A stretch of DNA of 64,000 nucleotides. Source: Macrostomum hystrix. Taxonomy: Eukaryota; Animalia; Platyhelminthes. The stretch covers positions 3,348,001-3,412,000 of the forward strand of contig CATNEN010000031.1 in the NCBI GenBank assembly GCA_950097015.1, in the 5' to 3' direction. This document shows positions 1-64,000 of the stretch, in pieces (position 1 is the first letter of the stretch; every line of letters begins with the position of its first letter). The position numbers and the translations under genes were made by a program. The notes under the pieces were generated by a model, which saw nothing but the letters and a program-made list of their open reading frames with translations, made no database searches and was not told the DNA's origin.

Positions 1-1505
1 TCACATTCCCTAACAATCACATTCCCCAGCTATAACATTCCCAACAATCACATTCCCTAACAATCACATTCCCCAGCAATTCATTCCCCAGCAATCAGAT
101 TCCATAACAATCACATTCCCCAGCAATCACATTCCATAACAATCACATTCCCCAGCAATCACATTCCATAACAATCACATTCCATAACAATCACATTCCA
201 TAACAATCACATTCCATAACAAACACATTCCATAACAATCACATTCCATAACAATCACATTCCCCAGCAATCACATTCCCTAACAATCACATTCCCCAGC
301 TATAACATTCCCTAACAATCACATTCCCCAGCTATAACATTCCCTAACAATCACATTCCCAAGCAATCACATTCCAAAACAATCACATTCCATAACAATC
401 ACATTCCCCAGCAATCACATTCCCTAACAATCACATTCCCCAGCAATCACATTCCATAACAATCACATTCCATAACAATCACATTCCATAACAATCACAT
501 TCCATAACAATCACATTCCATAACAATCACATTCCATGACAATCACATTCCCCAGCAATCACATTCCCTAACAATCACATTCCCCAGCTATAACATTCCC
601 AACAATATCATTCCCCAGCTATAACATTCCCAACAATCACATTCTCTAACAATATCATTCCCCAACAATCACATTCGCCAGCAATCACATTCCCCAGCAA
701 TCACATTCCCTAACAATCACATTCCCCAGCTAGCTCGTATAACATTCCCAACAATATCATTCCCCAGCTATAACATTCCCAACAATCACATTCCCTAAAA
801 ATAACATTCCCAGCAATCACATTCCACAACAATAGCATTCCCTAACAATCACATTCCATAACAATCACATTCACCAGCAATCACATTCCATAACAATCAC
901 ATTCACCAGCAATCACATTCCCTAACAATCACATTCCCCAGCTAGCTCGTATAACATTCCCAACAATATCATTCCCCAGCTATAACATTCCCAACAATCA
1001 CATTCCCTAAAAATAACATTCCCAGCAATCACATTCCACAACAATAGCATTCCCTAACAATCACATTCCATAACAATCACATTCACCAGCAATCACATTC
1101 CATAACAATCACATTCACCAGCAATCACATTCTCCAGCAATCACATTCTCCAGCAATCACATTCCATAACAATCACATTCCCCAGCAATCACATTCCCTA
1201 ACAATCACATTTCCCAGCAATCACATTCCCAGCAATCACATTCCATAACAATAACATTCCCAGCAATCACATTCCATAACAATAACATTCCCAGCAATCA
1301 CATTCCATAACAATAACATTCCCAGCAATCACATTCCATAACAATAACATTCCCAGCAATCACATTCCATAACAATAACATTTCCAGCAATCACATTCCC
1401 TAACAATCACATTCCCAGCAATCACATTCCCTAACAATCACATTCACCAGCAATCACATTCCCAGCAATCACATTCCATAACGATAACATTCCCCAACAA
1501 TCACT
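1..1505. repeat. Minisatellite, ~18-20 bp unit (AACAATCACATTCC[C/A]...), runs off the window start
   Basis: Continuous degenerate copies of taacaatcacattcc / cagcaatcacattcc visible from base 1. Confidence 0.95.
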
Positions 1506-1848
1506 TTCCTTCAATTCAGACGAATGAAAACTGTTAGCCCTGTGATTTGGCCAGCCCAAAGGAGAGCAGCTGCTCTATGGCCCTAAAGGCAGAGAGCCAG
1601 TTAAATCTAGTCCACAACTGGTTTTGACTGGCTACATTTTTCAAACTAAACAGACTTCAGGACTCGGGCAATCAGCGACTTTCTCTACTCAGGCAGAGCT
1701 CAACGGTTTGTACTTGTAAATCCACAAATTGAATGACCTTTTTTGCACTTGTCAAACAGAATTTTTTTCGAATAGTTCTTATCGGACTCCTTTCAACCAC
1801 GAGCACTCTGCTGGTTGCGTCTGTGAGCTATTGACCCCCTAGAATAAT

Positions 1849-2165
1849 GCACCCACAGCCATCCCAGTCCTCCCTGAACACCCACAGCCATCCCAGTCCT
1901 TCCTGAACACCCACAGTCATCCCAGTCCTTCCTGAACACCCACAGCCATCCCAGTCCTCCCTGAACACCCACAGCCTTCCCAGTCCTCCCTGAACACCCA
2001 CAGCCATCCCAGCCCTTCCTGAACACCCACAGCCATCCCAGTCCTCCCTGAACACCCACAGCTACCCATCACAGTCCACCTGAACACTCACAGCTACCCA
2101 TCACAGTCCACCTGAACACCCACAGCTACCTATCACAGTCCACCTGAACACCCACAGCTACCCAT
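1849..2165. repeat. Minisatellite, 29-bp unit (CACCCACAGCCATCCCAGTCCTCCCTGAA), ~11 copies
   Basis: Direct tandem copies; explains repetitive ORFs 1793-2059 and 1828-2055. Confidence 0.95.
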
Positions 2166-2190
2166 CCAAGCTGGTACACGACAAACGCAC

Positions 2191-2501
2191 CATCCCTGAT
2201 GCGCATCGTCGAGTAGGACCTCGTCAGTGGAGTGGCAGGCCTTGTTGGCATAGCTGTACCGCTTTCGCATGCTTGGAGCTCTGGCAAGCGGACCCGGCTG
2301 CCCGAGCAGCTCCTCCGGGCACGCGCCAGTGGAAGCCAGCTGGTGTCTGGGCCGGACTGTTGACTGCGGCTGCTGCTGCTGCTGTGTCGGTAGCGTTGGT
2401 GTCATTGGCTGCTGCTGCTGCTGCTGCGGCTGCTGCATTCTAGTCGAGTCTGGCAGGATTGAGAAGTCAGTTTCAAAGCCCGTCTGATTGACAGTCTCTG
2501 G
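2191..2501 (-). CDS. Possible internal exon of an unidentified gene (Q/P-rich)
   Basis: Pyrimidine-rich acceptor cttgcttctgtgcctag before 2501, donor gtgcgt after 2191, and an open frame PETVNQTGFETDFSILPDSTRMQQPQQ...RKRYSYANKACHSTDEVLLDDAHQG. No family recognised. Confidence 0.3.
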
Positions 2502-3038
2502 CTAGGCACAGAAGCAAGCCGTCTTCTATCTGTACTCGCTACTTTGCTATCAAGAATAAAAGATTCTCCGTCGAGGGCTTGGGCAGGGAGGCAAACTTTG
2601 AGCGCAACAAGCCAGCTGAGCTGGCCGGGATTGGCTGTCTTAGGCTAGCCCGACTCTCGGCAGGGACAGGAGTTAGGAGAATCGTGTGAGATTCCCGGAT
2701 GAGACCTGACGAATAGGGACGGCACAGGGGGAGGACTGGGCAGCTGGGCGGCTGGGTGGAGGAAGCTGCGAGCAACACGATTTCCCACGAGGCCGCGACC
2801 TGGGTAGCATCACAGAGTGAGTCTGAGCAGTGTGAGGGATAGGGTGAAGAGCAGCCCGCCTGCCCTATGGAAATATGCTAATCAGATGCGGAGCGGAGCG
2901 GAGGCTGGGCTGCCAGACACTTCAGATCACTTGGACATTGTGAACAGACGGCTGCAATACGCGAGCTTGGATTCCGACTCCGACCTCCGGGTTATTCCAC
3001 TTTCCATCACAGGGTGCCTTGACCCATGGGCTCTGCCT

Positions 3039-3284
3039 CCAATTTCCCTGTGGGGAGGTCACTTGACCCCAGGACTCTGCATCCAATTTCCCTGTGGGAG
3101 GTCACTTGACCCCAGGACTCTGCATCCAATTTCCCTGTGTGGAGGTCACTTGACCCCAGGACTCTGCATCCAATTTCCCTGTGGGGAGGTCACTTGACCC
3201 CAGGACTCTGCATCCAATTTCCCTGTGGGAGGTCACTTGACCCCAGGACTCTGCATCCAATTTCCCTGTGGGGAGGTCACATGA
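3039..3284. repeat. Minisatellite, 43-44 bp unit (GGTCACTTGACCCCAGGACTCTGCATCCAATTTCCCTGTGGGA), ~5-6 copies
   Basis: Direct tandem copies. Confidence 0.95.
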
Positions 3285-4336
3285 CCTTCGCGTGTGAAGG
3301 AAAAAACTAGTACAACAATCAGGCACATGATAACATGAGCACTAATAGAATCGAACTCGGGACCTTAGACTCCCATGTTAGACTCCCAAACGTTAACCCA
3401 ACAAGGCACTGAATCCAAAATTCTAATTGTTCGATTGGTTGAAATTTATCACTACTTTAGCAGACGCAGTAGTATGTTGAGCTCCTGAGTATAGAAATTT
3501 ATACATTTTACGAGATCCTAGAATAGCCTTTAGGTTCAGAAGCACCTCTTCTTAATTAGTTCTGCTTGTACCTCGAGCAAACAATAAGTTTGGTTAAAAA
3601 TAAAATCAATTAACTAAACGAGCTGGAATTTGGGATGAGTGGGATAAAGGTGTTTTGTTTCCTTCAATAGTCATTATGTGGCGGATGCACAAGCTCGAGG
3701 ATAAAGACTAAACACAATCGCCCTGTAACCACAGGACATTGGGCTAGTTACGTTCCGCCCCTCTGCACTGTTCGGGCTGGAATGCGTTGCTAAGGAAGCT
3801 GAAATTATGACAGAAGATAATGAGATAATTTTGCTCAGTAACCGAATTTAATTAGAGCAGCCGGCTCAAGGCGGTTGGGATCTGATAAAGCCGCAGCTCA
3901 GGTTCCCCTTCCCCAATGTCTGCATCCTCCAGTGAGCGGCTCTTTCGCTCCACCAGCGCCGATAAGCCTAGCCTGGGATGCGAGAGCGTCAGGGGATAAT
4001 TTGCAGGGGAAAATAGCATAAGAGACAGTTGGGAATAGCAGCAGGGTATTGAGGATTTATCGAACTATAGGCTTCGAGAAGTTTGCAACTTTTCTTACGT
4101 AGCCCAGATTAAAGACGCGAATTATCCTGCCGGGTTTTAGGTTCCCTTCCCCAACTCTGTCAGGCTCCAACTGAACTCTGGTTTTTGCCATCCGAATTGA
4201 ACCCACTCGATACACTTTAACTGCTCCAGATGATACTTCAGTACTCCGGATAGCCTAGCTCACTATTTAGCAAAGGTAGCCCTCCCTACCTTTTACCTGC
4301 ACTTTAACAAAATCTGTCTATTTACTGATGAAGTCT

Positions 4337-4948
4337 TCCTGTGTTCTTGTCAACTGTAGCACCCGCTGTATTCTTGTGTTCTTGTCAGCTGTAGTACCCG
4401 CTGTATTCCCGTGTTCTTGTCAGCTGTAGCACCCGCTGTATTCTTGTGTTCTTGTCAACTGTAACACCCGCTGTATTCCTGTGTTCTTGTCAACTGTAAC
4501 ACCCGCTGTCTTCTTGTCAACTGTAACACCCGCTGTCTTCTTGTCAGCTGTAGCACCCGCTGTATTCTTGTCTTCTTGTCAGCTGTAACACCCGCTGTAT
4601 TCTTGTGTTCTTGTCAGCTGTAACACCCGCTGTATTCTTGTGTTCTTGTCAGCTGTAACACCCGCTGTATTCTTGTGTTCTTGTCAGCTGTAACACCCGC
4701 TGTATTCTTGTGTTCTTGTCAGCTGTAACACCCGCTGTATTCTTGTGTTCTTGTCAACTGTAACACCCGCTGTCTTCTTGTCAGCTGTAACACCCGCTGT
4801 CTTCTTGTCAGCTGTAACACCCGCTGTCTTCTTGTCAACTGTAACACCCGCTGTCTTCTTGTCAGCTGTAACACCCGCTGTCTTCTTGTCAACTGTAACA
4901 CCCGCTGTCTTCTTGTCAGCTGTAACACCCGCTGTCTTCTTGTCAGCT
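4337..4948. repeat. Minisatellite with 35-bp and 27-bp unit variants (CTTGTCAGCTGTAACACCCGCTGT...)
   Basis: Direct tandem copies; the shorter variant dominates the 3' part. Confidence 0.95.
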
Positions 4949-5662
4949 CAAACCCTCTAGTCAGCGGTAATACACACAGTCCTTTGGTCAGCAATCAGTA
5001 AATGAACATGCTAAACTCTCAGAGAGCTCACTTACCTTTGATCTGCTCTAGGCTCTGGTAACGCCTAAACAGGTAGTGAGGAAACCTGGGCCGGCCCTGT
5101 CTCACAGGAGCCCTATCCGGCTGCTGCATGGGATTGTCAAGTCTGGAAGGCTTGAAGACTATTCAGCTGGATCTAAGGCCGCACCCAAAGCGTTTGGGCT
5201 AAGGTTGAAGCACCTAGTAGAGACTTGGAGGCTGCTGCGGTATATAAGTACAGGAATCGGCCTATATCTAGGGTCTGGGCGAGCTGGGGAGAGAAACATT
5301 GGTGCCGAGCTGCGCCTGTCCCATTGGAGGGAAGCGAACAGGAAAGGATAATCCTAATAGGGATCAGTGAGATCACGGAGATAGTGAGGGGGGTAGATAG
5401 AAGAGGACACTGCACAAGCTTGACTAAAGCGCGCCAGCTCAACTTGTTGGTGACAGCCTGATTGGCTGATTGGTATGTCGGGGGGAGATGTGATTTATCG
5501 GATCTTTGACGACTGCCGACTTGCGTGCTCTGCTTCAACTTTAAGAGCGCTTGGTCGAAATGTTTTTTCACGGTAGACAAAAACCATTTCTAGGGCTTTG
5601 CGTAATCTTGGGACACATTCGCACATCCGGATCATTATTGATTGACTCACCTTTTATGTCAT

Positions 5663-7257
5663 TGTGCCATGAACACTCCATGGAAATGAGGAGCTGTGCC
5701 ATCAACACTCCATGGAAATGAGGAGCTGTGCCATCAATACTCCATGGAAATGAGGAGCTGTGCCATCAATACTCTATGGAAATGAGGAGCTGTGTCATCA
5801 ATACTCCATGAAAATGAGGAGCTGTGCCATCAACACTCCATGGAAATGAGGAGCTGTGCCATCAACACTCCATGGAAATGAGGAGCTGTGCCATCAATAC
5901 TCTATGGAAATGAGGAGCTGTGCCATCAACACTCCATGGAAATGAGGAGCTGTGCCATCAACACTCCATGGAAATGAGGAGCTGTGCCATCAATACTCTA
6001 TGGAAATGAGGAGCTGTGCCATCAATACTCTATGGAAATGAGGAGCTGTGCCATCAACACTCCATGGAAATGAGGAGCTGTGCCATCAATACTCTATGGA
6101 AATGAGGAGCTGTGCCATCAACACTCCATGGAAATGAGGAGCTGTGCCATCAATACTCCATGGAAATGAGGAGCTGTGCCATCAATACTCTATGGAAATG
6201 AGGAGCTGTGCCATCAACACTCCATGGAAATGAGGAGCTGTGCCATCAATACTCTACGGAAATGAGGAGCTGTGCCATCAACACTCCATGGAAATGAGGA
6301 GCTGTGCCATCAACACTCCATGGAAATGAGGAGCTGTTCCATCAATACTCTATGGAAATGAGGAGCTGTGCCATCAATACTCTATGGAAATGAGGAGCTG
6401 TGCCATCAATACTCTATGGAAATGAGGAGCTGTGCCATCAATACTCTATGGAAATGAGGAGCTGTGCCATCAATACTCTATGGAAATGAGGAGCTGTGCC
6501 ATCAACACTCCATGGAAATGAGGAGCTGTGCCATCAATACTCCATGGAAATGAGGAGCTGTGCCATCAATACTCTATGGAAATGAGGAGCTGTGCCATCA
6601 ATACTCCATGGAAATGAGGAGCTGTGCCATCAATACTCTATGGAAATGAGGAGCTGTGCCATCAACACTCCATGGAAATGAGGAGCTGTGCCATCAACAC
6701 TCCATGGAAATGAGGAGCTGTGCCATCAACACTCCATGGAAATGAGGAGCTGTGCCATCAACACTCCATGGAAATGAGGAGCTGTGCCATCAATACTCTA
6801 CGGAAATGAGGAGCTGTGCCATCAACACTCCATGGAAATGAGGAGCTGTGCCATCAACACTCCATGGAAATGAGGAGCTGTTCCATCAATACTCTATGGA
6901 AATGAGGAGCTGTGCCATCAATACTCTATGGAAATGAGGAGCTGTGCCATCAATACTCTATGGAAATGAGGAGCTGTGCCATCAATACTCTATGGAAATG
7001 AGGAGCTGTGCCATCAATACTCTATGGAAATGAGGAGCTGTGCCATCAATACTCTATGGAAATGAGGAGCTGTGCCATCAATACTCTATGGAATTGAGGA
7101 GCTGTGCCATCAATACTCTATGGAAATGAGGAGCTGTGTCATCAATACTCTATGGAAATGAGGAGCTGTGCCATCAATACTCCATGGAAATGAGGAGCTG
7201 TGCCATCAACACTCCATGGAAATGAGGAGCTGTGTCATCAAACACTCCATGGAAATA
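5663..7257. repeat. Minisatellite, 32-bp unit (TGTGCCATCAACACTCCATGGAAATGAGGAGC), ~50 copies
   Basis: Period 32 measured (5695 to 5727); near-identical units with no spacers. Confidence 0.97.
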
Positions 7258-7864
7258 AAAAATGACATCACACAGGCTTGTGATCGATTATGCCCGACAA
7301 GATAGACAAATGCTGTGAGAGAACACTTGAAAATGAGAGTTACAAAAACACCGGATAGCCCCACTGGCCAATCAGAAAACAGACTCGCCTGAGTACACAT
7401 TTGTTAGAAGACTTAAGGATTGCGAATTCCCGTCCGCCATTATCATGCAAGCCAATTTTGAAATGTCCATCATTTACTTATGGCTTGCTTATCATTTAAT
7501 TACGTCAGTGGTGTACAGATCACTCGATAACGTGTTGAACAATGCCCGGCACCCCCAATTGAATGAAATATTTGGCGTGAGGTGGGTGTCGGAACATCGA
7601 GCCCCAATAAGTTCAACAGAGAACGGCTCACGTTCTCACAGAGAATACGCTCAGTCGCCACTCAGACCGCTAATATACATTCGCTCAGCCAATCAGAGGT
7701 CTGCTTGGGAGTGAAATTTTGTCTGGCTGAAAAGTGTTGGCACAACCTCCTCACTCCGCCGCGATAAAAAACGGGCCCAAGTCTGCTGTGAGAAAATTAA
7801 AATTCGCAACTTGCACTTGAATCCGCTGACTTAGCCCAGTGCCAGCGACAGGATAACAGAAGAC

Positions 7865-8098
7865 ATGACCTACTCAAGTAAGCATAGACTGCCACTGCTG
7901 CTGCTAACTGGGGCCATACTGCTAGCTGCTCTGGCGCCACCATCAGCGTTCAAGGCCGACGCCCTGATGTTGCCGGAAACTCGGCAAATGGTGAAACGCG
8001 GAGCCGAAGTCAACGTGATGCGTGTAATTATCTGCAAAAGATTTCAAGACGCCAAGATCAATCCGCCGAAGGGAGTCGACTGCTCTGTAGTTAACTGA
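7865..8098 (+). CDS. Putative small secreted prepro-peptide (77 aa)
   Basis: ATG-initiated ORF: basic N-terminus plus hydrophobic core (LPLLLLTGAILLAALA) ending ADA, then a short pro-region, a KR site, and a 32-aa C-terminal peptide with two Cys. Confidence 0.5.
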   Translation: MTYSSKHRLPLLLLTGAILLAALAPPSAFKADALMLPETRQMVKRGAEVNVMRVIICKRFQDAKINPPKGVDCSVVN

Positions 8099-8608
8099 TC
8101 CCATTGAGCCCATAGACTAAACCAGCTGATTGCATTTAATTACTGAGAGAATTTGTGTCGCTTTTTATATTTTATCTGGCCATAGAGTCTTGACACGAAT
8201 GTACTTTTTATCTCCTTTATATTATTCTTGATATTTCAGAGCCTGGAAATGATTGACAAGACTGGCTGAGTATTTTAGCCAAAGCATTCAATATACTTAC
8301 TAAAAATATCCACCAGCTTAATTTGGCTGATTTGCGAAATAAGAAATTAGCATCAACAAATCAAATAGAATCGAAGATGACTCAACTAAACTTGTGGATC
8401 GCTATTTTAAAGATCCCATTCATTTTTTTTACTTTCAAGCAGTTCAAATAAGGATCTATCAAAGCGCGATCTTTGTGTTCTTATAACAGGCCAGGTCATT
8501 GCCAGTAGGGCTAAAAAAACATATTTTTACAGTTAAGTTTGTAGCCTGACTTAAGGGTTAAAATTAGCTTCAAATATTGCTGCGCCCTCCAAATTCCATA
8601 CTGCTCAA

Positions 8609-10212
8609 CTATCTGTCACTCTGGCGGCGCAGCATCCTCACTATCTGTCACTCTGGTAGGGCAGCAACCTCACTATCTGTCACTCTGGTAGGGCAGCAAC
8701 CTCACTATCTGTCACTCTGGTAGGGCAGCAACCTCACTATCTGTCACTCTGGCGGCGCAGCATCCTCACTATCTGTCACTCTGGTAGGGCAGCAACCTCA
8801 CTATCTGTCACTCTGGCGGCGCAGCATCCTCACTATCTGTCACTCTGGTAGGGCAGCAACCTCACTATCTGTCACTCTGGTAGGGCAGCAACCTCAATAT
8901 CTGTCCCTCTGGTAGGGCAGCAACCTCACTATCTGTCACTCTGGTAGGGCAGCAACCTCACTATCTGTCACTCTGGTAGGGCTGCAACCTCCATATCTGT
9001 CACTCTGGTAGGGCAGCAACCTCACTATCTGTCACTCTGGTAGGGCAGCAACCTCACTATCTGTCACTCTGGTAGGGCAGCAACCTCACTATCTGTCACT
9101 CTGGTAGGGCAGCAACCTCACTATCTGTCACTCTGGTAGGGCAGCAACCTCACTATCTGTCACTCTGGTAGGGCAGCAACCTCACTATCTGTCACTCTGG
9201 TAGGGCTGCAACCTCCATATCTGTCACTCTGGTAGGGCAGCAACCTCACTATCTGTCACTCTGGTAGGGCAGCAACCTAACTATCTGTCACTCTGGTAGG
9301 GCAGCAACCTCACTATCTGTCACTCTGGTAGGGCAGCAACCTCACTATCTGTCACTCTGGTAGGGCAGCAACCTCACTATCTGTCACTCTGGTAGGGCAG
9401 CAACCTCACTATCTGTCACTCTGGCGGCGCAGCATCCTCACTATCTGTCACTCTGGTAGGGCAGCAACCTCACTATCTGTCACTCTGGTAGGGCAGCAAC
9501 CTAACTATCTGTCACTCTGGTAGGGCAGCAACCTAACTATCTGTCACTCTGGTAGGGCAGCAACCTCACTATCTGTCACTCTGGTAGGGCAGCAACCTCA
9601 ATATCTGTCACTCTGGTAGGGCAGCAACCTCACTATCTGTCACTCTGGTAGGGCAGCAACCTCACTATCTGTCACTCTGGCGGCGCAGCAACCTCACTAT
9701 CTGTCACTCTGGTGGCGCAGCACCCTCACTATCTGTCACTCTGGTGGCGCAGCACCCTCACTATCTGTCACTCTGGCGGCGCAGCACCCTCACTATCTGT
9801 CACTCTGGCGGCGCAGCAACCTCACTATCTGTCACTCTGTACTCTGGTGGCGCAGCATCCTCTCTATCTGTCACTCTGTTGGCGCAGCATCCTCACTATC
9901 TGTCACTCTGGTGGCGCAGCATCCTCACTATCTGTCACTCTGGTGGCGCAGCATCCTCACTATCTGTCACTCTGGTGGCGCAGCATCCTCACTATCTGTC
10001 ACTCTGGTGGCGCAGCACCCTCACTATCTGTCACTCTGGTGGCGCAGCACCCTCACTATCTGACACTCTAGTGGCGCAGCATCCTCACTATCTGTCACTC
10101 TGGTGGCGCAGCACCCTCACTATCTGACACTCTGGTGGCGCAGCACCCTCACTATCTGACACTCTGGTGGCGCAGCATCCTCACTATCTGTCACTCTGGT
10201 GGCGCAGCACCC
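8609..10212. repeat. Minisatellite, 32-bp unit (CTATCTGTCACTCTGGTAGGGCAGCAACCTCA), ~50 copies
   Basis: Period 32 measured (8609 to 8641); variant tagggcagcaacc dominates the 5' part and tggcgcagcatcc the 3' part. Confidence 0.97.
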
Positions 10213-10744
10213 TTATAATCTGAGGATCTATAGTAACCTCTAGTAGCTCGCTTGTAATTCTCAGGAATTTAAATTTACGAGGCAAAAAGTTCTTTACCTT
10301 TTTTCGTTTTGTTGCGGCCTCCAGAATTTTTAGCTCAGAAAAGAAAGTGTCTCTATTTACTCAACGTATAATAGTTCCATGCCTAGACGGCTTTAGGTTG
10401 GCAAAACTTATAAGAGAAATTTGCATAAAGCTGATGAGATAAAAGGGGGTCATCAACCGGATTTGCATATTCACTCATACTGAGGCTTGTTAACTCTCCC
10501 TCCGCCTCTGCGTCTCCGGTCTGGATAATCCTTAATCTGATACGTGCGAAAGACCTTAAATAAATGTACTTTCACACTCGAATAATCAGATACAGCTAAT
10601 GAGATATAAGATTCCATAAAGTATATGGGCACGCACTATGACTGTACTATTATAAACCTTCACCAGCTATTAACTGCAGAACAGAATTTTGCGAAGAAGT
10701 ATGTGTGAAGGGAGATAGGAGAGGTATTGTGAAGGTATCGGCAA

Positions 10745-10995
10745 ACATGGGGCCATTGTGAAGGGAGACATGGTGGACATTGTGAAGAAAGTCATGGTGG
10801 ACATTCTGAAGGGAGGCATGGGAGACATTGTGAAGGGAGACATGGTGGACATTGGGAAGGGAGGCATTGTGGACATTGTGAAGGGAGCTAGATAAGAGGC
10901 ATTGTGAAGGGAGACATGGTGGACATTGTGAAAGGAGACATGGGAGACATTGTGAAGGGAGCTAGATAAGAGGCATTGTGCAGGGAGACAAGGGA
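10745..10995. repeat. Minisatellite, ~24-bp unit (GGACATTGTGAAGGGAGACATGGT)
   Basis: Degenerate direct tandem copies. Confidence 0.9.
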
Positions 10996-11524
10996 GAGAT
11001 GAGTGGTTGTGAGCTAGCTCGGTCATCTCACTTTAGTCGAAGTCAATTTCACAAACAGCCAGGGCATTCTCGCAAAGGCAGCACTTATTTGTACTCTAAG
11101 ACTGCCGCTCGAACCGGTTCGGCTCTGGTTGGTCGCGAACTGGCTCGAGACTGTTCTCACTCTTCACCGGCGCCCAAGACAGCTGCCAGCCCTCTGTCCC
11201 ACTGGGGAGAGGAACAATGCAAATGCCCGACAAGCGCACATTGACTGTTTTTTTGTCAACGCAGGACAGCGGTTTCAGGCAGAAAAAACCAGCTCATAAT
11301 CATCTGCTGCTGCTGCTTTTTACAAGGGCCTTGAGTACAGTCAAGAACAGCAACGATATAGTAGACTATAAAAATCGATTCAAAACTGTTGGTGTTTACA
11401 GGTCCAAAAAAGCGTTGGCTAAAATTAACGAAAACCCCACATGTGGTTACTTGAAGAACCTCTTGATAAAATAAAAAATCGGTGAGTTGCATTCATTTAA
11501 GTTGTGGCTTGAGAATAAAGATCG

Positions 11525-11925
11525 ACCTGGAACGGCTTGGAACCCAACTAAAGGACCTGGAATGGGTTGGAAACCCACTAAAGGACCTGGAATGGGTTGG
11601 AAACCCATTAAAGGACCTGGAATGGGTTGGAAACCCACTAAAGGACGTGGAATGGGTAGGAAACCCACTAAATGACCTGGAATGGGTTGGAAACCCACTA
11701 AAGGACGTGGAATGGGTAGGAAACCCACTAAAGGACCTGGAATGGGTTGGAAACCCACTAAAGGACCTGGAATGGGTTGGAAACCCACTAAAGGACCTGG
11801 AATGGGTTGGAAACCCACTAAAGGACCTGGAATGGGTTGGAAACCCACTAAAGGACCTGGAATGGGTTGGAAACCCACTAAAGGACCTGGAATGGGTTGG
11901 AAACCCACTAAAGGACCTGCAAGGG
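11525..11925. repeat. Minisatellite, 30-bp unit (GGACCTGGAATGGGTTGGAAACCCACTAAA), ~13 copies
   Basis: Direct tandem copies; explains six overlapping 10-aa-repeat ORFs. Confidence 0.97.
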
Positions 11926-11952
11926 GTTAGGATCTCGAAGGGATTAGGATCT

Positions 11953-12138
11953 TTCTCATCGTCAGGCAGTGTACACTTCACTGTGCCTTGGAGGTTGGCC
12001 CTTAAGGGCGTAAATTGCACGACAAGCCCTCAAGCCTTCTCTCCGCGGCTGCGCCCCAAATAAATGTGGACTCGTCGTGGAATCGAACTTAGGGACCTTG
12101 GTGCGAGAGGCAAACGCTTTAACCGCTCTGCCACTGAC
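11953..12138 (-). mobile_element. tRNA-derived SINE, family A (3'-truncated copy)
   Basis: Minus strand has A-box TGGCAGAGCGG and B-box GTTCGATTC; the body matches copies at 32046 and 56410. Confidence 0.8.
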
Positions 12139-12144
12139 CGCCCT

Positions 12145-12272
12145 GGAAGGGGTTAGGACCAGGAAGGGGTTAGGACCAGGAAGGGGTTAGGACCAGGAAG
12201 GGGTTAGGACCAGGAAGGGGTTAGGACCAGGAAGGGGTTAGGACCAGGAAGGGGTTAGGACCTGGAAGGGGT
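12145..12272. repeat. Minisatellite, 17-bp unit (GGAAGGGGTTAGGACCA)
   Basis: About 7 direct copies. Confidence 0.9.
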
Positions 12273-12793
12273 TGTAACCACACTGAAGAACCTGGAATCT
12301 TTAGAAACCACGCCAAGAGACCCTGAAAGAATAGGAGCAACACCGAATGACTTGGAAGGATTAGTATCTAATCACGCTGAGCTCAAAAGTTTTCTATTGC
12401 AAGCAGTAGAGCTGAATAAGTTTCTCTGATAGAAAATAAAAAGAAAAAGAAAAAATTTTGCCTTGCAAAATTAACTTTTTTAATTTTGATTATTTAGATA
12501 TTTACGTACGAGATAATAAAAATGATAATACGCGCTCGTATAAAGGAGAAACTAATTTATCTCTGGTACGAGCGTAGCTCTACTTAACTCAGAGATTTAT
12601 AGATTTCCGCTGTTTTCAGACTGAGGCTGTCATATAAGCTCATATGGTAAGATTATGGACAATAAAGTTGTATATAGAAACAAGAAACAAGAAACAAGAA
12701 ACAAGAAAAACAAGTTATATAGGTGTGTATAAGGCGACTTATACACAATAGCCTGCTATACTACTGCTCGATGCAGTTCGGCAGTAGTATAAA

Positions 12794-15041
12794 ATGAGCA
12801 GTTTATTCCAAAGAAACACCATGCCACACTCTACAGAGGCAGGAGAGGAGAAAGTGCCATATCTGAAAGGCCGCATAACAAATGAGAAGCAGCGAATGGA
12901 CGATGGCAAAGAGGCTGAAATGTTTAAGGCGTTGCTTAGCAACAACATCGTAAGCGAAATCAAAAAAGAATCGACGGATGCACGGATAAGCGAAGACGAA
13001 ACTATTCAAGCTGACCAGGCGTTGCTTAGCAACCCAAATGACCTCGAAGGGAAGCCCTTCCAGAAAAATGAATCTGAATTTGACAAGGCGTTGCTAAGCA
13101 AAGGCGTCCTGGAAGGCGAACAGGCGGAGGCTGCCGAATCTCCAGCTGAGTCAGGGAAGGTCAGTGAACAATGCTATTATCTCAACAGTGTGAACATTCA
13201 TTATGCTCGCTTTGAAAGTTAACTAAAGTACAATGCACCATCTCAATCGCTGCTCAGTTCGCTGTTCTGCTGCGGCTGCACTGGCCTCTGTTAGTGCTAT
13301 TGTGGCTGACCCATGTGTGCATCGGCATGGCCAATGCGCTCCCTGGCAGCAGCCTGATGCAGCTGGCGCGGCAGGTTGGCGCAAGCGTCAGCGCTTTGGG
13401 CTTCTGGTTCACGGCCAAGTCCGCTGCCGCCTGCGTGCTAGCCCTCCTAACCGGCTTCCTGTTCAACCGGCTGCCAGAGCGAAGTCGGCTGGCAAGACCG
13501 GCTTTCTTGGCTACCGGAAATTTGCTCAGCGCCGGCGCCATGCTCGGAGCGTCTTTGGCGCACAGCTGCACCCTGGCTCTCTGCTTGGCTGGACTGTTGG
13601 GCGCCGGGCACGGAGCACTGGAGACAGGCAAGCTGGGATTGGCTGGGCCGCCTGATTGACTGGGCTTCCTGATTGGCTGGGCTTTCGATTGGCTGGGCGG
13701 CCTGATAGGCTTGACGTTTATTTTGCCTAGTATTGATTTTTAGTTGTAATATGCTGGACTTTAACATCCTTTACAAAGGATCGCTTTAATAAACATAAAT
13801 TTAGCTTTCTTGCTACAAGCTAGTTAACTTTGCTAGTCGATTTTAAATCTTGAGCCTCAAGCGAATCAAGGCCCTCCGCTTACCCCGCCCCTCGATCCGC
13901 AGCTAACGGCATCCTAGTCATTCGCCTCTTCGGCTCGCTGCAGTCGCGTCCGATCTTGCACTCGCTGCACTTCTGCACCGCCCTTGGCGGCCTCATTGCC
14001 CCGCTGTTGCTGCACCCGTTTCTAGCCAGAGTGGCTTCCGTCAACGCCACGATGGGGCAACAACAGGCCGACGATGACGGTGGGAGCTGCGGCGTCAATC
14101 GCTCCGCGCTGCTGCGCAACGATACGGCGACGATGCAGACGACAACAATGTCTGTCAGTCCTGCATCTGGCCCTATGCTGTTGGTTGCTCCCTACTCCGT
14201 GCTGGTTGCCCTGCAGGCCGCAGTCTCCGTCGGGCTGCTGCTGCTGGCAGCCCGTCAGCAACCAATGACTGTCGAGCTCCGCTCGTCTACGCCGCCAAGT
14301 ACACCGTCGAAGCTTGAGCTGAATCAGCGGCCGCTCTCCGTGTGTCGCCGGCGAGCTCTGGTCTGCCTGACTGTCGTCTTCTACTTCTCTGCCGTCGGCG
14401 GGGAGAACATCTTCTGGTCGTTCGCCAGCGCCTACGCCGCCTGCGCCCCGGCGCTCCGTTTGGACGCTCGCGGCGCCGCCGCCCTGCACGCTGCATTCTT
14501 CACCGGCTTCTTGATCGGCCGCGGCCTCGGCGTTGTTATCTCCCGCTGGGCCCAGCCAACCGGCATCATGCTGGCTCACCTGGCCTGCTGTCTGGCCGCT
14601 CTGCTCGCTCTCTGCCTGTCCGAGGCCGTCTGGCTCACCTTCGCCGGCACCGCCGCGTTCGGCCTCGCAGTCTCCGTGCTGTACGCGACAGGCGTCACCT
14701 GGCTGGAGCAGCAGCTGCCGGTGGCCGGGCCCGTGGCCTGCAGCTGGCTGATTGGAGGCCAGCTGGGTGTGTCTACACTGCCCGCCCTGGCCGGCCACCT
14801 GCTGGTGTCGCCCTCGGCTGGTCCGGCCGCGGTGATGCAACTGGCTCTGGGCGCTTTCGCAGCCGCCGCAGTCACCTTTCTGAGCATGCTGGCGCTGTCT
14901 GGCGATTGCGAGCGATTGCGCCGTGGAGTCTGCCTGCGGCACCCCGCCTGCGGTGGTGAACTGGCAGCCGCCTCCGACAGCGCCTCGGTGCGCAGCTCGC
15001 AAGGAGCCGGGACCGCGGCACTGGAGAAACCTGTTGCGTGA
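12794..15041 (+). CDS. MFSD4: MFS transporter, MFSD4/NaGLT1 (sodium-dependent glucose transporter)-like; join(12794..13159,13258..13627,13903..15041), 624 aa
   Basis: Twelve-TM-like hydrophobic pattern. Motifs IGMANALPGSSLMQLARQV, LET-ANGILVIRLFG...LHSLHFCTALGGLIAPLLLHPF and FFTGFLIGRGLG resemble MFSD4. Exon phases sum to 1875 nt; intron 2 is GC-AG. Confidence 0.8.
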
Positions 15042-15885
15042 GGGTGTCCATCGTAGTGAGGTGTCCTTTGGAGTGAGGAGTCCTTTTGGAGTGAGGTGTC
15101 CTTTGGAGTGAGGTGTCCTTTGGAGTGAGGTGTCCTTTGGAGTGAGGTGTCCTTTGGAGTGAGGTGTTTTTTGGTGTGAGGTGTGCTTTGGAGTGAGGTG
15201 TGCTTTGGAGTGAGGTGTCCATTGAAGTGAGGAGTCCTTTGGAGTGAGGAGTCCTTTTGGAGTGAGGTGTCCTTTGGAGTGAGGAGTCCTTTTGGAGTGA
15301 GGTGTCCTTTGGAGTGAGGTGTTTTTGGTGTGAGGTGTGCTTTAGAGTGAGGTGTGCTTTGGAGTGAGGTGTCCATTGAAGTGAGGAGTCCTTTGGAGTG
15401 AGGTGTCCATTGGAGTGAGGTGTCCTTTGGAGTGAGGTGTTTTTTGGTGTGAGGTGTCCATTGGAGTGAGGTGTCCATTGGAGTGAGGTGTGCTTTGGAG
15501 TGAGGTGTGCTTTGGAGTGAGGTGTCCATTGGAGTGAGGTGTGCTTTGGAGTGAGGTGTCCATTGGAGTGAGGTGTGCTTTGGAGTGAGGTGTCCATTGG
15601 AGTGAGGTGTGCTTTGGAGTGAGGTGTCCATTGGAGTGAGGTGTCCATTGGAGTGAGGTGTCCATTGGAGTGAGGTGTCCATTGGAGTGAGGTGTGCTTT
15701 GGAGTGAGGTGTGCTTTGGAGTGAGGTGTCCATTGGAGTGAGGTGTCCATTGGAGTGAGGTGTCCTTTGGAGTGAGGTGTCCATTGGAGTGAGGTGTCCA
15801 TTGGAGTGAGGTGTCCATTGGATTGAGGTGTCCATTGGAGAGAGGACATTTTGTAATAATATGTCTTTTGGAGTGAGGTGTGTTT
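15039..15885. repeat. Minisatellite, 17-bp unit (GGAGTGAGGTGTCCATT and variants)
   Basis: Direct tandem copies starting at the MFS stop codon. Confidence 0.95.
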
Positions 15886-16298
15886 AATGTACTTCAGACT
15901 AAATTTGATGTAGAGTGTGCATCCCAACTTAATCAAAACGTCTTAGAGAAAAATGAATAGTTTCGTTGATTAAATCGTGGTAATTCTAAAAATCCTCACT
16001 CTACTTTCAAGGTCTTTTGCGCATATCTTTTCTGAATGTAATTGAGTGAAAACTGCTTAATTTATTATTGTCTGATGTTTCGTTTCCACCTGCTGAGCTA
16101 ACTTGAGTCTTTCATATTCAAATATTTTCTTCTTTTATTCTTTTTAGAACCAAGCGCAACTGCAAAGCTGAAAAGTACTTCCCGATTAATCTGAATCGTA
16201 ACTTTCTACTGCAAGTAGTCAAGCTTTGCCGATTTAAAGATTAGCTCTGAATAGGACTTTGCTTTGTTTTTTTATTTAAGCAGTCCAAATGTTTCTCA

Positions 16299-17462
16299 AA
16301 GGACTGAGAATAGATGGGATAAGGGAAGAAAAGGACTGAGAATAGATGGGATAAGGGAAGAAAAGGACTGAGAATAGATGGGATAAGGGAAGAAAAGGAC
16401 TGAGAATAGATGGGATAAGGGAAGAAAAGGACTGAGAATAGATGGGATAAGGGAAGAAAAGGACTGAGAATAGATGGGATAAGGGAAGAAAAGGACTGAG
16501 AATAGATGGGATAAGGGAAGAAAAGGACTGAGAATAGATGGGATAAGGGAAGAAAAGGACTGAGAATAGATGGGATAAGGGAAGAAAAGGACTGAGAATA
16601 GATAAGATAAGGGAAGAAAAGGACTGAGAATAGATGGGATAAGGGAAGAAAAGGACTGAGAATAGATGGGATAAGGGAAGAAAAGGACTGAGAATAGATG
16701 AGATAAAGGGAAGAAAAGGACTGAGAATAGATGGGATAAGGGAAGAAAAGGACTGAGAATAGATGGGATAAGGGAAGAAAAGGACTGAGAATAGATGGGA
16801 TAAGGGAAGAAAAGGACTGAGAATAGATGGGATAAGGGAAGAAAAGGACTGAGAATAGATGGGATAAGGGAAGAAAAGGACTGAGAATAGATAAGATAAG
16901 GGAAGAAAAGGACTGAGAATAGATGGGATAAGGGAAGAAAAGGACTGAGAATAGATGGGATAAGGGAAGAAAAGGACTGAGAATAGATGGGATAAGGGAA
17001 GAAAAGGACTGAGAATAGATGGGATAAGGGAAGAAAAGGACTGAGAATAGATGGGATAAGGGAAGAAAAGGACTGAGAATAGATAAGATAAGGGAAGAAA
17101 AGGACTGAGAATAGATGAGATAAAGGAAGAAAAGGACTGAGAATAGATGAGATAAGGGAAGAAAAGGACTGAGAATAGATGGGATAAGGGAAGAAAAGGA
17201 CTGAGAATAGATGAGATAAAGGGAAGAAAAGGACTGAGAATAGATGGGATAAGGGAAGAAAGGACTGAGAATAGATGGGATATGGGAAGAAAAGGACTGA
17301 GAATAGTTGAGATAAGGGAAGAAAAGGACTGAGAATAGATGGGATATGGGAAGAAAAGGACTGAGAATAGTTGAGATAAGGGAAGAAAAGGACTGAGAAT
17401 AGATGGGATATGGGAAGAAAAGGACTGAGAATAGATGAGATAAGGGAAGAAAAGGACTGAGA
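16299..17462. repeat. Minisatellite, 32-bp unit (AAGGACTGAGAATAGATGGGATAAGGGAAGAA), ~36 copies
   Basis: Period 32 measured (16331 to 16363). Confidence 0.97.
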
Positions 17463-18731
17463 GTTCTTTATCTTGTTGATGATATTGAAGAAGACAAAGA
17501 CTGATAATTCATGATACTAGGAGGACCGGGTAAAGAAGGGAATATAGCAATGGCTTGAATTTTTATAGTAAACAATGTAAAGCAAGTAAGACAAAGCTTG
17601 TGAGTTCGTCACCCAATTGAGAGTTGAGTAGCATTTTGGGTTCCCTTTGACAAAATGTATAAAGGTCACCGTAGTAACGCAACAACAAAAGAAGGCTGAA
17701 TATCTAAGTCGATATTTTCTCAATTCAGAGTTAGATTATTGACATGACCGAAAATTGGGACAAATCAAATTTTATGCCACTAAGTTGGCCTGACTCGAGT
17801 TTTGTTGAAACTTCCAGCAAGAACTACAGTCATATATACCATATGCTAGCCTATACAGGCTGTCACTTCCGCAAACTAACACCAAGACTTCTCATTTATT
17901 GGCATTAGCAACAGCAGCAGCAGCAGCAGATTGGTGGAACACGTGCCAAGCATTGCTGCAGAGCGGAGGCAGGGTGGGTCGGCATTGTCCAAGTCTGGAT
18001 AGGATTTTTGTCGATCTCGTATCGATTTTAAACGCTATACGCAGTTGAGGACCAGGTGTATGCGTCCCCAGGGCTGCCTGCCAGGGGATACGGCAAAGGC
18101 TATGTGGCCTCTGCTATCTGGCTTCTGTATCTGCTTCGTACTATGGACATTTCTGTTGAAATAATAGATTCTAGGATTTGGGTACACCAATTTTTACATA
18201 CATTTTCTCTATGCTAATCTAGTAATGCTCTCATAATCTCGTTTTATTTCTCAATGGCAAGCAAAAAAATAAGTTTACTTTAATTCTTTAATAGACAGAA
18301 AGAATTTTTATCATAAGTTTTCATCGAGCATAAAACTGGTTCAATGACTTAATTTAGGGTATTTAATACTCTTAGACGAGTTATGGTAAAGCAATAAAAA
18401 CGATTAATTGTGGAGTACTGGGCAGGTGCTGATAACATACATGCGTAATTAAGATAGCGCGATAGTCGATCATGCTAATTTGATTGGGTCTCATTAACAG
18501 GTCAAAGCAGTTAGCCTCTGTAACATAATAATAAGTCAAGGAAATGTGTTTGCTCTTTCTGTCTGCTTACTAGAAAGCATTTTTACAGTTGAACGACCAA
18601 CAGAGTTATCGCACCTATTTAAACTGAACGCTGAAAGCTATTCTATTCTATCTATCTTGAAAACTAGAACAACAAATCTCCCACCTGCAGGGGAGGAGCT
18701 GGGCCCAGTCTAATTAGGGGATAAGAGGCAG

Positions 18732-19643
18732 TCAGTCGTCGCCGAGGCCTCTGTCGTAAGCCTCCTGCTCCTCGGCCATTCGCTTGTGCTGCAAGAGAAT
18801 CATCTTCAGCTCGTCCTTGCCAATACCGCCGTCCTTGTCTGTGTCCCACTGCTCCATGATCACCTCCTTGAAGAACTTCATCTTCTGGTCATCAAACTCT
18901 TCGCCAGTGAGCTCCAGGAGGTCCTTGAGGAAGCCTTCCAGCTCATCGCCCTCGATCTTGCCACTCTTATCGGTGTCGTACTTGCGAAAGATTTTTTCAA
19001 TCTCGTAGGTGGACAGCCGGGCCGCATTCTTGAGCAGCGGCCTGCTCAGGTAGTTGTCCTTCACTGGCAGCAGCTTAGCCATCTCGCTGAGCTGCAGCTG
19101 GCCGTCTCCGTTCTTGTCGAACAGTTTCAGGATGGCGTCGGCGTACTCCGATAGTTTCTCTTCGCTCACCGAGGCCTCCTGGTGGCGCTCCTGCAGCAGG
19201 TAGCGCAGGAACTCCCTGAGCTCCTCCTTGTCAATCTGGCCCGAGTTGTCCTTGTCGAACTGCTTCCAGATGCGCATGAACTCCACACTGGACTCAAGCG
19301 GATTGTCCCGCCTGAACAGCAGCAGGAAGCTCTGGTCAGTCGGCAGCATCTGGGCCAGCTCGCCTATCTCGATGCGATTGTCTTCATTCTCATCGTAGGC
19401 CAGCATGAACTCCTCCTTCAGCTCCTTCAGCGCGCTGTCCGAGATCACCTCCTGACCAATCTGGTCCGGTATGATGGACGTCACGAACTCTTTGAGGAAG
19501 CCATCCAGCTCCTCATCCTCGATATAGCCGCTGCCATCCTTGTCATAGTGATTCCACACCTCAAGGAACTGCGCCGCGGTGAAGTTCTTGAAGGAGCGAG
19601 TGTCCTTGTCGCGAAATTTCTGCAAGAAGTTCTCATTTGACAT
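18732..19643 (-). CDS. Cbp53E: Calbindin/calretinin/secretagogin family hexa-EF-hand protein (Cbp53E/calbindin-32-like), single exon, 303 aa
   Basis: N-terminal FTAAQFLEVWNHYDKDGSGYIE and six EF loops (DKDGSGYIEDEE, DENEDNRIEIGE, DKDNSGQIDKEE, DKNGDGQLQLSE, DTDKSGKIEGDE, DTDKDGGIGKDE). ATG at 19643. Confidence 0.93.
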   Translation of the reverse strand: MSNENFLQKFRDKDTRSFKNFTAAQFLEVWNHYDKDGSGYIEDEELDGFLKEFVTSIIPDQIGQEVISDSALKELKEEFMLAYDENEDNRIEIGELAQMLPTDQSFLLLFRRDNPLESSVEFMRIWKQFDKDNSGQIDKEELREFLRYLLQERHQEASVSEEKLSEYADAILKLFDKNGDGQLQLSEMAKLLPVKDNYLSRPLLKNAARLSTYEIEKIFRKYDTDKSGKIEGDELEGFLKDLLELTGEEFDDQKMKFFKEVIMEQWDTDKDGGIGKDELKMILLQHKRMAEEQEAYDRGLGDD

Positions 19644-20854
19644 TGTTGCGCGCCGGTCTGCTGTCGGCAATGATTTTTTTTTTTCAGAATGGAATTCCTC
19701 CAGAATGGGATTGCTGTGAGCACGGCGCGTGAGACCCTGGCGGCTTTATTTGTCTCGGAGCGCGGCCGGAATGAGATTTTTTTAGAAAGGCGGACCGACA
19801 GTCCCTACCAGACGGCGGAGGGTCCCTAGCTTTCTAGTACGCTCTGGAGATCGATTTTATTGCCAATAAGCGACTCCCCCCCGACGGCCCAATCGTCTCG
19901 AGGCTTTATAAAATTTTCTTTTCCTCTTCCTCTTTCAGTCTTTCTTCCCCAGTGTCTGCTAGACCTGGACACTCCCTGCACCTTGGTGTGCCGAAGAAAT
20001 TGAATTTCCCGAATTGGCTATTGTATTGGCTCCTGTGAGCAGAGCTGAAAACTTTCAAACTGCCTTCCACCTACTAGTCAAGGAATTTTCGCATAGCTTT
20101 GCTATTATTCAACTAAAACTAGACAGTCAAAGCCAGTCGATAATTTTTTTGTTTCTAATGCCAAAGCAGTGACGGCGACCCCGGGACGCACCGAACAAAT
20201 TTGCCTTTATAGGTTTGGAAGATTTTTTCAACTGGAGCTTTTAGAAATCATAGAGCTTGACTGGTACAGGGGTAGTGCGGGGAGACAAGCTGATCAAATA
20301 TTGCCGGTATTCTCTCTACCTAATCTAAAGTACCAGAGGCTAAAGGCTTTAATCTTTAGCAACCGCTCTGCATTAACTTAAGTCGTAAAGCCTCGACAAT
20401 TTTCCGAGAATGGCATTGAAACAGCCCTCCAGGTCCACGTAGCGCTGGCACGGCTGTGAATCAATTACAAAACAGATGAACTGCACTTGACGCATTTTTT
20501 TATCAAATAAGGACTGAATGCATAGTGCAAGATTTTGTATTATATATAATATAAATTACTCATTCAAATTAACAATAAGCATGACGATACACAAAGATAA
20601 TAAAGTACCATCAAGTATAATAGCCGGAGATTCTAGTGGGTAAGAATGACAGATTTAATTAAGTCTACAATCCAAAATTGCCTTTATATGCTTTATATGA
20701 TGATTTATGGCCAATTTTCAAAATGCTGCCATTAATTGTTTATACTTGCATATAGAGGCCTCTATAGTTCCTTCACTGGGTTGCTCAAAATTTATTTCTC
20801 TTTACGATAAGTGAACAGCTTCAGTTGCAGCTACGTTGTATGTATGTTTCAGCT

Positions 20855-21215
20855 ATAACTACTTGTGGTCCTTGGGATGGAGCATGGCTGAGCACACCAT
20901 TCGGCTATCACTACTTGTGGTCCTTGGGATGGAGCATGGCTGAGCACAGCATTCGGCTATAACTACTTGTGGTCCTTGGGATGGAGCATGGCTGAGCACA
21001 CCATTCGGCTATAACTACTAGTGGTCCTTGGGATGGAGCATGGCTGAGCACACCACTCGGCTATCACTACTTGTGGTCCTTGGGATGGAGCATGGCTGAG
21101 CACATCGTTCGGCTGTATCTGCTAGTGATCGTTGGGATGGAGCATGGCTGAGCACACCATTCGGCTATAACTACTTGTGGTCCTTGGGATAGAGCATGGC
21201 TGAGCACACCATCGT
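20855..21215. repeat. Minisatellite, 52-bp unit (CTACTTGTGGTCCTTGGGATGGAGCATGGCTGAGCACACCATTCGGCTATAA), ~7 copies
   Basis: Direct tandem copies, decaying towards ~21400. Confidence 0.92.
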
Positions 21216-23338
21216 ATTGAGCGTGGTTGAGCCCAAGCTGAGCTACGAAAGGGAGTGTTGAGCACACCTGTTGAGCAGATTGAACATCACTGAGCAAATC
21301 CGAGGGCTTGAGCACACCTGTGGATTTAACATAGTTGAGCATACCTGATGAATGAGAACAATGTCTGTAGCATTGTTGATCACTCCGGAGGTCTGGGAAA
21401 TTTTTAAGCACACCTGAGAGATATTACATCTTTGAGGCTATAATCGACGCTGGAGTTGTCCTTGCCATATTACTATAATTTGAGGAGAGCAAAAAGGCAA
21501 AATGAATAGACATTTCTACTAGACTTATTGCCCCTCGGGCTGATCACAGCTGGGAAAAGAATTTTCCGGATTATACGGTTGACATTCGCTCACGCCTTCT
21601 CCATTCCTGTTATCGTGTCTATTGATTTATCAGGTCCCAAGGCGCAGCGCGTCCGCATGCAGATTGATAATACTTCATTCGCTGCTGAGCTGCAGAAGTA
21701 GACGTGAAGGGGCAACCGATCGAATTCGCCCGAGAAAATCCACTTATACTTCCACTCATCCATGCAGGGTCACCAAACTTCTTTTTTCTGATTAATCTTC
21801 TCGACAGTGTATTACCTTGACACTTGTATTGAACTGGTTTGCATACAGCATCAGCGAGACTGAGGGAGAACAGACGAAAAATGCGACAAGAAAGTGACAA
21901 CTTCTTCTCTGGTGCTGCTACTCGATAAAATATTCAATTCCCTTGGCGAAGAGACGATCCCTCGGATCAGTATTACAGCAGCCTGGGGATACATGTAGAT
22001 CGAGTGATCGTAAAATATGTAAGTCGAGGAGGAAGAAGACGAGCTTAATTGGAATAAAAATTCAGGCTGATAAGATGTCTGTTGTTGATCAATTCAGCTA
22101 GAACTGCGAAAACTGCGCTTTTCTATTTCTGTTGGGAATCCATTACAAAGCCGCAATGCCAGACAGTAATGTGACCAGAATAAAGCAAAAGTTTTTCGAT
22201 CCCAATTTCAATCAATTGAGATCTGCATCATTATTCATTTATAGGACCATTGAAATATGCAGTCCCCTTATACCACTATACTTTTGGCCTCTTAGAGGTT
22301 CTGATCCAATTAATTTAAGTGCTCGAGTAAAATAAGGCTGTTTTATAAGAACTTTACATGTGTGATTTGCATTGTGAGAGAGCTTCGGCTCGTGCAGTAT
22401 TTTAATTGTGCACATTTCCAAAATGCTATTGTGCAAAAAAACAAATTTTCTTTTTTGAAAATAATTTATAAGCGTCAGTAAGTAAAATACAAATACTTTT
22501 GCATCGCAAAAATAAGCTATTGATATAACGCAGCAATATAATCTGGATCTGGAATAATCTAGAGCACGGAAATGTATTTTTTTTCGTTCAAATTTTTGTC
22601 AAGGAACAAAATAATATATTACGCTCTTTTTGCGGAATTACATTTACGGTCCTTATTACTAATTATATTATTATTAATTATGCGGCAGATATTATTTATA
22701 TCTGCCACAAAAGAATAACCTTTTTGTCAGTGTTCGTTATAATTTATAGCAGTTCTACATGGCTATGCATAAATATGTAAAATAATAAATGTTTAGCTTC
22801 TAGAAAAATTACATATCTTTGACTTTGGACAGCCCACGGAATATTGTGATACCAATATTACTGTTATTTACCTAAGTAGGTAATATATTTTAAAACTTGT
22901 CCAATTTGTATAATTTTATAATTAAAAAATCTAACAATTATTATAATAATAGTTAGACAATGGTAATTTGATTTTGGCATGGCTTAAATTATCTAATTAA
23001 TACTTATAAAAAGGCATGAAAAGTTGGTGGCAGAAGACAACTATGTGGTGTGGCTGCTGTAGTTTGCATTTACAATCAAATTTTAAGTGCCCTAAAGTTG
23101 AGATTTTGTTTAATTATGAAGACAAATGAGAGAACCAACATAGATTAGGCCTAGTTTATTGCCAATGCATTTTGACCAAAGCAATCATTGTCAGGGCTTG
23201 CATAGAAAGAAAATTGCTTCAAAGAAAATATTGAAAATGTCTTTGAACATTTGTTTTACTGCAGTCCAAGTGTCAAGTTGATGGAATCAATGAATTGCAG
23301 AATTTAGATTTCTTATTGTTAAGAATTTTGCACTTGTC

Positions 23339-23372
<34 letters not shown>

Positions 23373-23654
23373 AATTGTTGCTATCAATTTGTTTAAAAAA
23401 TAGATAAAGGAGCTTAATCAGTAGGCCTAGCATCAAAAGGATAGACAAAACTTTGCCTGTATCATCTATTAAAATGTCAATCTGTGGGCAAAAGGCAACT
23501 TCAATCTATAATGTAATTTTTGATGATAAAAGGTCAAATGTATATCGATAACTAATATAGTGGCATAGAAAACTAAAATTGTGAGAATAAAAGTGTAATT
23601 ATTTCTTATTTCTTGCTTTGCTTAGCTACAGTGAAGAAACTCAAGGGAATAACT

Positions 23655-23850
23655 GGAGGTCGTAGCAGTTATATCTTTTGAATAAAAAGTCGAGAGTTCG
23701 AATCTCAACATTGTGTAACGATTCATTATCATTGAGCAAAACACCTGATTCCACATTGCTTTAGTTTACCACCTGGCTAGTATGGGTGGATATTCGGGCG
23801 GGTGTCATTCGCCCAGTCCATGGACTGAACAGTTGAACACAGCATTTTGA
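23655..23850 (+). mobile_element. Degenerate CORE-like SINE (family B)
   Basis: B-box GTTCGAATC, core remnant gagcaaaacacctgattccacattgctttagttt...tatggg, and ccagtccatggactgaacag shared with the 43833 copy. Confidence 0.6.
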
Positions 23851-23909
23851 CACTCTGTGTGATTACAGCAATTTGAGTTGTACTCAATGGGCTCTCCTCT
23901 GAATTCCAG

Positions 23910-24206
23910 GCCGAAGTCGAGGAAACCTTCAAGCGCATCCTGGCGCACAAGGGTGTGGTTGGCGTCATCATTGTCAACTTCGATGGCATCCCAATACGCA
24001 GCTCCCTCGCTGACAGCAGCCTCACGGTGCAGTACTGCGCCCTCATTCAGCAGCTGGCGCAGAAGGCTCGCTCGGCCATTCGCGATCTGGACGCTGGCAA
24101 TGACCTCACCTTCCTGAGGGTCCGATCCAAGAAAAATGAGATCATGGTTGCGCCAGACAAAGACTATCTGCTTGTTGTTGTACAAGAGCCGTGCGACCAG
24201 CATTGA
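23910..24206 (+). CDS. DYNLRB: Dynein light chain roadblock-type (LC7); main exon, initiator ATG on an upstream micro-exon (candidate 22960-22962)
   Basis: After acceptor ttccag: [23 protein letters not shown]...[29 protein letters not shown], the hallmark roadblock sequence. Confidence 0.95.
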
Positions 24207-24312
24207 AAATTTTATCGTAACTGGCCATAGTTTTTCACTAAGGCCAGTGAAGTGCGTAGGACGTACGAGCTAGGTGGATGATCTACACTCGCATGCAATT
24301 TTACCCGCTGTG

Positions 24313-24610
24313 TTTCTAAAAAATCACTACCTGAACTCTCCATGGCCAATCAAATTGGCTCGATGATAGTCGAGGCTTGTTTAATATTGGATTCCCCACA
24401 AGCTTTTCTAAAAATAGCACTAGCTGAACTCTCCTTGGCCAATCAAATTGGCTCGATGATAGTCGAGGCTTGTTTAATATTGGATTCCCCATGCACAAGC
24501 TTTTCTAAAAATAGCTCTACCTGAACTCTCCTTGGCCAATCAAATTGGCTTGATGCTTGTCGAGGCTTGTTTAATATAGGATTCCCCACAAGTTTTTCTA
24601 AAAATAGCAC
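24313..24610. repeat. Tandem repeat, ~92-97 bp unit x3, each with internal palindrome GCCAATCAAATTGGC
   Basis: Unit starts at about 24313, 24405, 24502 and 24595. Confidence 0.88.
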
Positions 24611-25446
24611 CTAATCAACCATTTTCTTTTATCCCAATTTATAGTATTTAAGTCGTATTTTTGTGTGTGTCGCTTATAAAGCTTTTTGAGTTAGATTTAT
24701 TGCTCACATTGCTTGAATGGCTTCTAAGTCGGAAAATTCACTATGATCTCAACAGTCTAAAAAATCAACTATTTAAAATATGAGCAAAATTCAACACACA
24801 TTTTTACTAGCGTATAAATTTAAATGTACTGTAAAATTTGTTTATGTTGTTTTCACATTATGGTATTGTATACATTTCCAGAGGTATTCGTTTTAAAGCG
24901 ATGCTTTATTAACATTATTCCTTGCTTTTTGCAACGCCCACGAGTTAGTAGTTTTACCTATTCCATTATCTGGCTTGATCTTTTAACATTATGAAAGTAG
25001 TTAGTAAGTTAGAGTTTATTTTCATTCGTGTTCTGGTCTCTTGTCACAGTTATTGTCTATTAGTTTATCAATGTTTTCGCTTACAAAACTACTTACAGCT
25101 GTATGATTTATTAATAAGTAGTTTTTTTACATTTTTTCTGACTTTCAATTCTGTGATTTTTCCGCTTAAGTATTCACTGCCTAAAATTAGATCTAAATTT
25201 GAGTTTTTGAATCACTAAAGTTCGTTAAAAATGAAGCATTGTTGAAAGTTTTGTTGCTATAGGGCTTTGATGTACTTTTAATTTCGAATATTATCACCAT
25301 CTCTGCTAGAAACAGAATCGAATTAAAGTTACAATTTTCGTTTTTTAGAACCTCAAATCGATACCAGTCGGCTTGTTATACTTTTCTTTAAATTTTAGTG
25401 GCACCGATTCACAAAAAGCTTGTGATAGTTTACGCAACATGCGTGA

Positions 25447-25752
25447 ATAATAATAATAATAATATATTACACCTGCCCTAATCAGGTCAATTGTGCAGCC
25501 GACAGCACAGCCGCAGCTATTGCGCGGCGCATCTGAAGGCTGCATATGGCTGTTCAGTCCATGGACTGGGGGGACGCCACACCCACCTTCAATTATCCCA
25601 GCTAATGCTGGTACCCATTTAACAGCTGGGTGAACTGAAGCAATGCAGAGTTAAGTGTCTTGCTAAAGGACACAAATTGTTTAAGTGGAGACGGGAATCG
25701 AACCCCCGACCTTCAAGTCGTGAGTCCGACGCCCTAACCACTAAGCTACAAC
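25447..25752 (-). mobile_element. tRNA-derived CORE-like SINE (family B), full length with (ATT)n tail
   Basis: Minus strand has B-box GGTTCGATTCCC, then tgtgtcctttagcaagacacttaactctgcattgcttcagttcacccagctgttaaatggg, which resembles the MIR CORE domain. Matches the 43833-44122 copy. Confidence 0.82.
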
Positions 25753-26049
25753 CTCACTGATTAACTACAGAGAGGCTACAGATAGACTACAAACTGATTT
25801 GCGTGAAGTACAGCGTTATACGAGTATATTATAATTCAATTTATTTGACATTGGATGGAACGAAAAAGAACATATAACACAGTGTACTGTATACTTGTGT
25901 TAACTCAAGAGTGCAGGATCGTGCACAAAAGCTTTTGTACACAGACGAGCCAATAGTGATTAGCTTATTTGCTATTTTAATCTAAATGATAATACTTGTC
26001 TTAAAGGGAATTAAATCCAATGAAATACAAATTGCTTCCTAAAATGAAG

Positions 26050-26087
<38 letters not shown>

Positions 26088-26429
26088 TACGTCACGCAAA
26101 GTTCAGTAACACTCAAACGAATAAGTATTTAAATGTATGCATGCGTATATGCAAGCTGCTAGCCTACGAAATGAAAAAAATTCGAAAAGTTTTTTCTGTT
26201 TGATTGGGGCCGCTTTGGCTTCCTTTCACTTTCCAGATTCTCTAAAGTCTAATGTTAATGAATGTAATCGGCGAATTCCACTTACAGTAGTATTTCTAGA
26301 CATACTTCAACTTTGCTAGGAAAACTGTCGATACAGGAAAAGCACCTAATGACTATATAATGGCTTGAGTTTATTCTTTGTACTATATAAGAGTTCAACG
26401 AGAACTTCTTGCCGATGGCACAGCCGCTG

Positions 26430-29400
26430 CTAGATGGCCAGCACAGTTTGGGAGGCCAGCCGCGTGCCGCCGTTTGCATCTGACTTTAGCACCACCTGCT
26501 GAGCTGGAGCAGTTACTGTGGCGGGCACCACCGCATGAGCCTGCTGTGACAGATTTTAGAATTGAAGATTCTCGCTACGGATCTTGCTGCGATTCTAGCT
26601 ATGGATCTTGCTGCGATTCTAGCTATGGATCTTGCTGCGATTCTGGCTACTGATCTTGCTGCGATTCTAGCTATGGATCTTGCTGCGATTCTGGCTATGG
26701 ATCTTGCTGCGATTCTAGCTACTGATCTTGCTGCGATTCTAGCTACGGATCTTGCTGCGATTCTAGCTATGGATCTTGCTGCGATTCTGGCTACTGATCT
26801 TGCTGCGATTCTAGCTATGGATCTTGCTGCGATTCTGGCTATGGATCTTGCTGCGATTCTAGCTACTGATCTTGCTGCGATTCTAGCTACGGATCTTGCT
26901 GCGATTCTAGCTACTGATCTTGCTGCGATTCTAGCTACGGATCTTGCTGCGATTCTAGCTATGGATCTTGCTGCGATTCTAGTTGCAGATCTTGCTGCGA
27001 TTCTCGCTATGGATCTTGCTGCGATTCTAGCTTCGACTTCACATCTCATCGTCAACAATGCACAAGCGAGGCATTTCAAAGATTTCTTCGACTTACCGGA
27101 AAAGCGGCCAGGAATGGGATCAGAAACGGCGATTGGCACTGTGCCAGGCTCATTATGGGAGGGAATTGCGGCAGCAGGGCGGTGGGATGCGAGCCCAACG
27201 GCGTCGGTGGTAGAAAGTGTGTCAGCGGCGGAGGTGGCGGCGGCACCTCTGCCGTGGCCGGCAGCGTCGGACAGCGTTGCACGTCGACGAAAACGCCAGC
27301 CGTGGTTCTGCCGTCGAATAGCCAGAATTGGCGGCCGTCTTTAGCCTCACATGCGAGCTGGGCTGCTCGGTCAGATGTCATCTCTATGACCGCCTCTCCC
27401 GTCGGTCGGCCAAGGTGATTCAACACTTGGTGGACACCCTGTAAAAAAGATTTTAATGGGATTACGCTAGAAATGGGATTTCTCTATAGAAGTGGGATTT
27501 CTCTAGAAATGGGATTTCTCTATAGAAATGGGATTTCTCTTTAGAAATGGAATTTCTCTATAGAAATGGGATTTCTCTATAGAAATGGGATTTCTCTAGA
27601 AATGGGATTTCTCTAGAAATGGGATTTCTCTATAGAAATGGGATTTCTCTAGAAATGGGATTTTTCTAGAAATGGGATTGCTATTGCTGCCCACCTGATA
27701 GGCGATCCCGGCTGAATGCTGTTCAAGGAAACCGAGGATATCAGCCACGGTGGCTTCAGCTGGCATCCCGCCGATACGCAGCAGATGGCGCTGGGACCAT
27801 TGGAGCTGAGGATGCGGCGGCAGCGATGGAAGTGTTGGCTGCTGCTGCTGTTGCTTTTGCGGCTGCTGCTGCTGCTGCTGGTTGTTTTTAAATCCGCCCA
27901 GCACCTGGTTGAGCTCTGCGGGAGTCGATTTGAACAATTCCACATAGCGACTGCCGATATGTTGCCTGTGGCCTCGCTCCAGAGCCCGCTCAGCGACCTC
28001 GGAGCTTGCGAACAAAGCGAAGGCGTCGCCTGTGGCTCGGCCGTCCGGCCTCTGGGCGAACAAAAGTCCCGCCTGGCCGAACTGCACTGGACAGGCCGAC
28101 TTTGCGAAGAAGTCCAGCTATTTGTAATGCATAGGAGGGTGACATAGTCTTAGGTGGCTACTTGTGAGTAGGGTTTACGACACATTGATACTATAATTCT
28201 GTACTCAATTGTAAAACTTGTAAAACATAATCAGGGCAAGAATCTAAGCAGAGCGCACTAAGACAGAATTAAGAAAAAAACAACGCCAGCTTTACAGGAC
28301 AACGACTGTGCAGAGGAGATTACTGGCAGCGCGACTGCTTTAGCCCTAGCCGCAGGCCCGAGATAAAGCCGCCTTAGACTGGGTGTCTAAAGTATCAAGG
28401 CCAGGCGTTGGGTCTGGCCTTGGCGCCCACCCCCCTCCTTGCACAGAGAGGATCAAGGCCGGCTGAATAACAACAGCCCACCCCAGCCCACCCGGCACCG
28501 AAAAGCGATAAGACGCCGCGCCGCTTTTCTTTTTATTTAGTCAGCGATTTTGCACCAAACGGGTGCATCGGTGACGGTGATCCAGACGGGCAGGACAACT
28601 GCATGAATCTGCTGATTATATTTATTTCTGCTCGCAATTCTAAGAAGCTAAATTGCCTGGCTGTAATAGCTCATAGCTAGATAATGTCTGCATTTATTCT
28701 GTAATTATTACATAGGAAATTCGAGGGTTACAGTACATTAATTGTACTCTGTTTTGCATTTGTAACAATATCCAGTTATCGCATCCATTTTCGGGGTACC
28801 GCAAAAACGCAAAAAAAGCCACTGATACAGGGCATGGTCTGTTATCCGCTGACTGGTAAAAATTTCGGTGTCTGTTATCAAGCGAGATTTTTGCGCTTAA
28901 CTCGAATACAGAAAAAAAGTAATTTAATATTCACCTTTCTTTAATAACCATTCGTCCGTCGTGAAAACTTGAAACGGCCCATTTAAGGGCCACTCTGTGG
29001 TCATACTACTCGTATACTAGCAAAAAATGATGCTATGCAACGCAGTTTTATTGATTTCATCATTGTGCACTTCATAGTTGGCATAAGCTTAAAGTCAGCT
29101 GAACACAACCCGCACAATTCATAACAAAGTGGATGGAATGATTTGGGACTGATTTTCAAGCTGCCTTAGATTTAAAATCAAAACTTACCACCTGCTCGGC
29201 AGTGACAGAGTAGGGCAGGCCGCGCATTCGCAGCAGCTGCTGTCCGGAGCCGTCCAGCTGAGACAGGAAGGCCTCGGCCTCGGCGTTGACTGCGGCGGCC
29301 ACGGTTAGAAAGTCGCGCGCTCCGGCTTTGAAGACCTCGATGTAGCGCCGGCCCAGGTGACGCCTGTGGCGCAGCAGCGCCAGGTCTCGGTGCTCGGCGC

Positions 29401-32400
29401 TCTCGAAGCGGACAAGGGCTTCGCCGTTGCGACGGCCGCCGGCTCGGCTTAGCACAAGGGCGACGCCACCCGGACTGACATTGAGGCCGCTGAAGAAGCT
29501 ACAGGCCACCTCGACGTCGCCCGCTTGCCAAGGCAGGCCACGCAGACGGACCACTGTCTCAGGACCGACCGGGTCCGTCTTCCGACTGACAGGTGGAACA
29601 GTGGGACTCGTTACAAAGTGACAAAGGCATTTGTGGCCGTCCTTGGAGCACACATCTTCTTGTCAAACATTTGATTACTTGTTCCAGGTTTCACTAATAA
29701 ATGAAACCATTTCCACTGAATGAATGTGGCGTAAACTTACACAAGAGCCGGGCGGTATTCCCTAGCTATCGATTCTGCTTGGTGGAACTTGTGACCTGCA
29801 ATTAAATTCAGCAAGTTTTACTAGTGAAAGGCCGATTACAAAAACGGAGAATAGACAGACAAAAACTAATAATTATTCACACCAACCATCAGCTAATAGG
29901 CAGCCAATGATTCGAGACATTGCCAGGCACTGTTCAGCGCTGAAACCTGTCAGCTGAGACTCTGCTACCTCAGACTCTACGGTCTGCTTTTGGCGCGGTT
30001 CCTGATGCAGACCGAGCTCTGTTAAATTGGATGTCAAAAATGTGCTTATCAAAGTATCCCGAACGCACTGGACCATATGAGCAGAAAATCAGAACGAAAT
30101 ACACTTTTTTGATACCACACTGAACCACATTAATGAAACCACAAAAACAGTACCAGACACCATAAACCATATCAGACCACATCAGACCACATCAGACAAC
30201 AACAGACCGCACCAGACCACACCAGACCACACTAGACCATATTAGACCACACCAGACCATATCAGACCCACACCAGACCGCACCAGACCACGCCAGACCA
30301 CACCAGACCGTATCAGACCACAACAGACCACACCAGACCACAACAGACCACAACAGACCACACCAGACCGCACCAGACCACACCAGACCACAACAGACCA
30401 CACCAGACCACGCCAGACCACACCAGACCACAACAGACCACACCAGACCACGCCAGACCACACCAGACCGTATCAGACCACAACAGACCACACCAGACCA
30501 CAACAGACCACAACAGAACGTATCAGACCTCACCAGACTACACCAGACCACAACAGACCACAACAGACCGCATCATATCAGGCAGAGGGACGGAAAACCA
30601 ACCAGCAAGCATCTCCTCCATCGTAGGCTGCGATTGCCTGCTGCGCCTAGCTCGAGCGAACTCCTTCCGCAGGTCGTGGAAGGCATAGAAATAGCCGGGC
30701 AGGCGAATCCCTTTAGCGGAGGCCTCCGGGTGCAGCAGGAGGCGCAGCGTCGCCTGGCCATCAGTGACTAGGTGGAGGTCGCGGCCGGTCTCGTCCGGGT
30801 GAGCATTAGCCAACAGTAGGGCTCGGTCAAGCTGGAAGGGCAATGCGAATACTTAGTACTTTTCCGTAAATTAGATAACCGATTTCACAAGCTTATTATC
30901 CTTTTTTGTTAAAGAATTAGAATCGAAATAGTATTGCTGGGGAATCAAATCGATAATCCATGAGAATCTAACCGATAATCCATGAGAATCTAACCGATAA
31001 TCCATGAGAATCTAACCGATAATCCACGAGAATCTAACCTATAAACCAAGTGAATCGAAACGATTTTCCAGGTGAAATCTAATCGACAAATCCATGAGAA
31101 TCTACCCGATAATCCATGAGAATCAACCCGATAATCCATGAGAATCTAACCGATAATCCACGAGAATCTATCTGATAATTCATGAGAATCTAACCGATAA
31201 TCCATGAGAATCTAACCGATAATTCATGAGAATCTAACCGATAATCCAGGTGATATCTAATCGATAATCCACGAGAATCTAACCGATAATCCATGAGAAT
31301 CTAACCGATAATCCATGAGAATCTAACCGATAATCCATGAGAATCTAACCGAAAACCTAGGTGAATCTAAGTTATAATTCCGAAATCAGAAGTTCTCACT
31401 GAAAATCAAATCCCAAAGGATTGTAAATAGTCTATGGGAATCCCAGATAGGCCCAAAAAAGTTGGCCACAGCCGCACCTCCAGCAGGCAGTCGGCCAGAG
31501 TCGCAGCCGAGTCCAACGACTCGTCCGTGATGCCGGTGGCCGCAGTGCACTCCGCTGACACCGCCGCTCTGCCGTCCTCCAACGTGGTCTCAACGACGCC
31601 TTCGAAAGCGTCAGCCCCGGCTGCTGGAAGTCCCGGCGGCAGCAGCGGCCTGACAGGATGCTGAGCCAGGGCCAGAACCTTCGAGATGTTCAATTCAAGG
31701 TTCGATTGAATGAACCTGCTTCCATAGTCAATATCGGGCCTCTTTAACAGTAGAAATACCACGCCATTTTTTTCCTCCTGGGGAAAGACCACTTCACAAT
31801 GGCTCCTAAACCGAATAATCGATTTTCGTGAAAGTCCAACATATGGATCAAAATTTTCCGCTTTTTACTATAAACTAATTTTCAAAGCATCGTCGTGATA
31901 TTCAGCTATTGTTTTAGAAGACCCTGGGGACAAGAGCAACGAACATTGCTCTTTATAAAATTCTATGGCGAATCCATGCTGGTTAGAAAATTAAAAAAAC
32001 TATTTAATCAATCCAAAAAAGTTTGCAATCATAGCCGACATGGTAGGGGGTCGGTGGCAGAGCGGTTAACGCGTTTGCCTCTCGCACCAAGGTCCCTAAG
32101 TTCGATTCCACGGCGAGGCCACATTTATTTGGGGCGCAGCCGCGGAGAGAAGGCTTTGGGGCTTGTCGTGCAATTGACGCCCTTGAGGGCCAACCTCCAA
32201 GACACAGTGAAGTGTACACTGCCTGACGATGAGAAAGTCAGGGCAGATGTACACACCTGTGTGAGCGTATGCCTGCGTACAGTATTTGTGTGCGTGTGTG
32301 CTCAGGAGTCAGCGGAATGGGCAGAATTGCCTCCTCGCTGGCTGCGGGTCTAGTGTCACTAAATGATGTGCCATTGCCCGCAGCCCTCCTGCAATTATTA

Positions 32401-33008
32401 TTAATTATTATTATTAGCCGAAATGGTTACAAGATGAAATTTTGTGAGCAGAAAATTTTTGCCTATATTTTGGTTCTTGCCGCGAGACGCTCCGACGAGA
32501 ATCGTTGAATATCTCGACTATGTCGATGTTTTGTGATCCGGGATGTTCTTTCATCGGATAGAGCGAAAAATTTTAGCACGTTTTCTGGATTTTCATGGCA
32601 GTTGGTTGAATATTTTGGGAGATGCAGAAAAAAAATTGAAATTTAAAACACCGGTCTTTCCACTGTTAATTTTACGATCATCGAGCAACAAAACCCTCAG
32701 CAAATAGCTCTCACCTTCTTTCGTTGCACATCGTAGATCAGGTAGGCAACCTGGCAAATTGGTGACTCGTCCGCCGACTCCGCCGACTGGGCCTGGCCGC
32801 AGCTGACCGCGTGCAACAGCAGCAGAAACTCCGGCTGCGGCATGTCGTCCTCAAGCTGGGATGCACTTTTCAGTTTAAGCAGTTGGCGAAGATTTCTGCT
32901 TCGAGCGGCGGCGGCAGCGGCGGCGGCCCCGCATATAAGCTCCTCTTCCGCTTCTGGCGAAGAGAAGGACAAGGCCTCGCCTGATTGGTTGGCGCAGCTG
33001 TTCTGCAT
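26430..33008 (-). CDS. ESRP (fus): Epithelial splicing regulatory protein / fusilli; join(33008..32715,31678..31478,30831..30603,30018..29887,29655..29189,28117..27695,27438..27097,26543..26430), ~733 aa
   Basis: N-terminal RNase T-like domain ([38 protein letters not shown]) and three quasi-RRMs ([10 protein letters not shown]...[11 protein letters not shown]; LRMRGLPY...[13 protein letters not shown]; LRIGGMPA...[11 protein letters not shown]). Splice phases are consistent (2202 nt). Confidence 0.93.
26572..27032. repeat. Intronic minisatellite, 24-bp unit (GATCTTGCTGCGATTCTAGCTATG), ESRP intron 7
   Basis: About 19 direct copies. Confidence 0.95.
27468..27680. repeat. Intronic minisatellite, 17-19 bp unit (AGAAATGGGATTTCTCT[AT]), ESRP intron 6
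   Basis: Fills most of the 256-nt intron. Confidence 0.92.
30150..30575. repeat. Intronic (CAGAC-CACAC/CACAA)n 5/10-bp repeat, ESRP intron 3; UGGUG/UGGUC-rich on the sense strand
   Basis: Direct copies; the reverse complement reads gtggtctggtgtggtctgttgtgg. Confidence 0.93.
30950..31370. repeat. Intronic minisatellite, 22-bp unit (GATAATCCATGAGAATCTAACC), ESRP intron 2
   Basis: Direct tandem copies with variants. Confidence 0.92.
32046..32416 (+). mobile_element. tRNA-derived SINE family A, full length (~370 bp) with (ATT)n tail, ESRP intron 1
   Basis: A-box TGGCAGAGCGG, B-box GTTCGATTCC, conserved body and ATT tail; several other copies in the window. Confidence 0.87.
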
Positions 33009-33114
33009 GGCTTCAACGGAGCTTTTCTCGGTTTTCTAGTGCAGATAAGGCATTGATTTGGTCTGCGAATGGAGAACATGCTACTGCCGATAAGTAGTCT
33101 GTTTAATTCTAACT

Positions 33115-33340
33115 TTCTCCAGCTGACACCACAGCTAATGCTCCAGCTGACACCCGAGCTCATGCTCCAGCTGACACCACAGCTAATGCTCCAGCTGACA
33201 CCACAGCTAATGCTCCAGCTGACACCACAGCTAATGCTCCAGCTGACACCACAGCTAATGCTCCAGCTGACACCACAGCTAATGCTCCAGCTGACACCAC
33301 AGCTAATGCTCCAGCTGACACCCGAGCTCATGCTCCACCT
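33115..33340. repeat. Minisatellite, 24-bp unit (CCAGCTGACACCACAGCTAATGCT)
   Basis: About 9 direct copies just upstream of the ESRP coding start. Confidence 0.93.
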
Positions 33341-34500
33341 AACACGTAAACAAGACTCAGAAAAACTACTTACATTTATTTGTCACCCGAGAACGTTAGT
33401 TGCGTGCGTAGTTGCTTTGTTAAAACATTTAAAGTCAATAGTCAATGTCAATTAGTGCATATAAACTATTTGTAAGAATTTATAAAAATAAAATACAGTT
33501 AAATCTGAGAATCAGTTGAGAATAAGTTTCCTTTCTTAACTCCGCTACTCAGAAAGTCCTTAGAGAACAGCAATTTCTGCTAACAACTCTTTAACTGCAA
33601 TTGACAGGCACGCACACACACATATATTTATGCCGCATTAGGGTAAGAGAAACTTATGATGCATGCAGCTCTCAGCATTGATTCGAGAGGTCATTGTAGA
33701 GGTGAGAGAGCCACTGATTTATACACAATGCAGCAGTTAAAGTTTGCTGTGAGCATCTTGCACAACGAACACCTTTCCAAGCAGCTTCACACCTGTCTAT
33801 CCTCTCCGCTTATTTTGAGTTCGCGTGGTCTCGATCAATTCTCTTATTCACACCGAGCGGCGCGTGATTCGCGCCCTCATAACAATGGGCTACATTTTTT
33901 CTTCTTTTGTGAAAGGATGAAATTTATATGCTAATGTAGCGGGGTTGCGAACAGCTATTCCAGTTCTATTTATTTTCTTCTCAATTTTGAACAGAATTAA
34001 GCCAGCAAACACATCTACAAACAGTAAGAAAAAGCATTTTATTTCGCACTCTGTTGACACCCTTTGATTCTGAGCCGCTGCTGTAACTCCAAAGATTAGT
34101 TTAATTGCAGGTGGAAACCCACAGAGACAGCTAGGCGGGACTCCCTCAAGCACTGTCGAATATCGCAGTCTAATTACAAAAGTTGTTGAATGCCTGAAGC
34201 GCGCGGTATTAACTAATTAGAGCTATACCTTAACCCACGAAACAAGGCCGCGGAGCGGAGGGTGAAGCGATGAGCTAAAAAAACAGGTTCAATTTTAGGC
34301 AGCTCTGGCGCAACTTTTGCTTTTAGCTGGCCGTTCTCTGTGACTGGGCTTCAATCGGGCTAGAAGTTCGAGGTCTACGGTTGCGAGGTCCCGTAAGCTT
34401 GAAGCAGAAGCTCGGCACCCACAGGTACCGATATTCTCGGCAAACTCGGCACACTTTTGAAGTAATAAAAAATCGATCATCAGTTGCTTATTTGCCTGAC

Positions 34501-34732
34501 GGGGGGGCGTCTTACAAACCCGAAATTTCATAAAGTCGAAAGACAGTTCCTTTCACAACACCGAAATTTCATAAAGCCGAAGTTTCATAACACAACAAGG
34601 ATGGGATTGTAGCAGTTGCAAGAGAAAAGAAACAGGGCTGGAAATTTCGGGCTTGTGAAGTACGCTGACATAAGCATTTTCGACGATGGGAAATTTCGAC
34701 GTTATGAAATTTCGGGTTTGTGAAAGCGCCCC
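34501..34732. mobile_element. Small MITE (~230 bp) with ~38-bp imperfect TIRs and internal CGAAATTTCATAA motifs
   Basis: Left ggggcgtcttacaaacccgaaatttcataaagtcgaaa versus right reverse complement ggggcgctttcacaaacccgaaatttcataacgtcgaaa. Flanks ttgcctgac / ttgctgac resemble an 8-9 bp TSD. Confidence 0.75.
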
Positions 34733-35678
34733 TTGCTGACGCCTGTCCTATGCCTGGGTAGAAAGCGTTTGCTAAAAACTTTTAGTGAGTTTTTTGTTAG
34801 TTATTCGAAGGCCGAATTCGCTTTAAAAATATAATCGACGCCGCATCCATTAATTCTTCCCATGTGAGTTTCTGTCTATGGCGTAATCGTGTCCTTCCAC
34901 GCTTCTTCCACGGTAGGTATACAGATGGTACTTCCAGCTTTTTGTATCTCAAAAATTAAGGCAAACAACAGCTAAGTTATCTCAGTGTGATTATTTCCTG
35001 CAACAAATCTGTTCCAGCTAAAATCTAAGATTGTGAACATGCTCTAAAATGTCATTGCGTTTTATTTATTTAAACCAACAAAATGAGGATATTGTCAAAC
35101 AAGTTTGCGAGGCTATGCGAGTATGAGAGTATGAACATGTAATGCAAATGGGGCAACTAATGCGGCATACTAAATAATATAATATAAAAAGATAATGATA
35201 ATATTAATAATGATGATGAAATTATGATGATAATAAAACAAGTCAATCAACCGATAATAACCCACTAAAAAGCATGGAGTCGAGGGGATTCAAGAATAAG
35301 AGACTACCCAAATTAGTTAAACTTAGCATAAACTAAAAATTGTATTCAAGCTTTCTTCTGTAAAAAATGATAACTATTGAAGTTGTGTCTGAAGATTGAC
35401 AGAATTATAAACAAGAGTAAGATACAGAGCCAAAATCTGTAGCTAAAATAACTCGAACGGCTTAAAAAATGTTTGTACGTCAGTTGTCTTCAAGATTAAC
35501 AGAATACTGTCTGTGTGTATGTGCATGGACAGGGAGTCGATTTGGTCACATTCAACTGAAAAATTCGCTCCAGGGTTTTAGAAATTGGAAAGTAATTAGA
35601 AGGAATAAGAAAGGTATCGCTAACATATTAAAGTTAATTATTGCTCTCAGCGCTTGTTGTTCTAGTCGAATATATGGC

Positions 35679-36105
35679 TCTCAAACCCTCAACCGCCACC
35701 CACCTCACGCCGCTTGTCGATTCGCTATAACGGGATGATGCCACGCTCAAACCCTTAACCGCAACCACCCTCACGCCGCTTGCCGATTCGCTATAACTGG
35801 ATGATGCCACGCTCAAACCCTTAACCGCAACCACCCTCACGCCGCTTGCCGATTCGCTATAACGGGATGATGCCACGCTCAAACCCTTAACCGCAACCAC
35901 CCTCACGCCGCTTGCCGATTCGCTATAACGGGATGATGCCACGCTCAAACCCTTAACCGCCACCACCCTCACGCCGCTTGCCGATTCGCTATAACGGGAT
36001 GATGCCACTCTCAAACCCTCAATACCCACCTCACGAGGCCTGCCGATTCATTCTGCTTGGCATGACGCCACTCTAAACCCTAACCGCACCCACCTCACGC
36101 CGCCT
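35679..36105. repeat. Minisatellite, 66-bp unit, ~6 copies
   Basis: 22-aa periodicity in ORF 35634-36029; direct copies. Confidence 0.92.
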
Positions 36106-36326
36106 ATTTGCTTTCTTCACCAAATGTGTCGCCACTCCTTCTAACCCCCATCCACATTTATATTGGTCAATTGTGCTAACTAAGCGTATTTAGGATCAAA
36201 CAATAAGATAAACAAAGATAATATTTCAAAAGTTCTGATATAAAATCTGACAAATTCCTAAAATTAACATAAGTGTACTTGAAATGAGCACTTCAAGCTC
36301 AAAAGTGTGAACCTTGAATAAGTAAG

Positions 36327-38006
36327 TCATTCGCGCTCAAATGGAATGCGCTCAATGCACGCGCTCGTCTCTTCTAGCACCTGACGGCAGCAGGAGACCA
36401 GAACGCTGCGCGACATGAGGTCGAAGGCGGTTCCTGTAAAATCGAAGACCAAACCAAAACACTAGAGTGATGAATATTTATTTGCTTAAATAGTGCTTAA
36501 ATGCTACTGCTGTAAATGAGAGAGCAGTAGTGTGTATCGTGTTGGGTCGAATGAAGAGGAACTCGAAATTCATTTTAATACTTTGTAAACTATACTTTGT
36601 AAAATATCGCATATACACTTTGAAGAAGCAGATCTATGCAGAACCGCCTTCTTAACACTCTGAGGGATTAGGGAGGGGGTCACGACTGACACTCTGGAAG
36701 ATCGGGGAGGGGGTCACGACTGACACTTTGGAAGATCAGGGAGGAAATCACGACTGACACTCTATCTGAATTGGGGAGGGGATCATAGCTGACACTCTGG
36801 GAGATTGGGGAGGGGATCAGAGCAGACACTTTGGGGAATAGTCATGGGCTCTTGACTCTCCCATCATGACTCCGTCTCCCTCACCGTCAGGCGATGCGGA
36901 AACCCCGCCAGCCTCGCGCACAATGAGCTCTCCGGCTGCCACATCCCAGCAGTGGATGCCGTACTCAAAGTAGGACTCGACGGAGCCGCGAGCCACCATG
37001 CAGCAGGACAGGGCAGCCGAGCCGATGGATCGAATGCCGCGTGAGGCCAGCACCGCCTTGTGCATGTTGCGCACCTTCGTGTCCATCGTTTCATCGCGTT
37101 GAGAGCCCCACTCCGAACATAGGATCGAGTTTGAGAGGCCTGTTCAGTTTTAAAGCCAATAAGATCGTTAGATTATGCTGACAGAATATTTTTGTCATGT
37201 CAGGCAAAAAATTACTTACACTGAGCATCACTGACAGAAATTTTGGCACCATTGAGGAATGCACCTTTGCCAAGCTCTGCGTGATACATTTCGTCAAGGA
37301 TGGGATTGTAGACAACAGCAACCACAACCTAAAATAAAATTTGTAGTAAGTAAATTAATTGCTTACTACAAGTACTAAAACTATTTTTATAAGTTACCTG
37401 CTTATTTTCAGCATAGGCGATCGAAATGCAGCAAAACGGAAAGCGATGAACGAAATTGGATGTACCATCAACGGGATCGATGATCCAAGTAGGAGAATCA
37501 GTGAAGCTTATATTGGCTCCGCTGGAGACTGACTCTTCACCAATGAAACTGCGAAGTACAAGGAAATAGTTAAAAGAGGTGGTTATAAATTCCCCCAAAA
37601 ATATCTTAATCAGTAATAAGTAATAAAAATCAGCTATAAAAGCAAATTTAATCAAATGAATTACGTAAAAACTGCTTACATATGAGATGGAAACTCTTCT
37701 AAGATTTTCTTTTGCACAAAGCTTTCAACTTTGGTATCAGTTTCTGTAACTAAATCGGCAATAGAGCATTTTTGACTGATAACCTTCTGTCTGTAGTAGC
37801 CTTCCTTGATGATCTGGAAAGAGAAATATACATGGAAAATTAAAACTTTAAAAAGCAAAAAAAACAAAAACAATGTATTTATTTCTGCGATACTGTACAG
37901 AATGCACTTGCATCAGCATGAATGATAATAAAACATGCTTTTATGTGATGCCAAAACAAACCTCGCCAGCTGAACGGGCCAAGTTGATAGCGAATTCGAG
38001 AGACAT
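36327..38006 (-). CDS. IMPA1: Inositol monophosphatase; join(38006..37962,37813..37680,37548..37398,37328..37220,37139..36885,36433..36327), 266 aa
   Basis: Motifs [51 protein letters not shown]-like ([13 protein letters not shown]) and FDLMSR. All introns are GT-AG and phases sum to 801 nt. Confidence 0.96.
36660..36820. repeat. Short degenerate ~35-bp tandem repeat in the last IMPase intron
   Basis: ggagggggtcacgactgacactctggaagatc-like units x4-5. Confidence 0.7.
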
Positions 38007-38487
38007 CTTCAATGGAAAGAAAAAAAAATTAAATGCGAATAAAGTTAATTCTCCCTAAAGCCAGAAAAGGGGTCAACTACTTCCTGGAAAATTACGGATC
38101 TAAAGGTGTTTTGAAAGTGTGCTTACGATAATTGTTTATATTGACGAAAATTATTGACAGCCAGAACAGCAAACGTAAGAAAAAACCAAGTACATAAGAA
38201 TTTTTAAGCGCAAATAAAGGATCTGCAGGCAGATTTCTCTCATTTAGAACTTGCTAAAATTAACCACAAATTTGGGCAAATTTCCGGAATGAGTTTTAAT
38301 AGCTTAATCATATGACTTCACAATGTCTCAAATACTAATGTTAACATTTGTTATTTGCTCCTTTCACTATGTTTGGTGCTATAGAAAGTCTAATATACTA
38401 ATATAGTATAGTATATAGAACAAATCTAATATACTAAAAATGAAAATCTTGCTTGCTTGCTTGTAACCTACTAAAATCGAATAAGTA

Positions 38488-39124
38488 GGGTAAAGTATCA
38501 TCAACCAAACAAGAATGTGTATTTTTTTAACTTCAAACCTAAGCTAGCCTACAGATTTTCTATTTAAGATATGATGATAAATCAAAAGCCAAGTTATAGA
38601 AAACAGTTACATCTTTCTAAAAAGTATCTGCTTTTGCTATTTTATCAAATAGAAAAAAAGTTTTTCCTGCTTTTTATCTAAAACCAAACAATGATTTTCA
38701 TGTATCTTCAAACCAAACAGAGAATTTGATGTTTGGTTTTACAATTTGAGTGAGTGGTTTAATCTTATTTTAAGGAGTGAACTATCATGAATTATGTAAC
38801 TTGAAAGCATTTTTCATGCTCTATAAAGAACTACATTTATGGTCATTTAATTGGCAAGCAACCACATACAATCTTTGTCTAAAGTACATACTGAAAAAAA
38901 GTTGTTAAAAAGTATGCTTTTGCAATAAAAATTTCTACTGAAACATCAATATCTTTCTTTCCTCTTAATGCTTCATTGCACATCATGTAGATAATTTCTT
39001 CAACTTTCAAATTAGTTGTTCTGTGAACATGATAGCTTGTTTCTGTCTTGTATGAGACCAAGGAAGAGGTCAAAATTCTTGTTCGGTTTTGAAGATACAC
39101 TGTTCGGTTGATGATACATTACCC
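38488..39124. mobile_element. Non-autonomous DNA transposon (MITE, 637 bp), TIR GGGTAAWGTATCATCAACC, TA target duplication; copy 1
   Basis: TIRs visible at both ends, flanked by TA; a second, similar copy lies at 58981-59622. Confidence 0.88.
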
Positions 39125-40229
39125 TATCACAGCCTTTCCAATAAAGAAAATAATGTTTATTTTAGTCTGGCACATTTATAACAATAGTTTATTCGGTTTT
39201 TATATTATTTAATCAACAATCTGTATTTTGTAGCTAATTATGCCTAGCTAGGCCTATACCATTCCCTGGACCACTAGAAATAAGGTAGGCCTAGCTTAAC
39301 TAAAGTTTAGTTAAGACTAAAGATGCAATGTGTAGCTGGTGTTAGTGTTGTATGTATTTAGTGTATAGTTTTTAGTAGATCTATAGATACTTAAAATTGT
39401 GTTTTTTGCTAGTTAGTAGCTAGCTATACTTTTTATGTTGTGCTATATCTAGGCCTATATGTAAGCAATATTCTGAGCTAACTTATAGCTGGCCCTAAGC
39501 TAAGTAAACTATTTTGATTACAGATTATGTTCACTGCAGTTTTTTGTTATAAAAAGTGCCTCTGACTAGACTAGCTACATTAAGCAAATTCATTTATTTA
39601 CATTTTCCAATCATTTCAGCTGCTATATTTTAAGTTTTATATTAAACATAATTCTTAATTCTATGATTTTTAGAAACTCACCATTGTAACCTATTTAATC
39701 CAATATGAGTATGTCTAGTTCATAATTTGAACAATCACTTTATCAGTTTATTGATTCTAAGAAAGGAATAAACAGGTAAAAAATCAAATCATTGGATAAA
39801 CTGCTTGTTGTCTACTACTAGTCTGTGCCATATGCATCTTTCAGAGCAAGTGTTGCTGCATTGTTGTATAATAAAATTGAGTGCTTGCAAAGTCAACTAA
39901 GCTATAAAATGCTAGATACTCGTATGTTCTGGCATTCAATGGGTATTATGAACAATTTAGTGTAGCTCCTACTTCATAAGTTAAAGAACTATTGAAACTT
40001 TTAACAAGCAGTTGTAAAGTGTCTTTATGTTGTAAAGTTGTAAAGCGTCCTTTATTGCCCAAAGTTTAGACTTTTCTTCTGTTGGGGTTGGCCAAAGTGA
40101 GGCAGCCAGATTTTATCACCCTTGTCAATGCACTGTTAAAAGGCCTCCCATGTACCTTGCTTTGAAATAAACCTGAAGTTGCTCTTGCATGCCTTCTATT
40201 AAACTAACTAACTAAATGCAGCCCCACTG

Positions 40230-40960
40230 GCCACAAGTCAGGGGGGAGTATCAGATTCCACGCCTAAGGGCTAGCAACTAACCATGTCATAGTGTCTACT
40301 TGGTTGGGGACATCCATCAGCAGCCAGTCAATGTAGCAAGCTGTGCAACCCTGCCCACTTGTGCTTGGTCCCTGCAGCAGTGGAACATCCTGCAGCAGCT
40401 CTGGACAGTAGGCTTCTGCCTGAATCACGTGCCCAGCCAGATGCAGCTGCTGCTGACTCAGCAGGACAAAAGGCTACGTCAGGCACACTCACTTGTACAG
40501 GGCACTAGTCAACTTGCAGCCAAGGCCACGGCAGGTTCTATTGCTATGCCTCTATGCTTTCATTTCCAAACCTATTGGGCAACAAGCTCTCCAAGGTCGA
40601 TGCTATGGATACAATGATGAACTGTCAGCCTGGGTGTATCCAGTCAGTCACTATTTCCTAGATAGTAAGGTAAGCATCATCTTCAAGCAGGTGCAATTGT
40701 TTGGTCAAGCAGATTTTGGCAATACTGCAACATTGCATTGACTGGCCTCAAACTCCTCAATTTACTGGTAAACCATGCTTGCTTAGTCCTTGTTGTCCAT
40801 GGATATATTGTTGGTTGCTTAATCTTAGACCAATTGTGTCCCATGCTCCACTGAGGGAAAATGGGAATTGTGCAGCCCATCTTTCTATGAAAGCTAACTT
40901 TTTTCATTGAAAACCTAGGCAATATCATATTCTGTAAGTTGTGTCCTAGGGAACAACTCA
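40230..40960 (-). mobile_element. Decayed non-LTR retrotransposon (RTE/CR1-like) RT and C-terminal fragment
   Basis: Minus-strand remnants: a YADD-like EYDIA, YYLG, and TSALYK*VCLT*PFVLLSQQQLHLAGHVIQAE...YIDWLLMD, resembling the LxLAGH C-terminal block of LINE ORF2. In-frame stops present. Confidence 0.55.
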
Positions 40961-41926
40961 TAGTTTTCAAATGCTAATAGATGTTATACAAAAACGTTGC
41001 AAAGATAGAAAGATAATTTTTGCAGCTGCTTTTATAAAATGTCAACAAAATGAATGCATCTGAATTCAAGTGCAAGCTAGGTTGAAAATTTTGACTAATC
41101 CTCATCATAATATAGCTTAATTAGTTAAAAAATAGGCTGAAAGTTTGCTAGTTATAGTTTTTAAGGGTTAAAAAGTATTTATAAGTAAAGTTAATGGTAA
41201 TATGCAACACAAAGTTGAATGCGAGTTTTTAATTTAATAAATATTTATAATGATATCTAAGCAAAGTAAAATTGAAGTAGTTTTGCTACTATTGCAGACA
41301 GAAAAATAAATGTTTGGAAGTCAGTTCTGTCCAGATGACAAAAAAATAAAATTATAAAATGCAGATTAGATATGAAAATTAATGTATCTAAGATGGTTGA
41401 TTTTTTAAATACTAGTGGCACAGTTTTTATGTAGCAAATTTTGACTACATTGTCATTATAGTTTGCAATTTCAAATTGCAAGACTGCATAGAGAATTGAA
41501 GGCCTTCATTATTTTTGTCTCCATTCTCTTGTGGCATCTTGAGAAAAACTATTATTAGGCATACATATTCAATTATAAATCTCTATAATCACGATTCTCT
41601 ATATGTTGAATAGAGAACACTCAAATTAATGTACTTTGAATTACAAATTTGAACTTTTTTACATCTATAACATATAATGTTATTTCTCTGCAGCAATAGT
41701 GGCATAAAAAAATGTTATAAGTATCCATTAGTGTAGTTTACAAAACATTTAGATAAAATTGTAATAATCATAACTTGTCTTTAAGTGTTTAGACTAGCCG
41801 CCAACCTCAATAAGACTAGACAACACAATAAAACTATTAAACCAAATGAAAGTCTCTAATGAAAGCTGTATAAATCTTATAATTGAGAGAATAAAAGGAA
41901 TGTAATATTTTTAATCGACATTCCAG

Positions 41927-42958
41927 ATTGATCCAGTGACAAATCCCAGCGATTCGGGCTGCACAGGCGCCCTCCCTCCATTATTAGTTGAGATGTCTCT
42001 GCCTGCAGCCAGCGATAATGTCATTAGCGATCACGACTGTCCGATAGTGGATAAGCCTATTAGCAATGTTCTAGCTGTTGCTCCATATCAGCAGGTGTCA
42101 CCTAGCAACTGTTGCTCATTGCTACCGCTGCTGGCTCGGCTCTCCAGCCTGTCCATTGTGCCTTCTGATACTCTGGAAACAGTCAGTGTCAGGCAGGTCG
42201 ACAGTTCGAGCCAATGCCAGCGCCAACCGGCCGAGTGCCAGGCTTGGCAAAACCAGAGATTCGCTCATGCGGCCAGGCCGGAGTCTGACGCTGCCCTCAC
42301 CGTGGCGGCCTTCTGCTCCCGGCGGCATCAACCGCAGCAGCAGCAGCAGAGAGCGGCTGCCAGCGATCCGCTGCGGCGCATCACCAAGCCGCCTCAGCTG
42401 CTTCGCCGGCCAGCAAAGCGGCGACAGCAGCAGCATCTGCAGCATTGCTTGCACAGCCACTTGTCACTGGAGCATCGCTGCAGCTCCGCCACCACCACAA
42501 TACTAGTATCTGCTGCCGCTATTACGGAGCTGTTGCTTAGCAACCAACACCTGGCTCAGTTGTCCTTCGAATGGTTGCGCAGCCGAGGCCTTAGTCTGCT
42601 TGGCGGCATCCATTCGCCGCCGGTTCGTCTCGCCCTGACTGCGCCACCGTCGGCTTCGCCGGTGCCGACGTCAGCGCCGTCGCCACAGGTAGCGTCGGCT
42701 AGCTCGTCATCCAGTTTGCCAACATCGTCGGCTACCGTCCTCAATGCCAGCAGTTCAATAGAGGCGCCTACTTTGATGACCAATTCAAACAGCTCAGTCG
42801 CCATCATCGAGGAAGTGTGCTCCGCCTCTGCCGATCGCTGCCGTCTGGCTGGCGACGCCTACGCCGACCTGACCGTCTACGAGTTAGCCTCTTATTTCGA
42901 TGAACTAGTCCGGCTGCCTAAGAAGATGAGCAGCCAGGCTGAGAGTATGTATCTGTGA
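41927..42958 (+). CDS. OSER1: OSER1 / DUF776-like oxidative-stress-responsive serine-rich protein (large terminal exon; upstream exon not located)
   Basis: C-terminus DLTVYELASYFDELVRLPKKMSSQAESMYL matches the OSER1-family terminal motif (T..L..Y......PKKMS..AE.MY). Ser-rich body; acceptor ttccag at 41926. Confidence 0.78.
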   Translation: MDPVTNPSDSGCTGALPPLLVEMSLPAASDNVISDHDCPIVDKPISNVLAVAPYQQVSPSNCCSLLPLLARLSSLSIVPSDTLETVSVRQVDSSSQCQRQPAECQAWQNQRFAHAARPESDAALTVAAFCSRRHQPQQQQQRAAASDPLRRITKPPQLLRRPAKRRQQQHLQHCLHSHLSLEHRCSSATTTILVSAAAITELLLSNQHLAQLSFEWLRSRGLSLLGGIHSPPVRLALTAPPSASPVPTSAPSPQVASASSSSSLPTSSATVLNASSSIEAPTLMTNSNSSVAIIEEVCSASADRCRLAGDAYADLTVYELASYFDELVRLPKKMSSQAESMYL

Positions 42959-43832
42959 GTTCTCGCTGCTCAAGCCTCAGTTTGTTGGACTGACTGCGGC
43001 TGCTGCTATTCCGCCATGGTGCGAGCATAAACTTTCCTAAGGCTTTTATTTTACTTATTCTGCGAGTGTCTAAGGCTTCTGCCCACTTCCATGCGTGTAG
43101 CTTCTTACGCGGTCTCGTCAGTATAAATAAGTGTGAAAGCCATTGACTTTCATTTTTCTCCTGTATTTGTTTGTTTTGTTAGCTATTCAAAGACACGCTA
43201 GAGTTGAGTGTAGAAGTTTTACTTAGATGATCTAAGCTACTGATGTATTGATATAATTAGCAAGGCGAAAAACTGCTAGTGTTTAGTAAACTGCTAAGTA
43301 TCTATTGGCTCTGTCAGTTTATTTCTATGTATTCTGAAAATTAGCGGAGTCATATTATTTTCTTTTGCATTGTATTTTTTCTACCTTACCTTGCTAAACC
43401 GCACCTCAGTGTAAAAAGTTTCAGCTCTTCAAAATAAGTCAATACACAATGGCGGGTGCCTTCTAGCGGTCACACATTAGAAATATCGTCAATAAAAATT
43501 TGTCTGTCGCTGACAATGTCCATTCACTTGGCTTTATCCACAACTGTTCGATTCCCCTCCTTTCTCTCTCTCTCTCTCTTGTATCTCTCTGTGCTAAGTT
43601 TTATTATTTGTTCTGCAATAAAAAACCGCTACACAACGGGTAGCTTTGAACCAAACAATTGTTTCCAATTCATTTGTGCGCGTGTCCACTTGTCGACATA
43701 AAAACTGCTGTAATAAACACTGGCTCAATCGCTTATTTTTAATTGACCTGTTGAATTCTTTAGCGACGGCCCTCACCCCAGTCCACGGACTAAACAGATG
43801 TACGCAGCCTTTAGAAGCGCTGCACAACTGGG

Positions 43833-44122
43833 AGGTTGTAGGCCTGTGGTTTAGAGTGTTGGACTGACGAATTGAAGATCATGGGTTCGATTCCCGACTC
43901 CACTGGAACAATTTGTGCTCTTTAGCAAGACACTTGACTCTGCAGTGCTTCAATTCACCCAGCTGTTAGTATGGGTACCAGCACTAGCTGGTGTAATTGA
44001 GGGTGGGTGTGGCGTCCCACCAGTCCATGGACTGAACAGCCGCACGCAGCCTTCAGATGCGCCGCGCAATAGCTGCGGCTGTGCTGTCCAATTGGGGCAG
44101 GTGTAAGCAATTATTATTATTT
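43833..44122 (+). mobile_element. tRNA-derived CORE-like SINE (family B), full length
   Basis: B-box GGTTCGATTCCC, CORE-like block, 3' tail attattattatt; preceded by a partial 3' duplicate at ~43775-43830. Confidence 0.82.
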
Positions 44123-44308
44123 AATTTTAAATTATTAGGCAGGCGTTAAAAACGCAGTACAACTGGTCCAACTTGGTTAGGTATCATTTTTTATCAATAT
44201 ATATTTAATATGACCATCTTCGTAAAAAACTGGGTGCTTATTAAGTTTCAGAGTCCGTATGCTTTGACCGGCTAGTTAATAGAAGCTTCATTCGGCAGCT
44301 GATTAATT

Positions 44309-44709
44309 ATGTCAGATCTGACGGACCCTGTCCTGCACTCGGTGGATCCGATGCGCCTGACCTCCTGGCAGGACGAAGCGGCCGGCTCCGCTGAGGCTGT
44401 AAATGCGGAGGGCGCGTCGGCTGCCCGAATTCAAGGCGCCCCGTTTCCCATAGATACTAGCATCAATAGCAGGCTGGTGCTGTGGTGAGTGCCCAGCCAA
44501 CTGATGCTACTATTTTCTATGGCAATAATTACAGATAGGAAATCCTGCATTCATTCATTGTGTTAGGCCCGGCGATCTGGTCACACTGAAGGCCACCGCC
44601 ATTGTGAATGTTAGCAACGAGAACCTGAATGATCGCAATCCGTTATCTGTGCGCATCCTTGACCTGGGCGGACCTGCGCTGCAACAGGAGGTGCTGGAGA
44701 CTGTTAGAA
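44309..44709 (+). CDS. GDAP2: GDAP2 (macro domain + CRAL-TRIO), exons 1-2: 44309..44484, 44567..44709
   Basis: MSDLTDPVLHSVDPMRLTSW...PFPIDTSINSRLVLW-PGDLVTLKATAIVNVSNENLNDRNPLS matches the GDAP2 N-terminus and splices in phase to 53724. Confidence 0.9.
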
Positions 44710-44764
44710 GTACGCGGCTGATGAGCTACAAATGCCATTAATAATGTATTGGTTTACACCACTG

Positions 44765-44950
44765 TTTGCTTCGTACAGCCAATGGCACAAATAATGTGTA
44801 CAACTACTGTTCAATCCGTGGACTGGGGAGGCAGCCACAACCGCCTGGCACTTATCAGTTGGGTGAACTGAAGCTCTAGGAATATGAAGTGTGTATTGCT
44901 CACGGACACAAATTGCTCTCGACCAGAAGCTCTAATCACTTGGGCTACAG
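44765..44950 (-). mobile_element. Degenerate CORE-like SINE (family B) fragment
   Basis: ccgtggactgggg and ttgggtgaactgaagc...ggacacaaattg blocks shared with the 25447 copy. Confidence 0.6.
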
Positions 44951-44957
44951 ATCCTAG

Positions 44958-45239
44958 GATAATATAATAATAATTGCTGCGGGCTATGGCGTATCAGTTG
45001 GTGACAGTAGACCCGCAGCCAGCGAGGAGGCTATTCTGTTCGCTGACTCCTGAGCAGCGGGCACACACGCACACAGATACTGTACGCAGGCATACGCTCA
45101 CACGGGTATGTTCATATGCCCTGACTTTCGCATCGGTCAGGCAGTGTGCACTCTTACTGTGCCTTGGAAGTTGGCCCTCAAGGGCCTAAATTTCACGACA
45201 AGCCCACGAGCCTTCTCCTTGCGGCTGCACCCCAAATAA
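44958..45239 (-). mobile_element. SINE family A, 3' part (5' head continues at 53630-53703), split by the CACTA insertion
   Basis: Joining 45239 to 53632 restores ccccaaataaatgtggcctcgccgcggaatcgagc, as in the intact copies at 12055 and 56675. Confidence 0.9.
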
Positions 45240-45665
45240 CCCGCCTGGCCTTTTTAGTCCGGAAAACAAGAAAATAGCCCGGTGGTTGTTCCGGTGCTTC
45301 ATCCGGTACGTAATGCATTTTTCCCATTTAAAAAACCGGACGAAAACCGGAGTATAGTTAACAAAACGGACCAACGCGTGAAAATTTTGGCCTTTCGTCC
45401 GGTTGACTGTCCGGTGTTGGTCCGGAAATTCATCCAGAGTGCAGTCCGGCTTTGGCCGATAATCGGAGCAAATTCCGGACGAAAACCGGACGACCGTACC
45501 TGACAGTAAAACCGGATCAGTTTCCGGACTAGTTTCCGGATAAAATCCGGACGAATATACCTGACAGTAAAACCGGATCAGTTTCCGGACTAGTTTCCGG
45601 ATAAAATCCGGACGAATATACCTGACAGTGAAACCGGACCAGTTTCCGGGTACGTTACCGGACGA
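45240..45665. repeat. Left TIR and CCGG(A)-rich subterminal repeats, including a ~61-bp tandem duplication
   Basis: Dense tccgga/accgga motifs in both orientations. Confidence 0.9.
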
Positions 45666-45916
45666 AAGGTGCCAGAAATTTCATACTATTCTAAGCAGGT
45701 TCATACGACGCATATTTATATGCATATGAAATGTATCCGTTGTATGGAGAATAGTTGCCTCGTATTCTAAATTTTCTGGTGCTTTCAGCCTACTCACGAT
45801 GCATAAAAACTTTGAAGATATAATCGATGAGAACATCCCTGTTTCGTCATTAGCTAAGTGCAAAGTGCAAAGTGCAAAGTAGCACTCTCTGCGCACAAAA
45901 CATTTATTCTGCACGA

Positions 45917-46120
45917 TCGAAACTCTGCACGAACACAATGGAACACGATCGAAACTCTGCACGAACACACAGTCAGGGAGAGTCCAGTCAGGGACTTTAC
46001 ACAGTGCACCAACTGTGCACGAACACTATGGAACACGATCGAAACTCTGCACGAACACACAGTCAGGGAGAGTCCAGTCAGGGACTTTACACAGTGCACC
46101 AGCTGTGCACGAACACTATA
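45917..46120. repeat. 90-bp tandem duplication inside the transposon, 3' of the BEN gene
   Basis: 30-aa periodicity in ORFs 45858-46141. Confidence 0.85.
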
Positions 46121-46236
46121 TCTCAGGGCCTAAAGAGCTAGTAAAAATAAATTTGCTGCCTATACTGTCTATAATTAAAGTGAATTTGGCGAAATTGAAG
46201 CAGTTTGTCGCCTTCGTGTCCTTCGGGACGAACAGA

Positions 46237-48268
46237 CTAGGTTGCGTCCTTCTGCAGCAAGTTCGCCATGAAGTCGTCCTGCACATCCCCAAGAAGACTG
46301 CCTAGCACTTGACTGCCTCCGGCGACTGCAGCAGCTTCGGCGGCAGCCGATCCGGCGACATCAGCAGTGGCTCCAGCGGCTGCAGCAGTGGCTCCGGCGG
46401 CTGCAGCAGCTCCGGCAGCAGCCGATCCGGCGACATCAGCAGTGGCTCCGGCGGCTGCAGCAGCTCCGGCGGCAGCCGATCCGGCGACGTTACTGGCTCT
46501 GGCGGATCTGGAAGGCTTCTGCGTCGACGACTGCTTCGGACGCGGGGCTGCCTTGTCGCAATTCTTTGATCGCACGTGCTTCGGTAGACCCAGGCGCTGC
46601 CGGGCAGTTTCACCGCAGCGCGTAAATGCCCGACGCAGCTGGCGGTCGTTGAAAGCCACATTGCTGCTGCGCAGCCACTCTTTAGCGGCTGCCAGCTTAC
46701 CAGGATTCGCGGGCGTAGACACAGCCGGGCGTCTTGCGCCCGGAGATGGTTGAGTGGGCCAACTCCTGCTCCGTAAAGAGGGCCCTGAACAGGGCTCTTA
46801 GTACGGCCAATTTGGCGAAATGGCCATTATCACTTTGCGGTGCATCGATATCGACGGATGGCTTCGAGGCTTCGCGGAAGTCCTCGAGCCGCTGGTCTAG
46901 CTGAATTCGCGACGAGGATGACACCTTGACAAAGTTTTGTGAATCCGACAGGCTGACGAGACAGGCGTCTGTGTTGGATGAATGTCCTGCATCGGTATGC
47001 GAGCTGGCCTTGTGGCAGGCAGCCACCAAAGCTCGCGTCTGCGAAGCGGACAGGGTACCGTGGGCCATAAATTCGGATTCTAAATTCGATTCGTCGCCGG
47101 TGTTCGCGCTGTCGTCTTCGTCCGCGTCCTGCTGTGACCTGGACACTGAAGCATTGTTTTTGCAGCCGGCTGCGAGAATCTGCGAGGCGCTGACCAAATG
47201 CGAGTTGGCGTTAGCTGCCGTTCGCTGCAGTGCAACGCATTTGGCCTCCGCAGCCTCAACTTGTCGCAGCAGTTTGGCCTCCATTTTCGACGAAACCGTG
47301 ATTTTTTGCTCCAGATCTCGACAAGCCTCCTTCAGGTGAGCGGCCTCGGCGCGTGTCTTCCGGAGTTGAGTGCCTAAATGAAATCATATGACGTACTTTG
47401 TCTGAAGAACGTAAGTTAAGCACTTTGAATTCGCACAGCCTGTACCTGCATAACCTAGCTGCATCTCGATCTGCAGCCTTCTTCCCTGTTTCTCCCCGTT
47501 AGTCCCCAAAGTCTTACCCAGAGTTTCTGAAAGCGACGCGGCCCTTTGCAGCTCGAGCTGCAGTCCCCTACAGGACTGGCAGGAGCGTGGCAGCTCAACG
47601 GGCTGCGAGTGGACGTTTGTTAATTTGGCTGCTCCCATAGCTGCAGCTTTGTCTTCGAAAGGTCCTCGCACGAGTGTGCCCCGGTAACGCCGAGCCGATT
47701 TGCGGTTTGTTTTAGCGGTGACGATGAGTACGACGCTGCCGAGTTCAACTGGGACGGGGGAATCGCGCTTACGAGCCACGATGAGTGGCGTTGAAGTGGC
47801 CCCGTCGGTACCCACGACCTCCGTACGTTCGTGGTAATTCTCATACTGGAAAAGAAAATAGCGAGCTCGGTTCTCCGCCTTGTACGGTTCCATGTCTACC
47901 ATGCAGGGTGCCACGTCAAACGAGGGGTTTAAATTCTCTTCGTCCCCGATCTCATCGTCACGGGCAGTTCCATTGCCTGAAGTCCCTGGTCTGTCACCCG
48001 CATTCGCAAGATGAGCTCGATCAGAAATTAGCATTACGCGCTTCTTCGTTGGAGGAGGTGGCGGGGGAGGGGGTTCAGACACGACCGATGACCGTGCGGC
48101 ATCGTCTGTTGGCACCGCTCCCGTCAGCTCCGAAGTGCCTGGTTTGCGCTTCTCAGGTTTGCGCTTCTCAGGTTTGCGCTTCGCTTCTGAGATCTCAGAA
48201 CGACGTTTTCGGTGTTTGCTCTGTTCTGCTTCTTTCATTTCTTTCAATACTTTTCTGTCGCGCCCCAT
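46237..48268 (-). CDS. Transposon accessory gene: basic NLS-like region + beta-rich domain + coiled coil + C-terminal BEN domain; join(48268..47455,47373..46237) with one frameshift at ~46723, ~650 aa if restored
   Basis: In-phase intron (LQIEMQL-GTQLRKTRAEAAHLKEACRDLEQK). BEN-like LFRALFTEQELAHSTISG...NPGKLAAAKEWL...RQLRRAFTRC. A 2-bp loss in a TG run shifts the frame. Confidence 0.72.
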
Positions 48269-48611
48269 TTTTCAGCGCTGATAGATCTGAAGGAGGGGAA
48301 ATGAATTATCATATTGTTTTGCTCAAAGTGGCGTCTCCGAGAAATGAGTATCCTTGTGAAAGGATGAAGGTTTTAAATGGAGGTAAGTCTGAAAGACCGA
48401 AAGCCTTAATCCCGAGATCAAGCCGTTAAACTGGTTCGGAGGTGAAATATATTTAGTCTCGTAGATGTTCACCTTAGTCTGCAACTAAAAGCGCCGATTG
48501 TCAACCAACAAATAAATTCATTTAAGTGATCACTTCGTCGAAACTTCGTGATATTTTTAAAGTGATATTTTCGAACATATTGATATATCAATCCATATAT
48601 GGAAGACAGAT

Positions 48612-49448
48612 TCAGGTTTTCGGGCTGCGATGCTGCAAATCTCGCAGCGGCCGTCTGCGTCGGCGCAGTGGCCGCATGGCCTCGATGGGTGCATCCGGTG
48701 GGGTGGGGGGCATGTCTATTGCCCAGAACTGGGCGTCGTGATTCAGCTTCGGCTGGTTGCTTCTATGTCTGCCCGCCAGCTGCAGACGCTTTCTACGGCT
48801 GTCGGGTGACATACCTGCATACCAGCCTTCACACTCCGGGCAGCAATGGGCCTCCAGTTCCATTCGGTCGGCTTGTCGGCGGCAGACGTACACGCTCGCT
48901 GGACCGGCGGCCTTCTTCTCTGGAAGCCGGTTGTAGTCAGCTTTCATTTCTGCCGCTGACTTTCCAAAGAAAAGGCCACCTGGTCGGCCGACGAACACAA
49001 GGTCTCCAGCAGCAGCTCCGGCGGCAGCCGATCCGGCGACATCAGCAGGGGCTCCGGTGACTGCAGCAGCTCCGGCGGCATCAGCAGGGGCTCCAATGGC
49101 AGCATCAGACGGAACGTTGTCTGAGCCGTCGTCTAAATGCAGGGGTCCGGACCATTGGCCAGTGGATGCCGCCAATGGACGCCGGGGCGTCACGCTTTCG
49201 GCCTGATGCTGCAGATTCGGCCATGCGCCTGACATTACCTGCGTTGATGGTAGCTCGTCTGAAGCGCAAAGTGCTCGGTGGTATCGCAAAGCCAAACTGG
49301 AGTGAAAAACAGGCGACGTCGGTCGACTCTGGCTGCCTTCGCGAAGCCGGTGCAGCTCGGCCCGCAGCATCTTGTTGTCTTCAGATAACGCGGTACAGAC
49401 TGGGCAACTAGCGGCGTGCGTCCAGTGGTCCTTTGTGGCTGGCGTGGA
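48612..49448 (-). CDS. Transposon-borne CtIP/Sae2 (SAE2 C-terminal domain)-like protein, at least 278 aa; short first exon upstream not fixed
   Basis: CRRQADRMELEAHCCPECEGWYAGMSPDSRRKRLQLAGRHRSNQPKLNHDAQFWAIDMPPT aligns without gaps to the CtIP C-terminus as I recall it ([61 protein letters not shown]). N-terminal CPVC plus short coiled coil after acceptor ttttcag. Confidence 0.85.
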   Translation of the reverse strand, partial: STPATKDHWTHAASCPVCTALSEDNKMLRAELHRLREGSQSRPTSPVFHSSLALRYHRALCASDELPSTQVMSGAWPNLQHQAESVTPRRPLAASTGQWSGPLHLDDGSDNVPSDAAIGAPADAAGAAAVTGAPADVAGSAAAGAAAGDLVFVGRPGGLFFGKSAAEMKADYNRLPEKKAAGPASVYVCRRQADRMELEAHCCPECEGWYAGMSPDSRRKRLQLAGRHRSNQPKLNHDAQFWAIDMPPTPPDAPIEAMRPLRRRRRPLRDLQHRSPKT

Positions 49449-49984
49449 CTGAAAATAGAAGGTCTTCTATATAGAGCCGAAGTATATTTTCTACACACGT
49501 CAGAGTATTGATGTGAGACGTGAGCTCAACATTTTCTGGGAATTTGAGTTTGATTAGGGTGTGGATTCTGGTGGCAACGTATGGAATGGATTATGCGACA
49601 CGGGAAGAACCGTCCATGGCCATGAATCGAAGTTGTAATAGTTTCAAATCGAGGAGCGCAGTTTATTTTGTTTTAGTACTACGTACACACGACATCCAGC
49701 AAATGAAGTAATTACAGACAGCCAACATGATGATTATAAAAAATAACATTACCGCTACATGGGAAAACGTGACTAATAATTGGGCATAATTAAGCATCCT
49801 CTTAATTCGTGCTGCAGTGTAAAAAAGTTAGTTTAAAGCAACAGAAAACTGTATCCAGACAGCGATATAACAGGAAATGTGAATCGGGAGACTCTTGACG
49901 CATTGGGCTTCAATGTCTACTGAGAGCGGTGCTAGGGAAGTGTGTATGAGCAGGGAGCGTGCTATGAGAAGAAAGGAAACAGAG

Positions 49985-52733
49985 TCAGTGGTAATTGAGC
50001 TGCGAATAGGGTAGCAGCGCGATTTTACCAGCCGTCAATACACACGATCCGACAATATCACGCACAGGCACACGGGATGCGTTCCAGGTTGTCGCAGGGC
50101 CGAACGGATTGCCCAGAAGCCGGCGCACGTGAGCGAAGCGACAACCGCGCTCTTCTGTCGTCGCACGCACACGACACAGCGACTCTAGTGGTTCGAAATA
50201 GTCGTCTTCTACGGGGAGTATGTCGACCGTCATCTCCACGTCCTCACCGTCGACATTGATAGCAGCCACACGTGCAAATGCGAACGATGTCTGGTCAAAC
50301 TGTCGTTTAATGGCTACAAAGCTGCTGCACGATCGTCTGCACTTCTCGTTGTCCGCATCCAATTCTGGATTGAAGACTTCGACCTCGAAGCCGGACTGCA
50401 GTGTGGCTGTCTGCCAGCCATCGACCATATGTTTAGGTCGCTTCAGAACAACATTGCCGCAGACGATTGACTCTGTGAGCATCGCACGCATCTGGCCACC
50501 GAGTTCTGCATTGTCGCCAAAAGTAGAGGCCTGCGCCTGAATGGCAGCAAACTCGCGTTCAATTGCGCCGACCAATTCGATGTCTGTCCGGCGGGTCCCA
50601 TGCAGTTGGTCTCTCAGTCGAACGTGCATTGACTCAAAGAGACCAGCCGACAGCCTGTGCAGTGGCCCGGCGAGCAACACGGAGGGCAGCATATGGCAAC
50701 AAACTTGATGCGCATTGTAAGTCAGGGCTCTTAGAGAGTACAACCGCGGCAAGTTGGCATGGAAATGCCTGAGAGACGTCTCCACGTGACGCAGCTCGGA
50801 CTTCGGCGCGCTATCAAGGCACATCCAGAAGACGGCAGAGGACAGGATCAGCAGGTGCCAATAGTGTTCGTCGGGTAGAAACTCCTCGAGAACTAAAGGT
50901 GCGTTGGCCAGAATGTAGATAGCCAGTTCGTGACCCCGAAGGTGCCGGACGTCAGTCAGTCCTCGGACATTATGGCGCTGAACACAGCGGGGCACTCGAA
51001 TGAGATCCATTCTCGTCTTAATGACCCTTATGCGAGCATGCAAATCGGGACAATTAGTCGGACCCTTGTCTGGTTTTTCAGCGCGCACAAGGAATAGTTG
51101 AAATAGCATGTAGCGCACAAGACCAGAGCAGAGTTGATGAAGAAAACATGGCGGGGTTCCCCGTATGATGTCGAAACCGTACAAGCGAGTAAGTGGCGAA
51201 CATCCGCGCACGCCCAATGTATCGGTTAGAAACGTGCGTCCTTGCTGAGCATGATACTCAGCCAAATGCTGGGTGTCATGCGCCGAGCGTACTACCGTCT
51301 GTTCACAGCCTAGGCGACGCGCATCATTCTGCATAGCAGGCGTGATGTCAACGTCGTAGACGCGACCAGAGCGGGATGGGTGCAGAGCTGTTCGAATATA
51401 GCATTTGTCGCAGCCATACGTTGCGGAGAAACGTCTCAGACTCAGAGCGTCGGCACGCGCGGGTGCGTCAAACATAGCAATTAGTGTGTGTACACGTAGA
51501 CGCCGTCGAACGTTGTGGCTGTCGATGAACTGGATGCCATCAATACGAAGAGCATTTAACTTATCCACCACGATCGGCATAAACGCCGCAGGATGTAGCT
51601 TCTTCTTTGAGACATAGGCGGCTACCTTCATCACAAACCGCAGTTTAAATGGATCTGCTATTTCGTTTATGCTAAGATAGACAGGGTAGACCTCAGTGCA
51701 GCTGGTCGTACGCAAGGGAAAGCCGTCTCCACAGATCATTCCAGAGAGATCGCTGCGACTTCCCGGGTCTATGCCCTCAACAAAGACCTTATACAGTTCG
51801 CTGTTCACCATGTGGATTGTTTCGGTACTGACTTGCTGGTCAATAGGAAAGGTGGCATGCTCCAACAACTGGCGGTGCAATACCAGTGTCCGTAGCTGTC
51901 TCTGGACGTCGAAGTCCCAGAAGTTGCCGATGTTTACCGATCCACATTGGGGGCACTGATCCCGTTCGGAGTCGCATTGTTGGCCAGGAAAATTCGAGTG
52001 ACAGTCGTTGCACACTGTCGAGCACCTCGAACTGTGCATAACTGACTGCGCCGATGAAATGGCTTCGCGGGCTGCTCGACCACCTTTGGGCAACGCGTTT
52101 CCGGGAACCAAACGGTGCAGCAGACGCAAAATTCTGGTCACGCCACCACGGGATACTTTCAGGTCGGTGGCGCATGACAGGATCTCGCTAAGCGCCTCTC
52201 CAACGGTTCGTGGCAGTGCGGGATGCCAGGGACGCAGCAACTTGACATCGAGTGCATGTTCATCTTCGTGAGCAGCGTCGTCGCCTTCAAAGAGAAGAAA
52301 TGTTGGTAGCGATTTTGTGCCTCATCGTATTCTGTCACAGAGTGCTAATAATGGCCTGTTGTTACGTTGGTATACCACACTTACCAGCTTCACCGTCATC
52401 GGATTCGGAGTCGCCCTCCTCGGAGGTCTCGCTGCGCTTGTTAGCGTCGGCGTCATCGTCAGTGTCAGCGGGGCTGACATCAGAGTCGCCCTCGTCGGAG
52501 GTATCGCTGTGCCTGTCAGCGTCAGCGGGGCTGGCATCAGAGTCGCCCTCGTCGGAGGTATCGCTGTGCCTGTCAGCGTCAGCGGGGCTGGCATCAGAGT
52601 CGCCCTCGTCGGATGTCCTCCTACGCCCGTCACATAGAGGAGAGCGTGAGCATCTGTTAAGGCGAGCCTGAACGCGCTTGCGGTTCATGTACCTGCGCAT
52701 GTAGAGGCGAGGATGTAGGGACGAGTCTTCCAT
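49985..52733 (-). CDS. CACTA/EnSpm DDE transposase (Transposase_21-like); join(52733..52385,52284..49985), 882 aa, uninterrupted
   Basis: D1 in ICGDGFP..YPVYLSINEI; D2 in MFDAPARA...GCDKC; H-x4-H in YNAHQVCCH; E in SAGLFESM. N-terminal Cys cluster CNDC...CPQC. GT-AG phase-1 intron. Confidence 0.93.
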
Positions 52734-53129
52734 TGCCTTTTTATTTCTTTTACGAGTCTTCCATTGCCTTTTTATTTCTTTTACTCCGGCAGCTGATTTC
52801 TTGGTATACGCTGAAACATGTTATTATACATAGATTTCTAAGACGGAATACTAGACTTGTAAAAATTTGTAATGCTCTAAGCTGTACCCTTAGGTTGGTA
52901 CCCTGAAACCTTTTTATCTGTTCATACCCATGTCTTTATAGCCACAATTTGGAGATTAAGCGTATATCTAGGTGACTGAGAAAGGAAGCGAATAATACGA
53001 ATTTTTGCTAGTCACTGTGATTACAGAGACTATAGTGATGAAATTTTTCACAGCGTTTAAATTTATTTGTGATTAAATTTATGACAGCCATTACAGTGAT
53101 TACATTTTGTGACACTGATGAGGCGGATG

Positions 53130-53629
53130 GTTTTACCGGACAGGAATTAGACGCATCTAAAATGTAGTCCTTTAGCCATAGTTATATTTGGCTGTTCACC
53201 ACGGACATCAGTTTGTGATTAAATCATTCTGCTGTACAGCATTGCTTAACAGGGATTACTGCCGCTCTTTGTCCGGTTCCCGCTCCTGCTTTTATCCGGT
53301 TGAGTGCGTACGAATCACCGGAAGAGAAAGCGGACCACTTTCCGGGCAAAATTCGATCTTCATCCGGAGTTAATCCGGATCTGAGCCCGGTTCTTGTACG
53401 TTTTTTGGACAGACAAGCAACCGGAAAAAAATTCGGATGAAAACCGGACTAAAATCACTAACATTAGGCCACTTTATCCGGTTTTGGTCCGTAAAGTGGT
53501 CCGCTTATTTGCCGGATACTTAAAACCGGAGCGAAACCGGACGAAATTCTGGTTCATCCGGAAATACCCCCCAAAACGGATTATTCCGGACCAAATCCGG
53601 ATGAAATCCGGACCAAAAAGCCAGGCGGG
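53130..53629. repeat. Right CCGG(A)-rich subterminal repeats and TIR
   Basis: Dense tccgga/accgga motifs ending in ccaaaaagccaggcggg. Confidence 0.9.
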
Positions 53630-53723
53630 AAATGTGGCCTCGCCGCGGAATCGAGCTCAGCAACCTCGGTGCGAGAGGCATACGCGTCAACCGCTGTGCC
53701 ACCCAACCCCTAACACCCTCCAG

Positions 53724-56408
53724 CGTGCAGAACCGGCGAGGCCAAGGTGACCAAAGGCTACCGCCTGCCAGCCCGTTTCGTCATTCACACTGTCGGGCCG
53801 CGCTACAACGCCAAATACCGCACTGCGGCTGAGAGCGCATTGTACAACAGCACCCGGGCTGTGCTGGAACAGGTGCTAGAGTGCGGCGTTGACACGCTGG
53901 GCTTCTCGCCGATTCACACCAGCAAGCGCGGCTACCCGCCGGAGGAGGGCGCCCACCTCACCCTCCGCTGCCTTCGCCGCTTCCTGGAGCGCCACGGTCA
54001 CGGCCTCAGCCGGCTGGTCGTGTCCACCGGCGGTCCGAATGGCGCCTGCTATGCGGAGCTGGCCGCTCTGTACTTTCCCCGCTCTAATGCCGAATTGTGC
54101 AAATCGCAGGCTGCTCTGGCTGGGACCAGCCTGGGCGGCCCGATGGGCGAGCCAGTGCACAAGGGTAGGGGCATTCGCATCGCCGCTAACCCGCTGGGCG
54201 AGCAATGGTAGGTTGACTGTCCCCGCTACAGACTGACTACTTATAGTCGAGCGCAAGACATTTTATTTGTTTTCTGAGGGTTGGCCCTCATAGGCATAAA
54301 CTGCACGACAAGCCCCGTGTCTTCTCTTCGCAAATGCGCCCCAAGATCTGATAAATTTTTTTGAGATTTTAGTTGCTCAGATGGGGATCTGAGTGGGCTG
54401 TTTGGGATTCTAGTTGTCAATCTGGGATCTGAGTGGACTGTTTAGGATTTTAGTTGTCAATCTGGGATCTGAGTGGGCTGTTTGGGATTCTAGTTGTCAA
54501 TCTGGGATCTGAGTGGACTGTTTAGGATTTTAGTTGTCAATCTGGGATCTGAGTGGACTGTTTAGGATTTTAGTTGTCAATCTGGGATCTGAGTGGGCTG
54601 TTTGGGATTCTAGTTGTCAATCTGGGATCTGAGTGGACTGTTTAGGATTTTAGTTGTCAATCTGGGATCTGAGTGGACTGTTTAGGATTTTAGTTGTCAA
54701 TCTGGGATCTGAGTGGGCTGTTTGGGATTCTAGTTGTCAATCTGGGATCTGAGTGGACTGTTTGGGATTTTAGTTGTCAATCTGGGAATCTGAGTCGGCT
54801 GTTCGGGATTCTAGTTTTCTGGTGGAAGAACATGATTCAAAAAGCGCTCCTTTTTACCACAGTGACAGCTCCCGCGAGTCTAGCCCGTCGCCGCCGCCCT
54901 CCGACGCAATCGGCGGGCCCGACGACGACTCCGCCCCGGTGGCAGCCGTGGCCGCAACCGCATTTTTCGACCCGGAATTTCGCGGTAGTCAGCGGGACTC
55001 CTCGCTATCTGTGTCCGGCGTTGGCTCGCACGCCTTCGCCCGCATGGAGCAGCACCCGGATAGCGACGCCAGTAGGCGGAAGAAGCGCCAGATTGGCGCC
55101 GATGCGCGCCAACCTACTGACGTAATTCGCGCTGATCGCCTATTGGCTTGCGAGCGCCGCTACGATCGCTGGCTGCAGCGGGCCAGGTGAGAGTCCGCAT
55201 GATTGCATCAGCTAGTCACAATTCCCTATCCTGTAACCATGATTCAGATTTCTCCCTGATCAGGATTCGATCTCCAGACCACTGGTGCTATTATTCCACA
55301 GGCAGCAGATCCGCAGTTCAGCAGAGAATCTCAGCCGACTGCACGCAGCTCGCTGCCTATTCCACAGCGGCCACGACATCCACGGCAGGCCAGTGATAGT
55401 GGCCATCGGCTCCCGGATGCCGCCGCAGTCAGAGCGCAACTACGAAGACCTGGCTCTGCTGGTCTTGGGCGTACTCGAGCCGTTGATCAGCCAGCCCTAT
55501 GTGGTGCTGTACGCCCACTGCGGCTACGATGCGCTGCCGCATACCGCCTTTCTTAAGGTCAGAAACTCATTTCAAACAGCACCATCGGATCCGTAGCTTA
55601 ACAACTGAAATCCCAAACATCCCAGTAAGATCCGTAGCTTAACAACTGAAATCCCAAACAGCACCATCGGATCCGTAGCTTAACAACTGAAATCCCAAAC
55701 AGCACCATCGGATCCGTAGCTTAACAACTAAAATCCCAAACAACACCATCGGATCCGTAGCTTAACAACTGAAATCCCAAACATCCCAGTAAGATCCGTA
55801 GCTTAACAACTGAAATCCCAAACATCCCAGTAAGATCCGTAGCTTAACAACTGAAATCCCAAACATCCCAGTAAGATCCGTAGCTTAACAACTGAAATCC
55901 CAAAAAGCCCTCTCAGATCCCTAGTTTAACAACTGAAATCCCAAAAGGCCCTCTCAGATCCCTAGTTTAACAACTGAAATCCCAAAAAGCCCTCTCAGAT
56001 CCCTAGTTTAACAACTAAAATCCCAAAGAGCCCTCTTATATCCCCAAATTGACAACTGCGATCCCAAACAACCCGCGCCAGAACTGTACAATTATTTTAT
56101 ACGAAAGTGTGTACACAAATCTTCTTCAAGTGCTTCAGTGAGTTTGTATAAAAACCTGAGAATAAAAGTCCCAACCAATGAAGGAGCTTCGCGACCTGCT
56201 CACTGGCGAGCCGCGCTGGGGGGCCAACCTGGCCTGCCTCATCCATCTGCACGCAGACCGGCGAACTCGCCTTTTTTGGTGGTGGTTCGCCAGGTTCACG
56301 GCGGCCGGCCTCAACCAGCAATTCGCCGACTGCCTGCAGGACATCTTCCATCTGGTTGGGCCGGACCAGCTGGACTTGCCCGACTCCGTGTACGAGCTCG
56401 ACCGGCGG
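53724..56408 (+). CDS. GDAP2: GDAP2 exons 3-6: 53724..54207, 54863..55186, ~55302..55557, 56184..56408 (possible last exon from 57545)
   Basis: CRTGEAKVTKGYRLPARFVIHTVGPRYNAKYRTAAESALY...RGYPPEEGAH (macro domain); SHAFARME; CRAL-TRIO-like GHDIHGRPVIV...PYVVLYAH and PDQLDLPDSVYELD. Confidence 0.92.
54360..54815. repeat. Minisatellite, 40-bp unit (alternating A/B variants), GDAP2 intron 3
   Basis: tctgggatctgagtggactgtttaggattttagttgtcaa x ~11. Confidence 0.95.
55575..56065. repeat. Minisatellite, 41-bp unit, GDAP2 intron 5; reverse-complement relative of the intron 3 array
   Basis: aacaactgaaatcccaaa(a/c)agccctctcagatcc versus reverse complement of the intron 3 unit gacaactagaatcccaaacagcccactcagatcc. 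Confidence 0.92.
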
Positions 56409-56409
56409 G

Positions 56410-56760
56410 TAATAATAATAATAATGATAATAATTGCAGCAGGGCTGTAGGCAATGGTACATAACATCATTTTGTGACAGTAGACCCGCACCCAGCGAGG
56501 AGGCAATTCTGCCCATTTCGCTGACTCCTGAGCACACACAGATACTGTACGCATGCACGCATACGCTCACGCATTTCTCATCGTCAGGCAGTGTACACTC
56601 TGTGCCTTGGAAGTTTGCCCTTTAAGGGCGTAAATTTTACGACATGCCCACGAGCCTTCTCACCGCGGCTGCGCCCCAAATGAATGTGGCCTCGCCGCGG
56701 AATCGAGCTCAGGGACCTCGGGGCGAGAGGCAAACGCGTTAGACTGCTCTGCCACTCACC
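56410..56760 (-). mobile_element. SINE family A, full length
   Basis: Same head, body and (ATT)n tail as the 32046 copy. Confidence 0.87.
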
Positions 56761-58980
56761 CTGCTTAGGTTGTAGCCTAGGGGGTTGAAGCCAGTGGTTA
56801 GTGCATCAAACATACGACTTAAAGTTCGGTGGTTCTATTTCCGGAGCCAGTCAGTTTTTATTTTTAATGCATTACATTTTTAGGTTGCCAAGGAGACTAA
56901 AAGCGTCGGGCCTGTTGGAAAATTGTCGAATGCTGGGCCGGACGATCGCAGTTCAGCTCCAGATGAAGCCCTTTAAACTTTTACCAGTGACTCAGTGCTG
57001 ATTTGAAATCGATACTTAAGTAGGCCACAGAATTCAGACTTGTTTTTTACGTTTAATTTGCATAATTGCATATAAGTACTCCAGCCAGCCTTGATCTTGA
57101 GCCTTGATCTCCCTGTGATTAAATTTCCACTATTCAGTTATTCTTTGTAATAGCATACATTTATTGTTCTTTTTAAAACAAATTTAAAGATAATTTTGTT
57201 CCGGCATTCCACTGTTGGCTTTTTATTCGCTGAAAACGTAATTCTTTAATTCGGCAGTATATTGAACTCTTATGCATGCTCGCGTGTGACTTTCATTTTA
57301 TAAGAAAATCTAGATTTATATTTTTATTTTAAGCGCACTTCAAAATGAAATACAAGTACTTCAAATAGACTAAGACATATAGATTTTTTAGTTCATTAGA
57401 ACATACATAAACCAAAAATTATTTACTCGCTAAACTGGACTACTTAGTTTAAGTATACAAAAACATGTTTTATTTTGTACTGTTGCATGTAACTGCACCA
57501 AATCTTAGCAATACAAGCTGTTAATACTTTTTTACGTTTTTCAGGCCAATCGCGATTATAGAGGTGCTATGGATTCCATACTTTATATGATGAAAATTTC
57601 CCAGACATATTGCTAAACAACAAAACATTAAAGCCACTTGCTATCAAGAATGTGTTGAACAATATGTGATACAAATATTCATCACCTACAATTTGGTAGT
57701 TTCGAATTGAAACTTTCGCAGAGAAACAATTACATCTGATGTCGTGTTTGATAGCATGTATAATAACAACGTGATGCGATTTTGACGGTGTAATTAAGGG
57801 ATTTTTTTTTCTTACAAAAAGTTTTTTTACAGTTATTCTTCACGCATAATTCCTTTTCCGGGATAAAGCACAGAAACATAATACAAAAGACTTAATGCGT
57901 CATAAATTCAGAGATACGAGTACTTCCCAGAACCTGCGTAGGGCTGCGCTGCTCACACTTAGGCGAGGCGAAGGCAAAAGCATCGCGCACATTCGTAAAT
58001 ATGACTTAAGGCACGGCTTCTGACCAGCACAATATAATGTCAATACAGTGTACTATTTAAAAAGTTCATTTTTCCGAATTTTTGTCGCAGCATACTGACC
58101 AGTTAGCATCATTTTGATATGGTATGTCTAATAGTATATTTTTTAGAAAACACTGACTCGTCAATTGCAGTCTCCAGTCGGAAAACAAATGCGATTGTAG
58201 ATACGAAATGTATGCTTAAAATGTAGAGTAATAAAGTTTTTTTAAGTCTTCTTTAAAAGTAAATGAAAACTATGATTCTTGAATAGGCTTATAAGCATTA
58301 ATTACTTGAATTGAATAAACAGTGCACAAACGTATTTGGTAAAAAAAATACTGTAGTTAAAGGAGCTAGATTTGATTGTGTGCTTGTATTTAAAATAAAA
58401 AGATTTTTTGTGAGAAAAAATACATGTAGGCCCTATACTAAGCCGAGCTCTTATTGCTTTTTGGAACTTGGTTTTATACTGACGTTTTATCTTGGAAAGT
58501 TAACAACTTAAAAATATAAGAAATAAGAATACGGCACGCAATTTTATAATACACACTAACAGCGTTTAAGAAGCATGTGTAACCAATAAGCATTGGTTAT
58601 GTATTAATAGATTGTTTAAGCCTTTTAGTCAGTATATTAACTTACTTTAAGAAATTAAAGTGAAAACGAATATCTAAAAATGGAAGTTCTAAGGTCGTTT
58701 TAAGGTGGCAACAGCTAGTGCTTTCTCATGTCATGAGTCTCGTGGTCATGACATTAGTAGGCCTACCAAAGAAGCACCACATTTCTAACACTGGTACACT
58801 TCCCCTTCTCCTTTTAATTGCTCCTATAATCCCATAATAGCCCCTCCCCTAGCTCTTGAATGGTTCCCTAATTACGCACTGCAATATTTTAATTAAGGCC
58901 TAGCCTAGGCCCCTATCTGAAATAAAATGTAAATCAACAAGTTAGGCCTAAGACAAAATAGGCTTAGACAATTTGTAATA

Positions 58981-59622
58981 GGGTAATGTATCATCAACCA
59001 AACAAGAATGTGTATTTTTTTAACTTCAAATCTAAGCTACAGATTTTCTAATTAATATATGATGATAAATCATAAGCCAAGTTATAGAAAACTGTTACAT
59101 ATTTCTAAAAAGTATCTGCTTTTGTTATTTTGTTAAATAGAAAAAAGCTATTCCTGCTTTTCATCTAAAACCAAACAATGATTTTCATGTTTCTTCAAAT
59201 GAAATGGAGAATTTGATGTTTGGTTTTACAATTTGAGTGAGTGATTTTATCTTATTTTAAGGAGTGAACTATCATGAATTATGTCATTTGAAAGCATTTT
59301 TCGTGCTCTATAAATAACTTTATTTATGGTCATTTAATTGGCAAGCAACTACATATAATCTTCGTCTAAAGTACACACTGAAAAAATGTTGTTAAAAAGT
59401 ATGCTTTTGCAATAAAAATTTCTACTGAAACATCAATATCTTTCTTTCCTCTTAATGCTTCATTGCATATCATGCCTCAGCTTGTAGATAATTTCTTTGA
59501 CTTTCAAATTAGTTGTTCTGTGAAACACAATAGCTTGTTTCTGTCTTGCACGAGACCAGGGAAGGAGTCAAAATTCTTGTTCGGTTTTGAAGATACACTG
59601 TTTGGTTGATGATACATTACCC
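58981..59622. mobile_element. TA-flanked MITE, copy 2 (642 bp)
   Basis: TIRs gggtaatgtatcatcaacc / ggttgatgatacattaccc; the empty site gtaaTAttgtg is present as an inverted copy at ~60860. Confidence 0.9.
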
Positions 59623-60927
59623 TATTGTGTGCAATTTACTTGCAATAGTAAGATATGTCATAATTTGAAATATACAAAGCTAAATCTGTTATAGATTATT
59701 TATTTATCTACCACTATCTACCACTACTAGGCCTACAAAAGTACATGCAGTTTATTCTTAAAGAACTAGAGTCTCTTATTTTTATTTGTGTATTGGTAGG
59801 CTAGGCCCTACAGTAAATACGTTCTGCTGGATCTCTGGGTGTTTCATGTTGGGGTCTGGTACTGCTAGATCTCTAGCCTTCTAAAATTCAGGTCCAGTGC
59901 TGGATCTCTAGCCACTGCCTCTCAATTTTTATTCCAATAGCCAAAAGGATGATAAGTTAGCTGCCTGAGGAGGTCATACATAACCCACTGGACCCTTCAC
60001 CTACCTATGCCACTGATTAGTTATTTGCTACTATAGCTAATGTTAATAAGTAAATAAGGCCTAATTTTTATGTAGCTGTTTATAAAAGCTGGTATGTAAA
60101 TTGCTATTTATTTTTGTAAATGCATATAATATATCTAACATAGGCCTAGCTATGGTGTTGGCCATAGCTGAATAATAAAGGATATATAGTATGATGTATT
60201 GGATAGTTCAGTGGGTTTGTTAACCTGTGGCTGTTGTATTATGGGCAGAACAATATGATTGTTAGATATTGAAAACCTTGGTGCAATAGAGATAAAATAG
60301 ATTTTTATGAACTCAAAAGCAAAACAAAACTAAAAATGCTAGCACAAGAAGGTTACTAGCCAAAAAATAATTAATTGATTCCTGTACTAACATAAATATA
60401 TATTTCTAAGGTCAATAGAATGTTTTATCATCCAATAATAGCTAGAGTCTTTGACAATGTTACTGATTGGCTTCTTTGGCTTTCCTCTGAGACAGAGACA
60501 ATATGAGACAAAGTGGAAAGGTATCAGGTATGAGTACCATCAGAAGTTATTGTTTTATGTTTTGGAAGTTTGAAAATTCTACTTAATGTAGCTACATTGA
60601 GAAACAAAATGAAAACAAACTCAGGAAACCAATCTGTAAAAAGTATCTACATAAAACTGTTGGATAAAAGTTGACTAATATACATTAATAATTATATATT
60701 GGTCAGTACTAAATTCTTCAATCAGTATTATAGTACATAAAATTGGAGCCATGTGATGCTACTAATACAGTAGTAAGGCCTGTTTTCCAATAATTTCAGG
60801 ATAACAGATTTAGCTTTGTATATTTCAAATTATGACATATCTTACTATTGCAAGTAAATTGCACACAATATTACAAATTGTCTTAGCCTATTTTGTCTTA
60901 CTTGTTGATTTACATTTTATTTCAGAC

Positions 60928-63900
60928 ATGGGGAAACCAAAGCAGAAAGGACCAGGAAAGACTGTAAAGACTGGTAATCGAGTGAACAGTTCTGGTCACT
61001 CTTTAAACGTTGGTAAGTTATATTGCTGTGTAAATTCTTAGACCTTTTGTAAAAAATTTTGCCACAATTTTGCTACTTAAGTACCAGCAGGTAGTACATA
61101 GCGAAGTAGATATTTTTATTTCTTATAAGAAGAGTCCAATTGATTTTCGATCCGCCATTATACAGACCGGCAGCGCACGGGAGATGGGATGCGCGACAAG
61201 AGCACCATTCGCCGCCTGCAGATGTACAGGAATTTCAAGCCTAAGAGGTAATCATCTGGCTATTCTCTGTCACATCTTCTGTATTTTGCATGCCGTTACT
61301 AACATGATTATGCTTTGTTTTCAATCAATAGGGACAAAACTGGTAAGATTATCAAGGCGGCGCCTTTCCAGTCCACCCTACCGTCTGGCACTGTTGCCCG
61401 CATCGCGCCCAACAGAAAATGGTTCGGTGAGTGGGCAAACCAACGCGGATGCCAGTTCATATGCATTGACTGTTTGTTATTTTCCTTCCAAAGCTAAATA
61501 TATTCTTTATATTTAAGCCAGTGAAGCCAGATGTACAGCCAAAGGCAGTGTACACCTGTTAAGTCCGTGGACTAAGGGGAGAAGGCCACCACACCTCGAC
61601 TTCTACTCCAGATAGCTATTTTAAATGGTACCCATTCTACAGCTAGTGAACTGAAGCAGGGCAGAGTTAAAAGTCTTGCTAACGGGCAAAAATTTGCCCA
61701 GATACGAACTCAAGACCTCCAGATTCGAACTTCAGAAATCCGAAGCTCTAAGCCAGGAGTCGGCAAACTTCTTAGCTAGCGGGTCAAAGAGAGAACCTTA
61801 ATGACGACAGCGGGCCCCATTGACTGTAGAAATATTAGATAGGGGCAGATATGAGACACGGCAGAGATGAGACACAGGAGAGATAAGGCACGGGAGAGAT
61901 GAGACACGGAAGAGATATGACACGGAAGAGATATGACACGGAAGAGATGAGTCACAGGAAAGATGAGACACAGGAAAGATGAGTCACAGGAAAGATGAGA
62001 CACAGGAGAGATAAGGCATGGGATAGATGCGACTGAGAAAGAGATGAGATAAGACACGGAAGAGATGAGACACAGGAGAGATAAGACACGGAAGAGATGA
62101 GACACGGAAGAGATGAAACACAGGAGAGATAAGACACGGAAGAGATGAGACACAGGCGAGATAAGACACGGTAGAGATGAGACACAGGAGAGATAAGACA
62201 CGGATGAGATGAAACACAGGAGAGATGAGACACAGGAGAGATGAGACACGGAAGAGATATGACACGGAAGAGATATGACATGGAAGAAATATGACACGGA
62301 AGAGATATGACACGGAAGAGATGAGTCACAGGAAAGATAAGACGCAGGAGAGATGAGGCATGGGATAGATGCGACTGAGACAGAGATGAGATAAGACACG
62401 GAAGATATGAGACACAGGAGAGATAAGACACGGAAGAGATGAGGCACGGGGGAGATGAAACACAGGAGAGATAAGACACGGAAGAGATGAGGCACGGGAG
62501 AGATGAGACACGGAAGAGATGAAACACAGGAGAGATAAGACACAGAAGAGATGAGGCACGGGAGAGATGAGACACGGAAGAGATGAAACACAGGAGAGAT
62601 CAGACACGGGAGAGATGAGACACGGGAGAGATGAGACCGAAGAGAGATGAGACCGAGGAGAGATGAGACAGGGGAAAGATGGAACAGGATACTGTAGGGG
62701 TCAGAAGGAGCAACGTGTCGGATTTGGGGCTAGGAGGGCCGCATCTGGCGCGCGGGCCGGAGTTTGGCGACCGCTGCTCTAAGCACTGGACAAAATGCTA
62801 CTTAGAGACAATTTCTCATTGAATTCCCTGGCCGGGGATCACGTGATAAAAACAAGCTTCACCGCATTCCCCCGCCAATCGCGACAGGCAATACCCGCGT
62901 CATCACTCAGTCGAATCTGCAGAGCTTTCAAGACGAGATGGCCAAGGTGGCGCAGGATCCCTACCAGGTGGTGATGCGTCGCACCAAGCTGCCAATCACT
63001 CTGCTAAATAGCAAGGCTAAGAATAGTCGGGTGCACATTCTCGACACCGAGAGCTTCGAGGAGACCTTCAGTCAGAAAAGGCGTCGAAAGCGACCCCGCC
63101 TGCAGTGTGAGGATGTCTCCGCACTGGCGGCGTCTGCTGAGGCGCGCGCCGACGCCTACGAAGTTGAGAAGGATTCCAGCCTGCCTAGGGACGATGAGGG
63201 CGTGCGCAAGCTGGTGTCTGAGCCGGTTGGTCTGCCGCCTGGGCGATGATCTGAGACAGGCTGAAACTACTGCTTAGAATGATTCCTGGTCCTCAAACTG
63301 CCCCACTAGCGATCCCAAATCCTTAAAAAGTACCAAAAACCACCCCAGATTCTTACACTGTCACAAATAATCACAGATCCTTACATTGTCCTACCAAACA
63401 TCCCAGATCCTCACTCTCCCACCAAACATCTCAGAATCTGAAGTTCACGAAACATCCCAAAACCTCACACTGTCCCACCACCACCCCTAATCCTCACACT
63501 GTCCCACCACCCCAGTTTCTCTAAGCGTCATAGCATTTGTTCTAAAAATTTTCCCAAAATCCCACAGATTTTCCGAGCCGGGCAGTCCAGGCGCGTTTGG
63601 AACGAGCTCTACAAGGTTCTGGACTCTTCCGATGTCCTCCTGTACGTACTCGACGCTCGCGACCCCGTAGGCACTCGATCGCCCCACCTGGAGAAGTACT
63701 TGAAATCGCGTAAACCGATGATCTTCATATTGAACAAGGTGGACTTGGTGCCAGTGCCGGTCACCAAGCGCTGGAAGGTGCTGCTGTCTCGCGAGTACCC
63801 CACCCTGGCCTTTCACGCCAGCATGCGCAATCCGTTTGGCAAGGGCGCCCTGATTGGCCTGCTGCGCCAATTCGGCCGGCTGCACTCGGACAAGAAGCAG

Positions 63901-64000
63901 ATTGCCGTTGGCGTCATCGGCTATCCTAATGTTGGCAAGAGTTCCATCATCAACACGCTCAGGTCTAAGCTAGTCTGCAAGGTGGCGCCCATTGCTGGCG
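60928..64000 (+). CDS. GNL2: Nucleolar GTP-binding protein 2 (GNL2/NOG2), 5' partial; join(60928..61012,61166..61247,61332..61426,62888..63225,63568..>64000)
   Basis: [81 protein letters not shown] (G4), NPFGKGALI and G1 GYPNVGKSS. Confidence 0.97.
61515..61753 (-). mobile_element. CORE-like SINE (family B) whose tRNA head is interrupted by the hAT MITE
   Basis: ggtacccattctacagctagtgaactgaagcagggcagagttaaaagtcttgctaa block; the head continues after 62777. Confidence 0.7.
61754..62776. mobile_element. hAT (Charlie-like) non-autonomous element, 1,023 bp, 8-bp TSD CTCTAAGC
   Basis: TIRs CAGGAGTCGGCAAAC / CAGCGGTCGCCAAAC (reverse complement); identical 8-mers at 61746-61753 and 62777-62784. 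Confidence 0.9.
61855..62680. repeat. Minisatellite ~16-17 bp (GAGATGAGACAC[G/A]GAA) filling the hAT element
   Basis: Degenerate tandem copies with higher-order blocks. Confidence 0.93.
63300..63515. repeat. Degenerate ~27-30 bp tandem repeat in GNL2 intron 4
   Basis: cagatcctcacactgtccca-like units. Confidence 0.55.

What the first reader, a model, noticed from the sequence alone, without database searches (positions are those of the whole stretch)
45240..53629. Complete three-gene CACTA element with exact ends, TSD and a reconstructable empty site
Seen: CCC-initiated TIRs (10 bp perfect, ~23 bp imperfect), AA duplication, CCGG-rich subterminal arrays at both ends, and an uninterrupted 882-aa transposase with D-D-E, C-x2-C and H-x4-H motifs. 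Three genes run in tandem on one strand (transposase, CtIP-like, BEN). Known: animal CACTA elements such as Schistosoma SmTRC1 have CCC ends and 2-bp TSDs, and plant En/Spm use TnpD plus TnpA. Inference: a young, possibly still mobilisable family with an unusual catalytic + repair cofactor + DNA-binding architecture.
Basis: partly seen in the sequence, partly recalled or inferred. Interest (0 to 1): 0.85.

Follow-up and report, generated by a model that had tools for sequence, protein, structure and literature searches.

The report
Young three-gene CACTA-type transposon copy
This is a recently inserted cut-and-paste transposon with exact ends, and besides its cutting enzyme it carries a gene copied from the tail of the DNA-break-processing factor CtIP and a DNA-binding-type gene that is broken by a two-letter deletion in this copy.

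Summary
Window 45240-53629 is one 8,390-bp DNA transposon. It has CCC...GGG ends, a 10-bp perfect inverted repeat (about 23 bp if imperfect) and CCGG-rich subterminal arrays of about 50 per kb. The 2-bp AA target duplication is confirmed: three uninterrupted copies of the host repeat in the same window align without gaps to the rebuilt empty site.

All three genes lie on the minus strand.
- **Transposase:** 882 aa, intact only after removing a 100-nt intron. It carries the D, D, C-x2-C, H-x4-H, E signature of CACTA/Mirage/Chapaev-type enzymes.
- **CtIP-like gene:** 252 aa, with a real CtIP/Sae2 C-terminal domain.
- **Third gene:** 629 aa in intact copies, with a BEN-like fold. Here a 2-nt deletion truncates it to 475 aa.

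A 5,850-nt contig from another organism label carries all three genes in the same order at 99.8% identity. Distant relatives (a marine metagenome contig and Macrostomum lignano) keep transposase plus BEN-like gene but lack the CtIP gene. So that gene is a lineage-specific acquisition, not a nested insertion.

What the CtIP tail does for the element is untested. The missing CDK site is shared with the likely host CtIP of M. lignano.

This scan has already noted the same family on other DNA of this genome, in 17 notes.

The parts
45238..45239 (.). Target-site duplication AA, left copy
   Evidence: Paralogous empty sites show exactly 2 duplicated bases.
45240..45263 (+). Terminal inverted repeat, at the 3' end of the element in gene orientation. 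It starts CCCGCCTGGC.
45259..45662 (.). Subterminal array of 23 CCGG-core motifs (mostly TCCGG/CCGGA). It includes a 61-nt tandem repeat at 45473-45649.
   Evidence: The same motif type lies at both ends of the relative L001.
45921..46119 (.). 90-nt tandem repeat (2.2 copies, 97%) in the untranslated part downstream of gene 3. An AATAAA on the minus strand lies just downstream of it, at 45908-45903, outside these coordinates.
46237..47373 (-). Gene 3, exon 2: coiled coil, BEN-like domain and an Ala/Gly-rich repeat tail. A 2-nt deletion at 46718/46719 shifts the frame in this copy, which then stops at 46699-46697 (475 aa). Intact copies encode 629 aa.
   Evidence: Frame switch against the intact L001 homologue. 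X2 and X3 contigs carry +AC after 46718 and C>T at 46722, which restores one frame.
47374..47517 (-). Gene 3 intron, 144 nt, GTAAGA..TTTAG, phase 1
   Evidence: Sequence reading. It removes the single in-frame stop and joins coiled-coil segments that match L001 and L002. It is not confirmed by RNA.
47518..48268 (-). Gene 3, exon 1: basic/Pro-rich N-terminus, then a conserved domain of about 100 aa (YWVVQY...LKGPFE...C-x-S-C) of unknown fold.
   Evidence: Homologous to L001 ORF242 (E 8e-14) and to the N-terminus of the M. lignano gene.
48612..49370 (-). Gene 2: 252-aa ORF. Its last ~100 residues are a CtIP/Sae2 C-terminal domain, with C-x2-C, RHR and FW kept and no S/T-P site before FW. An acceptor-like site at 49449/49448 could extend the reading frame.
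   Evidence: Pfam SAE2 scores 20.6 bits against a cutoff of 19.8. 34 HMMER hits all fall on CtIP tails, the best at 4e-23. Alignment A2. Atlas. RNA-library contigs.
49467..49473 (-). TATATAG upstream of gene 2, a possible promoter element
   Evidence: Sequence only. The RNA-library contig ends at 49453.
49985..52284 (-). Transposase exon 2, with the catalytic core and the stop codon. An AATAAA lies downstream at 49667-49662.
   Evidence: Homologues P0001 (43% identity) and P0002 (33% identity) are.
52285..52384 (-). Transposase intron, 100 nt, GTAAGT..AG, phase 1
   Evidence: It is not confirmed by RNA.
52385..52733 (-). Transposase exon 1: acidic N-terminus with a 57-nt tandem repeat (52458-52613).
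52721..52784 (-). Perfect 31-nt tandem duplication that copies the transposase start codon. It creates a 4-codon upstream ORF.
53273..53612 (.). Subterminal array of 17 CCGG-core motifs
53607..53629 (-). Terminal inverted repeat, at the 5' end of the element in gene orientation
53630..53631 (.). Target-site duplication AA, right copy

Best explanation
**What it is (shown).** This is an 8,390-bp cut-and-paste DNA transposon of the CACTA/EnSpm-Mirage-Chapaev (CMC) kind, in the animal group with CCC ends and 2-bp duplications. It inserted into a host short repeat and duplicated AA. It encodes three proteins on the minus strand.

- **Transposase (882 aa).** It has an acidic tail, a Cys-rich stretch and a D-D-[C-x2-C]-[H-x4-H]-E catalytic core.
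- **CtIP-like protein (252 aa).** Its C-terminal ~100 residues are a CtIP/Sae2 domain.
- **Third protein (629 aa in intact copies).** It has a conserved N-terminal domain, a coiled coil and a BEN-like domain. In this copy a 2-nt deletion truncates it.

**Evolution (shown).** Transposase plus BEN-like gene is the conserved core of the clade. The CtIP gene is a later acquisition of the lineage in this genome, and it travels with the element.

**Mechanism (inferred).**
- The transposase cuts at the CCC ends.
- The BEN-like protein binds the TCCGG/CCGGA subterminal repeats and brings the two ends together, as TnpA does for En/Spm.
- The CtIP tail engages the host Mre11-Rad50 complex at the breaks or hairpins left by excision and steers their processing. 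My odds for this are about 0.45, against about 0.3 for a functionless passenger and about 0.15 for a blocker of host CtIP.
- This copy needs gene-3 protein from a sister copy in order to move.
For: - **Ends, duplication, empty site:**
- **Subterminal arrays:**. The same CCGG-type arrays and CCCGC ends occur in the 43%-identical relative L001.
- **Gene models:**
- **Catalytic signature:** invariant in three homologues. It matches the CMC definition in PMC12730594.
- **Transposase neighbours:** Atlas nearest clusters carry PF02992 at score 0.98.
- **CCC ends with 2-bp duplication in animal CACTA relatives:** PMC1636069.
- **CtIP tail:**
- **BEN-like domain:**. UniProt names the M. lignano homologues BEN proteins.
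- **Conserved core:** transposase + BEN-like gene in L001, in L002 and at 2 or more M. lignano loci.
- **Colinear three-gene copy:** 99.8% identity in run X2, which also has an intact gene 3.
- **RNA-library contigs over all three genes:**
- **Background for the mechanism:** phosphorylated Sae2/CtIP activates the Mre11 endonuclease through Rad50 (PMC11662671). Ac/Ds excision leaves hairpins, and no revertants were recovered without Mre11 or Sae2 (PMC3299998).
Against: - Pfam Transposase_21 reaches only E 0.16, 11.6 bits against a cutoff of 28.6. The structure model of the transposase failed at pLDDT 34.
- Pfam BEN never hit. The BEN fold matches are weak: Foldseek E 0.26-0.7 and VIA Z 7.6.
- No binding, cutting or repair activity was tested.
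- The RNA evidence comes from wastewater metatranscriptome contigs that show no splice joint, so DNA carry-over is not excluded.
- Substitutions among copies are too few to show selection on gene 2: 2 synonymous and 2 non-synonymous.
- The relative L001 shows no matching duplication, with AT against CC at its ends.
- Hairpin formation by CMC transposases is assumed from their kinship with Transib/RAG1. It is not shown.
- The laid stretch did not include the ends, so end-to-end co-occurrence in a second copy is not proven.
Confidence: 0.72

Rival explanations
1. The CtIP-like gene is a passenger. It would be a host exon picked up by the element, as CACTA and Mutator elements often do, still intact only because the family is young, and with no role in transposition.
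For: - It is absent from the two distant relatives that keep the other two genes.
- Homology covers only the last ~100 residues, which are one exon in the M. lignano gene.
- The N-terminal part is low-complexity and shares a 72-nt repeat with the gene-3 tail.
- Copies differ by only about 0.2%, so an intact ORF proves little.
- Substitutions are 2 synonymous to 2 non-synonymous.
Against: - The ORF has its own start, a TATA-like element and RNA-library contigs.
- All invariant CtIP-tail residues are kept, although the nearest known relative is only 52% identical.
- The gene is present in copies from three organism labels.
- Earlier notes of this scan report it in many copies (unchecked).
Confidence: 0.3
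2. The CtIP tail works against the host pathway. Lacking the tetramerising N-terminus and the CDK site, it would occupy Rad50 without activating Mre11. That would damp resection, so excision sites are closed by end joining, or so that a host response is blunted.
For: - No significant N-terminal CtIP similarity.
- The S/T-P site before FW is replaced by H-D. Phosphorylation of that site is needed for Rad50 binding and Mre11 activation (PMC11662671).
Against: The likely host CtIP of M. lignano (P0003/P0037) also lacks the S/T-P site, so in this lineage the site may not be needed. The second conserved Thr is kept. There is no direct test.
Confidence: 0.15
3. The middle segment is an independent nested insertion, and the three-gene layout is peculiar to this copy.
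For: The CtIP gene is missing in L001 and L002.
Against: - One 5,850-nt contig from run X2 (another organism label) spans 46660-52507 with all three genes and only 10 substitutions and 2 gaps.
- No inverted repeats or duplication flank 48270-49985.
- Scan notes report the same order elsewhere in the genome (unchecked).
Confidence: 0.03

Closest known systems
Animal CACTA-related 'TRC' elements (SmTRC1 of Schistosoma mansoni, and the Tribolium and Aedes elements; DeMarco et al. 2006, PMC1636069)
   Same: CCC at the first three bases of the inverted repeats. A 2-bp target duplication shown by paralogous empty sites. A transposase of the tnp2/Transposase_21 kind. More than one protein product. 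Internal tandem repeats.
   Different: The SmTRC1 transposase has a recognised Transposase_21 domain, whereas this one scores below threshold. SmTRC1 is 4.7 kb with 54-bp repeats. No CtIP-like or BEN-like gene is reported for it.
Maize En/Spm (CACTA) with TnpD and TnpA
   Same: A catalytic protein plus a second protein. Dense short subterminal repeats at both ends, which TnpA binds in En/Spm. Size of about 8.3 kb.
   Different: En/Spm ends are CACTA with a 3-bp duplication. TnpA and TnpD come from one alternatively spliced transcript. No sequence relation between TnpA and gene 3 was found or tested. En/Spm has no third gene.
CtIP / Sae2 / Ctp1 (Pfam PF08573)
   Same: The C-terminal domain carries the invariant C-x2-C, RHR and FW and the second conserved Thr. 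The nearest relatives are small flatworm-type CtIPs (P0003/P0037 of M. lignano, P0004).
   Different: It is only 252 aa. No N-terminal tetramerisation region was detected. The CDK S/T-P site is replaced by H-D. It is encoded inside a transposon and is multi-copy.
Fungal DNA transposons carrying TET/JBP dioxygenase genes (Kojima 2025, PMC12730594)
   Same: Transposons of several superfamilies, including EnSpm-type, that carry an extra host-derived enzyme or cofactor gene thought to help the element.
   Different: The cargo and its presumed role differ: demethylation there, break processing here. The hosts are fungi, not animals.
BEN-domain DNA-binding proteins (Insensitive, Bsg25A, BEND6, NACC1)
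   Same: The best fold matches of the gene-3 C-terminal domain. These proteins bind short, often palindromic, DNA motifs, as TCCGGA is.
   Different: No Pfam BEN match. Sequence identity is 12-16%. Here the domain is combined with an N-terminal domain of unknown fold and a coiled coil.

Membership tests
CMC (CACTA/EnSpm-Mirage-Chapaev) transposons | [quoted passage not shown] | tested here: met
   D186, D272, C291-x2-C294, H525-x4-H530 and E550 are invariant in the window protein, P0001 and P0002. The definition was read.
CMC (CACTA/EnSpm-Mirage-Chapaev) transposons | Recognisable Transposase_21 / tnp2 domain (PF02992) | tested here: inconclusive
   Pfam gives E 0.16, 11.6 bits against a cutoff of 28.6, in the right region. 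The whole protein gave no hit. Atlas nearest clusters carry PF02992 at score 0.98 with 221/256 shared features. The structure model failed.
CMC (CACTA/EnSpm-Mirage-Chapaev) transposons | Short target duplication, 2-5 bp in the wider clade | tested here: met
   Exactly 2 bp, from three paralogous empty sites.
CMC (CACTA/EnSpm-Mirage-Chapaev) transposons | Termini 5'-CACTA or 5'-CAC..GTG-3' (plant CACTA, Chapaev) | tested here: not met
   The termini are CCCGCC...GGCGGG.
Animal CCC-ended CACTA relatives (TRC group) | CCC as the first three bases of the inverted repeat, with a 2-bp duplication | tested here: met
   The features are as described in PMC1636069.
CtIP/Sae2 family | SAE2/CtIP C-terminal domain (PF08573) with C-x2-C, RHR and FW | tested here: met
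   Pfam scores 20.6 bits against a cutoff of 19.8. There are 34 HMMER hits, all to CtIP tails, most of which carry PF08573.
CtIP/Sae2 family | CDK phospho-site (human T847 / yeast S267, S/T-P four residues before FW) | tested here: not met
   The window has LNHDAQFW where orthologues have STPEHFW. P0003 of M. lignano also lacks the site. The role of the site is from PMC11662671.
CtIP/Sae2 family | N-terminal coiled-coil tetramerisation region | tested here: not met
   No Pfam CtIP_N hit. BLASTP of the N-terminal part against P0004 and P0037 is not significant. Only a short motif resemblance by eye remains.
CtIP/Sae2 family | [quoted passage not shown] | not testable with these tools
   Needs biochemistry.
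BEN domain proteins | Match to the BEN profile (PF10523) | tested here: not met
   No hit in the window pieces, L001 ORF255, or P0041/P0042, even at E 10.
BEN domain proteins | All-helical BEN fold | tested here: inconclusive
   The AF2 model of L001 ORF255 has a confident core. The Foldseek hits with the highest probability are NACC1 (several chains), Bsg25A, BEND6 and Insv BEN structures (probability 0.82-0.87, E 0.26-0.7, TM 0.47-0.57). VIA gives Z 7.6 over 100 of 113 residues of the NACC1 BEN domain. Atlas gives 0.88. UniProt names the M. lignano homologues BEN proteins.
piggyBac | TTAA target duplication with CCC..GGG ends and a piggyBac-type transposase | tested here: not met
   The duplication is AA and the target is AAATAAATG. 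The transposase neighbours are tnp2-type.

The most novel reading that the evidence does not exclude
A cut-and-paste transposon has recruited the Rad50-binding tail of CtIP as its own cofactor, free of cell-cycle control. With it the element would direct Mre11-Rad50 to the hairpins or ends that its transposase leaves. That would decide whether the donor site is resected and copied back from the sister, which gains a copy, or simply rejoined. It would be the first transposon-encoded DNA end-resection factor.
Probability: 0.35. Interest if true: 0.85.

Novelty: new variant of a known kind. Interest (0 to 1): 0.6.

Why it matters
Cut-and-paste transposons are thought to depend wholly on host break repair. 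An element that carries a piece of the host's own resection switch would show that transposons can tune repair-pathway choice themselves. It would also give a natural minimal CtIP tail for studying Mre11-Rad50 activation.

This copy is useful as a reference. Its ends, duplication, empty site and gene models are exact. Its sister copies differ by about 0.2%, which suggests that the family may still move. That makes transposition assays and tests for presence or absence between individuals realistic.

The conserved transposase + BEN-like pair also gives a candidate protein for reading the CCGG subterminal repeats in an animal CACTA-type clade.

Tried and rejected
- **Transposase structure.** The AlphaFold model from a 3-sequence alignment was unusable (pLDDT 34). 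No fold search was run on it.
- **Transposase homologue searches.** Word-indexed searches with the protein and with its alignment found only two relatives. A phylogenetic placement inside CMC was therefore not possible.
- **Pfam BEN.** No hit for any gene-3 homologue.
- **Solved structures.** The sequence search for the CtIP-like protein found nothing.
- **piggyBac reading of the CCC ends.** Rejected, because there is no TTAA.
- **Nested-insertion reading of the middle gene.** Rejected on the X2 contig.
- **Gene 2 as a duplicate of the gene-3 N-terminus.** Rejected: BLASTP is not significant. Only a 72-nt Ala/Gly-rich repeat is shared.
- **'Mini-CtIP' N-terminus.** A C-x2-C plus an EDNKxL motif upstream of the ATG resembles CtIP by eye, but BLASTP does not support it.
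- **Other copies in the window.** Self-comparison and the end-pattern search found none.
- **Literature.** Searches for a transposon-borne CtIP/Sae2 or BEN gene found no such report. This is a negative result in an open-access library only.
- **Presence/absence test.** It could not be run. The element is longer than the 6,000 letters allowed for read laying, and only one call was available.


Full report
**1. Ends and insertion site**

The stretch 45240-53629 begins with CCCGCCTGGC and ends with its exact reverse complement. A 15-nt degenerate version of this end occurs only at these two places in the 64-kb window. None of 100 shuffles gave two matches. The repeat extends to 24 nt on one side and 23 nt on the other, with one indel and one mismatch.

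Both flanks belong to one short host repeat. Three uninterrupted copies of that repeat lie in the same window: 32041-32408 in reverse, 56466-56761 and 11951-12134. In each, the last two bases matched by the left flank are also the first two matched by the right flank. Left flank plus right flank minus one AA aligns to all three copies without a gap, across ...CCCCAAATAAATGTGGCC.... So the 2-bp AA duplication and the empty site are confirmed directly, by the paralogous-empty-site method used for SmTRC1 and Chapaev.

CCGG-core motifs, mostly TCCGG/CCGGA, reach 52 and 46 per kb in the roughly 400 bp inside each end. The interior has 4.6 per kb and the rest of the window about 2 per kb. A 61-nt tandem repeat makes up part of the left array.

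**2. Genes**

All three genes are on the minus strand.

*Transposase.* The ATG is at 52733. Exon 1 runs to 52385. A 100-nt intron (GTAAGT...AG, phase 1) spans 52384-52285. Exon 2 runs to the stop at 49987-49985. The spliced product is 882 aa with no stop. The longest open frame is 778 codons.

*Gene 2.* The ATG is at 49370 and the stop ends at 48612, giving 252 aa.

*Gene 3.* The ATG is at 48268. Exon 1 runs to 47518. A 144-nt intron (GTAAGA...TTTAG, phase 1) removes the only in-frame stop. Exon 2 runs from 47373. Near 46720 the frame changes from ...SGRKTPG to STPANPGKL..., whereas the homologue in L001 is continuous.

Contigs of runs X2 and X3 carry two extra bases (AC after 46718) and C>T at 46722. 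That puts both halves in one frame, reading ...SGRKTPGYVSTPANPGKL.... Intact copies therefore encode 629 aa. This copy stops after 475 aa, in the middle of the C-terminal domain. A contig of run X6, which has the same organism label as the best DNA holder X1, shares the deletion. An assembly slip is therefore unlikely.

AATAAA signals on the minus strand follow the transposase (49667) and gene 3 (45908). None lies between gene 2 and gene 3.

**3. What the transposase is**

Pfam gives no hit for the whole protein. The core gives only E 0.16 to Transposase_21. The language-model Atlas places the protein next to clusters that carry PF02992, with score 0.98 and 221 of 256 features shared.

Only two homologues were found. 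P0001 is 43% identical and lies on a marine metagenome contig (L001). P0002 is 33% identical and comes from Macrostomum lignano (L002). In the alignment of the three, DGF, DAPxRA, GCDKC, AHxVxxH and FE(S/A)xH are invariant. That gives the order D, D, C-x2-C, H-x4-H, E. Kojima 2025 gives this order as the shared signature of EnSpm, Mirage, Chapaev and Transib (PMC12730594).

CCC ends with a 2-bp duplication are what DeMarco et al. found for SmTRC1 and for Tribolium and Aedes elements (PMC1636069). I file the element under CMC, in the CCC-ended animal group. Two notes apply. The Pfam domain test was inconclusive, and the CACTA/CAC terminus of the plant and Chapaev groups is not met.

**4. The conserved core and the add-on**

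L001 holds a whole element at 97-10043. It has a 33-nt inverted repeat that starts CCCGC, and TCCGG/CCGGA arrays at both ends. Downstream of its transposase are two ORFs homologous to the two exons of gene 3, with E 8e-14 and 2e-6.

In M. lignano the transposase is followed by a single 469-codon ORF with the same N-terminal domain, coiled coil and C-terminal domain. Neighbouring protein accessions show the pair at two or more loci.

Neither relative has a CtIP-like ORF or motif between the two genes. Transposase plus gene 3 is therefore the old core, and gene 2 was added in the lineage found here.

Within that lineage the three genes travel together. One 5,850-nt contig of run X2, from a different organism label, covers 46660-52507 with 10 substitutions and 2 gaps. 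One reservation remains: the laid stretch did not reach the ends.

**5. The CtIP-like gene**

- **Pfam.** SAE2 scores 20.6 bits against a cutoff of 19.8.
- **Exhaustive HMMER search.** It gave 34 hits. All fall on residues ~140-246 and all lie at the C-terminal ends of the targets. Eight of the ten best hits scanned carry PF08573.
- **Conserved residues.** C-x2-C, RHR and FW are invariant in the alignment, and the second conserved Thr is kept.
- **CDK site.** The S/T-P four residues before FW is replaced by H-D. Phosphorylation of that site drives Rad50 binding and Mre11 activation (PMC11662671).
- **Nearest relatives.** These are P0003/P0037 of M. lignano (52% identity, E 4e-23) and P0004 from a metagenome. 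P0037 has an N-terminal coiled coil, is low-copy, and lies between ordinary host genes with no transposase within 10 kb. It is most likely that species' own CtIP. It too lacks the S/T-P site, so the loss may be a trait of the lineage rather than an invention of the transposon.
- **N-terminal half of gene 2.** It shows no significant similarity to CtIP or to gene 3. It does share a 72-nt Ala/Gly-rich repeat with the tail of gene 3.

**6. The BEN-like gene**

Pfam BEN never matched. Three lines of weaker evidence point to BEN.

- **Fold.** The model of the intact L001 protein has a confident helical core. Its highest-probability Foldseek matches are BEN-domain chains of NACC1, Bsg25A, BEND6 and Insensitive. 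The E-values are weak. VIA-align gives Z 7.6 over 100 of 113 residues of the NACC1 BEN domain, and this is the only domain-level match outside the coiled coil.
- **Atlas.** The nearest clusters are BEN, at score 0.88.
- **Source name.** UniProt names the M. lignano homologues BEN domain-containing proteins.

I call the domain BEN-like, probable. It is conserved together with TCCGG/CCGGA arrays in two elements whose transposases are only 43% identical. That makes gene 3 the best candidate for the protein that reads those repeats, but this is inference.

**7. Age and activity**

- Copies in three organism labels differ from this one by about 0.2%.
- The duplication is perfect, and the transposase and gene 2 are intact.
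- Contigs from four wastewater metatranscriptome runs cover parts of all three genes and fall to zero in the transposase-gene 2 spacer.
- None of those contigs shows a splice joint, and DNA carry-over cannot be excluded.
- Among the listed differences, the transposase has 6 synonymous and 6 non-synonymous changes, gene 2 has 2 and 2, and gene 3 has 1 and 3. The transposase figures hint at constraint. The others are too few to read.

**8. Mechanism and rivals**

The following are shown:
- a real transposition event;
- a CMC-type catalytic signature;
- a conserved partner gene;
- a true CtIP tail carried by the element.

The following are inferred:
- gene 3 binds the subterminal repeats, as TnpA does in En/Spm;
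- the CtIP tail contacts Rad50 and affects how excision breaks are processed.

Two points of background support the second inference. Excision by hAT elements leaves hairpins, and no revertants were recovered in yeast lacking Mre11 or Sae2 (PMC3299998). CMC enzymes share motifs with Transib/RAG1.

My odds are: helper of break processing about 0.45, passenger about 0.3, competitor of host CtIP about 0.15.

**9. Prior knowledge**

I found no paper that reports a transposon-borne CtIP/Sae2 gene. Within this scan the family has been noted repeatedly on other pieces of the same genome. Several follow-ups call the host a Macrostomum-type flatworm. I treated those notes as leads only.

This report adds:
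- the exact ends and the paralogous empty sites;
- the gene models;
- the 2-nt deletion in gene 3;
- the transposase + BEN-like core in distant relatives;
- the point that the missing CDK site is shared with the likely host gene.

Noticed in passing
window 44959-45239 + 53630-53715; also 32041-32408, 56466-56761, 11951-12134, and a fragment at 54280-54344: A short interspersed host repeat occurs in at least four copies that are 74-87% alike. It is the target of the insertion. Its right part looks tRNA-related by eye, but ARAGORN calls no tRNA in the window.
   Followed up: partly
window 52721-52784: A perfect 31-nt tandem duplication copies the transposase start codon. It creates a 4-codon upstream ORF (MEDS-stop) just before the real start. 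Whether other copies have it is unknown, because it lay outside the stretch on which reads were laid.
   Followed up: no
window 49009-49080 and 46403-46474: A 72-nt Ala/Gly-rich coding repeat is shared at 94% identity between gene 2 and the tail of gene 3. It also caused a back-joining contig in run X3.
   Followed up: partly
window 49449/49448 and about 48291: Strong AG acceptor-like sites lie shortly upstream of genes 2 and 3. The first is in phase 0 with the CtIP frame. This could mean spliced-leader trans-splicing of a shared transcript. It is untested.
   Followed up: no
window 48531-48606 and 48141-48155: Copy-to-copy length differences. Run X3 has a 76-nt deletion in the spacer between gene 2 and gene 3. 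An RNA-library contig of X4 lacks one 15-nt unit of the KRKPE-coding repeat, in frame.
   Followed up: no
L002 about 12900-14800 (M. lignano): The M. lignano relative has a 240-codon open frame between its transposase and its BEN-like gene. The frame has no CtIP motif and could be a different accessory gene.
   Followed up: no
L001 95-96 and 10044-10045: The complete relative on the marine metagenome contig has no matching 2-bp duplication (AT against CC). The cause could be mutation, a misassembly or a different insertion history.
   Followed up: no
window 18732-19670 (minus strand): A 312-aa single-exon ORF with four EF-hand calcium-binding motifs (Pfam E 5e-34).
   Followed up: no

Follow-up and report, generated by a model that had tools for sequence, protein, structure and literature searches.

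A CtIP/Sae2-like gene in a candidate CMC-clade DNA transposon of Macrostomum hystrix

The element and its genes

The window, i.e. the whole stretch of 64,000 nucleotides of Macrostomum hystrix DNA that was analysed, contained a complete transposon of 8.4 kb (45240–53629). It carried three genes, all on the minus strand: a transposase gene, a CtIP/Sae2-like gene and an accessory gene with two exons (Table 1). The 24-nt terminal inverted repeats (TIRs) agreed at 22 of 24 positions, with one 1-nt gap. The termini had the form CCCGCCTGGC(C)TTTTT(A/G)GTCCGGA and the ends read CCCGCCTGGC...GCCAGGCGGG, i.e. CCCGCC...GGCGGG. No further copies of the TIRs were present elsewhere in the window. The element was flanked by a very high-copy SINE-like repeat, of which three uninterrupted copies in the window (near 12063, 32125 and 56683) represented empty paralogous sites. 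On these sites the two flanks overlapped by exactly 2 bp, which gave a target site duplication (TSD) of AA and a reconstructed empty site of ...CCCCAAATAAATGTGG.... Contigs of independent DNA runs broke exactly at 45239/45240.

Table 1. Features of the transposon and of the CtIP/Sae2-like protein. Positions are those of the window unless residues are given.
Feature	Position	Strand	Remarks
Left TSD copy (AA)	45238–45239		2-bp overlap of the flanks at three empty paralogous sites
Left TIR	45240–45263	+	CCCGCCTGGCC TTTTT A GTCCGGA
3' subterminal region	45264–46236		(T)CCGG(A) repeats, 61-nt and 90-nt tandem units
Accessory gene, exon 2 (ORF3a + ORF3b)	46237–47284	−	homologous to a single ORF, L001:8575–9342
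Accessory gene, exon 1 (ORF2, 294 aa)	47384–48268	−	own ATG, 20 nt downstream of an AG with pyrimidine tract
CtIP/Sae2-like gene	48612–49448	−	stop at 48612–48614
Coding part of the SAE2/CtIP C-terminal domain	48615–48941	−	CxxC, RHR, F-W, PPTP, basic tail
Ala/Gly-rich repeat common to the CtIP-like ORF and ORF3b	49009–49103	−	residues 113–160
Candidate 3' splice or trans-splice acceptor	49449–49480	−	ttctattttcag, read from the sequence
Transposase, exon 2	49985–52284	−	runs to the stop at 49985
Transposase, putative intron	52285–52384	−	100 nt, GT-AG; GTAAGT donor and tttcttctctttgaag acceptor restore the frame
Transposase, exon 1	52385–52733	−	ATG at 52733 or 52700; acidic 57-nt repeats
5' subterminal region	52734–53605		(T)CCGG(A) repeats
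Right TIR	53606–53629	−	
Right TSD copy (AA)	53630–53631		
CtIP-like protein, unique part	residues 1–112		CPVC at 15–18, helix 22–37
CtIP-like protein, Ala/Gly repeat	residues 113–160		
CtIP-like protein, SAE2 domain	residues ~170–275		last ~105 residues

The closest relative of the transposase was P0001, a protein encoded on a 10.2-kb Tara Oceans contig (L001) and 44% identical to it over 98% of the length. The residues D172, D258, C277-x2-C280, H511-x4-H516 and E536 were all invariant between the two proteins, and the series D..D..C(2)C..H(4)H..E is the signature of CMC(T) transposases (PMC12730594); the catalytic residues were assigned by position, not by structure. Neither the window transposase nor P0001 had a match to Transposase_21 (PF02992) or to any other Pfam family at E ≤ 1. 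Among the protein-language-model neighbours in the atlas, clusters of arthropods, rotifers and cnidarians carrying Transposase_21 (PF02992) were found with scores of 0.97–0.98. Searches with the single transposase sequence and with a two-sequence profile yielded P0001 as the only relative. Scans of metagenome contigs with the transposase alignment and with an alignment of the CtIP subfamily gave no confirmed relatives, and a tblastn search of the transposase against a phage collection gave no match.

We interpret the element as a DNA transposon of the CMC (EnSpm/Mirage/Chapaev) clade that is young and essentially complete; this assignment is one part of a joint explanation, including a function of the cargo, that we consider evenly balanced as a whole. 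The lineage of the element is marked by CCCGC at the termini, subterminal CCGG repeats and TSDs of 2 bp. It resembled the CMC/EnSpm (CACTA) elements in its TSD (2–5 bp in the clade), its subterminal repeats, the arrangement of several genes on one strand and the transposase motifs and neighbours described above. It differed from them in its termini, which were neither CACTA nor CA..TG, and in the missing Pfam Transposase_21 match. The label of a CACTA transposon, given in an earlier note on this DNA, was thus apt as regards the transposase motifs and the TSD, and inapt as regards the termini and the Pfam family.

The gene order ORF3–ORF2–CtIP–transposase recurred on single contigs of independent runs that bore three organism labels. 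Runs labelled with two other organisms were 99.8% identical to the window copy; 4.2 kb of X3 contained 7 differences and 2.6 kb of X4 contained 5.

Exon 1 of the accessory gene (ORF2) was 32% identical to L001:7509–8237. Exon 2 was split by a frameshift near 46718 in the window copy. In X3 and X4, two extra letters behind 46718 gave ORF3a and ORF3b a common frame, which L001 also has, so the window copy contains either a genuine frameshift or an assembly error. A BEN domain was considered for the accessory gene and rejected, as Pfam gave no match. ORF3b contained an Ala/Gly-rich repeat (46328–46497), and 72 nt of it (46403–46474) were 94% identical to the repeat at 49009–49103 within the CtIP-like ORF, which points to sequence exchange within the element.

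The CtIP-like gene and its SAE2 domain

The CtIP-like gene was located 536 bp downstream of the transposase stop, on the same strand and within the TIRs. Its frame was open from stop to stop over 284 codons (48615–49466). Counted from an AG acceptor (49449/50), the ORF comprised 278 codons beginning at 49448, in agreement with the intact exon of at least 278 codons claimed previously, whereas the first ATG at 49370 (Met27) would give a protein of 252 aa; the stop codon was TGA. The sequence ttctattttcag consisted of a polypyrimidine tract and an AG (49450–49449) and immediately preceded the codon start, and a TATA-like box (tatatag) and an Inr-like TCAGTCC overlapped this candidate acceptor. 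Two gene models are therefore candidates: a 278-codon exon joined by splicing or trans-splicing, or a gene with its own promoter and a start at Met27. The GC content of the ORF was coding-like (0.60–0.62, compared with 0.37–0.41 in both flanking intergenic stretches). Strong AG acceptors were present just upstream of both the CtIP ORF and the ATG of ORF2. In Macrostomum lignano many mRNAs undergo trans-splicing, and about 7% of transcripts in the assembly represent polycistronic precursors (PMC5730564). As an idea only, the acceptors could be leader-addition sites on one long transcript of the element.

The C-terminal part of the ORF matched the Pfam SAE2 profile (PF08573) with 20.5 bits (E 1.1e-3), above the curated gathering cut-off of 19.8. 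In a phmmer search of 1.84 billion cluster representatives, 28 proteins reached E ≤ 1e-3, and each of them matched query residues ~130–272 only. PF08573 was found in 9 of the 10 matches that were scanned, which were all those with any Pfam hit, and one of them also contained CtIP_N; the named matches included RBBP8 of oyster and catfish and Ctp1-domain proteins of hagfish and pearl oyster. Of the window's 699 ORFs, only the CtIP-like one was matched by an independent profile, built from 12 other CtIP tails with the window sequence excluded (112 bits, E 6e-34; profile positions 4–109). In the alignment of 13 sequences every family-invariant column was kept in the window protein (R..R..L before CxxC, the CxxC, HR of RHR and F of F-W), and its residues C203/C206, R227-H228-R229 and F241-W242 fell on invariant or nearly invariant CtIP columns. 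Its feature neighbours in the atlas were all SAE2 clusters, with scores of 0.85–0.89. The domain proposed in the earlier note was thereby confirmed at the level of sequence: the last ~105 residues form a genuine CtIP/Sae2 C-terminal domain.

The AlphaFold2 model was mostly disordered (pTM 0.26), with a single N-terminal helix at residues 22–37 (pLDDT ~63) and a better defined tail at residues 170–270 (pLDDT 70–93). In a Foldseek search with the model, RBBP8 ranked first to fifth, yet the E values of 0.07–0.24 were not significant. A sequence search of solved structures gave no match, nor did a word-indexed protein search, which was probably swamped by the Ala/Gly repeat.

The protein had been described as a miniature CtIP, with an N-terminal CPVC followed by a short coiled coil. 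The CPVC and the helix were present; similarity to the N-termini of CtIP proteins was not significant. Pfam found no CtIP_N domain, residues 1–112 showed no significant similarity to the N-termini of the CtIP proteins P0030 and P0003, the atlas score of these residues alone was only 0.74, and no oligomerisation (tetramerisation) domain was recognisable. The term miniature CtIP thus describes the shape of the protein, its homology in this part being unproven. Two other sources of the CPVC and helix were considered. A duplicate of the CxxC and coil at the end of ORF2 was ruled out, since the scores were within the range of shuffled sequences, and a degenerate repeat of the CxxC-RHR core of the SAE2 domain was not significant (−1.1 bits; E 0.14).

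At the position of the CDK site before F-W, the window protein had His-Asp, whereas ten aligned metazoan CtIPs had Thr-Pro. This site, T847 in human CtIP and S267 in yeast Sae2, is required for the activation of MRN/MRX (PMC7261161, PMC11662671). The second conserved Thr after F-W (equivalent to T859/T279 by alignment only) was retained as the Thr of PPTP. Because the CDK site is replaced by His-Asp, the protein may work without cell-cycle licensing.

Overall, the protein resembled the family of CtIP/RBBP8, Sae2, Ctp1 and COM1 (PF08573) in R..R..L, CxxC, RHR, F-W, the second Thr and the basic tail, as well as in the position of the domain at the very C-terminus, the disordered middle and the N-terminal helix. 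In contrast to these proteins, it had only 252–278 aa, it had neither a recognisable CtIP_N or tetramerisation domain nor the Thr-Pro at the T847/S267 position, and it was encoded in a transposon instead of a host locus.

Origin, copies and transcripts of the CtIP-like gene

The marine element on L001 (97–10043) was complete, with 33-nt TIRs starting CCCGC (CCCGCTG...) and CCGG repeats, and it contained homologues of the transposase, ORF2 and ORF3. SAE2-like sequence was found neither in the 995 bp between its transposase and ORF2 nor elsewhere on the contig. Since this complete relative lacks the CtIP gene, the comparison showed the gene to be an addition within the lineage of the window element and not ancestral to the family; it entered between the transposase and accessory genes once this lineage had separated from the marine one.

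The nearest homologue of the CtIP-like protein was PAA54340 (Mlig004387) of M. lignano; 102 residues aligned without gaps, and 53% of them were identical (E 2e-32). PAA54340 and its paralogue PAA88737 were encoded by genes with introns, located between acetyl-CoA synthetase (ACAS) and EMP24 genes at two homeologous loci, which fits the duplicated genome of M. lignano (PMC5730564). The longer paralogue had an N-terminal coiled coil that matched that of a metagenomic mini-CtIP (E 0.001). We read Mlig004387 as the host CtIP-type gene. It had in common with the window protein the motifs HCCP.CE.W, GRHR.NQ and MPPTP.PAP, the RR.RPLR tail and the missing Thr-Pro of the CDK site, and it differed in its introns, its host locus and its longer N-terminal coiled coil. 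With a separate, syntenic host-type gene in M. lignano, the ORF in the window was not the host CtIP orthologue, an alternative that had been raised earlier.

A blastn comparison of the window ORF with the M. lignano gene revealed no DNA similarity, and run X4 contained a single contig over 48500–48899 at ≥85% identity. From these two results the capture was not recent, or the donor belonged to another lineage. The alignments showed the CtIP-like gene to be host-derived, with an SAE2 domain closest to a flatworm host CtIP-type gene; as judged from the same comparisons, it has diverged since insertion, yet has kept an open frame, its natural C-terminus and every family-invariant residue. The window also shared interspersed repeats of ~300 bp with introns of the M. 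lignano loci (80–85% identity, similar GC).

Five variants of the CtIP-like ORF were found among the runs, of which three were synonymous (codons 16, 71 and 98) and two non-synonymous (H33L and D252E), too few for a selection test. In X4, a variant form with a depth of 93 of about 230 had 49390–49481 replaced by three letters; it lacked the CPVC codons and the acceptor/TATA region and kept Met27.

Four wastewater metatranscriptomes contained 99%-identical contigs over ORF2, 49009–49509 and the transposase. These contigs retained the transposase intron and showed no joints; they could thus represent DNA as well as pre-mRNA. None of the contigs in the four metatranscriptomes covered 48300–49008, nor did any RNA run appear in the list for the SAE2 part. 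Transcription of this part, which the earlier note had proposed to check, was hence not seen in the RNA runs examined. The break at 49009 was explained by the Ala/Gly repeat shared with ORF3b.

Possible roles of the CtIP-like protein

Cut-and-paste transposons depend on host double-strand-break repair, both for the survival of the host and for gains in copy number. To our knowledge, the choice of the repair pathway is regarded as a matter for the host. The explanation that we put forward, as a whole no better than an even bet, is that the host-derived CtIP-like protein is retained as cargo of a CMC element because it is useful to it, by way of end-clipping by MRN. Its most likely use would be the processing of donor-site ends after excision. 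Through the Sae2-type tail the protein would bind RAD50 in MRE11-RAD50(-NBS1), and once bound it would promote endonucleolytic clipping of the donor-site ends left by the transposase. These ends could be hairpin-capped or protein-bound, and clipping would permit resection of the break and its repair, possibly with the sister copy as template. The tail of Sae2/CtIP is the part in contact with Rad50, and it enables Mre11 to cleave ends that are hairpins or blocked by protein (PMC11662671). Hairpin-capped ends are conceivable because Transib/RAG1, relatives of the transposase clade, make hairpins, and the CMC clade shares motifs with them (PMC12730594).

Taken further, the transposon would carry its own repair-pathway switch: a small, CDK-independent CtIP would dock onto RAD50, MRE11 would clip the donor ends, whether hairpin-capped or bound by transposase, resection and copying from the sister would restore the donor copy, and the copy number would rise. 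We consider this extended scenario unlikely. Some observations speak against a role in end-clipping, namely that the marine relative on L001 does without the gene, that the CDK site is absent, that no oligomerisation domain was recognisable, that a human mini-CtIP without the NBS1-binding region stimulates MRN poorly (PMC7261161), that transcripts of the SAE2 part were missing from the RNA runs, that one form in X4 lacks CPVC, acceptor and TATA box, and that the accessory gene is frameshifted in the window copy.

A serious possibility, albeit on the unlikely side, is that the gene is a neutral passenger. The end of a CtIP gene would have been transduplicated and would ride along, and its intactness would reflect the youth of the copies, which are indeed very young judging by their 99.8% identity across runs. 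The complete marine relative without the gene, the lost CDK site and the absence of SAE2-part transcripts from the RNA runs would be expected of such a passenger, as would the mosaic build of the gene, with its repeat in common with ORF3b; the ratio of 3 synonymous to 2 non-synonymous variants involves too few changes to be informative. However, the domain is remote from known CtIPs: protein identity does not exceed 53%, DNA similarity to the M. lignano gene is lacking, and X4 contains just one contig at ≥85%. Over this distance the 284-codon frame has stayed open and still ends at the natural stop, with every invariant residue retained, which would be hard under neutral drift unless the donor was an unsampled gene that was already divergent. 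The element was also autonomous in build and not of the Pack type. With Pack-CACTA and Pack-MULE elements (PMC6379663) it shared the host-derived mosaic sequence between the TIRs of a CMC-type element, but it kept a transposase, and the captured ORF was intact to its natural stop and strongly diverged from known parents. Passive Pack-CACTA capture, as envisaged in the earlier note, therefore did not describe it well, a transposase being present and a parent of close DNA similarity being found neither in X4 (at ≥85%) nor in M. lignano (blastn).

The main functional rival of a role in end-clipping is that of a decoy or inhibitor, which we regard as quite unlikely. The tail would bind MRE11-RAD50 without activating it, and would either shield transposition intermediates or shift repair of the empty site to end joining. 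The supposed inability to activate follows from the lack of a CDK site and of the NBS1-binding region. A non-phosphorylatable sae2-S267A is deficient in MRX activation (PMC11662671), and a human mini-CtIP of N-terminus plus tail (lacking 165–790) loses NBS1 binding and stimulates MRN poorly (PMC7261161), so the replacement of Thr-Pro by His-Asp would suit a decoy. However, the host-type gene of M. lignano also lacks the Thr-Pro, and the loss may be a trait of the lineage. In addition, the Asp adjoins the aligned site, the phosphomimetic S267E is active in yeast (PMC11662671), and the second conserved Thr (T859 equivalent) is kept.

That the gene is not cargo at all, but a host gene, a nested foreign insertion or an assembly artefact, was considered because the neighbourhood is repeat-rich and is highly improbable: no support for it was found, TIRs, TSD and empty site bracket the gene, the same gene order recurs on single contigs of independent runs, and a nested element was rejected because no inverted repeats flank 48300–49900.

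If the cargo is functional in the end-clipping that we propose, the element would offer a natural example of MRE11-RAD50 end processing being adjusted by a transposon. A compact CtIP variant of about 250 aa without a CDK site could be used to test what the tail alone does to MRN, and the cargo gives indirect access to how CMC transposases cleave DNA, i.e. whether or not they form hairpins. If it is a passenger only, the element still represents a clean, datable gene capture by an autonomous animal DNA transposon.

In a full-text literature search we found no report of a CtIP/Sae2 domain as transposon cargo, in line with the earlier note. Such cargo is apparently unreported, whereas extra genes in cut-and-paste elements are already known. 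TET/JBP genes in fungal EnSpm, Plavaka and KDZ elements (PMC12730594) are lineage-specific extra genes beside the transposase, and KolobokP, with a His-Me endonuclease (PMC9587614), is an autonomous cut-and-paste element with an extra gene, as is the element in the window. In all of these, some relatives have the extra gene and others do not; the cargo of the window element differs in being a cofactor domain of double-strand-break repair.

Variation in the coding regions of the element

In the window copy, the two parts of the second exon of the accessory gene, ORF3a and ORF3b, lay in different frames (46697-46722). They formed a single frame in X3 and X4, DNA runs under two other organism labels, with two additional letters behind 46718 and a C>T change at 46722, and this single-frame arrangement matched that of the marine relative, a Tara Oceans contig. 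The break represents either a frameshifted window copy or an assembly error. All five variants observed across runs in ORF2 of the same gene (47384-48268) were non-synonymous, in contrast to the transposase, in which about half were synonymous; counts this low do not bear interpretation.

Run X4 also contained a second form of the start of the CtIP-like ORF, in which the 92 bases at 49390-49481 were replaced by three letters. This form, present at a depth of 93 of about 230, lacked both the codons for CPVC and, preceding the ORF, the TATA-like box with the AG acceptor. A stand-alone SAE2-like ORF of approximately 130 codons was found on a Logan contig (L003:524-910, SRR31628425). An in-frame TGA took the place of the nearly invariant Trp of its F-W motif, and a matching tail continued in the same frame beyond it. 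Either this ORF is a pseudogene, or its source organism decodes TGA as Trp.

Insertion site and surrounding sequence

The element interrupted a SINE-like repeat whose copy number was extreme: its summed contig depth in run X4 was about 5e5, versus 234 for the element. Directly outside the element, tandem units of about 41 nt formed two blocks, opposed as long inverted repeats. Elsewhere in the window were a C-rich satellite with units of roughly 20 nt (CAATCACATTCC...; GC skew −0.68) and an ORF in which Pfam recognised four EF-hand motifs (E 5e-34); this ORF is probably an exon of a host calcium-binding protein.

Coordinates of repeats and other features (window positions)
Feature	Position	Strand
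SINE-like repeat, around element	44900-45239, 53630-53780	
SINE-like repeat, further places	near 11951-12134, 32041-32272, 56574-56761	
Tandem units, two blocks	54345-56070	
C-rich satellite	1-2000	
EF-hand ORF	18732-19670	-
Interspersed repeat, about 300 bp	25448-25753, 43834-44088	

Host affinity and occurrence

The interspersed repeat of about 300 bp shared 80-85% identity with intron copies in Macrostomum lignano genes (L002, L004), a resemblance which points to a Macrostomum-type host of the window. Four wastewater metatranscriptomes (X6, X8, X9 and X10) yielded contigs with 99% identity to the element, located within 47300-52723. Wastewater is an odd setting for a Macrostomum-type element, reflecting either a host resident there or carry-over.
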